Program-made: the position numbers and the translations under genes
Notes under the pieces: model-generated
The model's database searches: none
Told to the model about the DNA's origin: nothing
What the model saw: only the letters and a program-made list of their open reading frames with translations
In this document: positions 1 through 48,453 of the stretch, one piece after another
Layout of the letters: every line of letters starts with the position of its first letter
Position numbering within the stretch: the first letter of the stretch is position 1
IMG/VR virus record: IMGVR_UViG_3300027861_000005
Length of the DNA: 48,453 nt
Strand: one strand, 5' to 3'
Source: a virus

Positions 1-125
1 CAGAAACAGCAGCGACTGTTGCAAAGTAAACTTCAAGACTTCCGCTGACTGAAAAGTCACCAACCGAAACAGCGAACGAACCAAGCGTACCGATCGCTTT
101 TCGCCCTGTCGCGTTATTATTAATA
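1..125. repeat. Terminal direct repeat, copy 1. Identical to 48329-48453, i.e. the assembly overlap of a circular or circularly permuted genome of 48,328 bp
   Basis: CAGAAACAGCAGCGACTGTTGC...GCGTTATTATTAATA is present at both window ends, with no mismatch that I could see. Confidence 0.95.
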
Positions 126-1342
126 TTGATTGTTGCTTCCGTAACGTAAGCAAACAACGACACCGGTGTAGGGCCAACACCATGAACATAGAGACGTTGC
201 TGATAGACGTCGCTAGAAGTGTTATATGCGTCCTCAACAGGTAAAGTGGCATTCCGATTGCCCGTTTTAACACCTGTGGTTCCGTCTCGCAGTTGGTTGT
301 CAATCCCAACGAACGAAAGATCGCACATGAGTTTGTCAGCGCTGGAAACATTCAAAGTAAACTCATTGGCGATCGCACCAACCAACACTTCAGACTGAAC
401 ACCGTTAGCGTCACTACCCAATGTTCGTTCAAGCTGATAAGACCGTGTCACAATATTAGCAGCAGCCTCATTCCGCAAATACTTGCCAAAGAAAATCTGA
501 ACCGTTTTGCCGGTGCCAGCATCGGTCAGCGGTGTCCAAGTAGGTTCTTTGAGCGTGAGCGTGTTCGCGGCGACCGCTTCGATTCGAGCGTAGCCTGGTG
601 CGTTCTCAGCAGGCGTGCCACCACCAAGAGCAAATTTCGTTGCGGTGGCGTCACCACCAACAAAGATCCATTCACCAACTTGATAGTCTTGTGCGCTGAA
701 ACCAACAGTGCTGGTCAGTGTGAGAACATTAGCAGAGAAGACGGTTGCAAGGTCGCCTGTACCATACTGGTAGCCGACAATTTCCATCGTGCCCACAGTG
801 TAGGCTTCAATGGCTGTGGTCGTGACAGACAAGGTCAACTCGTCAGTTGCAATTGCAGTGATACGAGCCAGGGCAATGTTGTTTGCCGGGAGTACGAACC
901 CGGACAGCTTCACCAACATTCCGACTTCGTACTCACTGCCTTTTCCTACCGCAACATTGACGATGCCCGAACCTTCAATGTCAGCGATAGCGACCGTTGA
1001 TGCTGCCGCGCCGTTGAGCGGTGAATTGCTCACCCGTTCGCGGGCATCTGCAAAAAAGAACCCCTGCATTAGTCGTGTGAGGTTGCTCTGCGTGAGGTCT
1101 TGAGAGAAACCACCAGAGGCGTCTAAATCGGTCACGACGCCCTTGCGTTGTTGTCGTGACGCATTGATCGTGTTCCTAGCTGTCAATGCAATCTCAGCAC
1201 CGAAGTCGCTGTAATCGTTCGGGTCAAGGGGATACCAAACGCCGTCTTGTTCAATAGTTCCAGGCAGAACACCAAGACATGCCTCTTCTGCGTAAGACAA
1301 GCCGACAATATTTGAGTCAATTTTTCTGGTTTCGCAGGTCAT
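1..1342 (-). CDS. Major tail (tube) protein, 5' part. The gene is cut by the linearisation point and ends at 48102 (522 aa across the junction)
   Basis: ATG at 1342 with AAGGAA 9 nt upstream. The minus frame is open to base 1 and continues in phase through the overlap to TAG at 48102-48104 (1342+227 nt = 1569 = 3x523). It lies between a tail-terminator-like gene and the G/GT chaperone pair. Confidence 0.7.
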   Translation of the reverse strand, partial: MTCETRKIDSNIVGLSYAEEACLGVLPGTIEQDGVWYPLDPNDYSDFGAEIALTARNTINASRQQRKGVVTDLDASGGFSQDLTQSNLTRLMQGFFFADARERVSNSPLNGAAASTVAIADIEGSGIVNVAVGKGSEYEVGMLVKLSGFVLPANNIALARITAIATDELTLSVTTTAIEAYTVGTMEIVGYQYGTGDLATVFSANVLTLTSTVGFSAQDYQVGEWIFVGGDATATKFALGGGTPAENAPGYARIEAVAANTLTLKEPTWTPLTDAGTGKTVQIFFGKYLRNEAAANIVTRSYQLERTLGSDANGVQSEVLVGAIANEFTLNVSSADKLMCDLSFVGIDNQLRDGTTGVKTGNRNATLPVEDAYNTSSDVYQQRLYVHGVGPTPVSLFAYVTEATININNNATGRKAIGTLGSFAVSVGDFSVSGSLEVYFATVAAVS

Positions 1343-1354
1343 GATTTCGGTTCC

Positions 1355-1870
1355 TTAAATGGTTGGACACCTAACGTGTGTATCAAACTCGTAAGTAAAG
1401 TCAATGTTAGAACGGAAGTGGGTTTCTTCGGCGGGCATTTCTTTTATGGTAGCGTTGCGAAACCAGATGTTTTCACTGGATTTCCCAACAAACATTTCGT
1501 GAGCGACGGCGGACAGAAAATCTTCTTCTTCCGTACTGTAATTTCCTTTTGAAAAAAATAATCGAATGATACATATACCAGAAGTTGTAAACTTTACGCC
1601 TTCGCCGTTGGCACGACCACCGGGCAACGATCGTTGAGGTGAATTCAAGTTTAAGATGTTTATTAATGCAAAATGCTCACCTGCGGGTATTTTTGTTCTT
1701 TTCTCAATATTTTGATAATGCACACTAGGCGTATAAGTTTCACCATCATTATCAAACACCATTGCTGCAATAACCGGTGTTGAATTGGGTAAACCATTAA
1801 CCATCGCATCAGTCCAATTATCTTGGAAGTACCCCAATAGTTCCTTTTTTGCTTGTCTTTGTGCTAACAT
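1355..1870 (-). CDS. Putative tail terminator / tail completion protein
   Basis: 171-aa ORF immediately upstream of the tube gene. Call rests on position, size and general resemblance to gpU/DUF4128-type proteins, with no diagnostic motif. Confidence 0.45.
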   Translation of the reverse strand: MLAQRQAKKELLGYFQDNWTDAMVNGLPNSTPVIAAMVFDNDGETYTPSVHYQNIEKRTKIPAGEHFALINILNLNSPQRSLPGGRANGEGVKFTTSGICIIRLFFSKGNYSTEEEDFLSAVAHEMFVGKSSENIWFRNATIKEMPAEETHFRSNIDFTYEFDTHVRCPTI

Positions 1871-2781
1871 TATACCTTAAACTCAATAAAATACAGAATA
1901 GGGCAATCTATCGGTTGAATTGGATCAACAGCGCTAACGATTATTTCTTGGTCGTTCCACTTCACAACGTCTTTCAATGAGGGCACAAATTCCGAATAAG
2001 CATACATATAGCCATTCACTTGGCCCTCAACGATAGATGTTTCCTTTCGATACTTAAAAAACTGCCGATCTTCCAGATCATCCTGAGTAAACAGGATTTT
2101 TACGGGTGTTTCAACACGAGTGGATTTTCCGACAATATATGGTTTAGTAGAGTCAGAAACAGAATTATCCGACAGGCTCACCCAAGTTGCATTTGTATTA
2201 GTAATAAAGCAATCAATTAGCTCAATTGTCAGTAAAACAAAGTCTTCAGTTATAATTTGACAAATCATGGAATTCTCATTTGGATGCGTTATAACTAACT
2301 TCGTTTCTGCGTATTGTGGATTTAATTGCCAACTATCCCTAATAGGCCCCTTTCCTTCAAATATCGCAACCAGTCTTGCGCCCGGATACCACCCAAAAGT
2401 ATCAACAACCTCTTGTACCAAGACAGTTACGTCAATAGAAATTTCACCAGTTACCGGAACAAACTCACCGGCGTCTAAATACTCGGTTGTAAAAGTTCTA
2501 TTTGATATATCGAACGAAACATTAGTTAGTGGGTCAGAGACAGGGGAGGCATCAAAATATAATCGAGGAGAACCATAATCATTATCAATTTCTTGAATAA
2601 CGAGTGTTGCCGATATAATCTCTTCTTCTGGATCAAGTAAAATATCATTAAAACTCAATGCGTGAAAACGATCTGAACGATTTAATTGCAACCCGAATGT
2701 AGGGTTAAGGGTGATAACGCCAGTATGTTCTTGGGACTGTGCTGGTGCGTATGTATCACTAGGGTTAGAAGGCACTGTCAC
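1870..2781 (-). CDS. Virion protein in the neck/head-completion region, function unknown
   Basis: 303-aa ORF abutting both neighbouring genes in the structural operon. Confidence 0.6.
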   Translation of the reverse strand: MTVPSNPSDTYAPAQSQEHTGVITLNPTFGLQLNRSDRFHALSFNDILLDPEEEIISATLVIQEIDNDYGSPRLYFDASPVSDPLTNVSFDISNRTFTTEYLDAGEFVPVTGEISIDVTVLVQEVVDTFGWYPGARLVAIFEGKGPIRDSWQLNPQYAETKLVITHPNENSMICQIITEDFVLLTIELIDCFITNTNATWVSLSDNSVSDSTKPYIVGKSTRVETPVKILFTQDDLEDRQFFKYRKETSIVEGQVNGYMYAYSEFVPSLKDVVKWNDQEIIVSAVDPIQPIDCPILYFIEFKV

Positions 2782-3309
2782 TCACACTCTATAAGTGTTT
2801 AATGCTGTTTTGGAGCAACTAACTAAAGGTTTTAGGAAGATCTCAACACTCATTATCTTTATAGGAGCATTAGCATTTGCAATACCTTTGCCTGTAAATG
2901 CAAATTTCTTTGTCATTGGACCGACAGTCTTTTCAGTAATTAAACCCTCAACTGTGGATGTTCTCGGAGTTGGAAATAGTTGAATTTGTTGTTGTTGGGC
3001 AATAACCAACTGCGATTGTGCGTTTTTTAGCTGTGATGGAATCGCAGTAACTGCAACATCTGCACCATCAATGACAACATTCTGTCGGGGCCAAGGCAGC
3101 GCGTTCTCGGAATCGTTCCGACTGCCTTGGAATTCATCCGTGTACCACGACAGATAGTCCATAGCGACAAGGATGTATTCCTGTTGCACTTGAGAGGTCG
3201 AAGGTGCAGTAAAACCCCTGTCTGCCGCGTAAGCTAACAAGTATGCTTCGTCTATATAGGTGTTCGCGTTAGCAACACCTGTGCCGTCTTCAACAATAAG
3301 GGTGGGCAT
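2782..3309 (-). CDS. Head-tail connector/adaptor (gp6-like)
   Basis: N-terminus MPTLIVEDGTGVANANTYIDEAYLLAYAADRG, then ALPWPRQ, is typical of gp6/DnaT-like head-tail adaptors. Positioned downstream of the capsid gene. Confidence 0.6.
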   Translation of the reverse strand: MPTLIVEDGTGVANANTYIDEAYLLAYAADRGFTAPSTSQVQQEYILVAMDYLSWYTDEFQGSRNDSENALPWPRQNVVIDGADVAVTAIPSQLKNAQSQLVIAQQQQIQLFPTPRTSTVEGLITEKTVGPMTKKFAFTGKGIANANAPIKIMSVEIFLKPLVSCSKTALNTYRV

Positions 3310-3310
3310 T

Positions 3311-3790
3311 TTATACGAACTTCAAAAAGGTAGCAGGATGGGTATTCGAGCTATCGCCATCAATTTGCAATTCGAAAAATTCCATGTCCACATCTGCCTG
3401 CCCGCCATTTAATGAAGCTGGCGCAGCGAATCCAACTTCAAACACAGTTTGATTACCGAGTGAAAGACTTGTCCAAGATGTAGAATAATTTTGGTAAATA
3501 TCGTCAGTTACTGTAACTGCATTTGCCGTAACCCATGTTGTACCGGCATACCGAACCCGAATATCAAAAGTAGCCTCGTCTCTGTCGTACTTCATCCTGA
3601 AATTAACAGTTAAATTTGTAACATCTGAATAAGTTTCAACGGGAGTGCTGACGCCCCAAATTTGTTCTTTGCCGTCATCACCTGAGTCCCACCATGTTTT
3701 GTTTCCGTCGCCAGCAGTAACAACATTTGCAAATCCCGAATTATTAATTATGGCATTTGTGTTACTATTTGGTATTAAGATTTCAGACAT
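3311..3790 (-). CDS. Hypothetical virion protein
   Basis: 159-aa ORF tightly packed in the structural operon. Confidence 0.6.
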   Translation of the reverse strand: MSEILIPNSNTNAIINNSGFANVVTAGDGNKTWWDSGDDGKEQIWGVSTPVETYSDVTNLTVNFRMKYDRDEATFDIRVRYAGTTWVTANAVTVTDDIYQNYSTSWTSLSLGNQTVFEVGFAAPASLNGGQADVDMEFFELQIDGDSSNTHPATFLKFV

Positions 3791-3798
3791 ATTTAACC

Positions 3799-4230
3799 TT
3801 AAACCATTAGGAAGCCATCATAAGCACCCGCACCGGTACAAATGAAACCAACTAAATTAACCGAACTAGCATCCGTGTTTAACGTCGGAGCAGATCCTGC
3901 GTCAATCCAAGTAATACCGCTAAACCATGTGACTATCCGGCTTCCGGTCGAGTCCTGTGCGATCCGAAGGACAAAAGGATAATTGGTCGCGGGATTTGTC
4001 AAAGCAAAAGTTGCGTTACCTGTTAACTCCACAGAATGCTTTTGGTTGGCACCATTATCTAAATCAAAATTGACTGTTGCAGCGTAACTGTTAACAACAA
4101 AACCGCTTGCACCACTTCCGCTACCAGCATTTTTAATAGCCGATACGTCCAATCGATCGTCACCCGACAAACCACTTAACTTGTCTCGCAACGAAATTGG
4201 ATTAATAGCACGGCGAATAATGGTTGTCAT
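3799..4230 (-). CDS. Hypothetical virion protein
   Basis: 143-aa ORF in the structural operon. Confidence 0.6.
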   Translation of the reverse strand: MTTIIRRAINPISLRDKLSGLSGDDRLDVSAIKNAGSGSGASGFVVNSYAATVNFDLDNGANQKHSVELTGNATFALTNPATNYPFVLRIAQDSTGSRIVTWFSGITWIDAGSAPTLNTDASSVNLVGFICTGAGAYDGFLMV

Positions 4231-4265
4231 GAAAACTGCCCACAGTAAAGGGAATTTAACGTAAC

Positions 4266-4655
4266 TTACGACTGCTGTTGGAACTCACGAGTCATTTTTT
4301 CGAACTCTTCGCGACGTTTAATCGCATGAGCCCTTTCGTCAAGCAGTCGTTTATTTTCAGTTACTCGATGAACGTCACCCGTTACTTGCTCGCCTTCAAA
4401 GCCTCTCGCTTCTTTCTTTACAACCATGTTTTCATTTGTGCCAGACACGGGCAGTTCTTCAATAGGTGCAATAAACCAAGCATGACTCTCTGGTACAATT
4501 ATTGCCTCTAAATTTTCTGGGATTTCAACACCTTCAACACTGGTTGCAAACCATGCTTTAAGTGTATCTTGTGTAAATTCGCCTTCTGTTGAGGCGACAA
4601 TAGATCGATCAGCAGTGTGATCTGCTGGCGAATAAATTTGAATTTGATATTGCAT
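4266..4655 (-). CDS. Hypothetical acidic protein downstream of the capsid gene
   Basis: 129-aa ORF that follows the capsid-gene terminator. Confidence 0.55.
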   Translation of the reverse strand: MQYQIQIYSPADHTADRSIVASTEGEFTQDTLKAWFATSVEGVEIPENLEAIIVPESHAWFIAPIEELPVSGTNENMVVKKEARGFEGEQVTGDVHRVTENKRLLDERAHAIKRREEFEKMTREFQQQS

Positions 4656-4677
4656 AGTTGCCGCCAGAAGACTGAAG

Positions 4678-4724
4678 GGAAAAATAAAGCAAGAAAGGTA
4701 ACCCGGCGATTAAACCGGATTACC
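4678..4724 (-). terminator. Intrinsic terminator directly after the major capsid gene
   Basis: Minus strand reads GGTAATCCGG-TTTAATCG-CCGGGTTACC (10-bp stem with one G-U pair) followed by TTTCTTGCTTTATTTTT. Confidence 0.7.
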
Positions 4725-4735
4725 ATTCATTTGAA

Positions 4736-5809
4736 TTAGCCATTCGTAACAAGGAATGCGATTGGCACATTCTTGCGGAAATGGTTTCGTTTCCAGTTCG
4801 TGCCCAACTTCAGGTCAGCAATGGTCTGCCATAGTCCGTCACCAGCACCACCGCTGCTTTCAGCAGCAGTGTTGGTAACGTCAAGGTTGCTGTGACCGCT
4901 TGGGTGGAGCAACCACGTCTTGCGTTCCCAAAGTGTTTCTTCGCCAGCACCGTCACCAATTGCCGGGTTACGGTCAATTTCAACAGGTGTTGTGGGCGAT
5001 CCTTCGCCGTAGGCAAAGGCGGCTGCACCGTAAAGCACGGTCGTGTAACGGAACCCTCCGCCGGAGGTTGTCGCAATAACAGGAGCAGAGTCGTCAACGA
5101 TGACACGATGACCCTGATACAACGGAATTCGTCGCTCTTGTTTTGAATCAGGGATGAAATCAATATCATCATTGTTAATCATTCGCTGATAAATCACCGA
5201 ATGACATAGGATTGCAGACAAATCTTCAACATGATCCCCCATCGTAAACCGTGCTGTCGTGAAAGCTGTTCGGTCGAAAAAGTTGACCGAAGTACCAACA
5301 CCGTTATCGATGGAAATATCAGTGACCATGTCGTTAGTCGTACCAAAACCGGTATCTATACCGGCATTGGCTGCAATAATGTTGGCATTATAAATGCCAA
5401 CTGTTGCAGCGATGACCCGACGTTGCCACTGCCACATCCAATATCGCGAAGTTCGAGCCTTGATTCGCTCCATCGCAAGATCGCCCATTGTGACTTCATT
5501 CGTGAGATCACGGACAGACCAAGCATTATTTAATGCTGCTCGCTTCGCATCCATACGCCCCTGAACAATCTTGTTCGGCGTTGCACTGGTATCTGCATCG
5601 GATGAATAATTTGGCTCGTCTGCGGGGTCAAGGTCTCGCCAAAACGGCATCTTAGCAAGTTCGGCTTCTTCCACAGCCAAAGCATCCATTGCGGGAGTCC
5701 GCACCACCACACCTGATTCGAAAAAATCAGTCCGTTCTGGATTATTCTCGGCAGCAATACCTTGATAAATTTCGACGTCGATAACGTCTGCGAGTTTGAC
5801 CGTAGCCAT
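4736..5809 (-). CDS. Major capsid protein
   Basis: 357 aa, lying between the scaffold gene and the connector genes and followed by a strong hairpin terminator. Call is by position and size. Confidence 0.75.
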   Translation of the reverse strand: MATVKLADVIDVEIYQGIAAENNPERTDFFESGVVVRTPAMDALAVEEAELAKMPFWRDLDPADEPNYSSDADTSATPNKIVQGRMDAKRAALNNAWSVRDLTNEVTMGDLAMERIKARTSRYWMWQWQRRVIAATVGIYNANIIAANAGIDTGFGTTNDMVTDISIDNGVGTSVNFFDRTAFTTARFTMGDHVEDLSAILCHSVIYQRMINNDDIDFIPDSKQERRIPLYQGHRVIVDDSAPVIATTSGGGFRYTTVLYGAAAFAYGEGSPTTPVEIDRNPAIGDGAGEETLWERKTWLLHPSGHSNLDVTNTAAESSGGAGDGLWQTIADLKLGTNWKRNHFRKNVPIAFLVTNG

Positions 5810-5824
5810 CGTGAGTCAGCCTTT

Positions 5825-6598
5825 TTAAGAAGTTTTAGAGGATTCCAACAAGGTTTGGAACGCCTCTGGCTGATCACGCTTCATTCTGACAAGTTCACCC
5901 GAATTGTAGTCGTTATACGTTTTCGGTGATCCGTCGTCTTTGGTGGTAGCCAGAGTTGTTGATTTACCATCACCGTTGGCGCTACCACCCGATGCTTTGC
6001 TCACGACCACCATAGATTTGAACATTTCATTTGTCGAGAGAGACTTTTGGAAATTTTCAAAACTCTGATCAATCGAAGGTAGATTTGTAGCAATATCTGT
6101 AATTTCAATGGATGCTTGGCCCTCTGCCGAAACTTTACCTTTCAACATACCCTGAACATGAGGCAGCATAATGGCAGCATTTGTGCCGAACAATTCAGAT
6201 GCTATTGTCAACGCTTTCTCGCGGGCCATTCGATCTGCATTATTTTGACGTTGTGCAGCCAATTCAACTTTCTGTTTTTCTTCTGCTGCCTTTGCGGCTG
6301 CGTCTCTTGCGTCCAACTGCGATTGAAAATGCTCCTTCAATTCAGCAACGCTTTTTATTCCATCTATCTCTGTTTGCTTCTTTTCTGCCTCAAATTTATC
6401 CGCAACAGCTTTCACTGTTTTTAGTTCTTCTCGCGTTTTTTCCAACGCAGAAAATAATCCTTCAGGGTCTTTGTCTGTGGTAAAGACATTTGGTCCTAGA
6501 TCAAGTTTATAAGTACCATCGGTGGTCAACTGATACTCTTTTTTTAGATCATCAGAAATTGCAGTAAACTCAGCAGTTGTCAATGTTAACGCAAGCAT
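5825..6598 (-). CDS. Scaffolding protein
   Basis: 257 aa, rich in Ala/Glu/Lys and coiled-coil-like (AAKAAEEKQKVELAAQRQ). Lies between the portal and capsid genes. Confidence 0.7.
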   Translation of the reverse strand: MLALTLTTAEFTAISDDLKKEYQLTTDGTYKLDLGPNVFTTDKDPEGLFSALEKTREELKTVKAVADKFEAEKKQTEIDGIKSVAELKEHFQSQLDARDAAAKAAEEKQKVELAAQRQNNADRMAREKALTIASELFGTNAAIMLPHVQGMLKGKVSAEGQASIEITDIATNLPSIDQSFENFQKSLSTNEMFKSMVVVSKASGGSANGDGKSTTLATTKDDGSPKTYNDYNSGELVRMKRDQPEAFQTLLESSKTS

Positions 6599-6608
6599 TG
6601 GTTCTCAC

Positions 6609-8108
6609 TTAATTTGTAAGGTCTTCAGCCTTAGAGTTAGGTTGATCTTTTGCCGACGCTGGCTCAAGATCTGGATTTATTGAATCGATAAATGATTGAT
6701 CTGCTTTGATTGCAGCCATCGCATCTTCTACACTGTTCTTAACTAAACCGCTTCGTCGTAAATTTTCATGAACTCCAGAAAACGGTATAAGTCTTGCACC
6801 AAATAGTTCGATCAACCAACGAAGTTCTTCGGCGCTCATTGAAGTAAGATCAAAATTGTCATTTAACTCAACTTCGATTTCTTCATCCCCGGTGGTATCG
6901 ACGAATAAGGCGGCCTTCTTCAAACATGAGAGCAAAGCCGCTTCCAAGTTATCTTTAATGGTACTTAAAACAGATTTTTGGCTCGCTGCCTCAATCTGGA
7001 TCTCTGCTTCTTTCCGTTCAACAGTCTGCCGTGGATTGATGATTTTTGCACCAATTGCAATCATCTGTTCTTCCTTGTGGGTCATTGCTTCAAACGCGAG
7101 CGTATTTGGCATTGCCTGCAACAAGTGTGCTGTAGCGTCTTCGGGTAGCGGAACAGCGGCACGAGAACCGAAAGGTATTCCTTTCTGAAAATGATTGGTT
7201 ACCCAATCGTCGGTCAAACCTGCATACACAGGTGTTGGTTGACCGACAAGAAAAACACTTTCTTCGTAGTCGGCTGAATTGCGATAGTGTGCGATGTTCA
7301 AAACCGCCATTGAATACAACGGTGGTTCGTCAATCTCTGAATCGTTGTTTTCACTACCAACAAACTCAAATGGAATTTCACCCAGATTTTTACCGTCTTG
7401 CCCACACAGGTTGTAGGCTTCCTTGAGATCTCCACTTTCTTCATCCCACACTTCGACGCTTACACAACCATCTTCCAGCAGTCGATATACTCGATACTTG
7501 TGCGAGGTCTGTACTTTGAAACTGTCGTAACCCGAAGTATATTCATAAGCCTCTTTTAAAACCAACATAACCAACTTATGTTCGGTTTTAATTTTGGTAA
7601 TTTGCCAGTTAATAATAGCCCAAGGTGGGATAAATCGAATCGTCGGACGGATGCCACTTTCAACGTCGGCTTTAGTGACCTCCCCATCTGTTACGGGAAA
7701 GTCTGCGAGTAATCCACCACGACCGTAAGGTAGAATATGGTTGGCTGCTTTTCGAACCAACTGTTCGAAACTTAAACCTTCACCGTTGATATCTTCCAAC
7801 ATCATTTCCATGCTTTTTGGAACCTTCACTTTAGGTTCTCGAAGGAACAGTTGGCCGACTAAAGCATCTTGAGTAGGTTTAATCACGTTGTAGTAAACTG
7901 CTCGCATTTTGTAAGACGCATAACGCTCCAGTTTTTCTGTTTGACTGTCGCACGAAGACGGCATTGGCAGGTAAGTCACCCCTTTATCTTTAACTGCGAG
8001 TTCCCCTTCAAGCGAATCGCTAATAATGTTATATTTCTTTCTTGCTTGAACCAACTCTGGACGTTCGACGTTACATTTTAATGCTTTCGTAGTCATCAAT
8101 GTGCCCAA
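6609..8108 (-). CDS. Portal protein
   Basis: 499 aa, directly downstream of the large terminase gene and overlapping it by 13 nt. Confidence 0.8.
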   Translation of the reverse strand: MGTLMTTKALKCNVERPELVQARKKYNIISDSLEGELAVKDKGVTYLPMPSSCDSQTEKLERYASYKMRAVYYNVIKPTQDALVGQLFLREPKVKVPKSMEMMLEDINGEGLSFEQLVRKAANHILPYGRGGLLADFPVTDGEVTKADVESGIRPTIRFIPPWAIINWQITKIKTEHKLVMLVLKEAYEYTSGYDSFKVQTSHKYRVYRLLEDGCVSVEVWDEESGDLKEAYNLCGQDGKNLGEIPFEFVGSENNDSEIDEPPLYSMAVLNIAHYRNSADYEESVFLVGQPTPVYAGLTDDWVTNHFQKGIPFGSRAAVPLPEDATAHLLQAMPNTLAFEAMTHKEEQMIAIGAKIINPRQTVERKEAEIQIEAASQKSVLSTIKDNLEAALLSCLKKAALFVDTTGDEEIEVELNDNFDLTSMSAEELRWLIELFGARLIPFSGVHENLRRSGLVKNSVEDAMAAIKADQSFIDSINPDLEPASAKDQPNSKAEDLTN

Positions 8109-9787
8109 TTCATTTTGATTTTAGTGATGAACTTATTTGAACCCTTGAGAACGCGATATCTTACTGCGTCCCAAAGATGATCTTCTGCGTCTGTGTCAAC
8201 ATCATCTGGCTTATCTGGATCTCTCGGCAAGGGCGGTAGTAACTCAACACAGTGTTTACAATTCCGCATAAAGTAAATGCCCGGACCTTCCAGTAACGTA
8301 GAAGCCTGTAAACGGTCTCGCATTAATTGTAAACCAATTATTCTTGAACCCGCCGACTTATCAGACTGAATCCAACGAACACCTTCCTTTTCCATTTTGT
8401 ATTCAATGGTGTCAACATCAGATTCGGTCACGTTTCGAATTTGATTATCTGCCGGTCCCGCTTGAACCCTAGATTTAATCCACTGCTCGGAAAATAAAAC
8501 TTCCTCTTTCGATTTAATTCGCAAAGCAACATCTTTTGCCGACAATTTCAAACCTTTATTTGTATTCACATTCTCAGTGCCATAATCTTCCTCAATTGCA
8601 ATCAAACTTCCTCTAGGCGGGCACCAAGTTTTACCATTCGGCAATCTGACTTCTTCCCCGTTCGCTTCTGCCCAAAACACTGTCGCAAACGGATGCGTTG
8701 AGCCCCAGTCAAACGACCTGTCAACTTTCCATTCGACGGGAATTTGAAACCGATCAATAACATGAACACGGGTGTCCCAAACATCATTTATTGCACCGCC
8801 ACTATTGACGTCCCAACGTCCTTCAATCCACGCAGCATGTAAATTTGGATTGTTTGCGCAAGATTCGATGAGGCCCGCGCGGTACACAGGGTCAAGGTAC
8901 GGATTCTCAAAGAACGATCCAAAAATTGCAACTTGCGTTCTAATTACTTCAACTTCTTGGCCTGCCGACGTATCAAAATAGGTTACGCGGTTCTTTACAA
9001 TCTCTCCGTTCTTTGCAACATCGATAAATCTTCGTTTTACCCAATTGTGCCCCGGCCCATTTGGATTTGTGGTGGCGAAAACTTCCAGCGATATAGGCGG
9101 CAAGGGTTTTTGATCGGGAGTGTCGTAAACGGGTTGTCCGTTTTGCAAAATCGTAGGTGTATGTTTCTCTGAGACAAATGAGCAGCGATTTACTGACATA
9201 AACTTGTCATACAGTTCTGCGGTTGGTTGCTTCGTCAACTCATTCCAGCCAATAAACGGGTATTCATGCCCGTGAAACGCATCGTAATCATCCAATTTTT
9301 TAACATGCCTGAACAGCAATTCTTCACCTGTTGGCCACACCCATTTGTATGCTGTTGCAGATGCGTGAAACTTCGCGCCGTCTTCAAACTTTGGAAAGAA
9401 CCTATTGCTCTGTGCGACCATGTCTGACAGATTCTTAAATTCCCGGTCAAAGATGATGCCTTTCCAGTAAGCACCATAACCCAACCCAACCCTACTTCGA
9501 AACCGCATTAACTGCGTTATCGTTTTGCCCGGACCTCTGGCACCGTGCATCAGCGTGTGGTGGGCTCGCGTCACAATTGCGAATGATTGCGACGAATCTG
9601 GAATAGGTTCCCACACTACATTTGAAGCTATCGTTGATTCAACTTGGGGTTTCTTTACTGGTTTCAACACCTGTAAGGTTGAATCTTGGGCAGGTGCGTG
9701 CGCAGACAATCTATCAACAACAGCCGAGAGGTTGCCCGCCCCTGTTTGCTGTGGCGAATCTAAAATTTGTCCCCATTCTCTACCCAT
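8096..9787 (-). CDS. terL: Terminase large subunit
   Basis: 563 aa with Walker A GARGPGKT near the N-terminus, a C-terminal nuclease-like region (FDWGSTHPFA) and the expected gene order. Confidence 0.88.
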   Translation of the reverse strand: MGREWGQILDSPQQTGAGNLSAVVDRLSAHAPAQDSTLQVLKPVKKPQVESTIASNVVWEPIPDSSQSFAIVTRAHHTLMHGARGPGKTITQLMRFRSRVGLGYGAYWKGIIFDREFKNLSDMVAQSNRFFPKFEDGAKFHASATAYKWVWPTGEELLFRHVKKLDDYDAFHGHEYPFIGWNELTKQPTAELYDKFMSVNRCSFVSEKHTPTILQNGQPVYDTPDQKPLPPISLEVFATTNPNGPGHNWVKRRFIDVAKNGEIVKNRVTYFDTSAGQEVEVIRTQVAIFGSFFENPYLDPVYRAGLIESCANNPNLHAAWIEGRWDVNSGGAINDVWDTRVHVIDRFQIPVEWKVDRSFDWGSTHPFATVFWAEANGEEVRLPNGKTWCPPRGSLIAIEEDYGTENVNTNKGLKLSAKDVALRIKSKEEVLFSEQWIKSRVQAGPADNQIRNVTESDVDTIEYKMEKEGVRWIQSDKSAGSRIIGLQLMRDRLQASTLLEGPGIYFMRNCKHCVELLPPLPRDPDKPDDVDTDAEDHLWDAVRYRVLKGSNKFITKIKMNWAH

Positions 9788-10283
9788 TTGCGGCGGTCAA
9801 TTTCTCTTGTTGTCGGATCAAACCTTGCTCCCATTCTGCGTCAGATGCTTGCCCGCCTTGGGCGTTAATCATCACAGGAACATTCATGATTTTATTGTTG
9901 GTTTGGTTGTTCTGAATCAGAACACTTGGACCGGCTTTAGCTTTCGCCGTCATACCACGAACATCGAATGCCAAACCCATCAAACGGCAGTAAGTATCAT
10001 CGTCCAACGATGCTTCCGCGCGGTCCAGCACATCGCGAACCATTTCCGATTCGCTCGGTAAGAAAGCTTCTTCTCCCAGTTCTTCAACTAGGTGAGCCTT
10101 CATCTTGGCAATTTCGATTGATTGTAAACAAACATCCATCAAAGACAAAGCAGCAACAGTGTCCCCAAAGGTAACTTGCATTGCTGCTTTGAATGGATTA
10201 TTTGGTTGGCGTAATAACGCTTCCGCAAATCTCCATTTGATGGCTGTTTCTTGATCAATATTTGTAGATTCGGCAGACACCAT
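9780..10283 (-). CDS. terS: Putative terminase small subunit
   Basis: 167 aa overlapping the terL start by 8 nt. The N-terminal helical region WRFAEALLRQPNNPFKAAMQV is terS-like. Confidence 0.55.
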   Translation of the reverse strand: MVSAESTNIDQETAIKWRFAEALLRQPNNPFKAAMQVTFGDTVAALSLMDVCLQSIEIAKMKAHLVEELGEEAFLPSESEMVRDVLDRAEASLDDDTYCRLMGLAFDVRGMTAKAKAGPSVLIQNNQTNNKIMNVPVMINAQGGQASDAEWEQGLIRQQEKLTAANG

Positions 10284-10773
10284 CTTTGCAATTCGTGCGG
10301 GTTCGAGTTCGAGTTCGAGTTATGTTGCTACGGGTAGTGTAACTAACTGGCGACGAATGGGAATTGGAAATCTCGGTTACCTTGTTCGGGCAAGTCGGAT
10401 CAGTGCAATTGGGATTGCTACACGCCCTCAGTTTACCGTTGACGTATCTCGGTGTTCCAAGCTTCGTAGTTTTCGCCTTCACTACTTTAGCAGCCTCCGC
10501 AGATTTCGGATCGCATCCACATCCGAGTTCCGCACATTTCCCTTCCAACAACGCAACTCTTCGTTTAAGTTGTACGATGCTTGCTGCATTGCTTTCGATT
10601 GTTTGCCTATTCAACTCAACAGTTTCTTCCAGTGTGGGTATTGTTGTAACACCCAAACCCGAGTCCGCAGGATCTTCCGGGGATTTAGCAGGTGGAAGTT
10701 CGTCTTCAACAGCGTAAGCGATTGATGTAGTCGCTAACACTAAAGCAAACATAACTGCAAAAAACTTCATCAC
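10255..10773 (-). CDS. Secreted coiled-coil, Cys-rich protein
   Basis: Signal peptide MMKFFAVMFALVLATTSIAYA, then a coiled-coil segment and a Cys-rich C-terminus containing TRTRTRTRT. Confidence 0.7.
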   Translation of the reverse strand: MMKFFAVMFALVLATTSIAYAVEDELPPAKSPEDPADSGLGVTTIPTLEETVELNRQTIESNAASIVQLKRRVALLEGKCAELGCGCDPKSAEAAKVVKAKTTKLGTPRYVNGKLRACSNPNCTDPTCPNKVTEISNSHSSPVSYTTRSNITRTRTRTRTNCKDGVCRIYKY

Positions 10774-11637
10774 TCATTCTCCAATTCTGGTTTTAGATAC
10801 ATCGTTTGGATTAGTCAAAACAGACCTAACCCCGTAAAGACCGTGATAACGCATCGGGCTTGCAATGTGGCTAATAGTAAGAATGGTGTAACCACCATCA
10901 GCAAAATTCTTACCCCATGATTGCGGCGAAAGAATACCCAAATCTTCAACACCTTTTGGGTTCTGACTCAATTTTACAATGTCATCACCGCAAACAGCAT
11001 GATTGCCTCTTCCTTTGTCAAAGCCAGCTATTCGACCGGATCTCATGTAAGAGCTACCGACGTGGACAGCTAAGCCGACGACTCCCCGACCCGCAAGACA
11101 AGATAGAAGTGCCTGCCAACAAGTTTCGGGGTTATCTTTGGGCATTTGGTAGCATTCCCCCGCCCGTTGGTTCGCAGCGTCTTGAGTGGCGTACCTCAGT
11201 TTCTCCATCTGAATTTTATTTTTCTGGTAAGCGCCGTATGGAATTAAATCCTTTAAGCACAATCCTGTGTCACACATGAACTTCATACCGTCATCAAGCA
11301 TAGATCCTTGATCACGACCACCGTTAATGTGCATGTAAAGAAATTCCGGCGACACGTCAACCCATTTTCCTGTCGCATAGTAATTAGCTCGCATCCACAT
11401 TGCTGCTGCCATGTAAGCATTACAACTAGACCTTTTTCCTTGGTTAATAAGTTTGTCTTGTCCCCATCGCTGGCGAGCAAACACCCGTTTTGGATCATCA
11501 ATAATATCCAAAATTTCGTCCAGCGAACGAACAGCAGTTTCAGGGTAAGGTTTGAACGATACCGGAAAGGTCTCTGGTATTTGCATACCGGTGTAGACCT
11601 TTTCGCCGTTGTATTCAAATTCAAACTCATTCGCCAT
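10774..11637 (-). CDS. Papain-family (MEROPS C1) cysteine peptidase, a candidate lysin
   Basis: The catalytic signature is in papain order and spacing: NQGKRSSCNAYMAA (Gln, five residues, Cys), GNHAV (His) and QSWGKNFADGGY (compare NSWG..WG..GY). No signal peptide. Confidence 0.8.
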   Translation of the reverse strand: MANEFEFEYNGEKVYTGMQIPETFPVSFKPYPETAVRSLDEILDIIDDPKRVFARQRWGQDKLINQGKRSSCNAYMAAAMWMRANYYATGKWVDVSPEFLYMHINGGRDQGSMLDDGMKFMCDTGLCLKDLIPYGAYQKNKIQMEKLRYATQDAANQRAGECYQMPKDNPETCWQALLSCLAGRGVVGLAVHVGSSYMRSGRIAGFDKGRGNHAVCGDDIVKLSQNPKGVEDLGILSPQSWGKNFADGGYTILTISHIASPMRYHGLYGVRSVLTNPNDVSKTRIGE

Positions 11638-11638
11638 C

Positions 11639-12166
11639 TTACTTACCTTTAGACAAAATCATTTCTTTGATCTTATCAGTTGTCACCGATTCATCAAACG
11701 GAATTACAAACAACATTTTGCTATCCTTTCCGTACATGATGAAAGGGGGTTCCACGTTGTGTTTTTTAGCGGCAATGATGAATGATTCAACTTGTTCTGG
11801 GTTTGAACTAGGATCAAAACTGAAATACCGAATTTTCTTCTCTTCAAACCAATTCAACCAAAACGAATCGTCATTCAAAACCTTAATCATAGAAGGTGTT
11901 TGCAAATAAGCTTCCGTCTCATATACCCTAATGACGTAAGAATCGGCTAAATCAACCTTGATAACTTCGTCTTCGGAATCATCCGGCGGAACAACGTCGT
12001 CATCAATATAATCAATAATATCATTATTGTTAGGTTGTTTATTATTAACAACACTAAACAACAATCCTCCCGCAAGCAATACAACTAATACCCACACCCA
12101 AGGTGTGCGTTCGGTTGTTTCGGTGGGAACGACGGGTTCGTTGAACTGGTCATACGGTGATTTCAT
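11639..12166 (-). CDS. Type II (N-terminally anchored) membrane protein
   Basis: A single TM segment WVWVLVVLLAGGLLFSVV followed by an acidic linker and a globular domain. Confidence 0.7.
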   Translation of the reverse strand: MKSPYDQFNEPVVPTETTERTPWVWVLVVLLAGGLLFSVVNNKQPNNNDIIDYIDDDVVPPDDSEDEVIKVDLADSYVIRVYETEAYLQTPSMIKVLNDDSFWLNWFEEKKIRYFSFDPSSNPEQVESFIIAAKKHNVEPPFIMYGKDSKMLFVIPFDESVTTDKIKEMILSKGK

Positions 12167-12630
12167 AAGGTTGGCTCAACCGGTATCTTTCCGTCAGCAT
12201 CTGGATTTGAAATGTAACTACACCCGGCCAATTCCTCACAAAGCATCACAGTCAAATCGGCGTTTTTAGTGCTAATTGAATGAGCGATCAACTTCATCAC
12301 GTCAGAGGTAAATTGATCAGTTGTTGTGGTCTGAGACTTGGTAATAAAAGGACCAAGGATATCAATAATCATCTTTAGCCATTTGGATTTTGCAAAAACA
12401 CCGGAACCGATCAAGGCAGTGAGAAGGGCTAGGCCAACTTCTATAGCCTTCGAGACGATTTCGCTGGTAGTGAAACCCACAGCATCGGGCTTGAGAGTAG
12501 CGTTCAGGACTAGCGAGCCGGCGTCACCAAACATAAAGAAAATCAGCGATATTACAAAGCTGATTGAACCCGCACCAAACTTCAACAAACTCTTTAAATC
12601 ATTCATTGTTTTAATCCGTAACTTCATCAA
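12163..12630 (-). CDS. Membrane protein, holin candidate
   Basis: Two or three hydrophobic helices (ISFVISLIFFMFG, AIEVGLALLTALIGSGVF). The true start may be the ATG at 12606. Confidence 0.55.
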   Translation of the reverse strand: MMKLRIKTMNDLKSLLKFGAGSISFVISLIFFMFGDAGSLVLNATLKPDAVGFTTSEIVSKAIEVGLALLTALIGSGVFAKSKWLKMIIDILGPFITKSQTTTTDQFTSDVMKLIAHSISTKNADLTVMLCEELAGCSYISNPDADGKIPVEPTL

Positions 12631-13051
12631 CCAATGTTTTCAAAATTGCTGCTATGATTGGTGATGCAGGGGTGTATGTTGAAAGAACTGCCAATGCCGC
12701 GCTTGACGCAATTTTACACCCAAGGGGTATTAAAGATTCAAATCGTGTCACCCAAATCGATTTCTTGGCGGCTTCATCTTCAAGAACAATAGTTTCAGCA
12801 GGCGCTGCTTCCAAATCTTGTTCGGCTTCATTCATTGCAAGGGTAATCATATCGGCGGGTTTACCAAACTCGTCCTTGAGTTCAATAGAAGTCTCGTCCG
12901 GCCATTCCTTCCCCTGCATTAAACCAAATAATTCATCGCTTAGAGGTCTCAACTTATCGGCAACTGTAGCGTTGTTGAGTGTATTATGCCCAACTTGCCC
13001 TTGTGTGCCAATTGACCCAGACTGGTTTGTTTGATTGAAGGTATCACCCAT
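12611..13051 (-). CDS. Hypothetical protein with an N-terminal GTQGQVGHN motif and a hydrophobic C-terminus
   Basis: The ATG at 13051 overlaps the stop of the upstream gene (CATGGGTGA). I trimmed the ORF-track start to this ATG. Confidence 0.6.
   Translation of the reverse strand: MGDTFNQTNQSGSIGTQGQVGHNTLNNATVADKLRPLSDELFGLMQGKEWPDETSIELKDEFGKPADMITLAMNEAEQDLEAAPAETIVLEDEAAKKSIWVTRFESLIPLGCKIASSAALAVLSTYTPASPIIAAILKTLVDEVTD
12983..13011. repeat. 29-bp direct repeat, copy 1 (ATTATGCCCAACTTGCCCTTGTGTGCCAA)
   Basis: Identical to 13053-13081. Encodes GTQGQVGHN on the minus strand. Confidence 0.9.
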
Positions 13052-13433
13052 GATTATGCCCAACTTGCCCTTGTGTGCCAACACTTGGACCGGTATTCGT
13101 CTGCACATTTACGGTGTTAGCTGATTTGATAGCCCCTGTCAAGTCTCTTAAAACAGCTTCGACTTGTTGGACACTTCTTTTGTTTTCGCTGTTCCATTCT
13201 TTACGTTCGCTTGCATGTCGATTTTGAAGTTTTTCAGACATTGCCGCGTGATCAGAATGCAACTTTTCTAGGCTTTCTCTAGTCTGTTGACTCAAATGTC
13301 GATATAACTTAATTGAATTAAGTATAAACAAAAACAAAGTGAAAAACAAAAAAATAATTATCCCTGCTTCAAAGTAATGTGGGGGCGATTCTACAACAAC
13401 TTTTACCGGTTGAGTTGTTTCCGCCAACATCAC
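13044..13433 (-). CDS. Membrane-anchored coiled-coil protein ending in GTQGQVGHNHG
   Basis: TM segment GIIIFLFFTLFLFIL followed by a charged helical region. Confidence 0.65.
   Translation of the reverse strand: MMLAETTQPVKVVVESPPHYFEAGIIIFLFFTLFLFILNSIKLYRHLSQQTRESLEKLHSDHAAMSEKLQNRHASERKEWNSENKRSVQQVEAVLRDLTGAIKSANTVNVQTNTGPSVGTQGQVGHNHG
13053..13081. repeat. 29-bp direct repeat, copy 2
   Basis: Identical to 12983-13011. Confidence 0.9.
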
Positions 13434-13451
13434 AGTACCTCGAACAAAGAC

Positions 13452-13784
13452 TTAATTATGTTGAATAATCAAATCTATTGTCTTATTTAAATGACGATTT
13501 GAATAAAGCATTGATACAATCATAATCGTTCGTAGCAAATTTACCGGGTATGGGTCAGAAGGTCGTATCAAAGACGTACTTGCATAGGTAAAATTTGCTA
13601 CGAACGCATCGAAGGTAAAAAGCATCAAAACCAAACAAATAATTATTTGTTGAATTGAAATTAACATCATAGATTTGCTGATTTTGCGATTCGATTTTCT
13701 GAAAAATCTGAGATGTTCGCCCGCGCACAAGCAACAACGCAAACCCAAATAGAACACAAGACATTGAAAAAAAATCAGCAGCAC
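13452..13784 (-). CDS. Possible small membrane protein. The coding frame is uncertain and competes with the overlapping ORF 13555-13791
   Basis: AT-rich stretch with two overlapping hydrophobic ORFs. A T8 run (minus strand, 13769-13776) lies near both candidate starts. Confidence 0.3.
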   Translation of the reverse strand: MLLIFFQCLVFYLGLRCCLCAGEHLRFFRKSNRKISKSMMLISIQQIIICLVLMLFTFDAFVANFTYASTSLIRPSDPYPVNLLRTIMIVSMLYSNRHLNKTIDLIIQHN

Positions 13785-13831
13785 CTGTCATCCTTGGAAA
13801 AACGGCTTAAATTTCAACCGAGTTCTGATTT

Positions 13832-14242
13832 TTAGTCACTATTTGTGTAGTGGTCAAGTTTGAATAGTTGCAAGTTGTTTTTCCTCAGAAAGTCGAGCCA
13901 AAAGGGAAATCGGCACATGATGGAATGAGCGATTACCAGTTCGTCCAGGTGCTTGAACGCTCGAAACATCATACTGTGGCGATTACAGACTCTGGCGGCA
14001 GGCGCCGGCGATCCTTCGAAGAAATACGCTTTGGTCTCTGGACAGCCGCAGAAGACGCACGGACCTGCCGAGAAGGAAAGATACTCAGGCACGCTCATGT
14101 CGCATTCAGCGGCCATTTTTCGAGCGCGTGTGCAGCGATTGCAGGTATGTCTGCGGCGATCTTTCGAAATCTTCGGAAATTTTTCAATTGGAAGTTCAAA
14201 GTTGCATTCAGCGCATCTTCGCCGGTCGGTGATGTTAGGCAT
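13832..14242 (-). CDS. Cys-rich (zinc-finger-like) protein
   Basis: ATG at 14242 with GAGGAAG 7 nt upstream, overlapping the upstream stop. Contains CAEC...CNRC and CVFCGC motifs. Confidence 0.65.
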   Translation of the reverse strand: MPNITDRRRCAECNFELPIEKFPKISKDRRRHTCNRCTRARKMAAECDMSVPEYLSFSAGPCVFCGCPETKAYFFEGSPAPAARVCNRHSMMFRAFKHLDELVIAHSIMCRFPFWLDFLRKNNLQLFKLDHYTNSD

Positions 14243-14558
14243 TCTTGTCTTCCTCGGCGTAGATGGCATCCATCAGTGACAGGTAAAGTAATGTGGGCAC
14301 AGGGGTAATGCGAAACAGGAACACGCTTGTAAAACCAACTTGTATGGACCATTGAAACAGGTAATTGTCCGCGTCTTTCAACCAGTTGGCCTCATTATCT
14401 AAATGGTTAATCAATTCAAGTTCACTCATTTGCAAATTGGCACCATCTTCATGTAGTAACCATTCCACAACTTCATCTGTAAACTCGAAGCAATGACAAG
14501 CAGGCGTAGGCATTTGCACCCACGCTGCGAAGGTTCCTTTAAGATCTCTAAACATCAA
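14235..14558 (-). CDS. Hypothetical protein
   Basis: 107-aa ORF, translationally coupled on both sides. Confidence 0.6.
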   Translation of the reverse strand: MMFRDLKGTFAAWVQMPTPACHCFEFTDEVVEWLLHEDGANLQMSELELINHLDNEANWLKDADNYLFQWSIQVGFTSVFLFRITPVPTLLYLSLMDAIYAEEDKNA

Positions 14559-14827
14559 TTTTCTTCTACCTTTCTTTTTGACAGTCGTAGTTGTTCCTCT
14601 GCGTGATCTATAAGTTGCCGCTCAATCCCTAACAATACTGCGTCACAATCTTCATAATCGACGTTAGCATCGATTAATGTGTTGAATACAACAAGCATGG
14701 AAGTTAACCCAGCGCGAAAAGCAAAGTCAATCGCTTGACTTTGTTCTTTACTAAGTTCTTTATTATTATAAACCTTACTTATGTACTTATTAATCATGTT
14801 TTCAACATTTAGTATTTTATTTGTCAC
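14555..14827 (-). CDS. Hypothetical protein
   Basis: 90-aa ORF with 4-nt overlaps on both sides. Confidence 0.6.
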   Translation of the reverse strand: MTNKILNVENMINKYISKVYNNKELSKEQSQAIDFAFRAGLTSMLVVFNTLIDANVDYEDCDAVLLGIERQLIDHAEEQLRLSKRKVEEN

Positions 14828-15129
14828 TTTGCCTTTATCCTGCCTTCTTTCTTATCGCTATAGTAGTACCTTTGTGAACCTTTCACAATGGCTTCCATGT
14901 GTTCGGGATTAACGCAGTCTAGGGATTTACAGGTACTAACTAATACCTGACTCTCAAGCAATGATTTATTACCAAGATGAGTCCATGCCCAACGTCGAGC
15001 GGACCATGATTTATACTTATAATTGAATATCCCAACCTTTTTTTGTATCGCACCTGTCCAAATCCAGCAACCGGTGTTCAAGTCTTTATTAATGTATTTA
15101 CAGAACCTTATCTTTGGTGATTTAATCAT
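14824..15129 (-). CDS. HNH_3-type nuclease-like protein
   Basis: GCWIWTG near the N-terminus and CKSLDCVNPEHM near the C-terminus, the usual signature of this family. Confidence 0.6.
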   Translation of the reverse strand: MIKSPKIRFCKYINKDLNTGCWIWTGAIQKKVGIFNYKYKSWSARRWAWTHLGNKSLLESQVLVSTCKSLDCVNPEHMEAIVKGSQRYYYSDKKEGRIKAK

Positions 15130-15148
15130 TAAGTAATGGTCTAACAGT

Positions 15149-15355
15149 CTATTTCAAGAAATCAATAAAGTAATGAAAACAATGCCATGCACCTACCAGC
15201 AATAGAATAGCGACGAGCAAAAACTCGCATATTCGATAAATCAGGACAATAAATGCCCACAGTAGTAGGTTTGAGGCGTCATCTAGTCCTGCGGGATCGC
15301 ATTGGTCATATTGGTCTCTCGGGTACTCCCCTGTCGGTGGTTTGTAGGGTTTCAT
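15149..15355 (-). CDS. Small membrane protein
   Basis: The ATG at 15355 overlaps the TGA of the upstream mini-ORF (ATATGA). TM segments LLLWAFIVLIY and FLLVAILLLVGAW. Confidence 0.55.
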   Translation of the reverse strand: MKPYKPPTGEYPRDQYDQCDPAGLDDASNLLLWAFIVLIYRICEFLLVAILLLVGAWHCFHYFIDFLK

Positions 15356-15447
15356 ATAAACAATGCCCAATATAGTGCAAACAAGATAATTATTAAGGCC
15401 ACTGCGGCTTCAATACCTGAAAATCCGTCATTATTATTGTTACTCAT
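15352..15447 (-). CDS. 31-aa single-TM peptide (MSNNNNDGFSGIEAAVALIIILFALYWALFI)
   Basis: Read directly from the sequence and too short for the ORF track. Its stop overlaps the next start. Confidence 0.4.
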   Translation of the reverse strand: MSNNNNDGFSGIEAAVALIIILFALYWALFI

Positions 15448-15489
15448 GTTCGATATGCCAAACAGAGATTAATCGAGTGATAAGTTTAT

Positions 15490-15840
15490 TTATATCCTGC
15501 TTTGGTACTGAGCGTTAAAGTCTCTTTGCCGCTTTAATCGCATCATGTAACGAAATAAAGGTACGAATCGCGGCCAATTGGTTAAGTCAAACGTATTACC
15601 TCCGTGAACCACACCCTTATGGCAAATAAAGCATAAAGTAACGCCGTTATGCAGTAGGTATGCTTGATCTGGAAACTTAGACTTGGGCTTTATGTGATGA
15701 ACCTCAAGCGGACCACCGACACGTCGGCACATTTGACAAGTGCCCGCATCGCGAAGGCGGCACGCCTTTGACCATTTTCGAAGTCGATAGGTGTTGAAGA
15801 TCACCATTGAGCTAAAATCTCGCCCCCGGAACGAGTACAA
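15490..15840 (-). CDS. HNH endonuclease
   Basis: CQMC...EVHHIKPKS...NGVTLCFICH is a canonical HNH motif. The start is uncertain (TTG at 15840 or an internal ATG). Confidence 0.8.
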   Translation of the reverse strand: MYSFRGRDFSSMVIFNTYRLRKWSKACRLRDAGTCQMCRRVGGPLEVHHIKPKSKFPDQAYLLHNGVTLCFICHKGVVHGGNTFDLTNWPRFVPLFRYMMRLKRQRDFNAQYQSRI

Positions 15841-15916
15841 GCGTCAACAAAAACCTTAGTATCGATACTTTCACTCACAAATCTAACAGACCCATCGGCC
15901 CGGCTTATCCTTGGCG

Positions 15917-16123
15917 TTATGCGGAAGACCGTTTTGTGTCCTCACGCTGAATTTTCAACATGGCAATCACTAATTTCATACACTCGGCGGCAATTATTTT
16001 CTCGTGATCTGGCTCGAATGTGCCGCGTTCCGCAATGTCTAATACCACGTCAGCCTGCTGCGCAACCTGTTCACCGTTTTGGTCGACTATTTGCCGCAAC
16101 ATTGCCAACTGTGTGTCATTCAT
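15917..16123 (-). CDS. Hypothetical protein
   Basis: 68-aa ORF with GGAGGGG upstream. Confidence 0.6.
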   Translation of the reverse strand: MNDTQLAMLRQIVDQNGEQVAQQADVVLDIAERGTFEPDHEKIIAAECMKLVIAMLKIQREDTKRSSA

Positions 16124-16152
16124 GGCGATATTACCCCTCCGCCTAATAATTG

Positions 16153-16440
16153 TTATGCCGACAATTTATTAAACTGGGTCATGCAATCATCACAAATCTG
16201 CAAGTACACTCCCGACAGAGAACCACATTTGTGACAATTGGAACCCTGAATTAATTCTTTCACCACATCTGCCGCGTGATTCAATGCCGCACATTGTGTG
16301 CATTTACCACCCATATTCGGGTCACCAAACTCCCCGCAGCACAGGCAGCCTTCGTGGGCGATCTGTTTCCATATCGCTACCAGGCCCGCATAACAAGCGG
16401 ATGAAGCCGAGTCGTCATTGTCTGTTGTTTCTGAATTCAT
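16153..16440 (-). CDS. Cys-rich double zinc-ribbon-like protein
   Basis: ATG at 16440 with GGGAGGAAC upstream. CLCC..CTQC and CHKC..CDDC pairs. Confidence 0.65.
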   Translation of the reverse strand: MNSETTDNDDSASSACYAGLVAIWKQIAHEGCLCCGEFGDPNMGGKCTQCAALNHAADVVKELIQGSNCHKCGSLSGVYLQICDDCMTQFNKLSA

Positions 16441-16506
16441 TGTCTTCAGTTCCTCCCGGCTTATCCTTGTCGGTACCCACACCTAGGGTTGACGGCAGTA
16501 GGGTTG

Positions 16507-16535
16507 AGTTTAGGTGCGTATTTGCTGGGTGTCAA
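16507..16535 (-). promoter_or_regulatory. Sigma70-like promoter, TTGACA-17 nt-TAAACT
   Basis: On the minus strand, TTGACA at 16535-16530, a 17-nt spacer and TAAACT at 16512-16507, about 60 nt upstream of the ATG at 16440. Confidence 0.5.
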
Positions 16536-16558
16536 GCCCGCACTGTGTACTTCTTAGA

Positions 16559-16608
16559 AGAATACCACTATTGGCTACGAGAACTACTAGGTATGTGGGT
16601 GGTATTCT
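16559..16608 (-). other. 10-bp stem with a 30-nt loop in a non-coding gap
   Basis: AGAATACCAC (16559-16568) is the exact reverse complement of GTGGTATTCT (16599-16608). Confidence 0.5.
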
Positions 16609-16649
16609 GAAGAGTACCCGGATTGATTTTCCCCGGATTCTGGATATTT

Positions 16650-16714
16650 GGGGTCCGCCGCGGCGCCGCCGCGCGTCCCCCCCCGCCCCCGCCGTCGTCG
16701 CATCGACGACGCGC
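16650..16714. other. 65-bp GC island (57 of 65 positions G/C) with C8 and C5 runs and a perfect 8-bp hairpin
   Basis: GGGGTCCGCCGCGGCGCCGCCGCGCGTCCCCCCCCGCCCCCGCCGTCGTCGCATCGACGACGCGC. The CGTCGTCG/CGACGACG stem lies at 16693-16711. Confidence 0.9.
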
Positions 16715-16721
16715 ACTGCCA

Positions 16722-16784
16722 TCACAATGACGACACTATGTCGTCACAATGATGACACTGCAACGTAGTCACAATGATAACACT
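16722..16784 (-). repeat. Three 16-bp direct repeats of TCACAATGAYRACACT (minus sense AGTGTYRTCATTGTGA)
   Basis: Copies at 16722-16737, 16744-16759 and 16769-16784, spaced 22 and 25 bp apart, directly downstream of the stop at 16783. Confidence 0.85.
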
Positions 16785-16965
16785 ATTTACTATCTACTGG
16801 AGTCAAGTCTAATGGCTTTCCTGTTGTCAATTCGCACCACGTGTCGCTGCCCTCTGCGCACCACACGCCGTTGACCTTCACCAATCCGTCCGAGTTTGTT
16901 TCGCTTGTGTTACAACCACAACACAACACAACACAACACAACACAACACAATAAATCTTCAGCAT
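16783..16965 (-). CDS. Small lipoprotein-like or secreted protein (60 aa)
   Basis: The ATG at 16965 is preceded by TTGAAAGGTTTGAT, the same box used by early genes. N-terminus MLKIYCVVLCCVVLCCGCNTSE resembles a signal peptide. Confidence 0.65.
   Translation of the reverse strand: MLKIYCVVLCCVVLCCGCNTSETNSDGLVKVNGVWCAEGSDTWCELTTGKPLDLTPVDSK
16917..16951. repeat. Perfect pentanucleotide microsatellite, (CACAA)7 on the plus strand, (TTGTG)7 in coding sense
   Basis: Counted directly. It lies inside the signal-peptide codons CVVLCCVVLCC. Confidence 0.95.
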
Positions 16966-17002
16966 ATCAAACCTTTCAAAGACTGTCTTCAATCCACTCA
17001 AA

Positions 17003-17272
17003 TCACAATTCAACTGATTCTCCACGTCCTTCACGACATGCGATACAATCACACTGCTGACGCAATCCGGCATAACAGGTGTAGCATTTCATCGGCCGCG
17101 CTGGTCGCGTTACGGGCCGACTGAACACACGCAGGGCGTCAACGTAAACTGCATGATGTTTTCGCTCGCGATGCAAGCTCGATGCGTTGCCGCCTTGCGT
17201 CACCAGCTTGTCTATTTCTTCCTGTGTTGAAATAACCAGTTCGTGCAACGTCGTTGTCAGTGAGTCTACCAT
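17003..17272 (-). CDS. Hypothetical Cys-rich protein
   Basis: ATG at 17272 preceded by GAAGGAAGAAC, with an in-frame TAA immediately upstream. Contains CYTC...CDCIAC. Confidence 0.6.
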   Translation of the reverse strand: MVDSLTTTLHELVISTQEEIDKLVTQGGNASSLHRERKHHAVYVDALRVFSRPVTRPARPMKCYTCYAGLRQQCDCIACREGRGESVEL

Positions 17273-17336
17273 TTAGTTCTTCCTTCATGAAATTGTTGAA
17301 CAATTCTCTCAAATCATTTTTAGTTTTTGCATTCAT
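17139..17336 (-). CDS. Possible leaderless first ORF of the leftward arm. Only its first ~21 codons are free of overlap
   Basis: The ATG at 17336 lies exactly 7 nt after a TACAAT -10 box. The C-terminal two-thirds overlaps 17003-17272 and is Arg-rich and low-complexity. Confidence 0.25.
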   Translation of the reverse strand: MNAKTKNDLRELFNNFMKEELNGRLTDNDVARTGYFNTGRNRQAGDARRQRIELASRAKTSCSLR

Positions 17337-17342
17337 ACACCT

Positions 17343-17371
17343 ATTGTACGTTATATATCGTCAATCGTCAA
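17343..17371 (-). promoter_or_regulatory. Leftward sigma70-like promoter, TTGACG-17 nt-TACAAT
   Basis: On the minus strand, TTGACG at 17371-17366, a 17-nt spacer and TACAAT at 17348-17343, followed by AGGTGT and then ATG. Confidence 0.65.
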
Positions 17372-17406
17372 ACCTAATATAAATATTTGTTCCACAATTT
17401 TAATTC

Positions 17407-17697
17407 TTGAGACTGAATCTCAATACTAAATTATCTTCACAATATATCACAATTGATACTCAATCTCAATATAACAATTCTCGCACAATAAATCGATATT
17501 GAGACTTAATCTCAATATTCAATATTCTCAAATAAAATCAAAATTGATACAGAATCTCAATATCAATTTTTCTTGCAAGAATTCAATATTGAGACTTAAT
17601 CTCAATATTAAACTATCTTCAAAATAATCACAATTGATACTGAATCTCAATATTGTAATTTTGAATCATTTTTATACTATTGAGACTTAATCTCAAT
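17407..17697. repeat. Array of seven 19-23 bp palindromic sites (ATTGAKAC-N-AATCTCAAT) at about 45-bp intervals, forming 3.5 copies of a ~91-bp unit
   Basis: Sites at 17407-17425, 17453-17471, 17496-17518, 17544-17562, 17586-17608, 17634-17652 and 17679-17697. TTGAGAC and TTGATAC versions alternate. Confidence 0.9.
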
Positions 17698-17949
17698 GTG
17701 CGGTATTCTGAAGGTATCCCCAATATTGAGGTTGTGTGGATCGTTCAAAGGGATTCCCACAATATATGGGGGGGACGTCCTATCGATTGTAAATTACATC
17801 GCCGAACACGGATAAAAAAACGGCAAATTAAGATTATTTTCGCTGTTTTCCGCTCGCAATCAACCAAAAATTGTGATAAAGGCCTGCGCCGTTTTTTCAT
17901 TCGGCTGGAGTAAATGGTATCATTTTTGTAACGGTGCGATATCGATCTA

Positions 17950-18032
17950 TTGTGGGGCCCCACAACGTCGTACGAGGGTATCTTTCAGCAAATACACACC
18001 GTTGTGGGTATCTTTCTTGCGAGACCCCACAA
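17950..18032 (+). promoter_or_regulatory. Two hairpins/palindromes built from the same arm, TTGTGGG(G)/(C)CCCACAA, in the long leader of the rightward arm
   Basis: TTGTGGGGCCCCACAA at 17950-17965. TTGTGGG at 18002-18008 pairs with CCCACAA at 18026-18032. GGGTATCTTTC is also duplicated. Confidence 0.6.
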
Positions 18033-18172
18033 GCAAATAACAAAGCGAAATCGTCAATTTTAAATTCTTTCGATTATTCTTTCCAAATTGTATCCACTAG
18101 GCTTGTGTCATTGCCGATATTAACTATACTGGGAGACATGAGAAGCAAACAACAAAAAACGAAAGGCGAACA

Positions 18173-18481
18173 ATGAAACTGGCAGAACAATTTGCCAGGA
18201 AGATCAAAACGATACAATTGCAAGAAATCGTTTTTTTCGAAGATCTTCCGAGAGAATGGCAGAAAGAAGCGGAGTCGAATTTAGGCGACCTGGCAGGGGA
18301 CGCCAGATTTTTCATGCCTGGCAAGAACCAGAATCCAGAATCGCATGTCTTGTGGGATTTGACGGAGTGTATGAGAGTGGAATCCAAAGAAATGGACGGA
18401 GTGATCGGAATCTCCAATGGTAGCGCATTGGCAGTTTGCTTGATCGACGATGAAACCGCTATAACATGGTTGTTGGGATAA
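18173..18481 (+). CDS. Early protein, hypothetical
   Basis: 102-aa ORF with GAAAGGCGAACA upstream of the ATG. Confidence 0.65.
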   Translation: MKLAEQFARKIKTIQLQEIVFFEDLPREWQKEAESNLGDLAGDARFFMPGKNQNPESHVLWDLTECMRVESKEMDGVIGISNGSALAVCLIDDETAITWLLG

Positions 18482-18561
18482 ATTTTCGAATTCTTGAATT
18501 TCTGATTGAAAGGTGCGCATGCCTATGGGCTGAGTTACCCACAACTAAACTCTAATCCTAT

Positions 18562-18613
18562 AGAATTCTTAATCGGGGGACCGCTTACGGGCGGTCTGAG
18601 ATTGTGAATTCTT
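18562..18613 (+). repeat. Intergenic stem-loop element E1
   Basis: AGAATTCTTAATC..GACCGC-ttacgg-GCGGTC..AGATTGTGAATTCT. Confidence 0.8.
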
Positions 18614-18631
18614 ACTGAGGAAAGGGATACG

Positions 18632-18790
18632 ATGAATCAGACGGCGGAATTTTACCGGTCGCAGATCAGGATCATGCAAGCGGAAATGGGATATTGTGTT
18701 ATTCCGGAATATCGCGAACGATTGGACGATCTGCATTTTAGGGTAGCGATGCGATATTGTGCATGGCTAGGGCAAACAGGATCGGCATAG
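18632..18790 (+). CDS. Early protein, 52 aa (MNQTAEFYRSQIRIMQAEMGYCV...)
   Basis: Read directly, below the ORF-track size cutoff. GAGGAAAGGGATACG precedes the ATG. Confidence 0.55.
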   Translation: MNQTAEFYRSQIRIMQAEMGYCVIPEYRERLDDLHFRVAMRYCAWLGQTGSA

Positions 18791-18837
18791 AATGCCGAAT
18801 CAAGGATATCTGCGGATATCCGAGATTGTGAATTCTT
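18789..18837 (+). repeat. Intergenic stem-loop element E2
   Basis: AGAATGCCGAATC..GGATATC-tgcg-GATATCC..AGATTGTGAATTCTT. Confidence 0.8.
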
Positions 18838-18867
18838 ACGAAATCGAAAGAAGGGAAACAAGAAACT

Positions 18868-19134
18868 ATGGCAAGAATTGAAAAAATGTCCACACCGGGT
18901 GGCAATCCGTCACAAAATCAGACAATTCATCATGATGATGAAAAATCGGTTTTTATTAGCCATGGAACCAAAATTGCCGAAATTGCCGAAAGTAACCGCG
19001 TTACTTTGGATCGGTCTCATTGGGATTATTCTGCGACTACCGGAAAATATCGGAATAAATTTCTGAACGAAGGGATTGCCGAAACACGAAAAAAAATCGC
19101 ATCAGGGGAATACAAATTAACAAACCTGAATTGA
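18868..19134 (+). CDS. Early protein, hypothetical
   Basis: 88-aa ORF with AGAAGGGAAAC upstream. Confidence 0.7.
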   Translation: MARIEKMSTPGGNPSQNQTIHHDDEKSVFISHGTKIAEIAESNRVTLDRSHWDYSATTGKYRNKFLNEGIAETRKKIASGEYKLTNLN

Positions 19135-19146
19135 AAGGTACAGATT

Positions 19147-19323
19147 GTGGAAGAAAAAATTGACGAAATTGTGTATGGAATTGCGAATCTCAGCAAACGC
19201 GACATTGTCGCGCTACGAGATCATTGCAAAGATCGGAGTGAAGATTTTGAGAGGGATTATATTGTGCGACCGATCTACCGGAAATTTTCTCAGATTTTGG
19301 GAATAATCATCCGAACATACTAA
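19147..19323 (+). CDS. Early protein, 58 aa, GTG start
   Basis: TTGAAAGGTACAGATT-GTG. Read directly, below the ORF-track cutoff. Confidence 0.5.
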   Translation: MEEKIDEIVYGIANLSKRDIVALRDHCKDRSEDFERDYIVRPIYRKFSQILGIIIRTY

Positions 19324-19371
19324 GAATCCAGAACCATAGGCAATTGCGATTGCCTATCATTGTGAATTCTT
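19322..19371 (+). repeat. Intergenic stem-loop element E3
   Basis: AAGAATCCAGAACC-ATAGGCAAT-tgcg-ATTGCCTAT-CATTGTGAATTCTT. Confidence 0.85.
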
Positions 19372-19397
19372 GACACTAGAATTGAAAGGTACAGACT

Positions 19398-19616
19398 GTG
19401 ATTATGAAGAGCGCAGAAATATGGGCGCGATTTGTCGCGCTGAAGAAATTGGTTGAAAATGAACCGAATGCAAGCGATGATCGTGCCGATGAATTCGGCA
19501 AGGAATGGGAATTCCTCTACGATGCAGCGTGTGACGAATCAGATCATGATGGTAGTGAATTAACCGATGCACAGTATGATGAAATTTGCAAGTATGATGC
19601 GTTTTGGATCGATTGA
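19398..19616 (+). CDS. Early acidic protein
   Basis: 72 aa, strongly Asp/Glu-rich, with TTGAAAGGTACAGACT-GTG upstream. Confidence 0.65.
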   Translation: MIMKSAEIWARFVALKKLVENEPNASDDRADEFGKEWEFLYDAACDESDHDGSELTDAQYDEICKYDAFWID

Positions 19617-19628
19617 AAGGATAGAATT

Positions 19629-19904
19629 GTGGAATTATTGAAAATTGGAACGGTGGTCAAACCATCGGTAGGTGCGTTGCGCAACAAACGCGATGCAATC
19701 GGACAAGCTGGAACATACGCGAAAAAAAATCTTTGCCAAAAATGGTATGATGATGAAAAGGCAAAGCGCGGAAAAATCACAAATGTAGCAAAAAAAGAAT
19801 ATGGTTCGCATTATGTCATTGAATGGGATTCTGGATCAATTTCTTACACTGCCACATATTTGGTAGTTGACGCAAATCAGAAAGAATATGGGGATACGGA
19901 ATGA
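19629..19904 (+). CDS. Early protein, hypothetical
   Basis: 91 aa, with TTGAAAGGATAGAATT-GTG upstream. Confidence 0.65.
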   Translation: MELLKIGTVVKPSVGALRNKRDAIGQAGTYAKKNLCQKWYDDEKAKRGKITNVAKKEYGSHYVIEWDSGSISYTATYLVVDANQKEYGDTE

Positions 19905-20149
19905 AAACATACAACAATACAACAATGCCGAATATCGAAAGATTGATTGAATCTGTGTTGCACCCTATCAAAAAAGGAAAAAACAATTGGAGAAAACGAA
20001 ATATCACATTGTACGAACATCCGCGCGATATGCGAAAAGTAGTTTCGGAGGGAATATCGTTTGATGGAAAATTGAGAATAATTGCTGAAGAATCTTTGAA
20101 TGATTGGTCGAGAGAATTGTCTCAATCTGGAAATTTTGTCACAAATTGA
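19901..20149 (+). CDS. Early protein, hypothetical
   Basis: 82 aa, with an ATGA overlap onto the upstream gene. Confidence 0.65.
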   Translation: MKTYNNTTMPNIERLIESVLHPIKKGKNNWRKRNITLYEHPRDMRKVVSEGISFDGKLRIIAEESLNDWSRELSQSGNFVTN

Positions 20150-20151
20150 TT

Positions 20152-20197
20152 GAATCCGTATCCCTGCCCAATTGCGATTGGGTAGCATTGTGGATTC
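20152..20197 (+). repeat. Intergenic stem-loop element E4
   Basis: GAATCC..CCCAAT-tgcg-ATTGGG..ATTGTGGATTC. Confidence 0.75.
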
Positions 20198-20226
20198 CAT
20201 TAAACTAAGAAATTGAAAGGATAAGA

Positions 20227-20622
20227 ATGTCTGTAAATCCGTCCAACGAATTTTACAATGGCAATTTGTGTAAAATCTATTATGCTGAAATTTTACACGC
20301 CTGTGTTGATTGTGAAGCCAATCCGTTTACAATGCGAAATCTAAACGCAAATGATTATCGTGTTATCGCATTGTGCGTCAATTTGGGTATAGATTCGCAT
20401 CTTGAAGCAATTTTTAATGCGAATGAAGAAATCAGATCGGACGGAAATTGTGACCTATCGCCAGAAAATTTGTGTGTCCTGCTAAGAAGGTTGAGCGAAT
20501 ACAATTTCTCAACCGATGATGATTATGATTCGGCGCACGGATTGGTTGATAGTATTCTGACAGTCTTAGGATTTGATGATTGTGGTCGATATGTCGGTCG
20601 CGTGGCAATGGGATTGGAATAA
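20227..20622 (+). CDS. Early protein, hypothetical
   Basis: 131 aa, with TTGAAAGGATAAGA-ATG upstream. Confidence 0.7.
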   Translation: MSVNPSNEFYNGNLCKIYYAEILHACVDCEANPFTMRNLNANDYRVIALCVNLGIDSHLEAIFNANEEIRSDGNCDLSPENLCVLLRRLSEYNFSTDDDYDSAHGLVDSILTVLGFDDCGRYVGRVAMGLE

Positions 20623-20638
20623 TCCGCAAAAATGTGTC

Positions 20639-20667
20639 TTGACATAGGATTCGCAGGTTGTTACAAT
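20639..20667 (+). promoter_or_regulatory. Sigma70 consensus-like promoter, TTGACA-17 nt-TACAAT
   Basis: TTGACA at 20639-20644, a 17-nt spacer and TACAAT at 20662-20667, about 40 nt upstream of the ATG at 20708. Confidence 0.65.
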
Positions 20668-20707
20668 TGTGATAGACAAAAACAAACAAAAAAGGAAGAT
20701 TTGAATA

Positions 20708-20914
20708 ATGACTAATTGGCACCAAGCAAACGCAATCAGAACAAACTATCGAAACCGAAAAAAAGCCGCGCATATTGTCGATAATTCCCGATATGGTTTT
20801 TTTGCATTGTGTGGAGAATCTTACCCAATTGTAACGGTTAATAAAGAATACGCTGACAATCTGGAGAACGGAACCTGCAAGAAATGTTTGAAAAAACTAC
20901 AATCCGAACGATAG
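20708..20914 (+). CDS. Early protein, hypothetical
   Basis: 68 aa, with AAAGGAAGATTTGAATA-ATG upstream. Confidence 0.65.
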   Translation: MTNWHQANAIRTNYRNRKKAAHIVDNSRYGFFALCGESYPIVTVNKEYADNLENGTCKKCLKKLQSER

Positions 20915-20951
20915 AACTACGAAATAAAACAACAAACAAGAAAGGGAAAGA

Positions 20952-21299
20952 ATGACACACACATACACACAGAAAATTGCTGTACGGAATTACGTCTACG
21001 GATTAACATTTTGGGAATCCCTTGGCGAATTCGAAAGGGAATTGAGCAATCTGGATCGCGCAGAATCCCTGTGGGATGCAATTGAAAGATATTGGCCGAA
21101 TGCTGCCCGATGTTATGAGATTATCATTAGTCTGAAAACGGACATTTCAAACATCGACGAAAAAAAGTGGTTACATGAGGCATTTCGAAATGAAGTATGC
21201 CGATTGGTAACTATGAATACGGAATCGATCAAGAATTCCGGTATGCCGGAAGACATGACAATCAGGATGATGATTGACATGCTATGTCCGAAATGGTAG
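20952..21299 (+). CDS. Early protein, hypothetical
   Basis: 115 aa, with AGAAAGGGAAAGA-ATG upstream. Confidence 0.7.
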   Translation: MTHTYTQKIAVRNYVYGLTFWESLGEFERELSNLDRAESLWDAIERYWPNAARCYEIIISLKTDISNIDEKKWLHEAFRNEVCRLVTMNTESIKNSGMPEDMTIRMMIDMLCPKW

Positions 21300-21307
21300 T
21301 GTAAACT

Positions 21308-21358
21308 AAGAATCCAGAACCCGCTATATCTAAGAGATATGGCGCATTGTGAATTCTT
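21308..21358 (+). repeat. Intergenic stem-loop element E5
   Basis: AAGAATCCAGAACC-GCTATATCT-aag-AGATATGGC-GCATTGTGAATTCTT. Confidence 0.8.
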
Positions 21359-21408
21359 GAGATTGAAAGGATAGGATGATGAACAAATTAGCGACCTAAT
21401 TTGCGGAA

Positions 21409-21699
21409 TTGCTGACGGCATTGATACCGGACATTGGCGACGAATATCGGGCATCGGAAGATCCTGATGATGATACGCCGGGAATGTGTGTTACATTCGG
21501 TGCAAATACAAGAATGCCGGGTGAATCGTGGGATTGGTCATATCAGACCGGCGACAATTCATACACGGGTGGCGCGTACGGATATCCTCATTGGGGAGTT
21601 TGTTACCTTTACCGGGATTCAGACGTCAACGAATTGGCGGAATGTGCGGCAGGCGAGATTTTGGATGTCATTGCATGGGAAGGAAATGCGTACCGATGA
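21409..21699 (+). CDS. Early protein, hypothetical. The start is unresolved (see the finding on the in-frame TAA)
   Basis: 96-aa ORF. The properly positioned ATG at 21376 is in the same frame but separated from it by TAA at 21397. Confidence 0.55.
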   Translation: MLTALIPDIGDEYRASEDPDDDTPGMCVTFGANTRMPGESWDWSYQTGDNSYTGGAYGYPHWGVCYLYRDSDVNELAECAAGEILDVIAWEGNAYR

Positions 21700-21923
21700 A
21701 AATTGCACATTTTATGAACGGCGGATTCGTTCTGCATGGAATCACAGGCGATTTCAAGGGAAGGGTATCTGCATGGTATGACAAGGAAGGAAAATTGATC
21801 GATTGCGAACAATATCCTAGTATTGCCAATGTGCGATCAATCAAGCGAAACGGACCAATGTGGCAATTGTGCGAGAAACTAGGGAATCGACACAAACATA
21901 CTCCAATCACAGGAAGCAATTAA
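21696..21923 (+). CDS. Early protein, hypothetical (75 aa)
   Basis: ATGA overlap with the upstream stop. I trimmed it from ORF 21528-21923. Confidence 0.6.
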   Translation: MKIAHFMNGGFVLHGITGDFKGRVSAWYDKEGKLIDCEQYPSIANVRSIKRNGPMWQLCEKLGNRHKHTPITGSN

Positions 21924-21925
21924 GG

Positions 21926-22279
21926 ATGAAATGGCCGAAAGATCAGATTGAGATTTACAAGAATGCAGTCGCGCAGGTTATTGAATCAACAGGTAAATCG
22001 GCAGAAGAAATCAGAAAAGAGTATGCTTTCGCGCCAACAATGCGGATCATGTTTGAAATTGATCGGATTGTGTGTTACGATGCACAATATGACAACAATC
22101 ATCCTGCGTACCATGAGACAATACAAGACGGAAAAACATTTAAGGCAAGAATTCGACGATGCAAGCACAATCCTGATTTTGTGCTGTATCCAAGGGGATG
22201 CGACGACACACATAAAGCCACAATGCTACGGCATGTAGGGACTGAACTAGGTTTAATTCTAAGAAAGGGTAAGAAATGA
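21926..22279 (+). CDS. Early protein, hypothetical (117 aa)
   Basis: ATG at 21926 just after the upstream stop. I trimmed it from ORF 21860-22279. Confidence 0.6.
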   Translation: MKWPKDQIEIYKNAVAQVIESTGKSAEEIRKEYAFAPTMRIMFEIDRIVCYDAQYDNNHPAYHETIQDGKTFKARIRRCKHNPDFVLYPRGCDDTHKATMLRHVGTELGLILRKGKK

Positions 22280-23205
22280 CCAAAGCAAAGAAGAAAATGA
22301 CCAAGCGAAAGATCGGGATTGATACCCACACAAGTAAGCTGACCGTAGAGAATACGGGATTGGTGAGCAAATGCCATACTGCTTCGGGCTGGAATGTGGA
22401 AACCAATTGTGGTACAGAATTTGTGGGTGACGATTGTGTAATTATGCGAGACGACGAATATGATGGAATGAGGAAAGACGAGTTATATGAATTGTTTTGC
22501 GACTATGTGGAAGGATCGGAAATTTATCATTGTACCTATGTCGATGAATGGCACGCTTATTGGGATATGCCGGGATACATGGATCGTGGATCGATCTACT
22601 CTGGTGAAACGGAAGTCGCAGCGATTGTAGATTTGCTGGAATCCAATGAATCAGAAGAATCAAATATAGATGATTGGTGCATGGCAGCAATTGAACGATT
22701 GGTGCAGATTCACAATGATTCCGAAGATGATAATATCCGGGAAGAATGTCTTTCGGCAATTTGCTGGCATTTACCCAGCGAATCCGTAGATTTTCGTCCA
22801 GAAGTATTGTGCAACAATACAGATTTGATATATTCAGGGGATTGCAATCCGATCGATCATGACGGACGATGGATTGATACGCGGGATTGGGCAGAACATG
22901 GATATGCTTCCTGCGTAGGAATTTGTAGTTATGACAATTTGATTGACATTGAATTCGGCACAATCAACAAAACAGGAACATTGGCAGAAATGGCTACATG
23001 TTACGGGATTGATGTTGACGAGATCACAATGCACCATAAAATTGATTATGCACATTCTCAATTTGGGGCAGAGAATGGCGACAATCCAGAACGATTTACT
23101 CGCCTTGATGATTCCGGCTGGTTTCTGGATGACGGGAACGAATTGGTAGCAGAGTCGACGATTGAAGCACGATTGATCGAATTGGTGAAGGGATTGGCAG
23201 AGTAG
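22276..23205 (+). CDS. Large acidic early protein
   Basis: 309 aa, Asp/Glu/Cys-rich. ATGA overlap at its start. Ends ...LIELVKGLAE. Confidence 0.75.
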   Translation: MTKAKKKMTKRKIGIDTHTSKLTVENTGLVSKCHTASGWNVETNCGTEFVGDDCVIMRDDEYDGMRKDELYELFCDYVEGSEIYHCTYVDEWHAYWDMPGYMDRGSIYSGETEVAAIVDLLESNESEESNIDDWCMAAIERLVQIHNDSEDDNIREECLSAICWHLPSESVDFRPEVLCNNTDLIYSGDCNPIDHDGRWIDTRDWAEHGYASCVGICSYDNLIDIEFGTINKTGTLAEMATCYGIDVDEITMHHKIDYAHSQFGAENGDNPERFTRLDDSGWFLDDGNELVAESTIEARLIELVKGLAE

Positions 23206-23254
23206 AATGCTGAATCGATGGCGCGAGATCGGCGCGCCAGAGATTGTGAATTCT
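23204..23254 (+). repeat. Intergenic stem-loop element E6
   Basis: AGAATGCTGAATC..GGCGCG-agatcgg-CGCGCC..AGATTGTGAATTCT. Confidence 0.8.
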
Positions 23255-23287
23255 ATGATCTATGAGAAGATATGAAAGGCGAAACGA

Positions 23288-23461
23288 ATGACATATCGTC
23301 AGTTGATTGACCAACTGGAGAAGTTGGCAGAAGAGCAGTTAGATTGTGTTGTTACTGTTGAAGATCCTCATGAGGATGAATGTCGTGCCGCAGAACTACG
23401 AATCTGTGGTGACGGTCACGACAGCCTTACCGATAATCATCCTGTGATTTTTGTACCTTAA
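23288..23461 (+). CDS. Early protein, 57 aa (MTYRQLIDQLEKLAEEQLDCVVTVEDPHEDEC...)
   Basis: Read directly. ATGAAAGGCGAAACGA-ATG upstream. Confidence 0.55.
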   Translation: MTYRQLIDQLEKLAEEQLDCVVTVEDPHEDECRAAELRICGDGHDSLTDNHPVIFVP

Positions 23462-23559
23462 GGAAAATTCAGAATTCGGACGAAGCCCCTGCGACAACCA
23501 ATGACGAAGAAATTACAGAAGAGGAATTCATTGATTTGGTGAAGGGATTGGCATCATGA
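23437..23559 (+). pseudogene. Start-less open frame ending ...EEEFIDLVKGLAS. Either a remnant or the frameshift extension of the preceding gene
   Basis: The frame is open from 23437 with no ATG/GTG/TTG. Its stop overlaps the next ATG (ATCATGA). It shares TTGGTGAAGGGATTGGCA with the 3' end of 22276-23205. Confidence 0.35.
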
Positions 23560-23867
23560 TAATTGCTAGTGCATACACGGAGATTGTTGGCGCAGTAGAA
23601 GCATACGCTGACAATCTAGGGATTGATCCGGCTTTGATTCTGGAATGCGACGATCAGAAATGCGAAGAATCAGGTAGATGCACTGCGTGTAACATACCGT
23701 CCGAATTGATCAAGCTGTTCGTAGATAATCAGACAGAATTTGTCGACGAACTATATCAGGAATTGTATTTACTGGTGAATGGTCGGTATGTGTCTGGTGA
23801 TACGGCAAAACGGTCGCAGGCTTGCCATGAATACTCAAACGGCAGACTAGAAATGTGGGTAGGCTAA
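23556..23867 (+). CDS. Early protein, hypothetical
   Basis: 103-aa ORF. Confidence 0.65.
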   Translation: MIIASAYTEIVGAVEAYADNLGIDPALILECDDQKCEESGRCTACNIPSELIKLFVDNQTEFVDELYQELYLLVNGRYVSGDTAKRSQACHEYSNGRLEMWVG

Positions 23868-23868
23868 T

Positions 23869-23919
23869 AAAATGCTGGATCGATCCTGCGAGACCGGCGC
23901 AGGAGAGATTGTGGATTTT
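23869..23919 (+). repeat. Intergenic stem-loop element E7
   Basis: AAAATGCTGGATC..CCTGCG-agaccgg-CGCAGG..AGATTGTGGATTTT. The basal pairs covary relative to the other copies. Confidence 0.8.
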
Positions 23920-23945
23920 ACGGCAGGGTAAGAAAGGATAAGATT

Positions 23946-24137
23946 ATGATAAAATGCTTTCCGAAGTATTCATGGATGGTGCAAGTACGACCGAAACCGT
24001 TAAACTCGGAAGACTATAACGTCAAGTATGAAATCGTATTTGGTGGTCTGCCGGGGTATCATGTGGCGAAAGCAGCAGCGGACGAATTGGAATCAAATCG
24101 ATCCGATTTACAGATTTATGTTTGTCAAAACAACTAA
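23946..24137 (+). CDS. Early protein, hypothetical
   Basis: 63 aa, with AGAAAGGATAAGATT-ATG upstream. Confidence 0.6.
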   Translation: MIKCFPKYSWMVQVRPKPLNSEDYNVKYEIVFGGLPGYHVAKAAADELESNRSDLQIYVCQNN

Positions 24138-24149
24138 GAAAGGGAAAGA

Positions 24150-24356
24150 ATGAGATACCATATAATTGTAGGAAACATCGGAACAGTAGAACGAGTTAAG
24201 AGCCCTATTGTTGCTGCTAGAATTTACGGACAGTACAAAGAACTGTCCAAAGGAAAATATGGACGAGCCTCCGGCGAGTCTGTAACAATATTCGACACAC
24301 ATAAAGATTGTGTAGCTCTCGAATATGTGGGGACCAATGAAAGGGATGCAGAATGA
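24150..24356 (+). CDS. Early protein, hypothetical
   Basis: 68 aa, with AGAAAGGGAAAGA-ATG upstream. Confidence 0.65.
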   Translation: MRYHIIVGNIGTVERVKSPIVAARIYGQYKELSKGKYGRASGESVTIFDTHKDCVALEYVGTNERDAE

Positions 24357-24619
24357 CAATCACAGACAGAATCAACCAGGCTGCAAGTGGGGAACATCTT
24401 GACGGCGTCATGATCTACTGGGATACCGCTGCCGTTGGAGATGAGGGTACAGCGTATCGAGATGGCGAGGAATCAGGGGCATTGGAGTTCACTGGCTGGG
24501 GTGGCGAGGCGGACGGCAGTGAAGACGACACTTACCACGTGAGCAACTACTTCGGCGCGGATGGCAAGTACCTCGGGCCAGATAAACATGGCGTGTACCC
24601 ACAGTTTCAAACCATTTAA
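24353..24619 (+). CDS. Early acidic protein
   Basis: 88 aa, with an ATGA overlap. Confidence 0.65.
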   Translation: MTITDRINQAASGEHLDGVMIYWDTAAVGDEGTAYRDGEESGALEFTGWGGEADGSEDDTYHVSNYFGADGKYLGPDKHGVYPQFQTI

Positions 24620-24631
24620 CTAAGGACAGCA

Positions 24632-24889
24632 ATGATTTCTGAATCCTACGCTGTGACTCCGTATGGTTTCCGGCAGGGGAATCGTCGTGTGATCGTCAAC
24701 GCCGCCGCACAATGGACGTCAGACGGTCAGACGAGACTGATACAGGCAGTGGAAAACCTTGACGAATTCTCATGGATCGGCAGGACATTTGCCAGACCGA
24801 CAAATCCGGCAGACGCAGAGTATTGGGATAGTATTTTTTGGATGCTCGTCGAATCAGGCGGGATGGAACAAAGGACCATTGAAAGGTAA
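24632..24889 (+). CDS. Early protein, hypothetical
   Basis: 85 aa, with AAGGACAGCA-ATG upstream. Confidence 0.65.
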   Translation: MISESYAVTPYGFRQGNRRVIVNAAAQWTSDGQTRLIQAVENLDEFSWIGRTFARPTNPADAEYWDSIFWMLVESGGMEQRTIER

Positions 24890-24900
24890 AGAATAAGAAA

Positions 24901-25002
24901 ATGACCGACAAGACAACACATTTATTTTGTGCAGCATTGACCTGTTCACTTGTCCTCATTCTGTGGGCATCGTTTCAATTACTGACAATAACGTTTGAAT
25001 GA
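24901..25002 (+). CDS. 33-aa single-TM peptide (MTDKTTHLFCAALTCSLVLILWASFQLLTITFE)
   Basis: Read directly. Its stop overlaps the next ATG (GAATGA). Confidence 0.4.
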   Translation: MTDKTTHLFCAALTCSLVLILWASFQLLTITFE

Positions 25003-25760
25003 AAGCACTGAGAATGAAAATTAAAATTAAAGAAAATGCAATGGCTAAGTATTGGAATCCAAAATGCCAAGGACAATATATTCCTACCAAGGAAGAAAGA
25101 ACTCATGCCGATAAGCTGGAAGCCATTCAAGGGATGACGATAGAAGTCAAGACAGATTTTTTGTTCTGCGACCAATACAACACCAAGCCAATAGAAGGAG
25201 TGAGCGACCAAGGTATGCGGATCATGGAAGCCTCTGTGTCGGAAGTGATTGACGATATTCGGGATACGGTAGGCAAATGTCCTTATTGTGGACACCATAC
25301 GCCCGGTAAAATCGACGGCTTCTGTGAGTCTTGTCTGGATTCCTCTTATCTTGACGAGCAAACTATAAAACGCGGTGGTACTCGCATTCGACCAGTGGAC
25401 GCCAAGCAAAACCGGGAAAAATGGGAAGAATTAACGCAGGAAGAATGGGACATGCTGAAACCTCAGTATGTCAAGCGACAGACCACAGGCAAAGACAGCC
25501 GGAATGCTGAGAAGCTGAGAAAGCAGCGGGCAAGGTTGCATTCTGACCATAAAGCCAAAACAGAAGCACTTGACATTGAACGGGACGGTATGATTTGGTT
25601 GATGGACAACAACATCAGCGTTGAAAACTGCATCTATTACAGTCACCGAAAGGTATTTTGTTTTGGATGGCGCAACAAGATTAGCAAGGGAGTTAAGAAA
25701 GTACTAGACACCAAATTGCAAGGTTTTCCATTCCAGACAGATTTTAAGGTTGAAAGGTAG
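24999..25760 (+). CDS. Hypothetical protein with a zinc ribbon (CPYCGH...CESC)
   Basis: 253-aa ORF. Confidence 0.7.
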   Translation: MKALRMKIKIKENAMAKYWNPKCQGQYIPTKEERTHADKLEAIQGMTIEVKTDFLFCDQYNTKPIEGVSDQGMRIMEASVSEVIDDIRDTVGKCPYCGHHTPGKIDGFCESCLDSSYLDEQTIKRGGTRIRPVDAKQNREKWEELTQEEWDMLKPQYVKRQTTGKDSRNAEKLRKQRARLHSDHKAKTEALDIERDGMIWLMDNNISVENCIYYSHRKVFCFGWRNKISKGVKKVLDTKLQGFPFQTDFKVER

Positions 25761-25764
25761 AGCA

Positions 25765-26127
25765 ATGCTTTACACAGAAATTCACACAGCGTTACAAATT
25801 GAGGATTATCCGCTAGGCGGCAGAAAACGCGGCATTGCTCGCTACAGAGTGACGACAGAACCAAGGCAAGGCAAACTGCAACGGGTGGAGCGGACAACTG
25901 AACACAATAATCAAGTTTCTAAGGCTCGCAAATTGACATACGGCAAGCGTGCAGCCATACTGGTCGGTGCGGACGGTCGCGTTTATCCTGTGGTATGGTC
26001 TCAGCATTACGAAGTGTTCTCGGTCTACAAGAGCAACATGCAACACTCAGAGGAAACGATCAGCAAGGATGAAAAGCCGAACGAATACGCGAACATGAAA
26101 GCCAGATTTGAAAGTATGGCAGAATAA
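25765..26127 (+). CDS. Hypothetical protein
   Basis: ATG at 25765 after TTGAAAGGTAGAGCA. I trimmed it from ORF 25750-26127. Confidence 0.65.
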   Translation: MLYTEIHTALQIEDYPLGGRKRGIARYRVTTEPRQGKLQRVERTTEHNNQVSKARKLTYGKRAAILVGADGRVYPVVWSQHYEVFSVYKSNMQHSEETISKDEKPNEYANMKARFESMAE

Positions 26128-26159
26128 CCCCTAACAAGTCGGAAAGGGGGTGATTTTTT
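26126..26159 (+). terminator. Probable intrinsic terminator closing the early gene block
   Basis: ACCCCT-14 nt-AGGGGGT followed by GATTTTTT. Confidence 0.5.
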
Positions 26160-26225
26160 ATGAGCGCGGACATGGTTGATTTGTTAGCTGTTTTGTTCAT
26201 TTTTTATTGTGTATTCTGGTAAAAC

Positions 26226-26615
26226 ATGGAACCAAAACAAATAGCGAAGAAAAGCGAACACAGTCACCAAGCGGCATATTTTTGCTGGCTCGCGAAGCAG
26301 ACTGAATGCCCACAACTTATGTATGCGTTCGCTGTACCGAACGGCGGACTACGCAACAAAGTACAGGCAGCGAAGTTGAAAGCTGAAGGAGTCAAACCCG
26401 GCGTGCCTGATGTTTTCCTGCCTTATCCTTGTGGGCAATATGCAGGGCTATGGCTTGAATTTAAGAAACCGGGATTTGAAAACCGGAAAAATGGAGGTCT
26501 CTCGACAGATCAAATAAGATGGCGGCAATACTTAGAGTCTTGCCATTATGAGTACAAAGTTGTGTATAGTTGGTTGCAAGCAGTTGATTGCACAATAGAA
26601 TATTTAAAACCTTAA
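26226..26615 (+). CDS. VRR-NUC domain nuclease
   Basis: GVPDVFL...GLWLEFKKPG...LSTDQIRWRQYL matches the PD-(D/E)xK arrangement of VRR-NUC proteins. Confidence 0.7.
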   Translation: MEPKQIAKKSEHSHQAAYFCWLAKQTECPQLMYAFAVPNGGLRNKVQAAKLKAEGVKPGVPDVFLPYPCGQYAGLWLEFKKPGFENRKNGGLSTDQIRWRQYLESCHYEYKVVYSWLQAVDCTIEYLKP

Positions 26616-26646
26616 GCGTTACTTTTTAAACAAGAAAGAAAAGACA

Positions 26647-27315
26647 ATGGCAGCAAGTTTACAAGCGTTCGCGGCAACTGGAACCGCTTATTTGACCGCA
26701 GCAGACGGACAGGAATTGATGGATGGCGGATTGATCGCAGTATCTGCACCTCCACAGGCATCGCCAGAAAACCCTGCTGCATTTCTGTGTACTATTACAG
26801 ATGCGGGTAAACAAATGCTGGCTGCCGGTATTGCACCCCATGCACCGGTCGCGCCAGCAACTCCCGTTGTGGAAGCGGGACAAGAATTTGTAATAAGTTC
26901 CGACATCGCTGTACCTGATATCAATCGCGGTGGCGGTTCTGGCAGTTCGCGAAAGAAGAGAGCGGAAAAGTATCCTTTTTCCAAGCTGGAAATCGGGCAA
27001 AGTTTCCATGTGGCACCGGGAGAAGATATTGACAAGACGGCAAGAACGCTGTCTACTCAGGTCAGTAACGCCAACAAGGATAACAGGGTGCCCGCTGTAC
27101 CTGCGGCTGAGAAGACGGTCACCAAACGCCGAATGGTTAAGGATGACGCAGGCAATGCAGTCAAAGACGCAACAGGGACAAAAGTTTTTGAGACCTATAA
27201 GGTCAAAGAAACAGTCATGGTTAGGCAAAAACACTTTGTGTCTCGCAAGGTGCCTGCCAGTGATCCACAAGGCGAAGGCATCCGAGTATTTCGAATTGCC
27301 ATCACGACCACATAA
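26647..27315 (+). CDS. Hypothetical protein (Ala/Pro-rich N-terminus, basic C-terminus)
   Basis: 222-aa ORF. The long antisense ORF here is rejected. Confidence 0.7.
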   Translation: MAASLQAFAATGTAYLTAADGQELMDGGLIAVSAPPQASPENPAAFLCTITDAGKQMLAAGIAPHAPVAPATPVVEAGQEFVISSDIAVPDINRGGGSGSSRKKRAEKYPFSKLEIGQSFHVAPGEDIDKTARTLSTQVSNANKDNRVPAVPAAEKTVTKRRMVKDDAGNAVKDATGTKVFETYKVKETVMVRQKHFVSRKVPASDPQGEGIRVFRIAITTT

Positions 27316-27411
27316 TAACAGTTGTCTGTTGCTGATAATCAACAGGTGATATCGAGCCCAACTGATATTTTTATTGGTTGGGTTTTTTCTTTATTCGTTC
27401 AGGGGATTAAA

Positions 27412-27768
27412 ATGCTTGCAGACAACATTCGTTATTACCGTGACGGTAGGTTACAAGTGCGAAACTCCATCCATGACGGTTGGGTATTTGTGCCTAACAT
27501 GCCAGCCCCTGATCCCGATCCCAATCCAGATCCACCGGTATTGGATTTGACTGTCTATGTCGAAAAAATCGAAGGGTTAAGCAAGGGGGACACAATAGAT
27601 CTCGAAAGATCAGACATTGCCAACATCGGTGATTTGCTAACATGCACAAAAAAAGAAATTTTTTCGCTCGTGGGTCAGAATGGTCTTGATGCAATTAACG
27701 CATACCTTGCCGCTAGAGGGGTATCGTTAAAAGAAAATGGCAATACCAAGACATTCCCATCCGCTTAG
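27412..27768 (+). CDS. Protein with an RNA polymerase alpha-CTD-like helix-hairpin-helix domain
   Basis: IANIGDLLTCTKKEIFSLVGQNGLDAINAYLAARGVSLKE parallels E. coli Rpo[42 protein letters not shown]. ATG at 27412 after AGGGGATTAAA. Confidence 0.55.
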   Translation: MLADNIRYYRDGRLQVRNSIHDGWVFVPNMPAPDPDPNPDPPVLDLTVYVEKIEGLSKGDTIDLERSDIANIGDLLTCTKKEIFSLVGQNGLDAINAYLAARGVSLKENGNTKTFPSA

Positions 27769-27819
27769 CGATTATCCAAAGAACGTCCGTTACAACCTTT
27801 GAGATAACAAGACAAAAAA

Positions 27820-28218
27820 ATGATTAAGGCAAGTTTTTTTGAATCAGTCGTAAATAAATTAGTGGAAGTTGATCCACGACAAGGCAATGCGCTAAAAACA
27901 GGGTTTGAAATTGATATAAGCGGAACCATTCCGCAATCATTGAAATCAATCTTGTATGATTGTCTAATGGCTCGCAAGTGGACGCCCGTAAAAGGTCTTA
28001 CCTTATCTAGCACAAAGCCTGTGTTTCCTGTCTATCAGGGCGTCACACGTTCAGGGTGGATACACTTCAAATTTCCCGCAGACTTGATTTTAAATGTCAG
28101 CGAAATACTAATTGTTCGTCATATTGACGTGCGTATGACAGACCTCTACATCCAAAAAGATCTTAGTCGCGCGAAATTAGCTATAGCTCTTTGGCCTGAC
28201 ATAGAAATTAAACTATGA
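27820..28218 (+). CDS. Hypothetical protein
   Basis: 132-aa ORF. Confidence 0.65.
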   Translation: MIKASFFESVVNKLVEVDPRQGNALKTGFEIDISGTIPQSLKSILYDCLMARKWTPVKGLTLSSTKPVFPVYQGVTRSGWIHFKFPADLILNVSEILIVRHIDVRMTDLYIQKDLSRAKLAIALWPDIEIKL

Positions 28219-28553
28219 AACCACTGAAAGCAGAATACGAAGTCCAATTGTATGATGAACTCGAAAATCGATTAAAGATTAAACCGGGCTCATACCGGGC
28301 ACACGTCTTAGACGCTCTTATCCCTGATACGTTACATACTTGCGATGCGTACTATCTGAACGTCAAAGGAAACATTGATCAGCGATCAATGGGCAAGCAA
28401 ATTAAAATGCTGATGCTTGACAAATACGATCATGAACCGCGACGAGAATATAAGACCGGATTTATCTTTGGGTTCATCGCGCAAATACTGCTTTCGGCAA
28501 TGATTAGAAAAGCGGTCACATTGATCTTGGACTGGTACAATCGTAGGCGCTAA
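28215..28553 (+). CDS. Hypothetical protein with a C-terminal hydrophobic helix
   Basis: 112-aa ORF with an ATGA overlap. Its 3' end overlaps the primase gene convergently by 4 nt. Confidence 0.65.
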   Translation: MKPLKAEYEVQLYDELENRLKIKPGSYRAHVLDALIPDTLHTCDAYYLNVKGNIDQRSMGKQIKMLMLDKYDHEPRREYKTGFIFGFIAQILLSAMIRKAVTLILDWYNRRR

Positions 28554-30802
28554 TATGCTTCGAGATCACCGACAATTGTGTAGAATTTACCTGTAGTCGC
28601 AAATAGTTTCTCGACCTGCAACGGCGGCATACGCATTACATCGCCAGATTCTTCCAGCGCTTGCAAAGCCATCTTGATTGCCATTGATGGTCCTCGCTTA
28701 TCGTTAGCAAAGATTTTCAGTCGTCGCATGTTTGTTATGATGTATTTGAGCGGTAAACTGTACTTCTGATACATTGCAATCGTGATCGCTTGCGACTTAG
28801 GTTTCGACTCCAAGAATCGTCGTAAGAATTTAACAATTGCGTTGACCTGTTGCTGCTCTGTATTGGTGCCAACTTCACCGTCATCGAATCTCTTTTTCAG
28901 AGTCTCTATGCCGTGTGTGACGAAGTTCTCTGCCCATGTAAAACATTCGGCATCAATAATAGGCGACATTGAATTTTTGCCCACAGCTAGTAAGGCGGCA
29001 ACCCGCAGAGTTTTCAAGTGCGCCCTGTTCCACAACTCCGCAGACAACCCCGCATCATTGTTATTGATTTCCTCATCTGCACGGACGTCCAAATCGTGAC
29101 TAAGTTTGGCTGCAACGGAATCAAACGGAATCTCAATCCGTTTTGAGTTTTGTAACAATCCTTGCACCACTGACAACAGGGTAGCAAGTTTGTTGATTAG
29201 TTCGGGCGAAGGTTCGGCGCTCGCTGCATTAGGGTTTGATGGTGGTCGCTTGCCGAGATATTCGACGACGGCAAAACGCGGTAACAATCCGCTGGATATC
29301 ATTGCACCATCGACGTTGTCGTAGAACCAATCCGGTGTTGACTCACCTATCATCGAGAACGCAGGCGAATGCAGAATTCCGATTGTCTTCTCACTGTCAC
29401 TATAGGCTGTGGGCATCAATCGGTCTGTTGCGCCGCTCTTTGAATAGAGATCAAGCATGACTTTTTGCAACATGAGATCTGGCGCGAAATGACCCTCGCA
29501 CATTGATTTCAGTTTGATCCCAAATTCGCCAAAGATTGACAGCGTTGACAATGACCGTGATTTGCTAAATGCCCGCAGCAATGCTTGACCTGATGCGAGA
29601 TCGCCCGGACCTTCGAAGTCGTCAATGTAAGGGCAAACTGTTTGCAATCGAGTATTCAACTTTGAGATACCTTTTGCCATAGCTTCTTTACCGCGACCTG
29701 TGCGAGCCAGCAGCAGCAGATAGAGATTTAGACCGGTTGAACTGACATTGAATGCTCGTCCAGCAATACCTGCCATCAAGCCCAACGCACCGACGATTGA
29801 AACCTCTTTAATAGGCTTGTGAGAGGCACTATAAAGAAATTCGGCTATGTCACCGGCAAGTCCCGGCGGTGGTGTTAGCGGGCCTGCCTGCCGGTATAAA
29901 TGCGATGGTTTCTGAATGATTCCGTTCGTAGGCACCAGAGGTTGCGGTTGAGGCGGAACAAATGTTTCGAAATTGATTTCCGGCACAACATTGTCGAAAC
30001 TTCGCACTATCATATTATTTACATAATCTTGCCTCTTTGCTTTCTTTCGTCGACCTAAACCCGATTGCAAAAACAACCTCTTGATCTGCTCTTTGTTCTG
30101 CGTGTAATAAGCAAGGATATCGATCAATGCGAAGTCGGCGCGTGACTGGTCCCCGAAATGCCAAGTAGTTATGTCACCTTGCCACAAATCTACAAACTTT
30201 TTACCGTTGCTCGCACTTGATGCGATGTTATAGATATCAAGATCGCCATGCTTTTGCGGTCGATCAATGTCATTTGCTGTTGCAGTCGAGTGATTAAATC
30301 CGAGATCTTCGCAAATGTGGTCTATTTTGCCTTGCGCAAATTGGATAGGTGCGTTGTGATACACATTGCCTGTGAACGTCATAAATCGTTCGGACGAATA
30401 CAATTCAAACGGTCCACGACGTCTACCTTTATCGGCTTTCATCTGCGCCTTGACAACAATGTGCAGACCGTTGCCACCCGGCGAAATCTCAGAATATGAA
30501 TCGAGTAACTTTTGGATGTACTCTTGCTTCTGAATTAATGCGGGTTCTGTTGTGTGATCGAGATCAACGATAAGCCACGGATCGTTCTTGGTAAGAACAA
30601 AACCTAAGCCGTCGAAATGCGAAATTGCAGTTACACAAGAATCGAAGGTACACCATGTTTCCGGTCTTCCTACATCTGCAAATGTGAATGTTCGTGGGTT
30701 GTACGGAACTTTGGTCGGCTTGTTGCCGCCTCTGTCTTCATGCCGCCAACACACCCACTGTGCGACCTGTTGCATCTCAACAGGAATCCGTGAGTATATC
30801 AT
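28550..30802 (-). CDS. Bifunctional primase-polymerase (AEP Prim-Pol N-terminus) fused to a DUF3987-like helicase/NTPase domain
   Basis: LIVDLDH and EISPGGNGLHIVV are Prim-Pol catalytic motifs. 750 aa, with the P-loop-like ARTGRGKE in the C-terminal half. Confidence 0.8.
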   Translation of the reverse strand: MIYSRIPVEMQQVAQWVCWRHEDRGGNKPTKVPYNPRTFTFADVGRPETWCTFDSCVTAISHFDGLGFVLTKNDPWLIVDLDHTTEPALIQKQEYIQKLLDSYSEISPGGNGLHIVVKAQMKADKGRRRGPFELYSSERFMTFTGNVYHNAPIQFAQGKIDHICEDLGFNHSTATANDIDRPQKHGDLDIYNIASSASNGKKFVDLWQGDITTWHFGDQSRADFALIDILAYYTQNKEQIKRLFLQSGLGRRKKAKRQDYVNNMIVRSFDNVVPEINFETFVPPQPQPLVPTNGIIQKPSHLYRQAGPLTPPPGLAGDIAEFLYSASHKPIKEVSIVGALGLMAGIAGRAFNVSSTGLNLYLLLLARTGRGKEAMAKGISKLNTRLQTVCPYIDDFEGPGDLASGQALLRAFSKSRSLSTLSIFGEFGIKLKSMCEGHFAPDLMLQKVMLDLYSKSGATDRLMPTAYSDSEKTIGILHSPAFSMIGESTPDWFYDNVDGAMISSGLLPRFAVVEYLGKRPPSNPNAASAEPSPELINKLATLLSVVQGLLQNSKRIEIPFDSVAAKLSHDLDVRADEEINNNDAGLSAELWNRAHLKTLRVAALLAVGKNSMSPIIDAECFTWAENFVTHGIETLKKRFDDGEVGTNTEQQQVNAIVKFLRRFLESKPKSQAITIAMYQKYSLPLKYIITNMRRLKIFANDKRGPSMAIKMALQALEESGDVMRMPPLQVEKLFATTGKFYTIVGDLEAY

Positions 30803-30811
30803 CCATGGCGC

Positions 30812-31084
30812 CTAGCAATTGGGGGTGTTGGAATCGTCATCCGTAAACAGCGGCTTGTCTGCCAGCAGGTTGTATAATCGTTCGACTGCATCTACTCTCG
30901 CACCGATCGGCGGATGTTGACTTGTGAGCGTCGTGAGCCATCCGACCGATACACCGATTTTTTCAGAAATTTTGTCCAACGACATTGGACGCGGGCGATT
31001 CCGCAGCAGTTTGATCGTCTCGCTAAGTAAGGTTCGCTGCATTTGCCTTGTCTTTTCATAGGAAATCAAGTAAAGGGACGCCAA
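30812..31084 (-). CDS. Small HTH DNA-binding regulator
   Basis: MSLDKISEKIGVSVGWLTTLTSQ is helix-turn-helix-like. The start is either TTG at 31084 or ATG at 31042 (AAGG upstream). Confidence 0.6.
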   Translation of the reverse strand: MASLYLISYEKTRQMQRTLLSETIKLLRNRPRPMSLDKISEKIGVSVGWLTTLTSQHPPIGARVDAVERLYNLLADKPLFTDDDSNTPNC

Positions 31085-31230
31085 TCATAACAGATTCTGT
31101 GGGCTAGACAAAAGAGTTTGGCAAAAAATATCAGAATACCCCTGTTTGACCCTAGAATACAGTTGACAGTGCCGACGATACCTTTAGACTGGGGCAATTA
31201 CTTCCAACTTGTGTTTTAAGGGGACACAAC

Positions 31231-31713
31231 ATGACCGGCACATTTCCAACAGCACCGACACCGCTCGCACCAACAGCAGCACCAACAGCCACACCAACTG
31301 AGAATATCGATTTGGTGATAGGCGAATGGTTTGCGGCATCCGAAGCACTCGCAGCAGCAAAGAAGACCGAAAAGGCTCTACGCGATCAGGTGAGCAATTC
31401 GCATTTGTGGAACGCTGCAAAAACAACCGGCACGCAAACCTATGACCTTGGCAAAGGTTATGAATTGAAGATGGCTCGCACTGAGACAGTGTCAGTCGCC
31501 AACAAAGAACATGAGGCAACTCATTGTATTATCAAGCTGCGCAACCTTGGCGAAGGGGCTACCGAACGAGCCAATCGATTGTTTACATTCTCTGCTAGAA
31601 TGAGTGAAGCGGTTTATAAGGAGTTAACCGCCGAAGAACGAATGATTGTCGATCCAATTATCACCCGTAAGCCGGGTAGCACCAGTATTAAACTCAAAGC
31701 ACCAAAGGAGTGA
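31231..31713 (+). CDS. Hypothetical protein, first gene of the recombination module
   Basis: 160 aa, with a Pro/Thr/Ala-rich N-terminus. Confidence 0.7.
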
Positions 31714-31715
31714 GT

Positions 31716-31898
31716 ATGCTAGTTTTGTCACGAAAGATTAACCAAAAAATTATAATTAACGATGACATTGTCGTTACAATAGTAAATATAAAAGGCGATC
31801 AAGTGAAACTTGGCATCAAAGCACCAAGTGACATTACTGTATATCGCGAAGAAGTTTATAAAGCGATCTTAAAGGAAATGGAGGACATAAATAAATGA
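31716..31898 (+). CDS. csrA: CsrA-family RNA-binding translational regulator
   Basis: [51 protein letters not shown] aligns along its whole length with E. coli CsrA [57 protein letters not shown] lies 5 nt upstream. Confidence 0.85.
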
Positions 31899-32566
31899 GT
31901 TTACAATTGCTAAGCACAAATACAGTTACGCCTGTTAGTCATTGCTTGATATACGGTCCAGCTAAGTCAGGCAAAACACGATTGATCCCCACAGCACCTC
32001 AACCGGTGATTTGCTCGTCTGACGCAGGGTTGGCTTCCATACGTGAACATAATCTACCTTTCCACGAAGTTCAAACGTACAGCGATTACCTTGTTTTCGA
32101 ACAAGCGGCAACAAAAGGCGAACTTAACGGGTTTGAAACGGTAGCTATTGACGATCTAACTGAGATTGCCTATTTGTTCATTCAGGAAGAAAGACCGAAG
32201 CACAAGAATTTGATGCAGGCTTATGGTGCATTGAATGATGAAATGATGCGAGTTATTCGCTTTTGGCGAAATCAATCGGCGTTTACCGCTGTTATCATCT
32301 GTAAACAAGAAAGGATAAAAGATGAATCCACCGGAGGATTAATTTATGCCCCCATGATTCCGGGTAAAGCGGTCGCGCCGCAGTTACCTTATTTGTTTGG
32401 ATCTGTGTATCATACTGAGGAATGGACCGATCCGACTACGCAAGCAGTGCATGAAGTTGTGCGGTGTAAACGAAATGCACAGTATGACGCAGGTGATCGT
32501 TCGGGAAAACTGAACGAAATTGAGTTTGCGAATCTCAAGGACATTTTTGCCAAAGTGCTGTCATGA
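31895..32566 (+). CDS. Sak4-like RecA-family ssDNA-annealing ATPase (AAA_24)
   Basis: Walker A GPAKSGKT and Walker B VAIDDL. 223 aa, followed by a DUF669-type SSB as in known Sak4 modules. Confidence 0.75.
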
Positions 32567-32775
32567 GTAAAAATGTGCATCAAAAGCTTTTCAATTGGTC
32601 ATATCGCGCAGGGGATGAAAATGATCTCAAGTGTAATGTCTGCGAAGATAAAATGTTGATTGATTGTCCGAATTGTGATGGCACAAGTCTAATAAACATT
32701 GGTGGCGGTGAAAAGGATCATTGCCCTTGTTGCGAAAACATAAAGGGTAAGGTTCTTTGCCCGGAATGTAACTAA
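32563..32775 (+). CDS. DnaJ-type CxxCxG zinc-finger mini-protein
   Basis: CNVCED...CPNCDG...CPCCEN...CPEC. Confidence 0.65.
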   Translation: MSKNVHQKLFNWSYRAGDENDLKCNVCEDKMLIDCPNCDGTSLINIGGGEKDHCPCCENIKGKVLCPECN

Positions 32776-32795
32776 CCTTTAAGAAAGTAATTATT

Positions 32796-33515
32796 ATGGT
32801 TCTGAATTTACCTGAAGCATTCGATCCGTCGCAAACAGCACCGTCAACCGGCAGCGCCGGTCAACTACCTGTGTCCGATGCGAAAGGTCATGTGGTTGTT
32901 ATTGTCAGCGGTGAAATGGTGCCAACCGCCGGTGGAAGTGGCACATTCTTGGCATTGACCTTGCGGGTTGTAGAAGGTGTGGCAACGGGCGCCGAAGGTG
33001 TGCATCGTCTAAATCTGCACAACCAATCGGCAGATGCTGTCAGAATTGCTTACTCTGAACTATCGGCAATCTGCCACGTTGTTGGCTGGTTGCAGCCATT
33101 GCAGGACGTGGAAGTGTTGTATAACAAACCCTTCCGTGTTGTGGTCGGAACACAAAAAGGCAAGGAAGCGGAAGGATACACAAGCGTTAAGAAAATCATG
33201 GATGTTCACGGAGCTAAGCCGGGCGAGCGGGCGGCAGGTGCAGCCACGGTTGCAGCACCAGCACCAGCACCAGCACCAGCACCAGCACCAGCACCAGCAC
33301 CAGCACCGGTTGCAGCACCGGTTGCAGGCGGATTTCCTGTGCAACCACCCGTGCCACCACCTGCTGCCGCTCCAGCAGTCGCTGCTGATCCTGTAGCGAT
33401 GCCTGTTGTTGAGAACGTGCCTTTTGCCGCACCTGTGGCACCAGCACCCGTAGCGGCACCTGTTGCACCGACTGCACCTGCGAACCCTGCCGCCGCGCCA
33501 TGGGCACAAGGCTAA
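32796..33515 (+). CDS. DUF669-like phage ssDNA-binding protein with an Ala/Pro-rich tail
   Basis: N-terminus MVLNLPEAFDPSQ...G.LPV.DAKGHVVVI is typical of DUF669 and it is adjacent to Sak4. The C-terminal (AP)n tail is low-complexity. Confidence 0.65.
   Translation: MVLNLPEAFDPSQTAPSTGSAGQLPVSDAKGHVVVIVSGEMVPTAGGSGTFLALTLRVVEGVATGAEGVHRLNLHNQSADAVRIAYSELSAICHVVGWLQPLQDVEVLYNKPFRVVVGTQKGKEAEGYTSVKKIMDVHGAKPGERAAGAATVAAPAPAPAPAPAPAPAPAPVAAPVAGGFPVQPPVPPPAAAPAVAADPVAMPVVENVPFAAPVAPAPVAAPVAPTAPANPAAAPWAQG
33255..33302. repeat. (GCACCA)8 in-frame hexanucleotide repeat encoding (AP)8
   Basis: Counted directly. It generates spurious ORFs in other frames and on the opposite strand. Confidence 0.95.
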
Positions 33516-33583
33516 TCGATCCCTTGTCGGGGTGACCGGCTAACGATGGTGCCCCCTTACATTATTGTTAGTCGGTCATTTTT

Positions 33584-33811
33584 ATGCTTAACGACAACGA
33601 CTTCGATTGTCCCATTTGTCTCAACGTAGGTGAGTTGCATTGTCAAAATTGTTTAGGGGACGGTTGCGACAAATGCACGCAAGGGTATGTGATGTGCCCT
33701 GCTTGCCTTGGCTTTTCCAGATTAAGAATCGACTGCAATGACACCCAGTCATCAAGTAGTGAACTCAGATTGCAGGACATTCTTGAGCGGACCTTTCTGC
33801 CCGACTTTTGA
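33584..33811 (+). CDS. Second CxxC zinc-finger mini-protein
   Basis: CPICLN...CQNCLGDGCDKC...CPAC. Its 3' end overlaps the methyltransferase ORF by 74 nt. Confidence 0.55.
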   Translation: MLNDNDFDCPICLNVGELHCQNCLGDGCDKCTQGYVMCPACLGFSRLRIDCNDTQSSSSELRLQDILERTFLPDF

Positions 33812-34541
33812 TTTTCTCATCGCAGATCCACCGTTCAACATCGGGCAGTCATATCAGGATTATGATGACAACATGCCCACACATGAGTACAGGCAGTTCT
33901 GTATCGAGTGGATCATCGCCAGTTGGAACAAACTCAAACCCGGTGCCGTCATGGTGCTGCATGGATCTATCAAGGTAAGCCGTGAGATCTTGCGAGCATT
34001 ATTCCAAACTCAGTTGGATGATTTCATCGAAACAGAGATTTGTTGGGCGTACAACTTTGGCCAATGCAATTTCAACAACTGGATTGAAACACACTGCCGG
34101 GCGATCGTGTTGAGGAAGCCGGGCAAAGATAAGAAATGGTATGTTGAAAAGGTCATGACTCCTTCTAAACGTCTGCTGATGGGTGACAAGCGAGTAAGCA
34201 CGTCACGATACAAAGGAATGGTTCCGTTCGGATCAGTGTGGGGAATTAAGACCGAAGATCAAGTTGCCTTGGAACCGATGGAAGGCGAACAAAATTGGGG
34301 CAGAGTACAAGGCAACAACAAAGAGCGTCGGCACGGTCACCCGAACCAACTACCGGAAGTTTACATCGAACGATTCTACAATGCGTACACACAACCCGGC
34401 GACATTATCTACGTTGTATTTGGCGGCAGCGGTACGGAGATCGCTGTTGCTAAACGCATGGGTAGATCAGCCATTGCTACTGAAGTGAGTCCTTGGGCTT
34501 GCGAATCTATTAAGGGGAGATTGAATGACGTCAACGTATGA
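33738..34541 (+). CDS. DNA methyltransferase (N6-adenine/N4-cytosine, beta-class motif order)
   Basis: ADPPFN (motif IV) near the N-terminus and VFGGSGT (motif I, FxGxG) near the C-terminus. No adjacent restriction gene. Confidence 0.8.
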   Translation: MTPSHQVVNSDCRTFLSGPFCPTFDFLIADPPFNIGQSYQDYDDNMPTHEYRQFCIEWIIASWNKLKPGAVMVLHGSIKVSREILRALFQTQLDDFIETEICWAYNFGQCNFNNWIETHCRAIVLRKPGKDKKWYVEKVMTPSKRLLMGDKRVSTSRYKGMVPFGSVWGIKTEDQVALEPMEGEQNWGRVQGNNKERRHGHPNQLPEVYIERFYNAYTQPGDIIYVVFGGSGTEIAVAKRMGRSAIATEVSPWACESIKGRLNDVNV

Positions 34542-35424
34542 AACAGATATTTTGATTCGCGAAAAGATTGCCGAGTCACTGGAAGTCGAGATTGACGATT
34601 ATTGCGAAAGCATCGTCGATGCTGACAACCGCACCCGGTTGGGTTCGAGCCAGATAGGCAAGTCATGCAGCCGCGAGATTTGGTATGGCTTTCGATGGGC
34701 GAAGAAACCAGTGCTTGGCACCGCGACACGACCAGCCGGTAGAGTTGCTCGGTTGTTCAATCGAGGGCATCGCGAGGAACCGGCGTTGATAAAATATCTT
34801 GAAGCAATTGGCTGCAAATTCATCGCGCCGCCAGACGGCAGAGACCAGCATCCGTTTTCCTCTTGCGAAGAACACGCAGGCACCGAGGTTGATGGTATTG
34901 GTTACCTTCCGCCCAAGTTTGGGGTAGATGAAAAAGTGCTGTTCGAATTCAAGACGGCAAATATGAATTACTTCAATCGGATGAAGAAACACGGCATCCA
35001 AAACGAACAGCCGAAGTATTGGGCACAAGTCAACTTTGCTGGTTTGCTGGCAGGTTTGAAGTACGTTTGTTTCGTCGTCGTAAGCAAGAACGATGACGAC
35101 ATTCACATTGAGTTTCACAAACTCGATCCAGACTACGGCGAAATGTTGATTGACAAAGCGATGCACATTATCAGTGCTGTCGAGCCCCCGACAAAGATAG
35201 CTCTATCTGTTACCAACTTCGCCTGCAAGTTTTGCAACTTCAAGGATATCTGCCATCACGACGAACCGGTAGAAAAAAATTGCCGTAGTTGTAAACATGC
35301 CACACCAGCAGCAGGCGGCAAATGGGCCTGTTGTAACCCAGCTTTTGAAAACGGCGCAACTGGTATGGAGATCCCTGCCGACGTTATTCCACTGGGTTGC
35401 CCACACCATGAAGGGGTTGACTGA
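34525..35424 (+). CDS. PD-(D/E)xK exonuclease, Cas4/RecB-like, with a C-terminal Cys cluster
   Basis: EVDGIGY...LFEFKTAN core. C-terminal CKFCNFKDIC...CRSCKH...CC. Confidence 0.65.
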   Translation: MTSTYETDILIREKIAESLEVEIDDYCESIVDADNRTRLGSSQIGKSCSREIWYGFRWAKKPVLGTATRPAGRVARLFNRGHREEPALIKYLEAIGCKFIAPPDGRDQHPFSSCEEHAGTEVDGIGYLPPKFGVDEKVLFEFKTANMNYFNRMKKHGIQNEQPKYWAQVNFAGLLAGLKYVCFVVVSKNDDDIHIEFHKLDPDYGEMLIDKAMHIISAVEPPTKIALSVTNFACKFCNFKDICHHDEPVEKNCRSCKHATPAAGGKWACCNPAFENGATGMEIPADVIPLGCPHHEGVD

Positions 35425-37100
35425 TGATCTATCCGAGATCTTATCAGTTGGAATGTGTGCAATCGGGATTCGACTATTTTGCAAACGGTGGAAAAGGGAA
35501 TCCTCTGTGGGCACTTCCGACTGGCACAGGCAAGTCAATCATCCCGCCTATGTTCATGCAGCGAGCGTTGCAACAGTGGCCTGATCAACGATTTCTTTTG
35601 TTGACTCACGTTAAGGAATTGATTCAACAGAACCACAAGGCACTGTTGAATGTTTGGCCAACTGCGCCCGTTTCGTTGTACTCTGCGGGTCTTGGTGTCA
35701 AGGAAGGATACGCGCCAATTGTGTTGGGCGGAATCGGAAGCGTTGTTAACTCAATCAAAGACATTGGCAGACGCGATGTAATGTTCATCGACGAAGCACA
35801 TTTGTTGTCGCCAAATGACGATTCGATGTATCAACAGACGATAGCCGAACTAAAGACGTACAATCCCCACATGAAAGTCATCGGTTTGACCGCAACTCCG
35901 TTTCGCATGGGGCAAGGTAGGCTTACCGATCCTGTGTATAAGAACGGCAAAGACAATGCGCCTATCTTCAGTGACACAGCTTTCGATATCACCGGGGTTG
36001 ATGCGTTCAACCGACTGATAGACGAATACTACTTGTCGCCGCTGGTGCCCAAGTCGACCGAAAGTGTTATTGATGTTTCGGACGTTCGGCAACTCGCAAC
36101 CGACTTCAATCAAAAGCAACTCATTGAAGCTATTGACAAGCAGAACTTGACGGCAAGTGCGTTGCGTGAATCGTATGAGTTGTGCAGAGATCGCAAATCT
36201 TGGTTAGTTTTCGGCGCGGGTATCAAGAATTGTATGCAGATTGCAGAGATTCTAAACGCGATGGGTGTTGCAACAATTGCAGTTCATTCAAAGATGCCTG
36301 ACGATGAACGGAACAAAGCCATTGACGCATTCAAAGCAGGTCGATTCCGCGCGATCGTCAGCAACAACATCCTGACAACTGGATTTGATCACCCTGCAAT
36401 CGATGCGATAATAGATCTACGCCCGACGACTTCAATACCTCTGCATATTCAGAAGTACGGTCGTGGCACACGTCCACTATTTGCACCGTGGTACACGTTC
36501 GAGCATCTGCAACATTTACAGCATAGGAAAGATGCAGTTGAGGCTGGCGGCAAACGCAACTGTCTGGTGCTGGACTTCGCAGGCAACACGCCACGACTAG
36601 GACCGATTAACGATCCCCGCATACCAAACCGAAAGAAGTCTGACGGTGGTGGTGATGTACCAATCAAACTATGTCCTGAATGCGGTGCGTATCACCACAC
36701 GACTGCCAGAGTCTGCACTGAATGCGGGCATGAATTCATTTTCAAAACGAAGATCAAGCCAACGGCGTCGACTGATGAAATCATTGTGCGATCAGGTGTC
36801 AATGTCAAGTACATGAAGGTGAGCAAGCAGTATCCCTACATTCACAAGAAGACAGGCAAGCCAGACTCATTGAAGGTGGCGTACTGGTGCGGGATGCAGT
36901 TGCTGAATTGTTGGTTGTCGTTTGATGGAAAAGGCATAGCTAAACATCGTGCCCATGAATGGTGGCGGCAGCATCAAGGTGACGACATTCCTCAGTCAAC
37001 AGCGGAAGCATACAAGAGGTTTGGCGAATGTCGCCAGACAGGATCACTCAAGGTTGATTTGGGCGGCAAGTGGCCTGAAATCTTAGAATACTTATTTTGA
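35424..37100 (+). CDS. SF2 DEAD/DEAH-box helicase with a C-terminal zinc ribbon
   Basis: Walker A LPTGTGKS, DEAH box FIDEAHLL and a C-terminal CPECGAYHH...CTECGH. Confidence 0.85.
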   Translation: MIYPRSYQLECVQSGFDYFANGGKGNPLWALPTGTGKSIIPPMFMQRALQQWPDQRFLLLTHVKELIQQNHKALLNVWPTAPVSLYSAGLGVKEGYAPIVLGGIGSVVNSIKDIGRRDVMFIDEAHLLSPNDDSMYQQTIAELKTYNPHMKVIGLTATPFRMGQGRLTDPVYKNGKDNAPIFSDTAFDITGVDAFNRLIDEYYLSPLVPKSTESVIDVSDVRQLATDFNQKQLIEAIDKQNLTASALRESYELCRDRKSWLVFGAGIKNCMQIAEILNAMGVATIAVHSKMPDDERNKAIDAFKAGRFRAIVSNNILTTGFDHPAIDAIIDLRPTTSIPLHIQKYGRGTRPLFAPWYTFEHLQHLQHRKDAVEAGGKRNCLVLDFAGNTPRLGPINDPRIPNRKKSDGGGDVPIKLCPECGAYHHTTARVCTECGHEFIFKTKIKPTASTDEIIVRSGVNVKYMKVSKQYPYIHKKTGKPDSLKVAYWCGMQLLNCWLSFDGKGIAKHRAHEWWRQHQGDDIPQSTAEAYKRFGECRQTGSLKVDLGGKWPEILEYLF

Positions 37101-37183
37101 ACCGCGTCATTTCGTCCGACGTGTGGAGCATCGGCAGGTACGGCCAAATGTGCCTGTCGGTGCTATTTTGAAAGGTAAGGACG

Positions 37184-39151
37184 GTGCGTAGTTACGAAAA
37201 ACAAATCTACAGCAAGCCGCCGATGTTGTTTGCGACAGACGAAGAGATCGTTGCATTGTCCAAATCGGTTTGGATATTCGACATTGAGTTATTCGAAAAC
37301 TTTCTGCTGATTGCGTTCAAGTGCTACGACACAGGCCAGATTGTATTTTTCGAACAGTCGCCTGCCGCTAAGATCGACTTTCCCAAGTTGGCATGGATGA
37401 CGCAGAACCTGACGTTGGTTGGCTTCAACAGCAAGCATTACGACCAATTTATTCTGTGGGCAACTCTGGCAAATAAATGGACGGAAGAACTGAAAGCGAT
37501 TTCAGATTCAATCATTTACGGTGAAATGAAACAGAAAGAGATCGAATCGAAATTCAATTTCAAGTGTCGCCATTTTGATCACATTGACTTGCAACAAGTA
37601 GCACCGGCGGCAGCACAACAACTATCGCTCAAGCACTATGGCGCACGGATGCACTCCCACCGACTGCAAGAGTTGCCGCTGAATCACAATCATGCAGTCA
37701 GTGAAACGATGGCTAATGAGTTACGCAGCTACTGCATCAATGATCTCGACGTAACAGGCTTGCTCTACCACAAGTTGAAAACGCCAATCCAACTCCGAAC
37801 CGAAATGAGTACGTCATACAAGACGGACCTGCGGTCATCGTCAGATGCACAAATTGCAGAGAAGGCAATCGGTGCTGAGTTGCAGGCTATGACCGGCATC
37901 AAGCACAAGGCACCGGCAGTGCCGAAAGGCGAGACATTCCGGTTCAATCAGTTGGCGTATTTGGATTTTCAAACCCCAGTGCTTCGCGAGTTACGCGACA
38001 AGATTTACGAAACCGATTTCGTCATCACGACCGAGGGCAAGGTAGAGGTGCTGAGGGATGGCGAATCAATCAGTGCAAAGAATCTTTGGAAGGTGACGAT
38101 TAACAAAACGAAATACAAATTGGGCATCGGCGGATTGCATTCGGAAGAAAAGAAACGATCAATCTACACAGACGATACCAACTTCATTTTTGATCGTGAT
38201 GTAGCGAGCTACTACCCAGCAATCATCTTGAATCAGGGACTGTACCCACACCATATTGGACGCGGGTTTCTGGACGTTTACCGGGACATTTACGAACGAC
38301 GATTAGCAGCCAAGAAAGCAGGCGACAAGCAAACCTCAGAGTCATTAAAGATTTGCATTAACGGTTGCTTCGGAAAGTTGGGCTCGCGATGGTCAATCTT
38401 CTATTCGCCGCACCTTTTAGTCCAGGTGACTCTCAGTGGGCAGTTATCATTGTTGCTGCTAATTGAGTCGCTGGAATTGGCTGGAATACCCTGCATGAGT
38501 GCGAACACAGACGGTGTCGTGATTCTGTGCCCGAGAGACCGCCAGAGCGACTATCTGAGGGTGGTTGCTGAGTGGGAGAAGGCAACAGCATTCGTCACCG
38601 AGGAAACGCCTTATTTGAGCGTACACAGCCGCGACGTGAACAACTACATCGCGATCTGCATGGACGGTAAGGTGAAAGCCAAAGGTGTTTATGTTAACAG
38701 CCTGTCAATGGGTAATCCTGATCGTCAAAGCTTAATGAGCAACCCAACAGTTGCCATTTGCAGCGAAGCTGTTATGCGGTTCTTGCAAACTCACAATAAA
38801 CCGAATCCAACCACAATTGAGCAGACGATAAAATCATGCACTGACATTCGCAAATTCTTGTCAACTCGTCGCGTCAATGGCGGTGCGGTGCGTGACAAAG
38901 TTGATCTCGGCAAGGTGGTGCGATGGTACATCCGAAAGGATGACTATGGTGCCATCTATTACAAAAAGCCAAACGCCGCAGGATCAACAAACAAAGTTGC
39001 TGAGACAGACGGGGCTATGCCTTTGATGGAATTGCCAGAGAAGTTCCCCGATGATATCGACTACAGTTGGTACATCAGGCGAGCCCATTCCATCCTGAAA
39101 GATGTTGGGTACTATTGCCAAAACCAAGCGGAACAACTAACGCTATTCTGA
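37184..39151 (+). CDS. Family-B DNA polymerase with 3'-5' exonuclease domain
   Basis: Exo I FDIELFEN, Exo II NSKHYD, Exo III YCINDLD. Pol motif A DVASYYPAIIL, motif B KICINGCFGKLG, motif C NTDGVV. GTG start after TTGAAAGGTAAGGACG. Confidence 0.8.
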   Translation: MRSYEKQIYSKPPMLFATDEEIVALSKSVWIFDIELFENFLLIAFKCYDTGQIVFFEQSPAAKIDFPKLAWMTQNLTLVGFNSKHYDQFILWATLANKWTEELKAISDSIIYGEMKQKEIESKFNFKCRHFDHIDLQQVAPAAAQQLSLKHYGARMHSHRLQELPLNHNHAVSETMANELRSYCINDLDVTGLLYHKLKTPIQLRTEMSTSYKTDLRSSSDAQIAEKAIGAELQAMTGIKHKAPAVPKGETFRFNQLAYLDFQTPVLRELRDKIYETDFVITTEGKVEVLRDGESISAKNLWKVTINKTKYKLGIGGLHSEEKKRSIYTDDTNFIFDRDVASYYPAIILNQGLYPHHIGRGFLDVYRDIYERRLAAKKAGDKQTSESLKICINGCFGKLGSRWSIFYSPHLLVQVTLSGQLSLLLLIESLELAGIPCMSANTDGVVILCPRDRQSDYLRVVAEWEKATAFVTEETPYLSVHSRDVNNYIAICMDGKVKAKGVYVNSLSMGNPDRQSLMSNPTVAICSEAVMRFLQTHNKPNPTTIEQTIKSCTDIRKFLSTRRVNGGAVRDKVDLGKVVRWYIRKDDYGAIYYKKPNAAGSTNKVAETDGAMPLMELPEKFPDDIDYSWYIRRAHSILKDVGYYCQNQAEQLTLF

Positions 39152-40213
39152 GTCGTGAAACGCTGCAATGTCGTTTGCCGTTATTGTGCCGTGATTACCG
39201 TTGCCTGAAGAATCGTAGGCAACCGTACCACTAGCCTCATCCATGCGAAAATACGCCTCTAGTTTATTGGTGCCGGGGTCCGTACCTGATACACCCTCGC
39301 TGTTAAAATAAGTCACTTCACTAGCAAGCAATACTCGATCTTTGTAGATCCTATAATCTTTCATTCTTCCCAATAAACGGTAAGTGGAGGTGTTGGAATA
39401 ACCTTGTCCAAAACATCGTAAATGCAAAGGGTTCACAGTGTTTGAATCGTCTGCAACTTCTGTCCCGTCGATATACAACTTAACACTTGTTGCACTTCTA
39501 ACAACAGCGATATGGTGCCATAAACTAAACGCGGGGGCAGCAGTTGTTATTCCAACACCTGCGCTATAAGAATCATGACGCATCAACCATTGTGTACCTG
39601 TGTATCTAAGAACACCTCTATGGTCAGCAGCTACAGTTTGGTCAGGACTACCCAGCAAAGCAAATGTTGTATCTGCTGCTGTGTAATACCAAAATGAAAT
39701 TGAATAGTCGCCTGTTAATTCAATTACGGGGTGTTCAACAATATCGACGGCATTCTCGAAATTATAATATCGTTCAAAGTAATCAGGAGCAGGTAGACCT
39801 GCTTGCCGTCGCTTAAACAAAGTGTCCAAAGCCGTCTGTTCTGCCAAAGGCACAACTTCCAACTCAGCGGAAACAAAGAATGATTCGGACCCCGGTGAAC
39901 TACTTCTCAAGGTATCGGGAACAAAAGTGCAATCGTAATGTTGCGCGTCAGGTGTATCTAAAATCAATGCAGTTTGAAAAGTGGTTGTACCTTTACCCGC
40001 AACTGCAACATAAAATGCCATAAAGAAATCGAATTCAAATTTGTCTAATACCCATTCACAGGACACAACAGAAGTACCGCCGAATTGATCCAATCTACTT
40101 CTACTTTTACCCCCGTCCAAAGCAATAGTAATAACTCCGCTGGTCTTCTGATAAGAATAAGAAGACTTGTCGGGAAGCAACGGTAAAAATGTCAACGCTG
40201 TTTCGGCTACCAT
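39143..40213 (-). CDS. Tail-tip protein with a C-terminal LamG/concanavalin-like domain, a receptor-binding candidate
   Basis: Last gene of the tail operon. YSISFWYY...HIAVVRSATSVKLYIDGTEV...YRIYKDRVL is a LamG-type pattern. Confidence 0.6.
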   Translation of the reverse strand: MVAETALTFLPLLPDKSSYSYQKTSGVITIALDGGKSRSRLDQFGGTSVVSCEWVLDKFEFDFFMAFYVAVAGKGTTTFQTALILDTPDAQHYDCTFVPDTLRSSSPGSESFFVSAELEVVPLAEQTALDTLFKRRQAGLPAPDYFERYYNFENAVDIVEHPVIELTGDYSISFWYYTAADTTFALLGSPDQTVAADHRGVLRYTGTQWLMRHDSYSAGVGITTAAPAFSLWHHIAVVRSATSVKLYIDGTEVADDSNTVNPLHLRCFGQGYSNTSTYRLLGRMKDYRIYKDRVLLASEVTYFNSEGVSGTDPGTNKLEAYFRMDEASGTVAYDSSGNGNHGTITANDIAAFHDSE

Positions 40214-42267
40214 TAGAGCAATTCCCCGTTTATGTCTACCACAAGATCAATATAATCGGTATCGTTATCGTAATATCGAGCATCATAATTAACAGCCGAA
40301 ACCCCAACTGTCATATTTGAGTTTAGTTGTGTGCTTGTAACCAAAAACGCATCTTTACGATCAGAGGAATCAATAACAATTTCATACAAAGATCTTGTGT
40401 ATGCTTCTGGCTCAAGAGATAATGTAACTATAATATCAGCATCTAAAGTGACCAAATAGTCGTTATCTGCCACCTTTGTAATACCTCGCGTTACAACGCC
40501 CGAGTACACCGTTTGCACAAAGATTGTTGCCGCCCCGAGGTTGGTAAATGGTTGTGATAAGGTCAATACCAATCCATCTTTTGCTACAATTTCTCCATCG
40601 TATGTTTCAATACGTGTATTGTTAGCAACTAAAATTCGATCTTTTACAATTAGCAACGCAGCTTCTTTTGTCGCTTCAAACTCAATTGCTGTATTTTGGT
40701 ATTTCTGACGATTGAATTGCCTATGAGCATGAAAATAAGCCTGTAGTTTATTCGTGATCCCCACAGGGCCATCGGATTCTATGTTTATAGCAGATTCGTC
40801 TGAAGGTAGAATGAAATCAAACTTCGCCCCGTCTGCAATGTCAGTGTACTCGAATTTTACGCCGTCTCGCTCATTTAGATAGCCGAAGGTGACCGTTCTC
40901 GCTTCACTGTTTGGAATTTTGTTCCTGTGGTTATAAAGTGCTTTATTTAGTGTTGTTAATCCCTCAAAACGAAACTTAATTACAGGGCCGTCGCGATAAG
41001 CAACACAAAATGCTGCTCGGCAAATAGTGTTTACCATCTCCTCAAAACTTGTATCAGAATCGTCAAACGTATAATTGAATTCAGTGGCTAATGATGTACC
41101 AAAGTATGTACCGATTGTCGTCTGTAATGCCAGTAAACCAACCCCGTCAAATCCTGCAACTGTTCGCTTGCCTATCTTCGAATCTAACATAACATCAGTT
41201 AGAATGTCGCCAAATTGGGAAGCACTTCCACTATTTTGTCTCGTTGCATTACAGGTGATTTGCAATGATGGGTCCGCACCAATACTTGGGTATCCGCCTG
41301 ATGGTTGCCCAAACTCTAACTCTTCCCCGTTATTTGAAACAACGCGAAGGGTCGTAATATTGCCAAAATTATTATCTTCTAAATGTAACTTCCCATAAAG
41401 TCCGGTCAACCACATTCTTTTGTGTGTCGTTGTTGTCTCAGGGGATGTCCCTGAATTCTGTGTGCGAGAAATAGTACATTGAATTCGACCGTCCCAAGGC
41501 GCATCAACAGTTACAGTTTCATAGGTTAAGTAAGCCAATGCGTCTCTAACGTGGGCCACTTGATGGGTTGACCCAAACGGCGTTCCGTTAGCATCAACCT
41601 GTTGCAGCGTAATGTAAATTGTAACATCTCGCGACAGAAATGCCGGTGGCGTGGAAAAAGTTGAAAACAAACCATCAGCAATGACGTTGACGACAACTCC
41701 ATCAATATTCTCAAAAATAAACGGACCAATTGAGGAACTATACCCTGTTGTATAGTAACTGTCATTTGGCGCTTTTACCAAAATAGGGTCATCTATTTCT
41801 GACGATACACCTGCCGTTGATTGCACCGGACAGAAAAACGGTAAACCAACCGAACCCAAACCTGCATTCAAAGGCGATTGGTTGGGTCCGTATACATCGA
41901 AACCTGCACCCGGTGTTAGGCTTAACTCACCCCCTTTATTTTTTACATCTTGAACAGTAATATCACCACGGCCAACACAATAATAAACCACACTACTCGC
42001 ATGAGTTGTGCCGTAAACGCTGTACGGTTTCGTTAGCAAGTCAGGCACCGACAACACAGAACCGTAAATGTCAGGAATCCGTCCACCTACACGGGCTTGA
42101 TTTGTTCTATTAGCTTGTTTGTTATTTGGCGATGCAAGTAGTTGCTTACCTGCCTCATCTGTTCGCAACCGAAATGCCTCAAAGTCAATATTAACTTGTG
42201 TCGGTACGTGTTTAGGTGTCGGTAAAAAACGATTAATTATGTCTTGATCTGTGTCTCGTGAGTTCAT
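40213..42267 (-). CDS. Central tail fibre / host-specificity (gpJ-like) protein
   Basis: 684 aa, positioned after the DUF1833-like gene and before the LamG gene. Confidence 0.6.
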   Translation of the reverse strand: MNSRDTDQDIINRFLPTPKHVPTQVNIDFEAFRLRTDEAGKQLLASPNNKQANRTNQARVGGRIPDIYGSVLSVPDLLTKPYSVYGTTHASSVVYYCVGRGDITVQDVKNKGGELSLTPGAGFDVYGPNQSPLNAGLGSVGLPFFCPVQSTAGVSSEIDDPILVKAPNDSYYTTGYSSSIGPFIFENIDGVVVNVIADGLFSTFSTPPAFLSRDVTIYITLQQVDANGTPFGSTHQVAHVRDALAYLTYETVTVDAPWDGRIQCTISRTQNSGTSPETTTTHKRMWLTGLYGKLHLEDNNFGNITTLRVVSNNGEELEFGQPSGGYPSIGADPSLQITCNATRQNSGSASQFGDILTDVMLDSKIGKRTVAGFDGVGLLALQTTIGTYFGTSLATEFNYTFDDSDTSFEEMVNTICRAAFCVAYRDGPVIKFRFEGLTTLNKALYNHRNKIPNSEARTVTFGYLNERDGVKFEYTDIADGAKFDFILPSDESAINIESDGPVGITNKLQAYFHAHRQFNRQKYQNTAIEFEATKEAALLIVKDRILVANNTRIETYDGEIVAKDGLVLTLSQPFTNLGAATIFVQTVYSGVVTRGITKVADNDYLVTLDADIIVTLSLEPEAYTRSLYEIVIDSSDRKDAFLVTSTQLNSNMTVGVSAVNYDARYYDNDTDYIDLVVDINGELL

Positions 42268-44048
42268 AAAAATGACCTTAACATTGGAAATCTAGCCAAC
42301 GTGTATAATTCCCCTGTTTTTTGAGTATTAGAATAATCGGCGGCTGCTTCAAAACTAACACCTGTTTTTGTAAAAGATAATGATTTTATCTTTAATTCAA
42401 TAGGACCAACCATTGGAAAACTAAGATTGTCATGTCTGTATGTTCTGTAAATGATGATTGGTTCATCGAACAACCCGTCAGCTTCAATAATTGCATCTAA
42501 ATCATCAGGAAAACTTTCGCCCAAATCCCCGAGTTCTATTGATAAAGAGTAATCTAAATCATTGGTGCTTCCTTGTTCTACAATTTGCATTGGAAGGTAA
42601 GAGAACGCCTGATTATTGCCGTTTTCAAGAGTTACAGTAACGCCACCAGTATGATTTCTTACAAAGTAGTGTGTTGCGGCAAAGTTAGGATGAGAAATTT
42701 CAATTGTTTCAAGCTGCGCAATATTAACTGTTGAGCTTAACAAATACTGCGAATAGTCAGAATTGTCGTTTACATGGACTTCAGTCAAAGCATTAATAGT
42801 GTTAGAGTTTGCCGAAGTTCCTGCTGGGTTAACTGCCCTAACCCTATAGTAATAATTTGTGTACTGTGTTAAGCCTGTAATACTTGAAGGTGGCGAAGTT
42901 ACTGTGAGATCTTGGTAACCTGTTAAAAATGATGTAAATCCAGAATTAAGAGAAACGTCTAATCGATAAGAAGTAGTCGCTAAATCAGTTGACCAACTTG
43001 CAGAGAATGACGTTAAGGTAATACTCGATGCTGCATTTGCAATAGGCGTAACCGGTGTTGTGTACGCATTAGTTGTCAAGGTGATAACATTTGAATTTGC
43101 TGAACTAACACCACCTTCTACTGCTCGCACCCTATAGTAATAAGTAGTGTTATCGGATAAGCCCGTAGCAGTAACAGGGGATGAAGAAACTGCAAGATTT
43201 TCATAGCCTGTTACAAAACTACTAAAGTTAGATGCGGTTGAAACATCTAATTGATAACTATCATCATCAGTAGTTGTACTCCAACTAGCATCAAATGTAA
43301 GTGTTCCTATATTAGTCGCGGGATTTGCTACAGGTGTGGATGGAACAATAATTGATGCCTGTGTAGATCCACTATTTGACCCGTTGTTACCATTACCAGA
43401 CTTATCCAGTACGTCGTCATCCCCCAAAAACCATCTACCTATCAAACCACTGGTTATAGGCGATGTATTAACTACCCCTGTATTATAAATACCTTGAATC
43501 TCAGATGACGATAACACACGATCATACGCGCAGAAATCAAAAATATTTTGATCATTTTCAAAAATAGAAGTAGGAACTCCAGAAGTCTCCCCAAACCTAA
43601 TATTGGAAGATATATCGCCACTGCTAGAGTACGTTATAGACGTATCTGATTCGGCTAATGATCCATTTTGGTACAAACTCAATGCAGTGCTGCTTCTGGT
43701 AACAATTATATGCACATAATCATTTGTTATAAACCCGCCGCTTGCTGTTGTTCCATTTGATGAGGCTGAATCAAAACTACCTCCACCTGCGGTCGTTTCC
43801 CAAAGAAGAGACAAGGAGTTGTTGTTATTTAACCCTTGTTGAGACCCCGTTACAGCTACATATCTTCTAGCGGGAGAGGTCGAGCTATAAGGGTAAGTGT
43901 ATGAAAAAATATGAGACCTAGTTACATCTACACTGTTGTTAGCTACATAAACCCAAAAAGAAAGACTATGGGTTGCAGGTAAATTAATACCTGTGACAGT
44001 AACAGTGTCACTAGAATCAAAATATCTTCCGTATCCAGTCGAAGGCAT
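42264..44048 (-). CDS. Distal tail protein: N-terminal LamG domain, two FN3 repeats and a C-terminal DUF1833-like minor-tail domain
   Basis: Two ~90-aa repeats both end in YYYRVRAV. The LamG pattern is HSLSFWVY...HIIVTRSSTALSLYQNG. Positioned directly after the tape measure gene. Confidence 0.65.
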   Translation of the reverse strand: MPSTGYGRYFDSSDTVTVTGINLPATHSLSFWVYVANNSVDVTRSHIFSYTYPYSSTSPARRYVAVTGSQQGLNNNNSLSLLWETTAGGGSFDSASSNGTTASGGFITNDYVHIIVTRSSTALSLYQNGSLAESDTSITYSSSGDISSNIRFGETSGVPTSIFENDQNIFDFCAYDRVLSSSEIQGIYNTGVVNTSPITSGLIGRWFLGDDDVLDKSGNGNNGSNSGSTQASIIVPSTPVANPATNIGTLTFDASWSTTTDDDSYQLDVSTASNFSSFVTGYENLAVSSSPVTATGLSDNTTYYYRVRAVEGGVSSANSNVITLTTNAYTTPVTPIANAASSITLTSFSASWSTDLATTSYRLDVSLNSGFTSFLTGYQDLTVTSPPSSITGLTQYTNYYYRVRAVNPAGTSANSNTINALTEVHVNDNSDYSQYLLSSTVNIAQLETIEISHPNFAATHYFVRNHTGGVTVTLENGNNQAFSYLPMQIVEQGSTNDLDYSLSIELGDLGESFPDDLDAIIEADGLFDEPIIIYRTYRHDNLSFPMVGPIELKIKSLSFTKTGVSFEAAADYSNTQKTGELYTLARFPMLRSFL

Positions 44049-46861
44049 TATCGTCGCCTTTGTGATCGAAGGTTATGATTGATAGACTTCGATATAACAC
44101 TATTAGGTTGACTTAATTCTCTGGCAATCACACTTACGGCACCAGTTTGAACAGCGTCACGAGCAATGATTCGAACTTCATTAGCTGATATTTGTTGGAC
44201 TTCGTGAGTTGCATTAGCATAATTTTCAATGTTGATTGTTATGCCCACACCTGACCCGGTCGAAGAGTCCATACTTGTCCCTTGCCGCATCGCATCCAAC
44301 AAGGGGCGGTATTTGGCGGTTGCGTCCGCAGGCATGACGTATTCGCGACCGTGGACAACACCTGCCACCCTATTGACAGCTATGTTACCGGTGTAGCCTC
44401 CCGAGGCGAAGCCTTGTTGTTGAATCTCAATGGGTACGTTGCCCGGCGCATTCAGGAATCGACCACCATTACCAGCACGGGCAGATGCCCTTGCAACTTC
44501 GTTAAATTTACTGATTGTGATTCTTGCGTAATTTTCAACAGCCGTCGTAGCAAGTTCCCATCCTGCCGATTGTGATTCGCCTATTCGTCGCCCTGACATG
44601 TCTGCTGCATCGCCAATGTTAATTAACACGTCAATCGCTGTTGTTTCATACCTAACAGCAGACAAACCAGCCGCTTCGAATGAAATGCTATCAATCTCAG
44701 TGTTCATGATCTTCAATGAAGCAATAACCGCGTCAATACTTGTTTTCATTTTATCAAGATCTACGTTTTTGAGTGAGTCAATAGCTTTGGCTTTTTTCGA
44801 CAGTGTTTTGACGAAAAGATCCAATTCTTCCAAAGGCGTTTTGGTCTTTTTTGATTTCTTTCCTTCCGCCTTTGGGATTCCCAACTCACTCGCTTCGGCA
44901 AAAATCTTAGCCCTGCCAATCAACTCAACTTCTCTTTCCGGTCGCAAAGCATCGACATTGGGAATCATTGCTTTCTTAACACGTTCTTCCTCTTTAATTC
45001 GCTGGTTTGTGTTCTGCCGAGCCACTTCTAAGATTCTAGCCATTAACCCTTTGTATTCAGATTCGATTTCGTTGAACGAGTCATTGAAGAAACCTTGCAG
45101 TAAACCCGGACCTTTACCGATCTCCAAATCTTCTAAACCGAAAACTCTTTGCAATAACGGAGTTATTGCTGTAATGTCAACTCGAAGTTTTTCCAACATA
45201 TCGCTAATACCAAAGTCAATTGGTTTTTTTGGTTTTGCCAATTCGCCCAATTTATCGATAAGGTCTTCAATTACTCCGTTCACAGCATCTTTACCGAAAC
45301 CAAACGGCAACGCATTCCCTACACCTGCGAAAGCATTAACAATACCTTGTGCAGTTTTGTAAAACATTTCATTGAATTTGTTTAATGCTTTCGATGCCAA
45401 ATCCAACAAAAACTTAAACAAATCAATAAAGGTATTTTGAACAAAAACTATAACTGCCGTGATACTCTCTACAAACAAACCCCCTATTTCGTCAAGGGAC
45501 AATTCATTCAGTGTATTAATAATGGCACGACCTAACGATACAACAGAATTCAACGACTGTATCAAAAAGTCGGCAATCTTCTTTATCATTTCGAACGCAG
45601 CCTGCGCCCCTTTGGCACTAAACACCGATCCCAACAATCCTTGCCCGCTTGCCGCAGCATCTCTTATAACCTGATAAACTGCAACAAATGTATCTTGCAG
45701 CGTAACTAATCCATCTGTACTTACTTTAATCTGATCGGACCAAAACGTAAAATAGCCAATTAAAGCAGAAAGGCCCTGAGCAATCAAGTTTAACCAACCA
45801 GTGATAGAACCTAACTGAGATACAAACGATCCAATAGTTTGCACCGCCATCACAGCAACAAAAGATTTCATTAATTGAACAACTGTGGGCAGATTGTTTT
45901 TAATCCAATCAATGAAATTAATTATCTGACTAAGAAAACTACCGGCATTGGCGGACGATCCAAAAGCCTTTGTTATCTCATTAATTAATTGTGTGAACGC
46001 TTGCCCTAGCGTTCGAGGTAGTCTTGTAAAGTCACTATCTACCTGTTTTGCCAAGCTAGCAAAAGCTTTACGCAAAACTTCAACGGTAATTAAACCTTGT
46101 TCTGCCGCATCGTAGATGTTTGTAAATTTATCTCCTAAACTTTTCTGTAAAACTTCGCTAATAGCCTTTATTGCACTAGGCATCAATTCGGCAACAGAAC
46201 GAAATTCGTCACCGTCGAGCTTAGCTTTGTTGAACGCTTGACTCAACTGCAATAAGGACGACGCAGCCTCACCAGCATTTGCACCAGACAATGAAAGTAA
46301 CTTGGAAACGGTTTCCGTTATTCGAATAGACTCTTGTTGGCTTCCACCGACGTTATTGAGTGCTATATCTAAACGCCTGTATGTTTTAGCTAACTCGGAA
46401 ACAGGGACACGCGCACGATTAGCGACGTCAAATAATTGCCGTGTCACTTCGTTCAATCGTTCTTGCGATGCGGTAGCATTCCTTACACCTTTAACGTCAA
46501 CTACTTCAGATACACCTTTAAGTCTATTTTGAATGTTCTGAAAAGCGTCAAGAGAGTCAACAAAACCATCTGCCGCTGATAACAACAAAGCACCAGACAA
46601 GAGCCTGCGACCTGCGTTGCCAGCACGGGTAAACCCGCTACTCATTAACGTAATTTGCTTATTAGTTCTGCTCAAGTTTCGTTGAATTTTGGTTAACTGA
46701 CCGTTTAACCCAGTTAACCCAGTGCGAGAACCTAAACCATTTAACTGCGCTCGCAATCGCGTAACCCACGTAACGGTTGATTTTGCCTCAACCTTAATCT
46801 TACCAATTTTGGTTATGATGCTTTGTTGTATTCTATCTCTAACAACAATATCAAATGCCAT
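44048..46861 (-). CDS. Tape measure protein
   Basis: 937 aa, helical and Ala/Leu/Ser-rich, with a central hydrophobic segment. I moved the start to the ATG at 46861. Confidence 0.85.
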   Translation of the reverse strand: MAFDIVVRDRIQQSIITKIGKIKVEAKSTVTWVTRLRAQLNGLGSRTGLTGLNGQLTKIQRNLSRTNKQITLMSSGFTRAGNAGRRLLSGALLLSAADGFVDSLDAFQNIQNRLKGVSEVVDVKGVRNATASQERLNEVTRQLFDVANRARVPVSELAKTYRRLDIALNNVGGSQQESIRITETVSKLLSLSGANAGEAASSLLQLSQAFNKAKLDGDEFRSVAELMPSAIKAISEVLQKSLGDKFTNIYDAAEQGLITVEVLRKAFASLAKQVDSDFTRLPRTLGQAFTQLINEITKAFGSSANAGSFLSQIINFIDWIKNNLPTVVQLMKSFVAVMAVQTIGSFVSQLGSITGWLNLIAQGLSALIGYFTFWSDQIKVSTDGLVTLQDTFVAVYQVIRDAAASGQGLLGSVFSAKGAQAAFEMIKKIADFLIQSLNSVVSLGRAIINTLNELSLDEIGGLFVESITAVIVFVQNTFIDLFKFLLDLASKALNKFNEMFYKTAQGIVNAFAGVGNALPFGFGKDAVNGVIEDLIDKLGELAKPKKPIDFGISDMLEKLRVDITAITPLLQRVFGLEDLEIGKGPGLLQGFFNDSFNEIESEYKGLMARILEVARQNTNQRIKEEERVKKAMIPNVDALRPEREVELIGRAKIFAEASELGIPKAEGKKSKKTKTPLEELDLFVKTLSKKAKAIDSLKNVDLDKMKTSIDAVIASLKIMNTEIDSISFEAAGLSAVRYETTAIDVLINIGDAADMSGRRIGESQSAGWELATTAVENYARITISKFNEVARASARAGNGGRFLNAPGNVPIEIQQQGFASGGYTGNIAVNRVAGVVHGREYVMPADATAKYRPLLDAMRQGTSMDSSTGSGVGITINIENYANATHEVQQISANEVRIIARDAVQTGAVSVIARELSQPNSVISKSINHNLRSQRRR

Positions 46862-47291
46862 TATACAAATCCAATTTAGTTGCGTTTTGTTGTTGGATAC
46901 CTGCCAAGGTAGCCTTTTGAACAAATCCCGCAGGCGCACGCTTTGACTTACCGTTATTTAACTCGTCGATATAAGGGGCGATATTACCCACATGGATATC
47001 GATGCCTATTTGCCTGTTACTCATTGTGGCTCTCGCCTCGCGGATGACGATTGCAAGCGATGCGTATTTGGTAGAACCATCGAGCCCCGGCACCTTGGGT
47101 AAAATGTAAGAATTCGCTGGTGAATTCAAACTAACTATCCAGTTTGATAGTGCTTTACTGGTATCAACAGGGGTATTTTCGGCAGCGGTATAAAGAATGA
47201 CCTCAGCAACCTTTTGAGTTGCTTTATTGACTTCCTCATTAATGTTCGTCAGCAATTTTTCCATTGCAGCGGGTAACAACTCAAAAGTCAT
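46851..47291 (-). CDS. HK97 gp10-like tail-completion/neck protein
   Basis: ENTPVDTSKALSNW...GNIAPYIDELNNG resembles the gp10 family pattern (PVDTG.L...Y...E.G). Confidence 0.5.
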   Translation of the reverse strand: MTFELLPAAMEKLLTNINEEVNKATQKVAEVILYTAAENTPVDTSKALSNWIVSLNSPANSYILPKVPGLDGSTKYASLAIVIREARATMSNRQIGIDIHVGNIAPYIDELNNGKSKRAPAGFVQKATLAGIQQQNATKLDLYNGI

Positions 47292-47602
47292 TTCTTATCC
47301 TTAGCTTTCTTGTTTTCTCGCTTCAAGTAAAGCCGATCAAGCATCATTACATACTCGATTAAATCATTCATCAATTCATTATCGCAATTGTGAAATCGCC
47401 CATATTCCAAGATCGCTGTTACCGGTATTGGCCCCGGTCCCATTCCTGATGGTCGGCAACTAGATAGCTTCCAAAAGGAATCGAAGAAGAACTCCAAACA
47501 CACTGATAGTTGTGGCGCATTAAGAATGCGGTCAGGAATTGGCTGCCCCGACCGCTCTGCTTGTTTTCTAATCTGATCTGCGACACCGGGCTTAAATGCC
47601 AT
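47288..47602 (-). CDS. Tail assembly chaperone, T segment (also reachable as the -1 frameshift extension of 47623-48078)
   Basis: It is in the -1 frame relative to the upstream ORF, with no stop between the slippery site and its ATG. Confidence 0.7.
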   Translation of the reverse strand: MAFKPGVADQIRKQAERSGQPIPDRILNAPQLSVCLEFFFDSFWKLSSCRPSGMGPGPIPVTAILEYGRFHNCDNELMNDLIEYVMMLDRLYLKRENKKAKDKK

Positions 47603-47622
47603 CGTGTATTCAAAGAACTCTA

Positions 47623-48078
47623 TTAGTTTTTTATTTCAATATCCTTATCTTGGAAAGTTTCTAGGTCTGTGGCTTGCTCTGTAATTAATTCCAGCAAATC
47701 GGGGAATTCAATTAACATAATTTCTGCGTTCTCAGATGTGTATTCCATGTACTTCGGACGTGACGTTTCCGATCCCGGAAAACTATCTGTTTCCTCAGAC
47801 ACTCGCCAGTCTTCGACATTCTCCCAGCCAACAATAATTGTCTTAGCTATAACACGGATCATTGAAGCCTGTTGCTGATCAATCTTTGCTGCGCTGAAAT
47901 GATCAGCAGAAAAGGCTTTTCGATGGTTAGCTATCTGCTTCATGAACTCAGGAGTTTGCTGCCCCATCCTCTTAATACGAAGGCGACAAGTTGTTCCGTC
48001 TTCATTCTCACAAAGTTCTACCCATACGCCTTCCTCAATACTTTGTTTATTTGTGCCGAACGCTTTCTTCAAAGACAT
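47623..48078 (-). CDS. Tail assembly chaperone, G segment
   Basis: 151 aa, lying between the tube and tape-measure genes, with a slippery heptamer at its stop. Confidence 0.75.
   Translation of the reverse strand: MSLKKAFGTNKQSIEEGVWVELCENEDGTTCRLRIKRMGQQTPEFMKQIANHRKAFSADHFSAAKIDQQQASMIRVIAKTIIVGWENVEDWRVSEETDSFPGSETSRPKYMEYTSENAEIMLIEFPDLLELITEQATDLETFQDKDIEIKN
47626..47632 (-). promoter_or_regulatory. -1 programmed ribosomal frameshift heptamer A_AAA_AAC
   Basis: Minus strand reads GAA ATA AAA AAC TAA. The heptamer occupies the last two sense codons of the G-like ORF. Confidence 0.7.
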
Positions 48079-48101
48079 ATCTTCAAGACTCCAATGTTAT
48101 G

Positions 48102-48453
48102 CTAAGCGGGCATTGCAGCGGCAGGCAAATACGAGAAGTATGTTGCTGACATTGTATAACCGTTAGCGTTCTGTGCTGCCTGCTTTTCAAGAGGCAACAT
48201 AATAGGTTCATCTTTTTCGACGGTCACGCGCCCGCCACCCAAAGACAAGAGGGGAATGTCGTAAACGAATCCTGCATTATTGTCGGCAACAATCAAGTTG
48301 TAACCAACATCGCTGTTGGCTTTAACAGCAGAAACAGCAGCGACTGTTGCAAAGTAAACTTCAAGACTTCCGCTGACTGAAAAGTCACCAACCGAAACAG
48401 CGAACGAACCAAGCGTACCGATCGCTTTTCGCCCTGTCGCGTTATTATTAATA
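48102..48453 (-). CDS. Major tail (tube) protein, 3' part. Continues from 1-1342 across the circular junction
   Basis: The frame is open from the window end to TAG at 48102-48104 and is in phase with the ORF leaving the window at base 1. Confidence 0.7.
   Translation of the reverse strand, partial: INNNATGRKAIGTLGSFAVSVGDFSVSGSLEVYFATVAAVSAVKANSDVGYNLIVADNNAGFVYDIPLLSLGGGRVTVEKDEPIMLPLEKQAAQNANGYTMSATYFSYLPAAAMPA
48329..48453. repeat. Terminal direct repeat, copy 2
   Basis: Identical to 1-125. Confidence 0.95.

Follow-up and report, generated by a model that had tools for sequence, protein, structure and literature searches.

The window analysed here, a phage genome of 48,453 nucleotides, carries next to its terminase genes a genuine but divergent cysteine peptidase of family C1 (papain-like), in the position where cultured relatives encode their endolysin. 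We consider it rather likely that this enzyme is a candidate endolysin-equivalent, acting outside the cytoplasm together with a thioredoxin-fold (Trx-fold) partner; judged from the sequences, this would probably be a new, protease-based route of host lysis by a phage. The coordinates given in the original prediction were all correct, on the minus strand. The gene order is TM protein, 146-aa protein, two-TM protein, Trx partner, peptidase and signal-peptide helical protein, followed by terS, terL, portal, scaffold and major capsid protein (MCP):

13044..13433, minus strand: first cassette gene, 129 aa; one TM helix at ~18-45 and a charged helical tail (hydropathy)
12611..13051, minus strand: cassette protein, 146 aa; soluble, with a C-terminal hydrophobic helix at ~119-137
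12163..12630, minus strand: holin candidate, 155 aa; TM at ~14-38 and ~58-76, C-terminal tail (hydropathy)
11639..12166, minus strand: partner protein, 175 aa; N-terminal tail, TM/signal anchor at ~21-43, acidic linker, Trx-fold at ~70-175
10774..11637, minus strand: divergent C1 (papain-like) cysteine peptidase, 287 aa, in the endolysin slot; catalytic Gln66, Cys72 and His213
10255..10773, minus strand: secreted or anchored protein in the Rz/Rz1 (spanin) slot, 172 aa; signal-like segment 1-23, helical middle, Cys-rich tail
9780..10283, minus strand: terminase small subunit (terS), phrog_5334, E=1.3e-13; downstream end of the cassette
8096..9787, minus strand: terminase large subunit (terL), phrog_2, E=1.3e-28; backbone marker used for finding relatives

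The peptidase residues Gln66 and Cys72 were located by NQGKRSSCNAY, His213 by GNHAV and Trp241 by QSWGKNFADGGY. Its homologues form 112 clusters, and 383 representative clusters were found at E<=1e-30. The full C1 signature that had been claimed for this protein stands as regards Gln66, Cys72 and His213, which are invariant in the 112 (as are D109, G111, G211 and N212, with W241 present in 111), and does not stand at the position of papain Asn175, where the phage enzyme has Gln239 and the homologues vary (Q in 39, N in 39, G in 33). The Pfam search gave no match at E<=0.1, and PF00112 was not reached; the family profile compared with PDB, on the other hand, retrieved xylellain (3ois, E=4.9e-16 over residues 64-267) and C1A enzymes (1e-11 to 1e-7). 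The AF2 model (pLDDT 94.2, pTM 0.92) has an ordered N-terminal extension of ~60 aa, and its best Foldseek matches were procathepsin K/L, xylellain and papain-type enzymes, with the top 50 all of C1A type. Thus, when C1 was compared with CHAP and NlpC by profile and structure, the outcome was family C1; an identity as CHAP or NlpC/P60 is discarded, since Pfam returned neither and both profile and Foldseek lead to C1. A chance motif match is ruled out by the homologue clusters and the C1 profile matches. Neither the peptidase nor any of the 112 homologues has a hydrophobic N-terminus or signal peptide, as had been noted for the window enzyme, and the peptidase has no conserved disulfide cysteines and no wall-binding domain. 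In addition, at least 7 homologue clusters carry inteins directly before the catalytic Cys, as would suit an essential gene whose active site is constrained.

The large terminase of the window is 55-62% identical to TerL of cultured proteobacterial siphoviruses, with 59-62% for the cultured relatives that have a canonical lysis cassette before terS. In one of them, Xanthomonas phage Langgrundblatt1, the order is holin, holin, N-acetylmuramoyl-L-alanine amidase, Rz, Rz1, terS, terL, portal and, further on, MCP; in Paracoccus phage vB_PmaS-R3 an endolysin lies upstream of terS. Metagenomic TerL relatives carry two small TM ORFs ahead of terS, together with an Rz-like spanin and an endolysin of phrog_873. 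The peptidase therefore occupies the exact endolysin slot of cultured relatives with the same terS-terL-portal-scaffold-capsid backbone, and these canonical lysis cassettes reinforce the argument, made originally from the adjoining terS, that the gene lies in a lysis region. The close TerL relatives L043 and L044 have no peptidase and only unknown proteins before terS. The partner and the peptidase, with flanking small TM ORFs, were found before five different terminase types, after tail genes in L056 and L059, and between MuF and structural genes in L055. Of the whole cassette, only this pair is conserved throughout loci with peptidase identities of 28-76%; partner, peptidase and small TM ORFs behave as one mobile unit.

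To look for classical wall hydrolases, all ORFs of at least 45 aa in the 48-kb genome, under a greedy non-overlapping call, were compared with Pfam and PHROG at E<=0.01. No lysozyme, transglycosylase, amidase, CHAP or NlpC/P60 domain was found among them, in agreement with the reported absence of a classical endolysin. Structure-level screening of the window covered two proteins, and ~35 ORFs have no family assignment.

The partner had been described only as a TM-anchored protein; its Trx fold was overlooked in the original prediction, as was the 146-aa ORF at 13051..12611. The AF2 model gives residues 70-175 a pLDDT >90, in the order beta-alpha-beta-alpha-beta-beta-alpha, and the top 50 Foldseek matches in PDB were all of thioredoxin fold, nearly all of them thioredoxins proper. 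The protein has neither a CxxC motif nor catalytic cysteines. From its positive n-region and the h-region behind it, joined in one subclade by a lipobox-like QGC, the Trx domain is predicted to be periplasmic and membrane-tethered. Wherever sequence upstream of the peptidase is available, the partner gene directly precedes it, and P0259, P0271 and P0268 are fusions of the two; in P0259 and P0271 the single chain consists of a signal peptide or TM, the Trx-like domain and the peptidase. By its sequence distribution, then, the partner appears to be an obligate companion of the peptidase. Furthermore, the peptidase homologues P0155, P0242, P0245 and P0258 carry a C-terminal Trx-fold domain with CxxC, and in locus L012 the downstream neighbour is a TM-anchored CAPC thioredoxin; a profile built from these domains and the L012 neighbour matched thiol-disulfide oxidoreductases only. 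The gene that follows in L033 codes for a trypsin-like peptidase that is secreted (PF13365, E=3e-11). The fusions behind a signal peptide, the CxxC domains and the CAPC neighbour all argue for action outside the cytoplasm, since a dedicated thiol-redox module suits the oxidising periplasm and not the cytoplasm.

With respect to the other cassette genes, hydropathy gave the membrane segments that had been announced: one TM each in the 13044-13433 and 11639-12166 products, two in the holin-like protein at 12163-12630 (2-3 in the earlier reading) and the signal-like segment of the 10255-10773 product. The 129-aa protein, which may be holin or antiholin-like, is 43% identical to its L021 counterpart and gave only chance-level matches in Pfam and PADLOC searches. 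The 146-aa protein has homologues of 146-150 aa in L021 and L024; its translation probably begins with MGDTFNQ, at 13051 and not at the listed 13108, because the L021 homologue also has 146 aa. The holin candidate, whose stop overlaps the start of the partner gene, is kept in L021 and L023 (39-46% identity), matched no family in Pfam, PHROG or PADLOC, and stands in a position equivalent to the Langgrundblatt1 holin. The 10773..10255 product has 8 Cys in its tail, and its gene shares 29 nt with the beginning of terS. This slot is that of Rz/Rz1 in Langgrundblatt1, whose small terminase shares 30% identity with the window terS; the corresponding proteins of L003, L007 and L024 start with a TM segment or signal peptide and matched coiled coils weakly. 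An embedded lipobox ORF was looked for in this gene and none was found.

Full-length peptidase matches in species-representative genomes were in Planctomycetota in 7 of 9 cases, mostly Pirellulaceae; these seven include two complete chromosomes, as well as a contig of 207 kb in which bacterial sequence flanks the locus. The peptidase is also present in L010 (Kapaibacterium) and L011 (Pseudobdellovibrionaceae), and some MAG assignments of the homologues could be binning errors. The relatives in Planctomycetota/Pirellulaceae prophages lend independent support to the earlier suggestion that the host could be unusual and its wall proteinaceous. Solely from these relatives of the lysis module, we infer that the phage host may be a planctomycete similar to Pirellulaceae. 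In its backbone the genome most resembles siphoviruses of Proteobacteria, which is at odds with such a host. Planctomycete walls are reported to be dominated by protein, with Cys-rich YTV proteins (PMC12673574), and some peptidoglycan is present in Planctomycetes (PMC4432640), so that lysis may require more than a protease.

According to the mechanism that we propose, the peptidase would be made in the cytoplasm, having neither signal peptide nor structural disulfides, and late in infection the small membrane proteins 12630..12163 and 13433..13044 would act as holins and release it across the inner membrane. In the periplasm it would meet the membrane-tethered, CxxC-less partner, which, as a guess, docks, activates or restrains it. 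The peptidase would then cleave peptide bonds of the host wall, most likely in a disulfide-rich protein layer of a planctomycete or, alternatively, in peptidoglycan stem peptides, while the Cys-rich helical protein 10773..10255 would fill the spanin role.

The enzyme could also be the main lysin of an ordinary host wall, with the C1 scaffold converted into an endopeptidase or amidase that attacks stem peptides or cross-links of peptidoglycan, in the manner of CHAP or NlpC/P60 domains. Papain-fold domains such as CHAP, NlpC/P60 and Amidase_5 are common in endolysins (PMC10318531), and planctomycetes do have peptidoglycan. The slot holds an amidase in Langgrundblatt1, and BFVD contains phage proteins of C1-like fold with wall-associated names ('Peptidoglycan binding-like' A0A6J5MXS7 and 'N acetylmuramidase' A0A8S5PQA2). 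However, the profile and fold matches are true C1 proteases and not CHAP or NlpC, we know of no C1 enzyme that cleaves peptidoglycan and of no member that cleaves D-amino-acid or iso-peptide bonds, and the recurrent Trx-fold/CxxC association and the trypsin-like neighbour point to protein, disulfide-rich substrates, so this reading appears unlikely. It seems quite doubtful, too, that the peptidase plays an accessory role in the envelope, as mycobacteriophage LysB does on an additional layer, or processes holin- or spanin-like proteins, with the true peptidoglycan hydrolase among the unannotated ORFs: no neighbour looks like an enzyme in its size or conservation, only the partner-peptidase pair is conserved, and no hydrolase Pfam families were recorded within 8-10 kb of the peptidase gene in L001, L003, L053, L055, L056 and L059. 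In its favour, the ORFs without family could include a muramidase or amidase that is new or has diverged strongly, the 146-aa and 129-aa proteins have no assigned role, and L043 and L044 indicate that unknown lysis proteins exist in the lineage.

A cytoplasmic protease unrelated to lysis, serving host takeover, anti-defence or lysogenic conversion as a 'moron' near the packaging genes, would agree with the lack of signal peptides in the homologues, and morons are frequent beside lysis and terminase genes. This is very improbable considering the translational coupling to an exported partner, the fusion of both behind a signal peptide in P0259 and the small TM proteins that always accompany the peptidase; moreover, it matched no PADLOC defence family, and the genome is apparently non-temperate, because no integrase was seen among its ORFs. 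As for capsid or virion maturation, the L055 gene has portal/MuF on one side and other structural genes on the other, and the window head module has a scaffold and no recognised protease. Nevertheless, the L055 gene is still inside its own TM-protein cassette, that of the window is outside the head module, L003 encodes its own S49 head protease and, to our knowledge, there are no prohead proteases of C1 type, which makes this role extremely improbable.

Among known systems, xylellain of Xylella fastidiosa (PDB 3OIS, MEROPS C1) was the best profile match and a top fold match. It shares with the phage peptidase the QG..SC, GxHAV and NSWG motifs, the absence of a classic I29 prodomain and a short N-terminal region, aligned over the full length, but it is a chromosomal bacterial enzyme that retains the triad Asn, and identity is ~17-19%. 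We know of no lysis role for xylellain and of no adjacent Trx-fold partner. The CHAP and NlpC/P60 endolysin domains (clan CA) have the same papain-like Cys-His core and are phage wall cutters of holin-endolysin cassettes (PMC10318531). They belong to other families, however, are smaller, and cut amide or iso-peptide bonds of peptidoglycan, usually fused to wall-binding domains. The lambdoid-type cassette (holin, endolysin and Rz/Rz1, as in Langgrundblatt1) coincides in slot, gene order and membrane-protein context before terS-terL-portal, and differs in its amidase or other endolysin, its recognisable Rz/Rz1 spanins and the absence of a Trx-fold partner.

Papain-type proteases that depend on, or are restrained by, a dedicated small protein or thiol-redox helper, co-encoded or co-located, are exemplified by lysosomal cathepsins with the thiol reductase GILT and by the staphopain-staphostatin operons. 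GILT and staphostatin may be taken only as analogies to the partner, and the phage protein has no redox cysteines. Baculovirus V-CATH, with ChiA, is a viral papain-family protease (a C1A cathepsin) that dissolves host barriers at the end of infection, so that progeny are released, with a co-operating second gene product (PMC9965964), and baculovirus cathepsins are among the BFVD fold matches of the peptidase. Unlike the phage enzyme, V-CATH comes from a virus of eukaryotes, is secreted as a proenzyme, has disulfides and a classic prodomain, is paired with a chitinase and targets insect tissue, not a bacterial wall. PeiW/PeiP, the pseudomurein endoisopeptidases of methanogen viruses, are cysteine peptidases, and mycobacteriophage LysB is an esterase directed at the mycolyl layer. 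They are of other folds and families and have no Trx-fold partner, and they set the precedent of phage lysins for non-standard walls (PMC10318531, PMC13578437).

The original prediction that the gene in question encodes a C1 peptidase was borne out, although the single sequence gave little sign of it: the protein fell below the gathering score of Pfam Peptidase_C1 (PF00112), with no match at E<=0.1, and a search of Pfam and PHROGs with it alone gave no Pfam match and only phrog_16701 "peptidase" at E=0.05. The PDB search with the single sequence was likewise marginal (E ~0.03). The best match of the family profile (A1), built from 30 of the 112 homologue clusters, was xylellain (3OIS; E=4.9e-16); C1A enzymes from plants and animals followed at E=1e-11 to 1e-7, among them castor bean endopeptidase, EP-B2, cathepsins K and L and actinidin (E=1e-11 to 1e-9); altogether, 146 PDB sequences matched it at E<=0.01. 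About one third of the homologues carry a precomputed PF00112 match, and several distant relatives pass its cut-off of 20.7 bits (L014, 41.1; P0061, 27.1; P0268, 29.7; P0245, 28.7). The AF2 model of the peptidase (pLDDT 94.2, pTM 0.92) pointed in the same direction, since its best 50 Foldseek matches in the PDB were all C1A-type (E ~1e-11 to 1e-9, target-normalised TM up to 0.74). The comparison of C1 with the CHAP and NlpC/P60 families by HMM and structure favoured C1: neither CHAP (PF05257) nor NlpC/P60 (PF00877) was matched by the peptidase in Pfam, and both were absent from the best 50 Foldseek matches.

The catalytic signature, previously read as complete, stood in three of its four positions. 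Gln66, Cys72 and His213 correspond in order to the oxyanion Gln19, Cys25 and His159 of papain and are invariant in all 112 homologues, and Trp241 is kept in 111 of them. The position of papain Asn175 (NSWG motif) is occupied by Gln239 (QSWG), and this column is variable among the homologues (Q in 39, N in 39, G in 33). Papain N175Q retains most of its activity, so that Gln239 is no argument for inactivity. The hallmarks of secreted C1A enzymes, namely a signal peptide, an I29-type prodomain and conserved disulfides, were not found. As had been noted from the single sequence, there is no signal peptide, a hydrophobic N-terminus being present in none of the 112 homologues, and Cys72 is the only conserved cysteine. 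Pfam gave no I29 match in the peptidase, which has instead an ordered N-terminal extension of 60 residues. The full-length Foldseek alignments were those to proenzymes and xylellain, and on this basis the extension may be a propeptide that blocks the cleft. Sequence, predicted structure and conservation argue that the peptidase genuinely belongs to family C1 as a divergent member, distinct from CHAP and NlpC/P60 domains and made to fold in the cytoplasm.

Another aspect to mention is the presence of inteins in at least seven homologues (P0134, P0147, P0157, P0161, P0195, P0223 and P0191), whose insertion point lies precisely between Ser71 and the catalytic Cys72. The site corresponds to residues 71/72 of the peptidase (approximately nt 11422-11427 of the window), with junctions of the type RSS/CFLAGT...GVHN/CNAF, so that the catalytic cysteine is also the +1 extein nucleophile. 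The first six of these proteins have about 650-670 aa and P0191 has 461 aa; five of the seven carry an insert of LAGLIDADG size. Hint and intein-splicing Pfam matches were obtained in these homologues, with a LAGLIDADG match in P0147. We know of no report of inteins in lysis enzymes, and an intein placed on the catalytic cysteine could be of use in conditional protease activation.

The peptidase gene belongs to a cassette of minus-strand ORFs that precedes the packaging genes:

13433..13044 (-), cassette ORF 1, 129 aa with one TM helix
13051..12611 (-), cassette ORF 2, 146 aa
12630..12163 (-), holin candidate, 155 aa with two TM helices
12166..11639 (-), partner, a protein with a predicted thioredoxin (Trx) fold, 175 aa with one N-terminal TM helix
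11637..10774 (-), peptidase, 287 aa
10773..10255 (-), downstream cassette ORF, 172 aa with an N-terminal signal-like segment and eight Cys
after the 10773..10255 ORF, terS (phrog_5334), then terL, portal, scaffold and major head protein

The start of cassette ORF 2 listed at 13108 is probably too far upstream, judging from the 146-aa homologue in locus L021. The window amounts to a nearly complete genome of siphovirus type. An identical peptidase is encoded on a 48,469-bp contig, and TM proteins flank the peptidase gene in the window and in most of the related loci.

The position upstream of terS, proposed as that of lysis genes, holds an amidase or endolysin in the cultured relatives. The window TerL is 55-62% identical to those of cultured Proteobacteria siphoviruses, and these phages share homologous terS, terL, portal, scaffold and adaptor genes with the window. 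In the Xanthomonas phage Langgrundblatt1, a putative holin, a holin, an N-acetylmuramoyl-L-alanine amidase, Rz and Rz1 are annotated before terS-terL-portal, and the Paracoccus phage vB_PmaS-R3 has an endolysin in the same place. Metagenomic relatives with about 50% TerL identity carry before terS an Rz-like spanin (phrog_312/DUF2514), a phrog_873 endolysin and two small TM ORFs. Compared with these relatives, the window keeps the backbone, and the peptidase takes the place of the enzyme.

In agreement with the earlier reading that a classical endolysin is absent, the scan of the window ORFs against PHROGs and Pfam, singly or as concatenates, recognised structural, packaging and replication genes and gave no match at E<=0.01 to lysozyme, transglycosylase, amidase, CHAP, NlpC/P60 or M15/M23 domains in any ORF, including the tape measure and the tail proteins; about 35 ORFs have no family assignment at this level, and a novel hydrolase may lie among them. 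The peptidase lies where an endolysin is expected, beside candidate genes of holin and spanin type, and neither it nor any other window ORF carries a peptidoglycan-hydrolase domain recognised by Pfam or PHROG. No convincing case of an Rz1-type lipoprotein with a lipobox, encoded within another ORF, emerged from a search of the 9.7-13.6 kb region. PADLOC gave a single chance-level match for the six cassette proteins and otherwise no defence-system match. Two close TerL relatives (L043 and L044, 71-74% identity) are devoid of the peptidase module. Before terS, L043 encodes a 303-aa protein with a weak cytochrome-c-like match (361-1272), and L044 two proteins, one of 256 aa with a TM segment and one of 350 aa (268-2090); these proteins have no assigned function and provide no evidence of replacement. 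They are candidates for further, unrecognised lysis proteins.

Several other features of the genome were observed. The 29-nt sequence TTGGCACACAAGGGCAAGTTGGGCATAAT (minus strand) is repeated directly and without mismatch, in exactly two copies in the window (12983-13011 and 13053-13081, 70 nt apart) that straddle the end of cassette ORF 1 and the start of cassette ORF 2. Each copy encodes GTQGQVGHN in the frame of its own gene and, as 70 = 3n+1, a recombination event from one copy to the other would join both ORFs in frame. Each also fits a sigma-70-like TTGGCA-17-CATAAT pattern in 10 of 12 positions; promoter-like counts in the cassette were at shuffle level (12 vs 9.6) and terminator-like counts about 2 SD above it (9 vs 4.5 +/- 2.1), the scan giving nothing interpretable beyond the repeat itself. 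Two HNH endonuclease genes lie just upstream of the cassette (14824-15129 and 15490-15840, minus strand; PHROG E ~1e-10 to 1e-11), and a gene for a CsrA-like post-transcriptional regulator (31710-31898, plus strand; PF02599, E=3e-23) is conserved in a related 48-kb contig (L053:1070-1246). The major tail tube gene was not among the ORFs called; by synteny with L053, where Phage_tube_2 follows a terminator, it probably spans the window ends on the minus strand (1-1355/48297-48453), and the plus-strand ORF 293-1000 is probably spurious. In close relatives TerL has 859 aa compared with 563 aa (L053:9291-11870; L023:5574-8153), and in L054 the terminase is split into 159 and 668 aa (9149-9628 plus 9721-11727), which suggests that an element, an intein or a homing endonuclease, is inserted in these terminase genes.

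The partner and the peptidase, with small TM proteins on their flanks, are found before terminases of several unrelated types (GpA, phrog_9, phrog_38, phrog_675 and phrog_2), after tail genes (L056 and L059) and, in L055, between MuF and structural genes, still ringed by 2-TM and 3-TM proteins. Because the cassette moves as a unit, as lysis cassettes do, a head protease or a moron is a disfavoured explanation. A prohead protease in particular is very unlikely: the gene lies outside the head module of the window, whose genes are contiguous without it, and the enzyme is of a family other than the S49, S78 and U9 types.

Homologues of the partner are encoded immediately upstream of the peptidase in every related locus that includes the region upstream, even where peptidase identity is as low as about 28%, and the stop and start codons of both genes often overlap; an HMM search of all ORFs identified the partner genes in L001, L008, L011 and L012. 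In the AF2 model, the C-terminal 105 residues (pLDDT >90) are predicted to adopt a beta-alpha-beta-alpha-beta-beta-alpha order, and the best 50 Foldseek matches in the PDB were all of thioredoxin fold, nearly all of them thioredoxins proper. The modelled domain can thus be assigned to this fold, and the conserved Pro141, in the region expected for the cis-Pro loop, is a candidate cis-Pro. A redox CxxC is missing, as the partner has no cysteine and its family no conserved one. The N-terminus has a short positive n-region and then a hydrophobic segment, followed in one subclade by a lipobox-like "QGC", which indicates an exported, membrane-tethered domain.

In some homologues these elements are joined in one chain. 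P0259 (556 aa), P0271 and P0268 consist of a signal peptide or TM segment, a Pro-rich linker, a partner-type Trx domain and the peptidase; the gene for P0259 follows tail genes in a contig of 174 kb, with a TM protein encoded on one side of it and a two-TM protein of 75 aa on the other. In P0155, P0242, P0245 and P0258 the peptidase continues at its C-terminus into a domain of about 80 aa that contains CGYC, CMWC, CSWC or CGWC and a "VPRF" loop. Next after the peptidase in the Pirellulaceae chromosome OZ244209 (L012:10807-11361) there is a TM-anchored CAPC thioredoxin-like protein, and a profile of this neighbour and the four C-terminal domains matched only thiol-disulfide oxidoreductases in the PDB. 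In the viral record IMGVR_UViG_3300006923_000113 (L033:6010-6702) the next gene encodes a secreted trypsin-like serine peptidase (PF13365, E=3e-11) with an N-terminal TM or signal peptide, so this cassette holds two different proteases. The Trx fusions, the CxxC neighbours and the trypsin-like neighbour argue that the peptidase acts outside the cytoplasm and that thiol/disulfide chemistry matters for its job.

As regards the host, a scan of one genome per prokaryotic species gave nine loci with near full-length relatives: six in Pirellulaceae (including Aureliella) and one each in Planctomycetaceae, Kapaibacterium and Pseudobdellovibrionaceae, with weaker matches in Limnoglobus and in one further Planctomycetota MAG. 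Two complete chromosomes are among the Pirellulaceae examples, as is a 207-kb contig in which the phage genes directly adjoin those for GntR and an M16 peptidase. Searches by tblastn with the peptidase and the distant member P0084 found no cultured phage among 50,697 GenBank phage records, the sole match being an unannotated 595-kb uncultured huge phage. Given 383 clusters at E<=1e-30 and none in cultured phages of these records, the family is a marker for a considerable number of uncultured viruses and could aid host assignment. The window yielded no tRNA genes and no other host marker, and its GC content (0.44 vs 0.42-0.68 in the planctomycete loci) is uninformative. We infer a planctomycete host, while the backbone resembles that of proteobacterial phages. 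For a long time planctomycete walls were described as proteinaceous, with Cys-rich YTV proteins, and some peptidoglycan is present too (PMC12673574, PMC4432640).

Taken together, an enzyme of C1 fold, its Cys-His-Gln core intact, occupies the endolysin slot beside an obligate Trx-fold partner that is predicted to be exported; secreted fusions of the two occur, and the family is associated with planctomycetes. We consider it rather probable that the peptidase serves as the lysin. It would build up in the cytoplasm, possibly kept latent by its ordered N-terminal 60 residues, until the holin candidates let it out to the periplasm, where the tethered partner would dock to it, activate it or restrain it. 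It would then cut peptide bonds of the wall, most plausibly in a disulfide-rich protein layer or alternatively in peptidoglycan stems, with the downstream secreted, helical, Cys-rich protein standing in for Rz/Rz1. If the peptidase is a lysin, a protein substrate is more likely than peptidoglycan.

A wider proposal, which we put forward tentatively and hold to be rather unlikely as a whole, is that phages of Planctomycetes, and perhaps of a few other lineages, lyse their hosts by a two-component "proteolysin" and not by peptidoglycan hydrolysis: a papain-family protease guided or activated by its exported Trx-fold partner would dismantle a disulfide-cross-linked protein wall, some variants adding a CxxC thiol reductase or a second serine protease. 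If this were true, the protein layer and not the thin peptidoglycan would be the barrier that the phage must breach. In the role of a lysin, the enzyme would also be a natural reagent for the dispute on the planctomycete envelope, between the historic protein wall and the peptidoglycan found in 2015.

To our knowledge, established endolysins are all peptidoglycan hydrolases; a C1 protease with an obligate Trx-fold partner acting as lysin would add to phage lysis a new enzymatic class and a two-component logic. Names such as "Peptidase C1A [uncultured Caudovirales phage]" are already in use in databases, and our literature search found no prior description of a C1/papain-like endolysin, of lysis by planctomycete phages or of lysis cassettes that include a Trx-fold partner. 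We regard the system as a holin-lysin cassette in which both the enzyme family and the two-component arrangement are new. The closest solved relative of the peptidase is xylellain. Its closest functional analogues are the CHAP and NlpC/P60 endolysins, which belong to the same clan but to families other than C1, and PeiW/PeiP and LysB are analogous as lysins for atypical walls. Among viral enzymes, V-CATH of baculoviruses is a functional analogue as well, being a C1A protease that dissolves the host together with a helper (PMC9965964).

Follow-up and report, generated by a model that had tools for sequence, protein, structure and literature searches.

The stretch of DNA analysed here, henceforth the window, comprises the 48,453 nt of the uncultured virus IMGVR_UViG_3300027861_000005 and belongs to a tailed phage with a GC content of 44%. 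Its large terminase (8096-9787) has its best cultured match in Paracoccus phage vB_PmaS-R3 (62% identity), and the phage encodes its own primase, helicase and DNA polymerase as well as a Cas4-type nuclease. No near relative is present among 50,697 phage records. The genome is laid out divergently, with leftward genes to the left of ~17.4 kb and rightward genes to the right of ~18.1 kb. The locus under study belongs to the leftward set, and its features are listed below together with the structural genes.

4736-5809: major head protein
39-47 kb: tail genes
16507-16535, minus strand: another promoter-like site, TTGACA-17-TAAACT, that precedes the next gene (16153-16440/16482), from a consensus scan
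16717-16784, minus strand: three direct repeats of 21-25 bp with an ATTGTGA core, directly after the stop of the 60-aa ORF
16783-16965, minus strand: 60-aa ORF, including its TAG stop
16786-17005, minus strand: 220-bp cassette made up of a 37-nt leader, a ribosome-binding box and the whole ORF, from alignment and BLAST, with a boundary that is ambiguous by 1 nt
16917-16951, minus strand: perfect pentanucleotide tract (TTGTG)7, which is (CACAA)7 on the plus strand, from direct reading, TRF and a regex census
16972-16979, minus strand: translation-initiation box TTGAAAGG, which precedes the ATG at 16965 by 6 nt
17003-17272, minus strand: 89-aa Cys-rich early gene, upstream of the 60-aa ORF
17343-17371, minus strand: promoter-like site TTGACG-17-TACAAT of the leftward early transcript, from a consensus scan only

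The 60-aa ORF thus belongs to the early region, past the divergent control region, with the 89-aa Cys-rich gene on one side of it and a block of non-coding repeats on the other. An earlier note, made from the letters of the sequence, had placed it among the first genes of the leftward transcript. In line with this, consensus scans put it second behind the promoter-like site at 17371-17343 and detect no terminator-like site between the 89-aa gene and the 60-aa ORF.

The control region has some features of its own. A 65-aa ORF (17139-17336) overlaps the 89-aa ORF on the same minus strand in a different frame. Both have positive codon scores (0.198 per codon for the 65-aa ORF and 0.083 for the 89-aa ORF), and both are called as genes in a JGI contig (L020). 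Between the divergent early units, at 17407-17654, TTGAGA-N5-TCTCAA palindromes form a 45-bp periodic array, several copies of which overlap promoter-like hexamers on both strands.

The tract at 16917-16951 reads as an uninterrupted (CACAA)7 of 35 bp, as described earlier. It is flanked at 16912-16916 by the near-unit ACAAC, so that TRF reports an array from 16912 to 16951 with period 5 and 7.8 copies. According to the regex census, the 48.4-kb window contains two long perfect microsatellites, this tract and an in-frame (CAGCAC)9 at 33253-33306. (CACAA)7 is the sole long repeat that breaks the frame, the next pentanucleotide run having only three units. A perfect 35-nt run of period 5 in 48 kb is far from anything chance would produce: with about 30 constrained bases, we estimate an expected number in the order of 1e-13. 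Moreover, the tract is not an assembly artefact, since seven units are found in three independent ENA assemblies and a Logan contig enters it as well.

Read along the minus strand, the tract begins at the last position of codon 5 and ends at the first position of codon 17; the segment CVVLCCVVLCC (C6-C16) is accordingly wholly repeat-encoded. This bears out the view that the tract encodes the hydrophobic core of the 60-aa product. What had been overlooked is that (TTGTG)n translates into (LCCVV)n in all three frames. Hydrophobicity alone is therefore no evidence of a designed signal peptide.

The other long microsatellite, (CAGCAC)9, codes for an (Ala-Pro)n linker within a 239-aa ORF (32796-33515), the length of which could vary in frame.

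Comparison with related contigs adds a point that was not part of the earlier description: the 60-aa gene is a strain-specific cassette of 220 bp. Relatives were retrieved by exact-protein look-ups of the neighbouring genes (the 89-aa gene and its 90%-cluster variants) in ENA, Logan and JGI samples. Besides the window, four contigs carry the cassette (L013, L014, L015 and L016), and they are 99.9-100% identical to the window. Eight relatives (L017-L023 and L025), which are 93-99% identical to it upstream and 84-95% downstream, have an empty site: their BLAST matches end at 17005 and restart at 16785, the block 16786-17005 being precisely missing. Two more contigs (L026 and L066) stop short of the site. 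A search of the viral contigs with a flank pattern allowing a variable gap yielded no further carriers or other repeat numbers, nor did a conserved 21-mer reveal further carriers among the metagenome contigs.

The junctions are tightly fitted to the reading frames. In the relatives, the 89-aa gene ends in ...GAATTG-TAG; in the window it is the 60-aa ORF that ends in this TAG, and the 89-aa gene takes a TGA stop from the cassette. The ends of the cassette share 1 nt of microhomology only and have no terminal inverted or direct repeats, on which grounds a mobile mini-element was rejected. As a discrete insertion relative to close relatives, carrying a ribosome-binding box and an ORF, the block has the make-up of a moron or accessory cassette, although a minimal one, since the consensus scan detects neither a promoter nor a terminator of its own. 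The carriers constitute one clone, the non-carriers belong to several haplotypes, and the 89-aa gene of the window looks mosaic among these non-carrier haplotypes. For these reasons, gain of the cassette in the window lineage is the simpler reading, one that we infer from an unrooted comparison.

To follow the consequences of slippage, alleles with different numbers of repeat units were simulated in silico, with the following products.

n = 4: in-frame product of 55 aa with an 8-residue hydrophobic core
n = 5: 25 aa
n = 6: 16 aa
n = 8: 30 aa
n = 9: 21 aa
n = 10: in-frame product of 65 aa with an 18-residue hydrophobic core
n = 1: MLKIYCGCNTS..., without the hydrophobic core

The claim that adding or removing one or two units destroys the frame holds for each of the four simulated alleles concerned, and in these off-frame alleles a stop is met 2-14 codons past the tract. 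Likewise, the simulated n = 4 and n = 10 products confirm that a change of three units amounts to five residues and preserves the frame. The repeat unit is not a multiple of three, the tract is 5'-proximal and in frame, and a one-unit change leads to premature termination, as in opa-type loci. An opa-like ON/OFF design is thus present in the sequence.

Whether such a design is put to use bears on how the repeat number behaves. All carriers that span the tract, that is the window together with L014, L015 and L016 from three ENA assemblies and three samples, have seven units. As these carriers are near-clonal, with 0-1 SNP over 0.8-3.6 kb, this invariance has little power. The remaining carrier, Logan contig L013 (SRR8436405, k = 31), ends 28 nt into the tract and has at least six units; its break says nothing on heterogeneity, because a graph with k = 31 cannot cross a 35-nt run of period 5, in which the 30-mers repeat. 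Among 2.9 million viral contigs, (TTGTG) tracts of at least six units occur in 39 stretches, most of them intergenic, and no convincing case of a (TTGTG)n tract within a signal peptide was found there. Homologous viral contigs do differ in the number of units, with 16 in L057 against 12 in L062 and 10 in L027 against 8 in L046. Both pairs differ in the length of (TTGTG)n only, which is direct evidence that the unit is unstable in viral genomes and speaks indirectly for mutability of the present tract.

One viral contig, L042 (IMGVR_UViG_3300017530_000010), at first resembled an analogous signal-peptide gene and was rejected, its (CACAA)n tracts really belonging to the 5' leaders of opposite-strand genes. 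In its minus-oriented segment 2601-2940, two adjoining genes have (CACAA)6 and (CACAA)15, respectively, directly upstream of a Shine-Dalgarno-like sequence (AGGAACAA) and an ATG. These leaders are paralogous and have very different repeat lengths, making them candidates for repeat-tuned 5' leaders.

These data bear on a first alternative, according to which the gene is real and the tract is a recently expanded microsatellite that by chance makes a tolerable signal-peptide core and is stable or merely mutational, any frameshift variants being lost or being neutral mutants of a gene that can be spared, with no selected ON/OFF switching. Such a reading agrees with the presence of seven units in each tract-spanning carrier, with the mostly intergenic location of (TTGTG)n tracts in viral contigs, and with the absence of any other frame-breaking repeat from the window, which therefore gives no sign of a general repeat-switch strategy. 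Moreover, the 60-aa gene is dispensable, as close relatives lack it. On the other hand, the near-clonality of the carriers weakens the argument from invariance, (TTGTG)n length does vary between related viral contigs, and in those bacteria for which measurements exist, perfect pentanucleotide tracts of at least seven units are prone to slip (Neisseria opa; PMC13183285). On balance, we regard this alternative as unlikely.

A second alternative denies that the ORF is translated at all: the cassette would be a non-coding remnant or spacer that contains a microsatellite, and the 'signal peptide' would be a by-product of a repeat made of T and G only, a possibility to which the appearance of (LCCVV)n in all frames lends itself. 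The ORF is indeed an orphan. No homologue was found in 5.8 billion protein clusters, in viral contigs, JGI metagenome contigs or GTDB genomes, or by tblastn in INPHARED (50,697 phage records), and there is no match in PHROGs, Pfam, NCBIfam, PADLOC or PDB. Two HMMER hits among 1.84 billion representatives were judged spurious, being repeat-inflated matches to Ig/cadherin-like arrays with a pairwise E of only 1e-4 over 26-37 residues. Furthermore, the gene callers of the assemblies skip the ORF, and its GC content by codon position, GC3 included, is atypical for the phage.

The start signal and the codon usage nevertheless argue against a non-coding cassette. The ORF reads MLKIYCVVLCCVVLCCGCNTSE..., in agreement with the earlier reading, and its full product is MLKIYCVVLCCVVLCCGCNTSETNSDGLVKVNGVWCAEGSDTWCELTTGKPLDLTPVDSK. 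Six nucleotides upstream of its ATG lies an exact copy of TTGAAAGG, an octamer that occurs 11 times in the window against 2.7 expected, a number reached by none of 100 shuffles. At least seven of these copies are located 6-8 nt before the start of ORFs of at least 58 aa, and other early genes are among them. With a codon table built on 33 long window genes, the 44 codons outside the repeat score 11.36 bits in frame, compared with -41 and -28 when they are read out of frame. Windows of 44 codons from real genes score 10.5 +/- 5.1, and of 340 windows that lack stops but are antisense or in a wrong frame, just 1.5% attain 11.36. In addition, the end of the cassette coincides with the stop codon of the ORF, and the reading frame is intact in all four carriers. 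A structured RNA or a known RNA family is not favoured either, because there is no stable fold (z = +0.85) and no match to an Rfam family. Taken together, the ORF described earlier does exist and is probably translated, given its TTGAAAGG box and its typical in-frame codon score; we consider it quite probably a real gene, and a non-coding cassette quite unlikely.

That the tract is a DNA or RNA cis element, for example an expanded array of an ATTGTGA-type motif, found repeatedly at control points of the phage, that would bind a regulator or affect the mRNA, with coding being incidental, appears very improbable: the window contains 29 copies of ATTGTGA where 12.8 are expected, this motif is found three times directly downstream of the ORF and once at the left edge of the cassette, the tract begins with ATTGTG, and a (CACAA)n repeat can act as a leader sequence, since the (CACAA)6 and (CACAA)15 tracts of the unrelated contig L042 lie just upstream of Shine-Dalgarno sequences, but the 5-bp period does not rebuild the full ATTGTGA heptamer, the ORF that encloses the tract scores well, no plus-strand gene is located downstream of the CACAA strand, and an RNA structure signal is lacking.

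The downstream repeats at 16717-16784, which have the TTGTG core in common with the tract, are kept in the relatives, with extra CATTGTGATGG copies. The ATTGTGA-core array at 16700-16790 varies in this respect, with three tandem CATTGTGATGG/CATTGTG units in the relatives L017-L022 and one in the window. Next to it, at 16640-16712, the window has an island of extreme GC content that contains a perfect hairpin, CGTCGTCG-ATG-CGACGACG, whereas close relatives have a G6AG7-type run and a much less GC-rich sequence at the same place. This segment is therefore hypervariable among phages that are 93-99% identical; the island could be a packaging or regulatory site.

Taking the 60-aa ORF as a gene, its predicted product has the layout of an exported precursor. 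A short n-region, MLK with a positive charge at K3, is followed by an uncharged hydrophobic core of 13 aa (I4-C16) with a mean Kyte-Doolittle value of ~3.1 by hand calculation, by G17-C18, and by an acidic putative mature part of 43 aa. The positive n-region, an uncharged core within 7-22 residues and a cysteine (C18) within 15-35 are in keeping with a lipoprotein precursor. The core falls short of the length of a membrane span and has a size that suits a signal peptide. The lipobox itself deviates: L14-C15-C16-G17-C18 fails both [LVI][ASTVI][GAS]C and PROSITE PS51257, [LIVMFWSTAG](2)-[LIVMFYSTAGCQ]-[AGS]-C. Because the cysteine at -3 breaks the PROSITE-type rule, the ORF was also missed in a pattern scan of all ORFs of the window, and this lipobox scan detected no canonical lipoprotein among the real genes of the phage. 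Of the lipoprotein-like character attributed to the product, the n-region, the core and the position of the cysteine thus stand, while the lipobox, L-C-C-G|C, does not. The product is likely exported, and it is possible that it is a lipoprotein.

The single-sequence AlphaFold2 model of the product has a helix at residues 3-16 and a hairpin at 28-37. With a pLDDT of 55 it is of low confidence, too poor for a fold search and of no use as evidence. The ORF also contains a 24-nt tandem duplication (16833-16877; 76% identity), which gives rise to two x-x-W-C motifs, VNGVWCA and EGSDTWCE, with C36 and C44. The mature peptide may have grown by duplication.

As to function, an Rz1-like outer-membrane spanin subunit is ruled out by the position and the dispensability of the gene. 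The earlier note had proposed a likeness to Llp-type superinfection-exclusion proteins. T5 Llp, Cor of phi80, N15 and HK022, and Ltp of TP-J34 are small phage lipoproteins that block superinfection; they are early or constitutive, exported, dispensable accessory proteins. The 60-aa product resembles them in being small, early, predicted to be exported, and a dispensable accessory. It shares no sequence similarity with Llp, Cor, Sie or any other family in PHROGs, Pfam, NCBIfam, PADLOC or PDB, its lipobox is non-canonical, and its gene is not located beside a receptor-binding protein gene. Judged by these comparisons, the Llp/Cor/Sie idea is without sequence or positional support.

In mechanism, the closest known system is opa of Neisseria. 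In opa genes with (CTCTT)n, the repeat encodes the hydrophobic core, and the same pentapeptide repeat results in all frames, because 5 and 3 share no factor. The pentanucleotide repeat is situated in the 5' signal-sequence coding region, and its copy number sets the frame (PMC13183285). The phage locus resembles opa of N. gonorrhoeae and N. meningitidis in both the location of the pentanucleotide in the signal-sequence region and the repeat-encoded core. It differs in that a single-copy phage accessory gene takes the place of a bacterial chromosomal multigene family, and a TTGTG unit with a 43-aa peptide that of (CTCTT)n with a beta-barrel adhesin; moreover, the phage tract has seven units in each of the near-clonal carriers that span it.

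Among host-adapted bacterial pathogens, simple-repeat phase variation is a hallmark trait. For phages, to our knowledge, it has been demonstrated experimentally only for the polyG tracts of Campylobacter phages. As cited in PMC11868660 and PMC10877375, the receptor-binding protein genes of Campylobacter (Fletchervirus) phages contain polyG tracts that are hypermutable (Sorensen et al. 2021, Cell Rep 35:109214), and where PMC11868660 cites that study it takes it as proof of phase variation in phages. As a phage gene with a simple-sequence repeat able to switch expression, this system is the closest in phage context. There, however, the repeat is a homopolymer, the genes are structural tail-fibre genes and switching was demonstrated by experiment, whereas here the repeat is a pentanucleotide in a candidate gene for an early exported mini-protein, described from sequence only. 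Both the pentanucleotide opa-type design and phage simple-repeat phase variation are thus already known kinds.

The preferred reading, to which we assign an even chance, is that the tract lies within a real, strain-specific accessory ('moron'-type) early gene and forms a potential contingency switch, fixed ON at seven units in the available data. The 60-aa gene would be the second cistron on the leftward early transcript, as suggested by the promoter-like site, and would be translated from the usual signal of the phage, TTGAAAGG-N6-ATG, which is seen in the sequence and presumably used. The 60-aa precursor would consist of the n-region MLK, the 13-residue hydrophobic core from (TTGTG)7, and G17-C18 with what follows. 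This signal would most likely direct export of the acidic 43-aa peptide, which may be lipid-anchored at C18 and may contain a C36-C44 disulfide hairpin. According to the simulation, slipped-strand gain or loss of one unit would yield 30 or 16 aa (OFF) because the unit is 5 nt long, and a change of three units would resize the core and keep the frame. A role early in infection at the cell envelope, such as exclusion or receptor masking, would be our guess. Switching is plausible in our analysis, and the locus is a credible candidate for it.

A more far-reaching reading is that an environmental, apparently virulent phage bet-hedges an early envelope-targeted mini-protein, active for example in exclusion or receptor masking, by an opa-style switch that itself constitutes the export signal, the signal peptide having been made de novo by microsatellite expansion. 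We regard this full version as decidedly unlikely.

A recent review calls for the mapping of phase-variable loci over phage phylogenies (PMC11868660). If the switch proposed here is true, the opa design would extend to viruses of environmental bacteria, and a phage population would contain heritable heterogeneity in the remodelling of infected cells. The locus would also provide a clean example of an export signal born from repeat expansion.

Follow-up and report, generated by a model that had tools for sequence, protein, structure and literature searches.

A tandem array of palindromes in a marine phage matches predicted bacterial metal-uptake operators and probably engages a host metal-sensing regulator

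The phage analyzed here (IMG/VR record IMGVR_UViG_3300027861_000005; the full stretch of 48,453 nucleotides is referred to as the window) carries, in a divergent control region, seven evenly spaced palindromes, which we regard with slightly better than even confidence as putative boxes for a Fur-family metalloregulator of its host. Their motif is identical to that of predicted chromosomal operators at bacterial genes for TonB-dependent receptors, ExbBD-TonB, metal ABC transporters and Fur-family regulators. Because the same motif stands as a predicted operator at TonB-dependent uptake genes and at the genes for Fur-family proteins themselves, a Fur-family protein of the host is the likely binder. 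This comparison suggests that the phage probably either ties its early transcription to a metal-sensing regulator of the host or soaks that regulator up.

The seven-site array is real and occurs only once in the window. Reading of the sequence, repeat finders and a pattern search concur on seven palindromic sites between 17406 and 17697, as the earlier note on this DNA had proposed, with the consensus ATTGA(G/T)AC-N2-AATCTCAAT; the spacer of three nucleotides given there has to be shortened to two when the right arm is written as AATCTCAATA. The alternation of TTGAGAC-type and TTGATAC-type sites described there is likewise borne out. The former (G-type) are box 1 (17406-17424, CTTGAGACTGAATCTCAAT), box 3 (17498-17516, ATTGAGACTTAATCTCAAT), box 5 (17588-17606) and box 7 (17679-17697, again ATTGAGACTTAATCTCAAT), and the latter (T-type) are box 2 (17452-17470, ATTGATACTCAATCTCAAT; weaker, with two departures from the TGAGAC-N3-GTCTCA core), box 4 (17543-17561, ATTGATACAGAATCTCAAT) and box 6 (17633-17651, ATTGATACTGAATCTCAAT). 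The start-to-start steps of 46, 46, 45, 45, 45 and 46 bp are without helical phasing, and the higher-order unit of 90 bp is present in 3.5 copies, with Tandem Repeats Finder returning both a period of 45 (5.5 copies) and one of 90 (2.7 copies, 81% matches). In boxes 3 and 5 the arms extend to 17496-17518 and 17586-17608, respectively; their 9 bp are perfectly matched, but the 5-bp centre, CTTAA, is not palindromic, and hence the previous description of perfect 23-bp palindromes holds for the arms only. All seven sites fit the dyad TGAGACT-n-AGTCTCA with one or two core mismatches, having T at position 7 in six cases and A at position 9 in every case. The site pattern yields 17 strand matches in the window, as against 0.43 expected from shuffles, with all the good ones in the array region, and the core TGAGAC-N3-GTCTCA with up to two mismatches yields 11, as against 1.6 expected, the four off the array being poor. 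The array is 100% identical in three contigs from other samples (L157, L158 and L170), giving four independent assemblies with the window, and is therefore not an assembly artefact. The isolated half-site ATATTGAG is indeed present at 17723-17730 but is probably non-functional, since in L170, a sibling contig, it reads ATATTGGG. Rather than filling the gap between the leftward promoter and the first rightward gene, as had been supposed, the array takes up only some 290 bp of the non-coding interval 17337-18172, which measures 836 bp, and another repeated motif occupies the remaining part.

The genes adjoining this gap lie at 17139-17336 and 18173-18481. Putative rightward promoter elements are in register with the boxes on the plus strand: at 17407-17436 a TTGAGA within box 1 is followed after 18 nt by TTATCT (17431-17436), and comparable elements stand at 17499-17528 (TATTCT at 17523-17528), 17589-17618 (CTATCT at 17613-17618 or, with a spacing of 19 nt, TATCTT) and 17680-17709 (TATTCT at 17704-17709), such that all four -10-like hexamers previously claimed at 18 nt from a TTGAGA are where they were said to be. 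A scan for predicted promoters, which registers consensus-level matches only, found 12 as against 4.5 expected, and ahead of the first early gene just one further rightward match occurs, at 17894-17923. Relative to the predicted transcription starts, the T-type sites would sit at about +9 to +27. The -10-like hexamers, which are weak, recur in part owing to the tandem duplication itself; in the fourth element the hexamer is retained though the 6 nt preceding it are unlike those of the other units. A predicted leftward promoter (17343-17371, minus strand, TTGACG-17-TACAAT) lies outside the array, with its -10 ending 6 nt ahead of the ATG at 17336, and is also found in the nearest relative, L007.

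The link to metal regulation comes from bacterial chromosomes. A scan for the site-pair pattern, using one genome per species, recovered 114 loci where a hand estimate gives about 0.5 by chance; the pairs occur in about 100 bacterial genomes, mostly of Verrucomicrobiota and Planctomycetota, and most loci have exactly two sites 30-33 bp apart. Five matches (L061, L069, L095, L097 and L120) were set aside as unrelated tandem repeats. Among genes starting within 400 bp of the pair and pointing away from it, counted over 108 loci, we found TonB-dependent receptors (35), ExbB (15, with ExbD and TonB downstream), DUF6662 proteins (14), porin-like proteins (10), ZnuA/AztC/MntC-type metal-binding proteins (2) and Fur-family regulators (2, and a third via phmmer). 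The receptor, ExbB and ZnuA-type assignments are backed by both Pfam and NCBIfam; the TonB-dependent receptor scores highest as a siderophore receptor, and the two loci in which ZnuA-type genes adjoin the boxes are from Chloroflexota. A Fur-family gene (PF01475) lies directly at the boxes in only three of the 108 loci (L080, L130 and L138), beginning right after two to four boxes, and Fur-family genes are present within 11 bacterial loci, each stretch being at most 8 kb. In L080 and L130, three to four boxes about 35 bp apart stand between a TTGACA-17-TATAAT promoter and the start codon of the Fur-family gene, a placement that is consistent with autoregulation. Profiles for Fur or Irr give these Fur-family proteins their highest scores and that for Zur lower ones, with none of the proteins attaining an NCBIfam equivalog cut-off. 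Sequence logos of 105 bacterial and 125 viral sites both give TGAGACT-n-AGTCTCA and share a T at position 7, an A at position 9 and flanks rich in A/T; the bacterial set carries a bias from the search pattern, which bears on any comparison of the inner-arm base (G or A) with G+C content between phages and bacteria. In a single-cell genome of marine Marinimicrobia (L052, identical to GOS contig L166), two boxes with the exact 19-mer of the window stand before a TonB-dependent receptor gene; a point against the Fur reading is that the G+C content of the phage, 0.44, exceeds the 0.32 of the Marinimicrobia contig.

The same arrays recur among viruses. Three to seven sites with the core TGAGAC-N3-(G/A)TCTCA are found in each of more than 40 unrelated contigs of viral or metagenomic origin. 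Such arrays occur in 31 IMG/VR contigs and several more metagenome lineages, which have G+C contents of 0.27-0.66 and no detectable protein in common with the window or among themselves. An initial set of six exact 19-mer matches in IMG/VR proved not to be chance singles, as a looser scan revealed clusters, and a giant-virus MAG (L019) was rejected as a coding repeat. Neither the region nor a concatenate of 14 arrays found a match when run by BLAST against 50,697 phage records, a result limited by the sites being too short for BLAST statistics. Many of the other viral arrays have no -10-like elements and are placed between tandem or even convergent genes, and hence a promoter switch cannot be their general role.

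Of the two readings in the earlier note, that of tandem promoters overlaid by operators of a dimeric repressor stands as to form: the sites are 7-1-7 dyads, typical of a dimeric winged-helix repressor, with a -35-like TTGAGA and a TATYCT 18-19 nt on. As to the identity of the repressor it needs revision, the motif being shared with about 100 bacterial genomes; this is most likely a Fur-family metalloregulator of the host and not a phage protein. In the mechanism that we propose, the phage would have expanded a unit of 90 bp to 3.5 copies, with each unit offering a strong box with the -35-like hexamer, the TATYCT and a weaker box past the predicted start. As long as the regulator is present in its metal-loaded form, dimers of it would sit on the boxes and keep the tandem rightward promoters closed, which would feed the early operon from 18173 onward; in a metal-starved host the boxes would be vacant and the promoters would fire. 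The array would also draw the regulator off host operators, thereby de-repressing TonB-dependent uptake, and such titration is to be expected because seven boxes exceed the two to four of any chromosomal operator and the phage DNA multiplies. We infer binding by the host regulator (from the identity of the motif and its genomic context), promoter activity and titration, and favor iron as the metal, with zinc or manganese also possible. Supposing that host Fur does bind, we would put even chances on a metal-responsive switch, see a role mainly as a sink as a tentative and lesser possibility, and find another architectural use doubtful. The wider proposal, that unrelated environmental phages carry gene-free 'regulator sponges', in which tandem host Fur-family boxes titrate the repressor and open metal uptake, is in our view rather unlikely to prove correct.

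The location of the array in a divergent control region and the register of promoter-like elements with boxes could also point to operators of a dimeric repressor or regulator encoded by the phage itself, an immunity-type module acting on tandem early promoters, with the likeness to Fur operators due to coincidence or mimicry. L007, whose primase is 72% and HTH protein 58% identical to those of the window, has no such site in its 15.3 kb, the equivalent gap included; it shows different palindromes there, of the GTCAATTTTGAC type, and lacks both genes adjoining the array, which looks like a module swap. Lambdoid OR/OL place dyad operators over promoter hexamers, as the boxes would over the putative ones here, in a divergent control region that is likewise mosaic between relatives, but have three sites at about 23 bp where the array has seven at 45 bp, and they come with a phage repressor and a phage-specific motif, neither of which is seen here. 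Indeed, no recognizable phage-encoded binder of the boxes was found: Pfam and PHROGs detect no repressor, HTH or RHH family in the flanking or other small proteins scanned and no repressor-like domain in any window protein scanned, and phmmer searches with Fur sequences against all viral ORFs found no Fur homologue in the window or any viral locus. The flanking proteins of 65 and 102 aa are orphans without a homologue among 5.8 billion proteins, in which DNA-binding hallmarks were not found, and L007, which has no boxes, also encodes the HTH protein found here at 30812-31084. Taken with the array-bearing contigs that have no protein in common with the window and the identity of the motif to chromosomal operators at metal-uptake and Fur-family genes, this makes a phage-encoded repressor unlikely. 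The same relative bears on the other reading in the earlier note, namely replication iterons or a centromere bound by the HTH protein or the primase-polymerase; this reading, along with its extension to a sopC-like centromere bound by ParB, we consider very improbable. The sopC locus of the F plasmid consists of 43-bp repeats, 12 in tandem, in each of which SopB binds a 7-bp inverted repeat, and the array recalls it in being a regular series of units of about 45 bp with one dyad site each. However, no sopA/sopB or parA/parB was found in the phage (ParA/ParB families have no match among the 47 window proteins scanned with Pfam and PHROGs, nor were integrase or plasmid functions found among those scanned), the motif is shared with chromosomal operators, and the periodicity, whose lack in relatives the earlier note had named as a refutation, is missing from L007, despite the similarity of its primase and HTH protein. 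The cumulative GC-skew minimum at 17-18 kb, which might signal an origin, is uninformative because it coincides with the switch in gene orientation, and another motif, CCCACAA, is a better candidate for phage-specific sites. Beyond L007, the contigs of the primase relatives P0004-P0006 stop short of the equivalent region and are thus uninformative, Burkholderia phage KL1 (primase about 41% identical) is without a divergent junction there, and no related loci were found by primase in IMG/VR.

A packaging or terminus site (cosB/pac-like) is suggested by features that the Fur-box reading leaves unexplained. Of 34 viral arrays, 14 have a G5+ or C5+ run no farther than 60 nt away, as against 2.3 expected, the window having a G7 run at 17768-17774, and fewer than 150 bp separate the array from a true contig end in six cases, although such repeat-borne ends can be assembly breaks (L041 carries internally the array that L038 has at its end) and the ends of loci are often mere ends of stored chunks. 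Further, arrays lie about 2.5 kb upstream of terS-terL-portal in one lineage (lineage A) and about 2.2 kb from terL in L022/L030, and the window encodes an HNH endonuclease at 15490-15840. The terminase small subunit, or an accessory factor, would then act on boxes beside a G-rich end; such a factor might even be host Fur as an architectural protein, like IHF at lambda cos. Yet the array in the window is 7.1 kb from terS (9780-10283), the G7 run is broken in L170, L007 keeps the G-run but no boxes, and one specificity would be unexpected across the terminase small subunits of unrelated phages, all of which renders this explanation quite improbable. As for RNA or single-stranded DNA hairpins, whether as a structured ncRNA, hairpin promoters or a degenerate CRISPR-like array, the G-type sites do fold well (-6.5 kcal/mol, z = -5.9), but the T-type sites fail to fold, the arm sequence is invariant across hundreds of sites with no covariation, and Rfam on 17000-18400 yields only sub-threshold miRNA noise. 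The 45-bp units (repeat plus spacer) are 60-84% identical, with spacers alike and not unique, two alternating repeat types and no cas genes, in disagreement with a CRISPR array. We find hairpins of any kind barely credible; since the T-type boxes retain their sequence without forming hairpins, recognition of the duplex is more likely.

The putative host Fur-family boxes can be set against known systems. Like the Fur boxes of E. coli (GATAATGATAATCATTATC) and B. subtilis (7-1-7 TGATAAT-n-ATTATCA), the array sites are 15-bp 7-1-7 dyads with outer TGA...TCA and A/T-rich flanks; the sites overlap the putative -35 region, and the motif is found, with several sites per operator, at TonB-dependent receptor, exbBD-tonB and fur genes. 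They differ in the half-site, which is TGAGACT instead of TGATAAT, and in being seven in number and in a phage. Moreover, whereas Fur sites cluster to cover up to ~140 bp (PMC2189734), overlapping at 3- or 6-bp offsets, those of the array are discrete and 45 bp apart. Our literature searches found no published account of the TGAGACT variant or of a natural phage 'Fur sponge', and nothing relevant turned up on titration of Fur by phages or on the Fur boxes of Verrucomicrobia, Planctomycetes or Akkermansia. The effect proposed for replicating phage DNA is that of the FURTA procedure attributed to Stojiljkovic, Baumler and Hantke (1994), in which multicopy Fur-box DNA reportedly drains Fur and de-represses chromosomal iron-uptake genes, FURTA itself being a laboratory artefact of plasmid copy number. 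A natural parallel is provided by the cyanomyoviruses, which carry between 1 and 16 NtcA sites in each genome as well as pho boxes (PMC3037559; PMC10976474). There too, sites for host nutrient-stress regulators lie in the intergenic DNA of virulent marine phages and tie phage expression to the nutrient status of the host, as proposed for the array; however, those are scattered single elements for activators of nitrogen and phosphorus stress, as opposed to seven repressor-type boxes, putatively for a metal regulator, in tandem at one locus.

If host Fur-family proteins do recognize these boxes, infection would be linked to the trace-metal status of the host, iron being the likeliest metal, in uncultured marine and freshwater bacteria, and the link would be made via non-coding DNA alone. 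While cyanophages are already known to carry sites for regulators of nitrogen stress (NtcA) and phosphorus stress (PhoB), the arrays would add an iron or metal equivalent, amplified in more than 40 phage lineages. A sponge, if such it is, would amount to an auxiliary metabolic function that resides entirely in non-coding DNA and benefits phage production, and to a natural case of a virus titrating a transcription factor. The boxes also predict a variant of the Fur box not described before, TGAGACT-n-AGTCTCA, in Verrucomicrobiota, Planctomycetota and groups related to them as well as in Marinimicrobia, and this sequence signature could help in assigning hosts to uncultured phages. Finally, such a connection would bear on how iron limitation affects viral production in the ocean.

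Sequence reading, repeat finders and a degenerate pattern search all concur on the seven palindromic boxes described in the earlier note, which start at 17406, 17452, 17498, 17543, 17588, 17633 and 17679 (45-46 bp between starts). Their consensus is ATTGA(G/T)AC-N2-AATCTCAAT, the version first proposed having been off by one base in the central spacer. TTGAGAC-type (G-type; boxes 1, 3, 5 and 7) and TTGATAC-type (T-type; boxes 2, 4 and 6) sites alternate as claimed, and this alternation defines a higher-order unit of 90 bp, for which Tandem Repeats Finder reports 2.7 copies at 81% matches. In the copies taken for 23-bp perfect palindromes only the 9-bp arms pair perfectly, the 5-bp centre between them being non-palindromic, and the array, rather than filling the gap, occupies about 290 of its 836 non-coding bases. 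The site pattern yields 17 strand matches in the window versus 0.43 expected, and the pattern search recovered no comparable sites outside the array across 48 kb. Since the array is identical at every base in three assemblies from other samples (L157, L158 and the sibling L170) despite differing flanks, it is real sequence. The T-type boxes do not fold into hairpins, although their sequence is kept, and the box arms are invariant without covariation, which argues that they are recognised by a protein reading duplex DNA.

The window represents an entire phage genome that is circularly permuted: in L158 (48,469 bp) the array-flanking genes and the non-coding region are identical, and that assembly is broken at another point. 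The genes running left from 17336 include small ones, an HNH endonuclease, both terminase subunits (the small one at 9780-10283), the portal and the major head protein. Rightward from 18173 lie about 25 small early genes, beyond which are an NrS-1-like primase-polymerase (28550-30802), a small HTH protein, CsrA, a Sak4-type ATPase, a Cas4-type exonuclease, a helicase and a DNA polymerase. The CsrA homologue (31710-31898) was assigned from its position in L009, a relative whose primase gene is 100% identical, and adjoins the Sak4-type ATPase in every relative fetched (L007, L009, L010 and L013). A 239-aa protein, probably of the single-strand-binding or DUF669 type, carries a coding hexanucleotide repeat (CAGCAC x 9; 33253-33327) with a counterpart in L007 (GCTGGT x 23; 450-591), which makes this a variable low-complexity stretch. 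Directly left of the control region are tandem repeats of a ~25-nt unit TCACAATGATGACACTACGTAG (16722-16785; 2.8 copies) and of ACAAC (16912-16951; 7.8 copies); in the matching region L170 has a longer CACAATG(A/C)-type repeat block.

Among known phages the most similar primases (~40% identity) are those of Burkholderia phage KL1 and the Pseudomonas Ab26 group, in which the gene order at the array position differs. The nearest distinct relative is the Tara Oceans contig L007 (primase 72% identical), in which the leftward promoter (TTGACG-17-TAYWRT) is preserved, as is a G-run. TGAGAC-type sites are missing from all 15.3 kb of this contig, and so are the two small array-flanking genes, which argues that the array is an accessory insertion outside the conserved replication or packaging apparatus. 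At the array position L007 (12520-12590, minus strand) has other palindromes, GTCAATTTTGAC and GTCAATT-N6-AATTGAC, which may be the sites of another regulator. In the window (17336-17371) the -10 (TACAAT) of the conserved promoter ends 6 nt before the ATG (17336) of the first leftward gene, so its mRNA may be leaderless.

A phage-encoded reader of the boxes was sought by several routes. Pfam and PHROGs scans found no repressor, ParB or Fur among the 47 window proteins scanned, phmmer with three Fur sequences found no homologue in the window or any viral locus even at E = 10, and no integrase, ParA/ParB or repressor was seen in the window. Among 5.8 billion proteins, the 65-aa array-flanking protein has one relative, a 91%-identical sibling, and its 102-aa counterpart none; neither displays DNA-binding features. 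L007 encodes a 58% identical counterpart of the HTH protein that lies upstream of the primase, and its helix-turn-helix segment is similar. That L007 has this protein and the primase and no boxes leaves unsupported the proposal that the boxes are iterons or a partition centromere.

A site-pair pattern, scanned against one genome per bacterial species, retrieved 114 loci versus about 0.5 by chance (a hand estimate), mainly in Verrucomicrobiota and Planctomycetota and further in Acidobacteriota, Marinimicrobia, Omnitrophota, Methylomirabilota, Chloroflexota and others. Five matches were discarded as unrelated tandem repeats, and most of the remainder have exactly two sites, 30-33 bp apart. Genes starting beside the pair and directed away from it encode TonB-dependent receptors (35 loci; Plug and barrel domains, the best NCBIfam match being a siderophore-receptor subfamily), ExbB with ExbD and TonB (15), DUF6662 proteins (14), porin-like proteins (10), ZnuA/AztC/MntC-type metal-binding proteins (2) and Fur-family regulators. 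In L080 (Omnitrophota) and L130 (Planctomycetales) a consensus sigma-70 promoter is followed by 3-4 boxes ~35 bp apart and then the Fur-family start codon; in L138 the boxes are followed by a Fur-family gene and then znuA. Of the bacterial loci (at most 8 kb each), 11 contain Fur-family genes; the regulators they encode have their highest scores on Fur or Irr profiles, with PerR and Zur profiles scoring lower, and none reaches an equivalog cut-off. As a logo the sites form a 7-1-7 dyad, TGAGACT-n-AGTCTCA, flanked by A/T-rich sequence. This dyad shares its frame with the classical Fur-family box, TGATAAT-n-ATTATCA, and the T-type half-site of the window, TGATAC, comes one step nearer to that box. 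Two boxes before a TonB-dependent receptor in a marine Marinimicrobia single-cell genome (L052, also the GOS contig L166) match the window's 19-mer exactly.

Dyad geometry, genomic context and autoregulatory placement are thus those of Fur-family operators. Judged by its genomic setting the TGAGAC-type motif is a bacterial operator, and in TGAGACT-n-AGTCTCA we apparently have a variant of the Fur-family box that is so far undescribed. Its apparent targets are TonB-dependent receptor, ExbBD-TonB, DUF6662, porin-like and Fur-family genes. The apparent variant (loci L042-L155) spans Verrucomicrobiota, Planctomycetota, Acidobacteriota, Marinimicrobia and others.

Viral occurrences are widespread too: the exact 19-mer ATTGAGACTTAATCTCAAT is present in six IMG/VR contigs, where looser scanning reveals clusters of related sites. 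The same site-pair pattern as used on the bacteria retrieved 31 IMG/VR contigs, and a more stringent pattern modelled on the window retrieved 11 metagenome contigs. Nearly all have 3-7 sites of the form [AT]TGAGAC-N3-[GA]TCTCA[AT]T, mostly 28-54 bp apart within 200-1100-bp intergenic gaps. The array-bearing contigs range in G+C from 0.27 to 0.66 and belong to several lineages, sharing no detectable protein with the window except a distant large terminase subunit and an HNH domain. An extreme compact form of the T-type array is seen in L165 (1202-1290) and L169 (2011-2097), with five head-to-tail TGATACTGAATCTCAAT copies at a 17-bp period without spacer, adjoining a (CGATCATAAG)n repeat.

Each G-type box of the window contains TTGAGA, followed 18-19 nt further downstream by TATTCT or TATCTT; in unit 7 the hexamer is kept though the preceding six bases are unrelated to those of the other units. 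The predicted starts (~17443, 17535, 17625 and 17716) place the T-type boxes at about +9 to +27, and hence the 90-bp unit is predicted to be a promoter-like element with one box over the -35 and one directly past the start, a layout typical of repression. The only other rightward promoter-like element before the early operon is a weak match at 17894-17923. A metal-loaded host regulator would thus repress four tandem rightward promoters, which metal starvation would release. The earlier proposal of tandem promoters overlaid by dimeric-repressor operators was right in form and probably wrong about the protein, which is most likely a host Fur-family regulator rather than a phage one. The array should titrate this regulator too, because with seven boxes it surpasses every chromosomal operator found here (2-4) and its copy number rises as phage DNA is amplified in the infected cell; such titration is the principle of the Fur titration assay. 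Arrays of other phages often have no -10-like elements and can lie in convergent gaps, which favours, as the role common to all arrays, one that needs no promoter: a sink, for instance, or an architectural function.

An iteron origin, a partition centromere, a CRISPR array and a phage immunity module each fail at least one defining feature. We keep alive the alternative that the array is tied to packaging or genome ends, with host Fur possibly an accessory factor, on several observations taken together. Of 34 viral arrays, 14 have a G or C run at least 5 long no more than 60 nt away, versus 2.3 expected (G5-G8 in L001, L002, L015, L017, L018, L020, L023, L033, L035, L036 and other contigs); six arrays are less than 150 bp from true contig ends; and the lineage A array precedes terS-terL-portal by ~2.5 kb on the upstream side. 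The window's own G7 run (17768-17774), ~70 nt after box 7, is interrupted in the sibling L170. Another motif, (C)CCACAA(T)/TTGTGGG, is enriched independently of the boxes in the remaining 470 bp of the gap (17732-18032). It also occurs at 17393, 17438, 17448, 17484 and 17629, with CACAAT copies interspersed among the boxes. CCCACAA occurs 5 times versus 0.21 expected, including the palindrome TTGTGGGGCCCCACAA (17950-17965), and the equivalent stretch of L007 contains related repeats of the CCACAAT/GTGGTAT type. The window copies are probably the sites of a phage-specific protein (regulator or origin), a role for which this motif is a better candidate than the boxes.

In concept the array comes nearest to the NtcA sites (1-16 per genome; PMC3037559) and pho boxes (PMC10976474) of marine cyanomyoviruses and to the clustered Fur sites of E. 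coli (PMC2189734); in literature of incomplete coverage we found neither this box variant described nor tandem Fur-box arrays reported from phages. We lean modestly towards regarding the array as an amplified set of putative host Fur-family boxes, which would confer metal-responsive control on the phage, titrate the regulator, or both. Such an array is unexpected, widespread and directly testable.

Follow-up and report, generated by a model that had tools for sequence, protein, structure and literature searches.

Results

Seven hairpins between early genes

The DNA analysed here (a 48 kb stretch, hereafter the window) comes from an uncultured marine tailed phage whose host is probably a proteobacterium. 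Its early region carries seven hairpins (E1-E7) of about 50 bases, conserved at the base and variable at the top. All of them lie between small early genes, in the same orientation as the genes, and none is inside an ORF. Between 18.2 and 24 kb there are nine intergenic gaps of 70 nt or more, and the elements occupy seven of them. Each element starts at, or at most 8 nt from, the upstream stop codon and ends 17-33 nt short of the start codon that follows. In E2, E3, E6 and E7 the upstream stop codon runs into the 5' arm or directly adjoins it (TAG-AAT, TAA-GAAT, TAA-T-AAAAT). A first-pass annotation had placed seven plus-strand intergenic copies here, and its coordinates for all seven differ from ours by no more than 1-2 nt at either end; its distance of 15-45 nt to the next ribosome-binding site was too large, the sequence leaving between a few nt and about 20 nt before the GAAAGG ribosome site.

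RNA folding gave a three-tier hairpin in every copy, with MFE values of -17.4 to -24.7 kcal/mol and z-scores of -3.5 to -6.1 against 200 dinucleotide shuffles per copy, of which 0-1 folded equally well; the comparison with shuffled sequence that had been proposed earlier thus finds the elements folding better than the controls. A covariance model (R1) scores E1-E7 at 51.5-68.6 bits (E <= 1e-8) and finds no eighth copy over the whole window. Its other matches in the window are weak reverse-strand echoes of the E1-E7 sites only. The core ATTGTGRATTYT has seven exact matches in the window, all seven on the plus strand and none on the minus strand, and 11 matches with at most one mismatch, against 2.7 expected.

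All copies share the same architecture: an AU-rich conserved lower stem, a small symmetric bubble, a mid stem of 4-5 bp, a 2x2 loop, and a GC-rich top with a stable loop. The arms are symmetric and 21-25 nt long, about two turns of RNA helix, and the helices are short, with interruptions that leave no unbroken stem longer than 7-10 bp. Mean column identity across the family is 64%. On the 3' side of the bubble, (A)UUGUG(A/G)A is invariant and the unpaired GUG is kept, while the facing 5'-side bases vary.

E1 (18562..18612, plus strand, as are all that follow) has a 7-bp lower stem (AGAATTC/GAATTCT), a mid stem TAATC/GATTG and a top GGACCGCT/GGCGGTCT extended by G-U pairs and closed by a UACG loop (MFE -24.7, z -6.1, 51.5 bits); it lies 3' of a decayed cassette with no full gene and ends 20 nt before ATG 18632. 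E2 (18789..18836) combines a base AGAAT..C / G..ATTCT and a mid stem AATC/GATT with a top GGATATC/GATATCC and a UGCG loop (MFE -17.4, z -3.5, 68.6 bits); the TAG stop of a 52-aa gene overlaps its 5' arm, and its end is 32 nt before ATG 18868. E3 (19321..19372), whose 5' arm contains the TAA stop of a 58-aa gene, has a base of type B, TAAGAATCCAGAACC / CATTGTGAATTCTTG, below a top ATAGGCAAT/ATTGCCTAT with a UGCG loop (MFE -17.8, z -5.6, 62.1 bits). E4 (20152..20197) has a 9-bp base, GAATCCGTA/TGTGGATTC, including two G-U pairs, and a top CTGCCCAAT/ATTGGGTAG with a UGCG loop, again extended by G-U pairs (MFE -20.0, z -4.2, 55.9 bits); three compensatory pairs aside, its apex is common to E3. The type B base of E5 (21307..21359) is identical to that of E3, its top CGCTATATCT/AGATATGGCG includes one G-U pair and an AAG loop (MFE -19.8, z -5.8, 55.8 bits), and it ends 17 nt before ATG 21376. 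The last two copies have mid stems AATC/GATT and GATC/GATT, respectively: E6 (23203..23255), with the TAG stop of a 309-aa ORFan gene within its 5' arm, has a base TAGAAT/ATTCTA and a top TGGCGCG/CGCGCCA with an AGATCGG loop (MFE -22.5, z -3.9, 59.2 bits), and E7 (23868..23920) has a base TAAAAT/ATTTTA, in which A-U replaces the G-C of the other copies, and a top TCCTGCG/CGCAGGA with an AGACCGG loop (MFE -20.8, z -3.9, 52.2 bits). The tops are therefore not all perfect, as had been claimed, given the G-U pairs in E5 and those extending E1 and E4; the three UGCG tetraloops noted before are present, and with the UACG of E1 the UNCG loops cap four of the seven tops.

Neither terminators nor promoters

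The plus-strand operon is closed by a canonical intrinsic terminator (27354..27393, plus strand; stem plus T tract at 27354-27385), a 14-pair stem followed by TTTCTTTATT, and the terminator scan located a further stem-plus-T-tract terminator at about 33540-33576. The sole strong sigma-70-type promoter inside the operon (20639..20667, plus strand; TTGACA-17-TACAAT, TG-extended, 11/12 matches) lies in one of two long element-free gaps. No T tract follows the element hairpins, all seven fail the terminator scan, and no promoter was found at any of them. The elements are neither intrinsic terminators nor promoters, the former as the first-pass annotation had concluded.

They might still act as attenuators or pause sites, that is, factor-dependent or weak terminators overridden by a phage antiterminator so that early expression is graded. 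The tops are GC-rich, stable hairpins within one operon, the element positions split that operon into blocks, and PeSL stem-loops work as terminators in T4-type phages (PMC2839356). However, 12-15 nt of conserved mixed sequence separate the top stem from the only U-rich stretch, the scan that no element passes does recognise canonical terminators elsewhere in the phage, such a model gives the conserved lower stem nothing to do, and no antiterminator candidate was identified in this phage. We regard this as the least probable of the readings weighed here.

Selection on pairing and the question of mobility

Across the seven paralogues, the share of paired cells is 86.6%, versus 71.5% in shuffles, none of 500 of which reaches the observed value, and sliding the register by 1-3 columns lowers the paired fraction to 24-50%. 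Eight pairs in the paralogue alignment have changes on both sides. E6 and E7 differ by three compensatory double changes in the top, and E3 and E4 by three such changes plus one G-U, with zero broken pairs in either comparison. The earlier proposal that pairing is under selection while the top sequence is free is thus supported, although the palindromic tops could in part be kept by DNA-level template-switch correction instead of RNA selection.

Just 5' of E1, a solo 3'-arm remnant, GAATTCTTGA (18488..18514, plus strand), matches the 3' flank of E3 at 78% identity and is followed by a ribosome-site block, ATTGAAAGG, and a 4-codon ORF; judging by its sequence, we read it as a probable decayed copy or cassette. 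Such a remnant would suit a DNA repeat that is selfish or was spread by recombination, comparable to MITEs, REP elements or PeSLs; it would have multiplied in the early region and would serve mainly as homology for the shuffling of small genes, with any RNA effect secondary. The family is indeed multi-copy and lineage-specific, its copies are mosaic (E3 combines the E5 base with the E4 apex), and the elements supply stop codons. Direct repeats of 28 nt at 23172 and 23526 flank E6 together with a 57-aa gene, the early region is plastic between strains, and the PeSLs of T4-type phages offer a precedent (PMC2839356, PMC4122927). On the other hand, the junctions of the two strain-level indels in L120 lie in the conserved ribosome-site block ATTGAAAGGTA..GATTGTG, outside the elements, the sequence has no target-site duplications at them, and the ORFs scanned include no transposase or integrase. 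Nor were copies found in the other genomes or metagenomes scanned, and the interiors differ completely yet pair through compensatory changes and G-U pairs, which requires structural selection after copying. The miniature palindromic mobile element once suggested is weakened accordingly, and we consider a repeat of this kind distinctly unlikely as the main explanation.

The search of other phage and metagenome sequences with the covariance model, also proposed earlier, places the family only in this phage species: beyond it, the elements are absent from Rfam, IMG/VR, GTDB genomes and JGI metagenomes. They are also absent from a syntenic relative (L126) with a 72% identical primase-polymerase, and likewise from other relatives, so their function is dispensable or lineage-specific.

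RNA or single-stranded DNA

Folded as ssDNA, the elements are predicted to adopt the same fold with similar z-scores (-3 to -6), and folding energy cannot tell the two forms apart. They could be hairpins on the lagging-strand template of a rightward fork from the iteron region (17.4-17.7 kb), with the bubble GTGA/GTGG as the start site for an NrS-1-like primase-polymerase. The phage enzyme carries the NrS-1 HBD domain, NrS-1 polymerase recognises 5'-GTG-3' and uses GTGA and GTGG most efficiently (PMC8718748), and the bubble's invariant sequence is ATTGTGA in five copies and ATTGTGG in the other two. An origin-like palindrome array lies to the left of all copies, which would be on the lagging template. 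Yet each strand has about 12 GTG per kb, so that special sites seem needless, a GTGR is expected by chance in a 12-mer in roughly 7% of cases (an estimate), and T7 RNase III hairpins also have a GTG in their conserved arm, so the match may be coincidence. The elements are limited to 5.4 kb and not spread over the lagging template, strand choice is confounded with transcription direction, and the relative that shares gene order and primase-polymerase lacks them. UNCG loops are not known to be unusually stable in DNA, which further counts against priming; we find this role very unlikely.

In RNA, by comparison, UNCG tetraloops are reportedly exceptionally stable, as described by Tuerk et al. in 1988. 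Together with the ten G-U pairs across E1-E7 on the plus strand, and with the five of seven copies in which plus-strand RNA folds more stably than the minus strand, these loops favour RNA. For E3 and E5 the minus-strand fold is better, C-A mismatches turning into G-U there, and the strand argument is therefore split 5 to 2.

Discussion

As candidates for RNA-level elements, E1-E7 bear comparison with the early intergenic hairpins of T7, which show the same pattern of conserved flanks (CTCAAGG...GTGGCCTTTATGATT) and variable apex, a mean column identity of 67% (64% for our family), and a UGCG loop such as that carried by E2, E3 and E4. The T7 likeness drawn in the first-pass annotation holds for arm size, internal loops, conserved lower helix and overall pattern; it does not extend to detectable homology: R1 finds no match in T7. 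As an analogy, RNase III processing in T7 is reasonable. E. coli RNase III substrates typically span two helical turns, and coaxially stacked short helices are enough for the enzyme (PMC1540722). Our elements resemble them in size, in their internal loops and in the conserved sequence around the lower helix. Internal loops limit cutting to one strand and so leave a protective 3' hairpin (PMC1540722). Towards the bubble, the lower stem reads G-C, A-U, A-U, U-A, which matches RNase III proximal-box positions 1-4 (PMC1540722) in composition only, orientation aside. Invariant 3' bubble bases facing a variable 5' side would be expected of a recognition or cleavage site, unlike a mere helix. Some bacterial RNase III enzymes might nevertheless fail to cut such short, interrupted helices, and the E. 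coli rules may not hold in this host, a probable proteobacterium.

The elements might instead act uncleaved, as passive barriers to 3' exonucleases, as structural insulators between cistrons, or as operators recognised, through the conserved base with its GUG bubble, by an RNA-binding protein of the phage or the host. The same structural and positional evidence serves this reading: UNCG-capped stable tops are what an exonuclease block requires, invariant unpaired 3' bases suit sequence-specific protein binding, and RNase III can bind some helices without cutting (PMC1540722). A bare barrier, however, requires the top hairpin alone and leaves the conserved lower and mid stems unexplained, the early proteins scanned showed no RNA-binding domain, and the GGA motifs bound by the phage CsrA homologue are absent from the sequences of E3, E5 and E6. 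We consider an uncleaved role unlikely, though the most probable of the rivals.

The explanation we favour, though at somewhat less than even odds, is that E1-E7 are cis-acting RNA elements in a rightward early polycistronic transcript, cleaved by an RNase-III-type endonuclease, most likely host RNase III; here we infer RNA as the active form, the co-transcription, the cleavage and the cleaving enzyme. Among the ORFs scanned with Pfam or PHROGs, none matched a phage RNA polymerase, RNase, integrase or transposase, and the phage therefore probably relies on host enzymes. Host RNA polymerase would make a transcript from about 18.1 kb to the 27.4 kb terminator. Once a ribosome leaves the upstream stop codon, the element would fold into a quasi-continuous helix of 21-25 rungs, whose conserved lower part would be both recognition and cleavage site for the double-strand-specific host enzyme, the top having only to provide a helix of the right length. 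Cleavage at the bubble or next to it would divide the operon mRNA: every upstream segment would carry a stable hairpin at its 3' end as a block to 3'-5' exonucleases, and every downstream segment would begin 17-33 nt 5' of a start codon with an unstructured ribosome site.

By analogy, E1-E7 would most likely be a fresh example of a known trick, the use of intercistronic mRNA hairpins as signals for cleavage or stabilisation. If our favoured explanation is true, the half-lives and translation of early gene groups would be uncoupled in this phage.

Genomic setting of the elements

The window is a 48.4-kb tailed-phage genome of 44% G+C. It carries genes for a portal protein, a large terminase, a capsid-like protein, a tape-measure protein and tail proteins, together with those for a DNA polymerase, a 750-aa primase-polymerase of the NrS-1 type, a helicase, a single-strand binding protein, a Cas4-like exonuclease and a methyltransferase. 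The phage is of siphovirus type and lacks an RNA polymerase of its own. No tRNA genes were found in the window, and at the DNA level there was no match to it among 50,697 deposited phages; an exact-protein look-up recovered this phage from eight assemblies of different samples, among them a 48,469-bp contig matching the window. Because its DNA polymerase shares about 44% identity with the enzymes of siphoviruses of Klebsiella, Pseudomonas and Rhodobacter, a proteobacterial host is likely, if unproven.

Small minus-strand genes end at about 17.3 kb and are followed by a 0.9-kb control region containing an array of TTGAGACTTAATCTCAAT palindromes, after which small plus-strand genes begin at 18,173 and continue as far as a canonical terminator at 27,354-27,385. 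About seven palindromic sites, TTGAGACTTAATCTCAAT(ATT), several with CACAATTGATAC just before them, lie at 17400-17735 between the divergent small-gene clusters, and these are probably operator or origin iterons. The cumulative GC-skew minimum falls at about 18 kb, where the direction of transcription switches, and the early operon shows a strong purine bias on its sense strand at 18000-26000 (GC skew +0.14 to +0.23, AT skew +0.12 to +0.20). GC skew and GTGR skew were rejected as means of placing an origin independently of transcription, both being confounded with gene orientation.

On the minus strand, a (CACAA)n microsatellite is present at 16912-16952, and a 57-nt intergenic gap at 16726-16782 holds CATTGTGAC three times, the last GTG being the start codon of the next gene. 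A gene at 31716-31898 (+) encodes a 60-aa CsrA homologue (Pfam PF02599); most early ribosome sites read GAAAGGA(U), resembling the CsrA-bound A(N)GGA motif, and the phage CsrA might modulate translation of the phage's own early genes.

A family of seven hairpins with a common fold

The seven copies that the first-pass annotation had placed between small early genes (E1-E7, related hairpins of about 50 nt at 18562-23920) were confirmed in the sequence. All are on the plus strand, in gaps between plus-strand ORFs, 3' of the control region and 5' of the terminator at 27354, and we infer that they are co-transcribed in a polycistronic message. The 12-mer ATTGTGRATTYT occurs seven times in the window, on the plus strand every time, and the conserved motif of the elements can be written AGAAT.C...ATTGTGAATTCT. 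A covariance model built from the seven copies (model R1) scores them at 51.5-68.6 bits and finds no eighth copy in the window, its other matches being weak reverse-strand echoes. Against Rfam 15, the whole window gave 0 matches at gathering score; below that score, 17-28 kb gave matches at chance level (E of at least 0.2), with none on any element. Nine gaps at 18.2-24 kb are 70 nt long or longer, and seven of them hold an element; one of the other two holds the only strong sigma-70 promoter (20,639-20,667), and the second holds a duplicated gene tail. No elements occur in the leftward small-gene cluster or in the later plus-strand genes.

Folding against shuffled controls, which had been proposed as a check on the family, gave minimum free energies of -17.4 to -24.7 kcal/mol and z of -3.5 to -6.1 relative to dinucleotide shuffles, and all seven copies take the same three-tier hairpin. 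Their arms are symmetric (24/23, 22/22, 24/24, 21/21, 25/25, 23/23 and 23/23 nt in E1 to E7), so the internal loops are balanced and the 21-25 rungs make up a quasi-continuous helix, with 17-21 pairs and two to three small internal loops per element. From the bottom upwards, a lower stem A-G-A-A-U / A-U-U-C-U leads into a small bubble, of which the 3' side (G-U-G, then A or G) is invariant while the 5' side varies. Above it come a mid stem of 4-5 bp (AAUC/GAUU; in E3 and E5, two steps of 2 bp), a loop of 2x2 or 3x2, and finally a top of 7-10 bp whose sequences are unrelated between copies. The top loops are UACG, UGCG (three copies), AAG and AGAYCGG (two copies), and the bases are of two types, E1/E2/E6/E7 and E3/E5, with E4 intermediate.

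The upstream stop codon lies within the 5' arm in E2, E3 and E6 and 1-8 nt before it in E4, E5 and E7, and the next start codon follows the end of the element after 17-33 nt. After E5, at 21376-21423, a good ribosome site and an ATGATG start begin a 7-codon ORF with a TAA stop (21397-21399), in frame with the next ORF of 92/96 aa (called start TTG at 21409 or 21421); the two are possibly a nonsense-interrupted gene, and the arrangement is present in every strain examined.

Selection on pairing and the nature of the active form

The first-pass annotation had read preserved pairing with free sequence as selection on the fold, and both the covariation among paralogues and the compensated changes between sister copies support this view. 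In a model-guided alignment of these paralogues from within one genome, 86.6% of cells are paired against 71.5% with shuffled partners, a value not reached in any of 500 shuffles, and pairing falls to 24-50% when the register is slid by 1-3 columns. Double changes across E1-E7 are found at eight pairs. Between the tops of E6 and E7 there are three changed pairs, each of them compensated (two G-C to C-G, one C-G to U-A), and between E3 and E4 there are four, three of them compensated and one changed from A-U to G-U. In the base, E7 carries A-U where other copies have G-C, and E4 gains C-G where other copies show a mismatch. Palindrome correction at the DNA level could contribute to the pairing of paralogues, although the presence of ten G-U pairs points to selection on a single-strand fold.

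We consider it fairly probable that the elements act as RNA. UNCG loops are more in keeping with RNA than with DNA; single-stranded DNA folds with equally good predicted energies, which do not discriminate between the two; and in a G-U strand test five of the seven copies favour the plus strand and two fold better on the opposite one. A quite different proposal is that hairpins in single-stranded DNA are dedicated initiation signals for the NrS-1-type primase-polymerase, with GTGA/GTGG shown in the conserved bubble, on the lagging-strand template and beside an iteron-type origin. GTG is the sequence that NrS-1 polymerase recognises, with GTGA and GTGG as its best forms (PMC8718748), and these match the invariant bubble sequence of the elements exactly. 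However, GTG is everywhere in the genome, the RNase III hairpins of T7 also have a conserved GUGG, the elements span 5.4 kb only, and the 72%-identical primase-polymerase of L126, a relative of the phage, works without them; we regard this proposal as very improbable.

Comparison with the RNase III sites of phage T7

The likeness to the RNase III processing sites between T7 early genes that had been suggested in the first pass holds for layout and pattern of conservation, but does not extend to homology of sequence or structure. As a control, the T7 early intergenic hairpins were folded and aligned directly from the T7 sequence, under the site names (R0.3, R0.5, R1, R1.1 and R1.3) and coordinates of Dunn and Studier 1983. 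In both phages, several related hairpins of about 45-60 nt stand in sense orientation among small early genes of one host-transcribed operon (a putative one for E1-E7), with no U tract behind them. In both, the sequence of the lower helix and bubble is conserved while the apex is variable and compensated, and tetraloop apices are found, including UGCG (one T7 copy). Mean column identity is 67% for the T7 hairpins and 64% for E1-E7. The conserved motifs differ (CTCAAGG...GTGGCCTTTATGATT in T7, AGAAT.C...ATTGTGAATTCT in the E elements), and model R1, which is distinct from the T7 site of that name, had no match at E <= 10 in T7 400-8000, with no sequence homology to R0.3-R1.3. Moreover, the E helix has three tiers with small symmetric loops whereas that of T7 has one larger asymmetric bubble, and this siphovirus-type phage has no RNA polymerase of its own, unlike T7, and cleavage of its elements is putative.

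Substrates of E. coli RNase III typically comprise two helical turns, stacked short helices can serve, and internal loops confine cleavage to one of the strands, so that a 3' hairpin remains as protection from exonucleases (PMC1540722). With symmetric arms of 21-25 nt each and internal loops, the E elements have the size of a two-turn substrate (about 20-22 bp). The proximal box of RNase III reads G-C, A-U/U-A, A-U, A-U/U-A (PMC1540722), and the lower stem G-C, A-U, A-U, U-A corresponds to its positions 1-4 by composition, a correspondence that does not fix cleavage site, orientation or host enzyme; a UA/UG distal box is not evident in the elements.

Our analysis leads us to favour, tentatively and with somewhat less than an even chance of being right, processing of the RNase III type. 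The elements would function as RNA within the early polycistronic message, an enzyme specific for double strands would read their conserved lower part, while the top need only be a helix, and cutting would divide the operon mRNA into separately stable segments. Most of this evidence is shared by a passive stabiliser or a protein-binding RNA site, which would leave the conserved base, or the binding protein, unexplained and which we think rather unlikely.

Comparison with other repeats and signals

As the first-pass annotation had concluded from the missing T tract, the elements are not ordinary intrinsic terminators: 0 of 7 pass a terminator scan or a second scan, and the top stem is followed by GAGATTGTGAATTC. 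Ordinary terminators do exist in this phage, at 27,354 and about 33,560. Action as transcription attenuators is unlikely, there being no U tract.

Promoter-early stem-loops (PeSLs), known from T4-type phages (PMC2839356, PMC4122927), are, like E1-E7, composite motifs that recur in the gaps between small early ORFan genes of a plastic region, with a variable-sequence stem-loop just 5' of the next ribosome site. Unlike PeSLs, the E elements have neither a sigma-70 promoter nor a terminator tail, and their conserved part is the hairpin base itself. No promoter-like site on the plus strand overlaps any element, and by eye no copy has a -10 hexamer 16-18 nt past TTGTGA; a promoter reading of the conserved 3' arm, which has no -10 or -35 partner, was rejected, and since no usable -10/-35 pair exists the elements are distinct from PeSLs. 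A different repeated intergenic family is present in two unrelated contigs that share DUF8033 (L156 380-8330, L155 610-1550). It combines AAAAAAGTTTT / AAAAA(A/T)GTTTT with a variable-sequence hairpin that has TTGACA in or at the loop and TAAGCT/TAGACT 17 nt on, and the hairpins are often preceded by T-tract terminators; judged by sequence, this is a family of PeSL-like promoter hairpins.

Among bacterial repeats, REP/BIME and Neisseria Correia elements are short imperfect palindromes, repeated, co-transcribed and intergenic or intercistronic, that serve as mRNA stabilisers or RNase III substrates. Correia elements are processed by RNase III and flanked by TA target duplications, and both families are chromosomal, with tens to hundreds of near-identical copies. 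E1-E7, on the other hand, are seven copies in one phage, with interiors that are not conserved and without target duplications, and a scan of GTDB genomes found no copy in bacteria. The notion of a miniature palindromic mobile element is weakened, and the elements are not typical MITEs: inverted ends are present, but flanking direct repeats are not, the interiors are unrelated and no true copies were found in IMG/VR, GTDB genomes or JGI metagenomes.

Like E1-E7, integron attC sites are imperfect palindromes, all in one orientation, placed at the 3' ends of small genes that lack promoters; in both, outer boxes are conserved and are followed by an unpaired spacer, inner boxes and a terminal structure that varies. 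The attC sites were rejected as a model: the elements have no RYYYAAC/GTTRRRY core sites (no GTTRRRY at the 3' end), their internal loops are symmetric without extrahelical bases, no integrase was found in the scanned ORFs, and cassette differences between strains are not bounded by E elements. Searches of the tested ORFs against Pfam and PHROGs gave no RNase, integrase or transposase, and only an HNH endonuclease at 15490-15840.

Mycobacteriophage stoperators and the start-associated sequences (SAS/ESAS) of Cluster K phages are short, conserved, asymmetric intergenic repeats in one orientation to transcription near gene starts, ESAS being paired inverted repeats of variable spacing. They are DNA or ribosome-proximal motifs without a compensated variable helix, whereas in E1-E7 pairing itself is selected; the E elements, unlike SAS and stoperators, adjoin the stop-codon side of the gap. 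Several other candidates were also discarded. CsrA-binding sites would need a GGA that is missing from E3, E5 and E6, and mini-ORFs from the conserved GUG have 3-17 codons, no conserved peptide and poor Shine-Dalgarno spacing. ATTGTG is about threefold in excess outside the elements at 18170-24000 (21 observed, 6.8 expected), but this is explained by Cys codons (xAT-TGT-Gxx, TTG-TGx): nearly all coding ATTGTG encode Cys, and the excess therefore reflects Cys-rich small early proteins and not a DNA signal.

Plasticity of the region

Compared with the window, the same-species contig L120 has an extra small gene inserted at 19,153 and a deletion of a 72-aa gene (19,390-19,611). Both indels join inside a repeated ribosome-site block, ATTGAAAGG(T/A)A..GA(T/C)TGTG, also written ATTGAAAGGTA..GATTGTG, which is found at GTG-start genes in the window (19124-19147, 19381-19400, 19612-19631) and in L120 (2530-2555, 2727-2750). 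Gene cassettes seem here to be exchanged at translation-initiation regions; in L120, the one divergent strain available, the crossovers at which genes were gained or lost do not fall in the E elements.

A decayed cassette lies between a 102-aa gene and E1 (18482-18560) and comprises a solo 3'-arm remnant, GAATTCTTGA (18,488), a ribosome-site block and a 4-codon ORF, ATG CCT ATG GGC TGA. Further downstream, a 28-nt direct repeat, 89% identical, occurs at 23172-23199 and 23526-23553. It encodes the C-terminal ...LVKGLA of a 309-aa protein, and its second copy closes a gene-tail remnant just 5' of a 103-aa gene; by their positions the two copies therefore bracket E6 and a 57-aa gene, as if a module had been inserted. 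A repeat spread by recombination would fit such bracketing, the solo remnant (18,488), the mosaic structure of E3 and the plastic character of the region, yet it leaves the compensated pairing unexplained, and we hold this reading to be distinctly unlikely.

Distribution outside the window

In the same-species contigs (L120-L125) the copies are identical to those of the window and for that reason give no covariation information. L126, from a Tara sample, is a syntenic relative with the same gene order, and has neither an E copy nor an analogous hairpin family. Relatives at 50-58% DUF7303 identity (L126-L131, L150, L151) and contigs sharing DUF8033 (L152-L156, L158, L159) have no E elements. 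The neighbouring 309-aa gene is an ORFan, and in IMG/VR neither its product nor the primase-polymerase has a relative.

A loose pattern, AGAAT-N28-48-ATTGTGAATTCT, gave 119 matches in IMG/VR, single in each sequence and attributed to chance. A strict conserved-arm pattern, which four of the seven E copies themselves match, had 0 matches in IMG/VR, 6 in GTDB genomes and 12 in JGI metagenomes; the GTDB and JGI matches all score <= 31 bits without a top helix, and were judged to be chance or unrelated coding sequence. The family, identical within the species and absent from relatives and from the IMG/VR, GTDB and JGI scans, is therefore lineage-specific and confined to one uncultured phage species.

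Significance

E1-E7 form a genuine family of structured intercistronic elements, statistically well supported and not catalogued before. Elements of this kind are already familiar from T7 and from the intercistronic repeats of bacteria, and the function of the family is one that we infer. Since the family is limited to one phage species, its practical value is modest. It does offer a ready-made natural series, one base with seven tops, with which to define what a nuclease or binding protein reads. Should the reading as single-stranded DNA be true, the elements would be structured priming signals, akin to 'ssi', that serve an archaeo-eukaryotic-type primase in a tailed phage. If instead they are processing or stability signals, segmentation of mRNA by repeated conserved-base hairpins would not be peculiar to T7-like podoviruses, and would have originated independently in an uncultured marine siphovirus-type phage wholly reliant on host enzymes. 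The family also marks a very plastic ORFan region, and may help explain the gain, loss and differential expression of small early genes.

Follow-up and report, generated by a model that had tools for sequence, protein, structure and literature searches.

Judged by its sequence, its binding residues, and its predicted fold, a 60-residue protein encoded in a tailed-phage genome is a member of the CsrA family of RNA-binding proteins, and its gene is fitted exactly into a conserved replication/recombination junction as a lineage-specific accessory gene. CsrA controls hundreds of bacterial mRNAs, and a viral CsrA would be a compact means for a phage to reprogramme host translation, with motility, biofilm, and CRISPR-Cas expression among the possible targets. 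We consider it likely, with a rough probability of 0.72, that the ORF encodes a functional phage CsrA/RsmA member that adds FliW-insensitive CsrA activity, mainly on host mRNAs. The window, that is, the whole stretch of 48,453 nucleotides that was analysed, is probably the complete genome of this phage. The gene, its initiation signal, and the operon in which it lies comprise the following features.

31163..31190, plus strand: candidate sigma-70-like promoter (TTGACA-16 nt-TAGACT) preceding the operon, in the intergenic region between divergent genes
31231..31713, plus strand: gene for a DUF7173 protein of 160 aa, the first of the operon (Pfam PF23791, E 5e-27; phrog_2480)
31705..31710, plus strand: Shine-Dalgarno sequence AAGGAG of csrA, 5 nt before the ATG (direct reading of the sequence)
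31716..31898, plus strand: csrA ORF, encoding the CsrA-family RNA-binding protein of 60 aa (stop codon included in the coordinates)
31895..32566, plus strand: gene for a Sak4-like ssDNA-annealing ATPase (Pfam AAA_24, E 4e-16; phrog_124, E 1.4e-35)
32563..32775, plus strand: small CxxC zinc-ribbon ORF of 70 aa from the ORF list, whose start overlaps the Sak4 stop
32796..33515, plus strand: gene for a DUF669-type single-strand DNA-binding protein (Pfam DUF669; phrog_6015, E 9e-38)
33532..33579, plus strand: terminator-like hairpin with a 20-pair stem and a T run from a consensus scan, the candidate end of the unit

Direct reading of the sequence gives csrA 60 codons, from the ATG at 31716-31718 to the TGA stop at 31896-31898. 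According to the ORF listing, the frame reaches upstream to an in-frame GTG at 31710, which would lengthen the product by two residues to 62 aa; the ATG at 31716 is nevertheless taken as the start because all homologues begin with MLVL or MLIL and because the spacing to the Shine-Dalgarno sequence fits. The AAGGAG overlaps the last two sense codons of the DUF7173 gene, whose TGA stop (31711-31713) leaves a gap of 2 nt to the csrA ATG, and at the other end the csrA stop and the Sak4 start codon (31895-31897) overlap in an ATGA at 31895-31898. The same listing holds no opposite-strand ORF of at least 40 aa that overlaps csrA. A sequence-only reading of this DNA had proposed a 60-aa CsrA homologue with an AAGGAG of its own, a start abutting the stop of the gene at 31231-31713, and a stop overlapping the Sak4 start. 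Each of these proposals is borne out, the homology by matches in Pfam, NCBIfam, PHROG, and among PDB sequences. The location inside a recombination module, claimed there as well, agrees with the flanking genes (DUF7173, phrog_2480, on one side and AAA_24, phrog_124, 'Sak4-like ssDNA annealing protein', on the other). Middle-phase expression of csrA would follow from the order of these genes; the sequence itself does not show it.

A profile search with Pfam PF02599 had been suggested as a check of the assignment, and the csrA product passes it with an E-value of 8.3e-25 and 87 bits against a cut-off of 27, aligning to profile positions 1-51 of 53. It also scores above the thresholds of the NCBIfam equivalogs NF002469 (84.3 versus 73) and TIGR00202 (80.8 versus 70.1), and it matches PHROG 9500, 'CsrA-like regulator' (E 5.7e-23, positions 1-56 of 65), as well as CsrA, RsmA, and RsmE chains of the PDB by sequence (E 7e-15 to 7e-13). 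The phage protein keeps all residues that are invariant in an alignment of 47 sequences (M1, L2, L4, R6, A36, P37, R44, and E46). The RNA-binding residues of strand 1 (L2, L4, R6, and K7) and of the junction between strand 5 and the helix (V42, R44, E46, and V47) are likewise complete; for residues other than R44, this role is known from alanine-scanning work on E. coli CsrA. R44 itself is essential in CsrA/RsmA (PMC7366521). The residues most predictive of hag repression in B. subtilis are K7, S11, I25, E45, and L47 (PMC13443453), three of which (K7, I25, and E45) occur in the phage protein if equivalent numbering is assumed. An AlphaFold2 model of the monomer has a pLDDT of 92.9, and its top 15 Foldseek matches are all CsrA, RsmA, or RsmE chains. 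TM scores lie between 0.73 and 0.86 and rmsd values between 0.7 and 1.9 Å for the top 12 matches, and between 0.80 and 0.86 and 0.7 and 1.2 Å, respectively, for the top ten. DSSP marks only three strands on this model because strands 1 and 5 pair across the dimer.

By analogy with other CsrA proteins, the phage protein would form a domain-swapped dimer. Near ribosome-binding sites, this dimer would bind GGA motifs that are single-stranded or lie in loops, and binding would block or alter translation and mRNA stability. Transcription would start from the promoter near 31163-31190, and with coupling by termination and re-initiation at both gene junctions CsrA would be made together with the recombination and replication proteins, in amounts tied to theirs. 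The main targets would be host mRNAs, on which the added CsrA activity would not be removable by host FliW, and the host cell would be pushed toward a state favouring phage production. Among the genes repressed in this way might be those for flagellin, biofilm, storage, stress, or defence, CRISPR-Cas being one example. Precedents exist for such effects: a Pseudomonas prophage encodes Bci, which has effects on infectivity, quorum sensing, motility, and biofilm (PMC7546807), and RsmA represses CRISPR-Cas in Serratia, while phage homologues have been proposed as anti-defence factors (PMC8450108).

The genomic setting is a replication and recombination region. Five same-strand genes are bracketed by the candidate promoter, which matches 10 of 12 consensus positions, and the candidate terminator, both of them consensus hits of a kind no commoner in this region than in shuffled sequence. 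Before the operon, the minus strand carries a primase-helicase gene and a 90-aa ORF. The order on the plus strand is DUF7173, csrA, Sak4, zinc-ribbon ORF, DUF669 single-strand DNA-binding protein, a second zinc-ribbon ORF, and a DNA methyltransferase, followed by a Cas4-domain exonuclease, a helicase, and a DNA polymerase. The 70-aa zinc-ribbon ORF at 32563..32775 has no family match in Pfam, PHROG, or NCBIfam, and the C-terminal half of the DUF669 protein (32796..33515) is rich in alanine and proline. A block of small early genes also lies on the plus strand. The structural genes, for the small and large terminase, portal, scaffold, major head protein, adaptor, tape measure, and tail, occupy the minus strand. 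Among the scanned ORFs there was neither an integrase nor a repressor, many small early ORFs being without a family match. The PADLOC defence models gave no match, and the window contains no tRNA genes. Going by terminase, primase, and DUF7173, the closest named phages are siphoviruses of Proteobacteria with identities of 30-62% (Septimatrevirus, Lokivirus, Burkholderia KL1, Pseudomonas Ab26, and phages of Paracoccus and Xanthomonas). A near-DNA search of GenBank phages returned no match to the genome, and the phage therefore has no annotated twin.

The comparison with relatives identifies csrA as an addition to this module. In two related IMG/VR contigs, DUF7173 is followed directly by Sak4 after gaps of 105 nt (L005) and 230 nt (L006), and csrA is missing; their Sak4 proteins are 74% and 57% identical, respectively, to that of the phage studied here. 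Escherichia phage Halfdan (Lokivirus) and Stenotrophomonas phage DLP1 (Septimatrevirus) have the same DUF7173-Sak4 order, again with no csrA, within the arrangement primase, small ORF, MazG, DUF7173, Sak4/RecA-like, and DUF669. Across these four genomes, the spacing between DUF7173 and Sak4 ranges from 52 to 230 nt. As the relatives have no csrA at the junction, the gene is a lineage-specific accessory insertion. In DLP1, the small ORF after the primase is annotated as a transcriptional regulator.

Within its own lineage, csrA is uniform. The gene is also present on a database contig of 48,469 nt. It is identical at every base and has the same neighbours in all four other metagenome contigs with readable DNA, and a look-up returned eight contigs that carry the identical CsrA protein. 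All recovered copies being identical, purifying selection on csrA is not measurable. One variant (P0002) comes from a contig that is unrelated upstream of csrA codon 7, and this contig is either a low-coverage assembly chimera or a recombinant. The uniformity of the copies, together with the related phages that do without the gene, would be compatible with csrA being a passenger with no selected function, either recently captured or decaying. Such a status is extremely improbable in view of the full-length core with every invariant residue kept, the scores above equivalog thresholds, the strong Shine-Dalgarno sequence, the exact fit between the neighbours (2-nt gap and 4-nt overlap), and the large set of similar short viral genes described below. 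Moreover, the nearest cellular sequence is just 69% identical, and csrA is therefore not a fresh capture.

The FliW insensitivity that we ascribe to the phage protein concerns its C terminus. N55 is needed for FliW binding and is invariant where csrA and fliW co-occur (10.1101/2020.07.02.184341), and the FliW-binding surface of CsrA is the C-terminal extension (PMC7366521). The phage protein has M55 instead of N55, and only 5 residues follow position 55, compared with 11-44 in homologues that bear N55; the predicted product is thus a CsrA with no C-terminal extension beyond the core helix. In a protein-database search, 76 of 85 relatives of the phage CsrA have N55. The 80 nearest cellular loci (44-69% identical), drawn from 185,579 species genomes and inspected with 3-kb flanks, follow the same pattern: fliW lies nearby in 74 of them and mostly adjacent, N55 is present in 77, and the proteins are 72-103 aa long. 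They belong to Brachyspira and other spirochaetes, Lachnospiraceae, Paenibacillus, Eremiobacterota, and others, and three of them were confirmed as flgK-flgL-fliW-csrA loci. Because these nearest cellular CsrAs span many phyla at no more than 69% identity, neither a donor nor a host can be named. CsrA, RsmA, and RsmE of the gamma type are farther away, at 39-50% identity.

Viral relatives differ from the cellular ones in all three features. A pattern scan of IMG/VR revealed at least 494 stretches that encode CsrA relatives. Among the best 80 of these loci, in which fliW was sought within 4 kb, none has a fliW gene in that range, N55 occurs in five, and 60 encode proteins of at most 68 aa. The closest relative outside the phage's own lineage (P0003) is 71% identical and also truncated; its neighbours are NDK, RNase T-like, and dUTPase genes, a context that looks viral. 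Among GenBank phages, a tblastn search with the phage CsrA matched only 14 records, with a best identity of 55%. The viral and cellular sequences largely separate, nearest neighbours being viral-viral in 81 of 82 cases and cellular-cellular in 77 of 80. A robust placement of the phage CsrA within a viral clade was considered and rejected: an NJ tree puts it in a clade of 81 viral sequences and one 5.6-kb MAG contig, whereas resampling of alignment columns gave mostly viral sequences among the ten nearest in only 21 of 50 cases, and the mean identity of the phage CsrA is 0.56 to viral and 0.57 to cellular sequences. The apparent membership in the viral clade is thus weakly supported. A broader scheme can be drawn from these patterns, in which a large lineage of short CsrAs, maintained by viruses and descended from FliW-partnered ancestors, would have lost N55 and the tail, become immune to the antagonist, and been wired repeatedly into Sak4/SSB operons. 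As an alternative within this scheme, the phage CsrA may directly tune translation of the adjoining recombination module. We regard the scheme as quite doubtful.

What the altered C terminus would mean depends on the host. Should the host use the flagellin-FliW-CsrA checkpoint, the phage would override this checkpoint during infection. The relatives of the phage infect Proteobacteria, however, many of which have sRNA sponges rather than FliW, and a short CsrA that lacks N55 would there simply be the normal architecture; in a host with sRNA sponges, a 'FliW-blind' CsrA would be without consequence. The phage itself seems to encode neither type of antagonist. An HMM built from three FliW proteins and run against the six frames of the window gave a best E-value of 0.2, and an Rfam scan of the whole window at E<=1 returned no match, including none to CsrB, CsrC, RsmX, RsmY, or RsmZ, in agreement with the sequence-only reading, which had noted no FliW-like or sRNA antagonist nearby. 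This lack of an own sponge RNA or FliW would also suit a protein that acts as a decoy, soaking up host antagonists (sponges of the CsrB/RsmZ type or FliW) and thereby freeing the host's CsrA, as the intact RNA-binding surface would bind GGA-rich sponge RNAs too. A decoy for FliW is unlikely given the M in place of N55 and the missing extension, and the titration of sponges is inseparable in its outcome from added CsrA activity; as an explanation in its own right, the decoy appears improbable.

Another possibility is that the phage CsrA is a temporal translational repressor of the phage's own messages, comparable in function to RegA of phage T4. It would act at GGA-bearing ribosome-binding sites, either at the Sak4 start or at those of the early genes, whose expression it would shut down or keep in balance. 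One feature that speaks for this lies at the 3' end of csrA.

31874..31885, plus strand: three GGA motifs (AAGGAAAUGGAGGA) in the csrA 3' end, a weak candidate CsrA site

The three motifs fall within 12 nt and include the Shine-Dalgarno sequence of Sak4 (GGAGGA), 9 nt before the Sak4 ATG. Translation-initiation regions with three GGA motifs are rare, as only two or three were found among 79 predicted starts, the Sak4 start being one of them; clusters of three GGA motifs number 34 genome-wide and lie mostly inside genes. Several points reduce the weight of this candidate. GGA belongs to any strong Shine-Dalgarno sequence and is therefore unspecific. A single CsrA dimer needs at least about 10 nt between the sites that it bridges; the spacing of the two ANGGA motifs here is just 6 nt. 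Comparison of the local fold with shuffles revealed no stable hairpin that would present the GGA motifs at the Sak4 start, and the csrA, Sak4, and operon leaders do not fold more stably than shuffled sequences.

The early genes would be the other candidate targets of such a repressor. The sequence-only reading had linked csrA to a TTGAAAGG box, of which the genome holds 11 copies against 2.7 expected, located a few bases before start codons. GGA is the obligatory core of a CsrA site, but the box runs on into GGA in just 3 of its 11 copies and mostly into GGT, which leaves the link unsupported; the box was rejected as a CsrA operator and represents the extended Shine-Dalgarno context of early genes. 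The motif ACANGGA is not enriched in the phage genome (27 found versus 24.9 expected) and CANGGANG is only mildly so (28 versus 19.3), so that there is no clear genomic enrichment of CsrA consensus motifs. Furthermore, the related phages run the same module without csrA. An action of CsrA on phage messages is thus possible but unsupported, and we hold the role of a RegA-like repressor to be unlikely, preferring host mRNAs as the main targets.

The neighbourhood of csrA in other viruses bears on the same question. A same-strand gene for a Sak4-like ATPase lies within 4 kb of csrA in 14 of the best 80 viral loci, in several of them within 4-500 nt, and is found downstream of csrA in eight of the 14 and upstream in six. 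One triplet of these Sak4 proteins is identical, and they are otherwise diverged, with only 19-54% identity where they can be aligned at all; in one locus (L007), the order is CsrA, RusA, Sak4, and SSB, and its Sak4 is remotely related to that of the phage studied here. By tblastn, Sak4 of this type occurs in only 378 of 50,697 GenBank phage records, so the association of csrA with Sak4 looks enriched on this rough comparison of 14/80 with 378/50,697. Both phi297 and Bacillus phage Dartukuta have RecT and an exonuclease gene 1-2.5 kb downstream of csrA. This proximity to recombination genes would fit a repressor of phage messages, and a functional link between csrA and Sak4 is possible. The simplest reading, however, is shared residence in early operons that are rich in host-interaction genes, which may be all that the adjacency to Sak4 reflects.

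Phage homologues of RsmA/CsrA have been catalogued by Campa et al. 2021 (PMC8450108) and by Sobrero and Valverde 2020 (PMC7366521), and phage csrA genes have been reported and surveyed in PMC10269572 as well. The carriers listed by Campa et al. include Serratia phage Parlo, Erwinia phage Pavtok, Burkholderia phage DC1, Ralstonia phage GP4, and Klebsiella phage LASTA (PMC8450108). Like these, the present protein is a small CsrA-fold protein of a tailed phage whose function is assigned by homology only, and the same hypotheses of host reprogramming and anti-defence apply. It differs from them in that its gene is inserted between DUF7173 and Sak4 in a phage with no close GenBank relative, a siphovirus near Septimatrevirus and Lokivirus in whose window no lysogeny genes were found. 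The sole phage CsrA-domain protein with experimental data in the literature searched is Bci ('bacteriophage control infection') of the Pseudomonas prophage AUS531phi and the phi297 group (phrog_5527; PMC7546807). Bci shares the CsrA domain, which covers its residues 1-51 and is 45-47% identical to the phage CsrA over 51 residues, and its gene likewise belongs to an early operon upstream of recombination genes; in contrast to the 60-aa phage CsrA, which has no extension, Bci is 123 aa long, has a long C-terminal extension, and comes from temperate phages.

Among cellular proteins, the FliW-partnered CsrAs of Bacillus, Geobacillus, Brachyspira, Campylobacter, and others (PDB 5DMB and 1T3O) are the nearest in sequence (44-69% identical). 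The APxD motif is common to both, and the phage model matches chain D of 5DMB with a TM score of 0.86. The cellular proteins are distinguished by a length of 72-103 aa, N55, a tail, and an adjoining fliW gene, whereas the phage protein has M55 and ends at residue 60. The gammaproteobacterial CsrA, RsmA, and RsmE proteins (PDB 1Y00, 1VPZ, 2JPP, and 7YR6) share the short architecture of the phage protein, being likewise about 60 aa long and lacking N55, and agree with it in fold and RNA-binding residues, but are only 39-50% identical, and no sponge RNA of the kind that goes with them was detected in the phage window by Rfam. The likeness to T4 RegA is one of functional analogy only, in that both are small phage proteins with a proposed binding to ribosome-binding regions of mRNAs; the two are not homologous, CsrA is the sole Pfam family reported for the phage protein, and the early box mostly lacks the CsrA core. 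CsrA/Rsm paralogues are also carried by Sinorhizobium pMBA19a, Legionella ICEs, and Pseudomonas plasmids (cited in PMC8450108 and PMC7366521). In these cases, too, a mobile element brings its own global regulator, presumably adjusting genes of the host or of the element, but the elements are conjugative and not viral and the sequence subfamilies differ, a distinction that is drawn from their descriptions.

Phage-borne csrA is thus an established kind of gene, known from the surveys, PHROG 9500, and Bci, and the present find opens no new category but is a further case, in a phage with no close GenBank relative. Two additions may be worth study, namely the loss of FliW determinants across viral CsrAs and the recurrent proximity to Sak4, both of which stem from quick analyses with caveats of selection and baseline. 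Beside the catalogued examples, the phage provides a well-defined case of a csrA gene cleanly inserted in the otherwise conserved replication/recombination module of a siphovirus, and it yields two testable patterns for viral CsrAs in general, that is, the systematic absence of FliW-binding determinants and the frequent proximity of a Sak4-type recombinase.

Genes for CsrA are numerous among viruses, with at least 494 IMG/VR stretches carrying one. In the best 80 of these loci, the encoded proteins are nearly all short and lack N55 (the asparagine for FliW binding in cellular CsrA), and fliW, the gene of the CsrA antagonist, is not found nearby. A Sak4-like ATPase gene lies on the same strand within 4 kb of csrA in 14 of these 80 loci. 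A CsrA is also encoded by the Bacillus phage Dartukuta:

3501-3674 (Dartukuta), CsrA gene, 57 aa

The Dartukuta protein (MLILTRRIGETLMVGD...) groups with gammaproteobacterial CsrA and RsmA, not with the FliW-type CsrA of Bacillus. Only one CsrA classed as cellular falls inside the viral clade, namely that of a Planctomycetaceae MAG. It is encoded on a short contig (5.6 kb), lacks N55, and has no fliW nearby; the contig may be a viral one that was binned into the MAG.

A variant of the csrA gene of the window was found on a 2444-nt contig (L099, ENA ERZ4231631), of which positions 1-200 were compared with window 31540-31735. The two are identical from csrA codon 7 on, whereas the upstream sequences are unrelated, and the L099 product begins with MKLIIK instead of MLVLSR. 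Either L099 is a chimera assembled at low coverage, or a recombination breakpoint lies within csrA.

Two motifs recur in the early region of the window, the first of which, the TTGAAAGG box, was observed 11 times in the window compared with 2.7 expected copies:

18506-25757, +, TTGAAAGG copies
37168, +, further TTGAAAGG copy
16979, -, further TTGAAAGG copy
6145, -, further TTGAAAGG copy
18602, 18826, 19360, and 21347, +, TTGTGAATTCTT, exact
23244, +, TTGTGAATTCTT, one mismatch

The box is continued by GGT in eight copies and by GGA in three, and nearly all copies are followed by a start codon approximately 5-12 nt downstream. Placed a few bases ahead of start codons, TTGAAAGG is thus an extended Shine-Dalgarno context of early genes and not a separate operator. 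The second motif, TTGTGAATTCTT, is near-palindromic, and at 19360 and 21347 it accompanies the TTGAAAGG box, immediately upstream of it. It is a candidate early promoter or operator element. Elsewhere in the window, two HNH-endonuclease-like ORFs (14824-15129 and 13832-14269, both on the minus strand) are located upstream of the terminase genes.

The replication and recombination region also includes the following genes downstream of csrA:

32563-32775, +, small CxxC-rich zinc-ribbon ORF
32796-33515, +, DUF669 single-strand-binding protein gene
33584-33811, +, small CxxC-rich zinc-ribbon ORF

The single-strand-binding protein gene is thus flanked by a zinc-ribbon ORF on either side. No family match was obtained for either ORF, and a homologue of the second one is present in L005, a related IMG/VR contig without csrA. 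The C-terminal half of the DUF669 protein is long and Ala/Pro-rich with an (AP)n run, whereas relatives carry Gln/Pro-rich tails. The start of the operon differs as well. In the Lokivirus and Septimatrevirus relatives (Escherichia phage Halfdan and Stenotrophomonas phage DLP1, respectively), the DUF7173 gene is separated from the divergent promoter region by a MazG pyrophosphohydrolase gene; unlike in these phages, no MazG gene is present at window 31085-31230, and DUF7173 is therefore the first gene of the operon.
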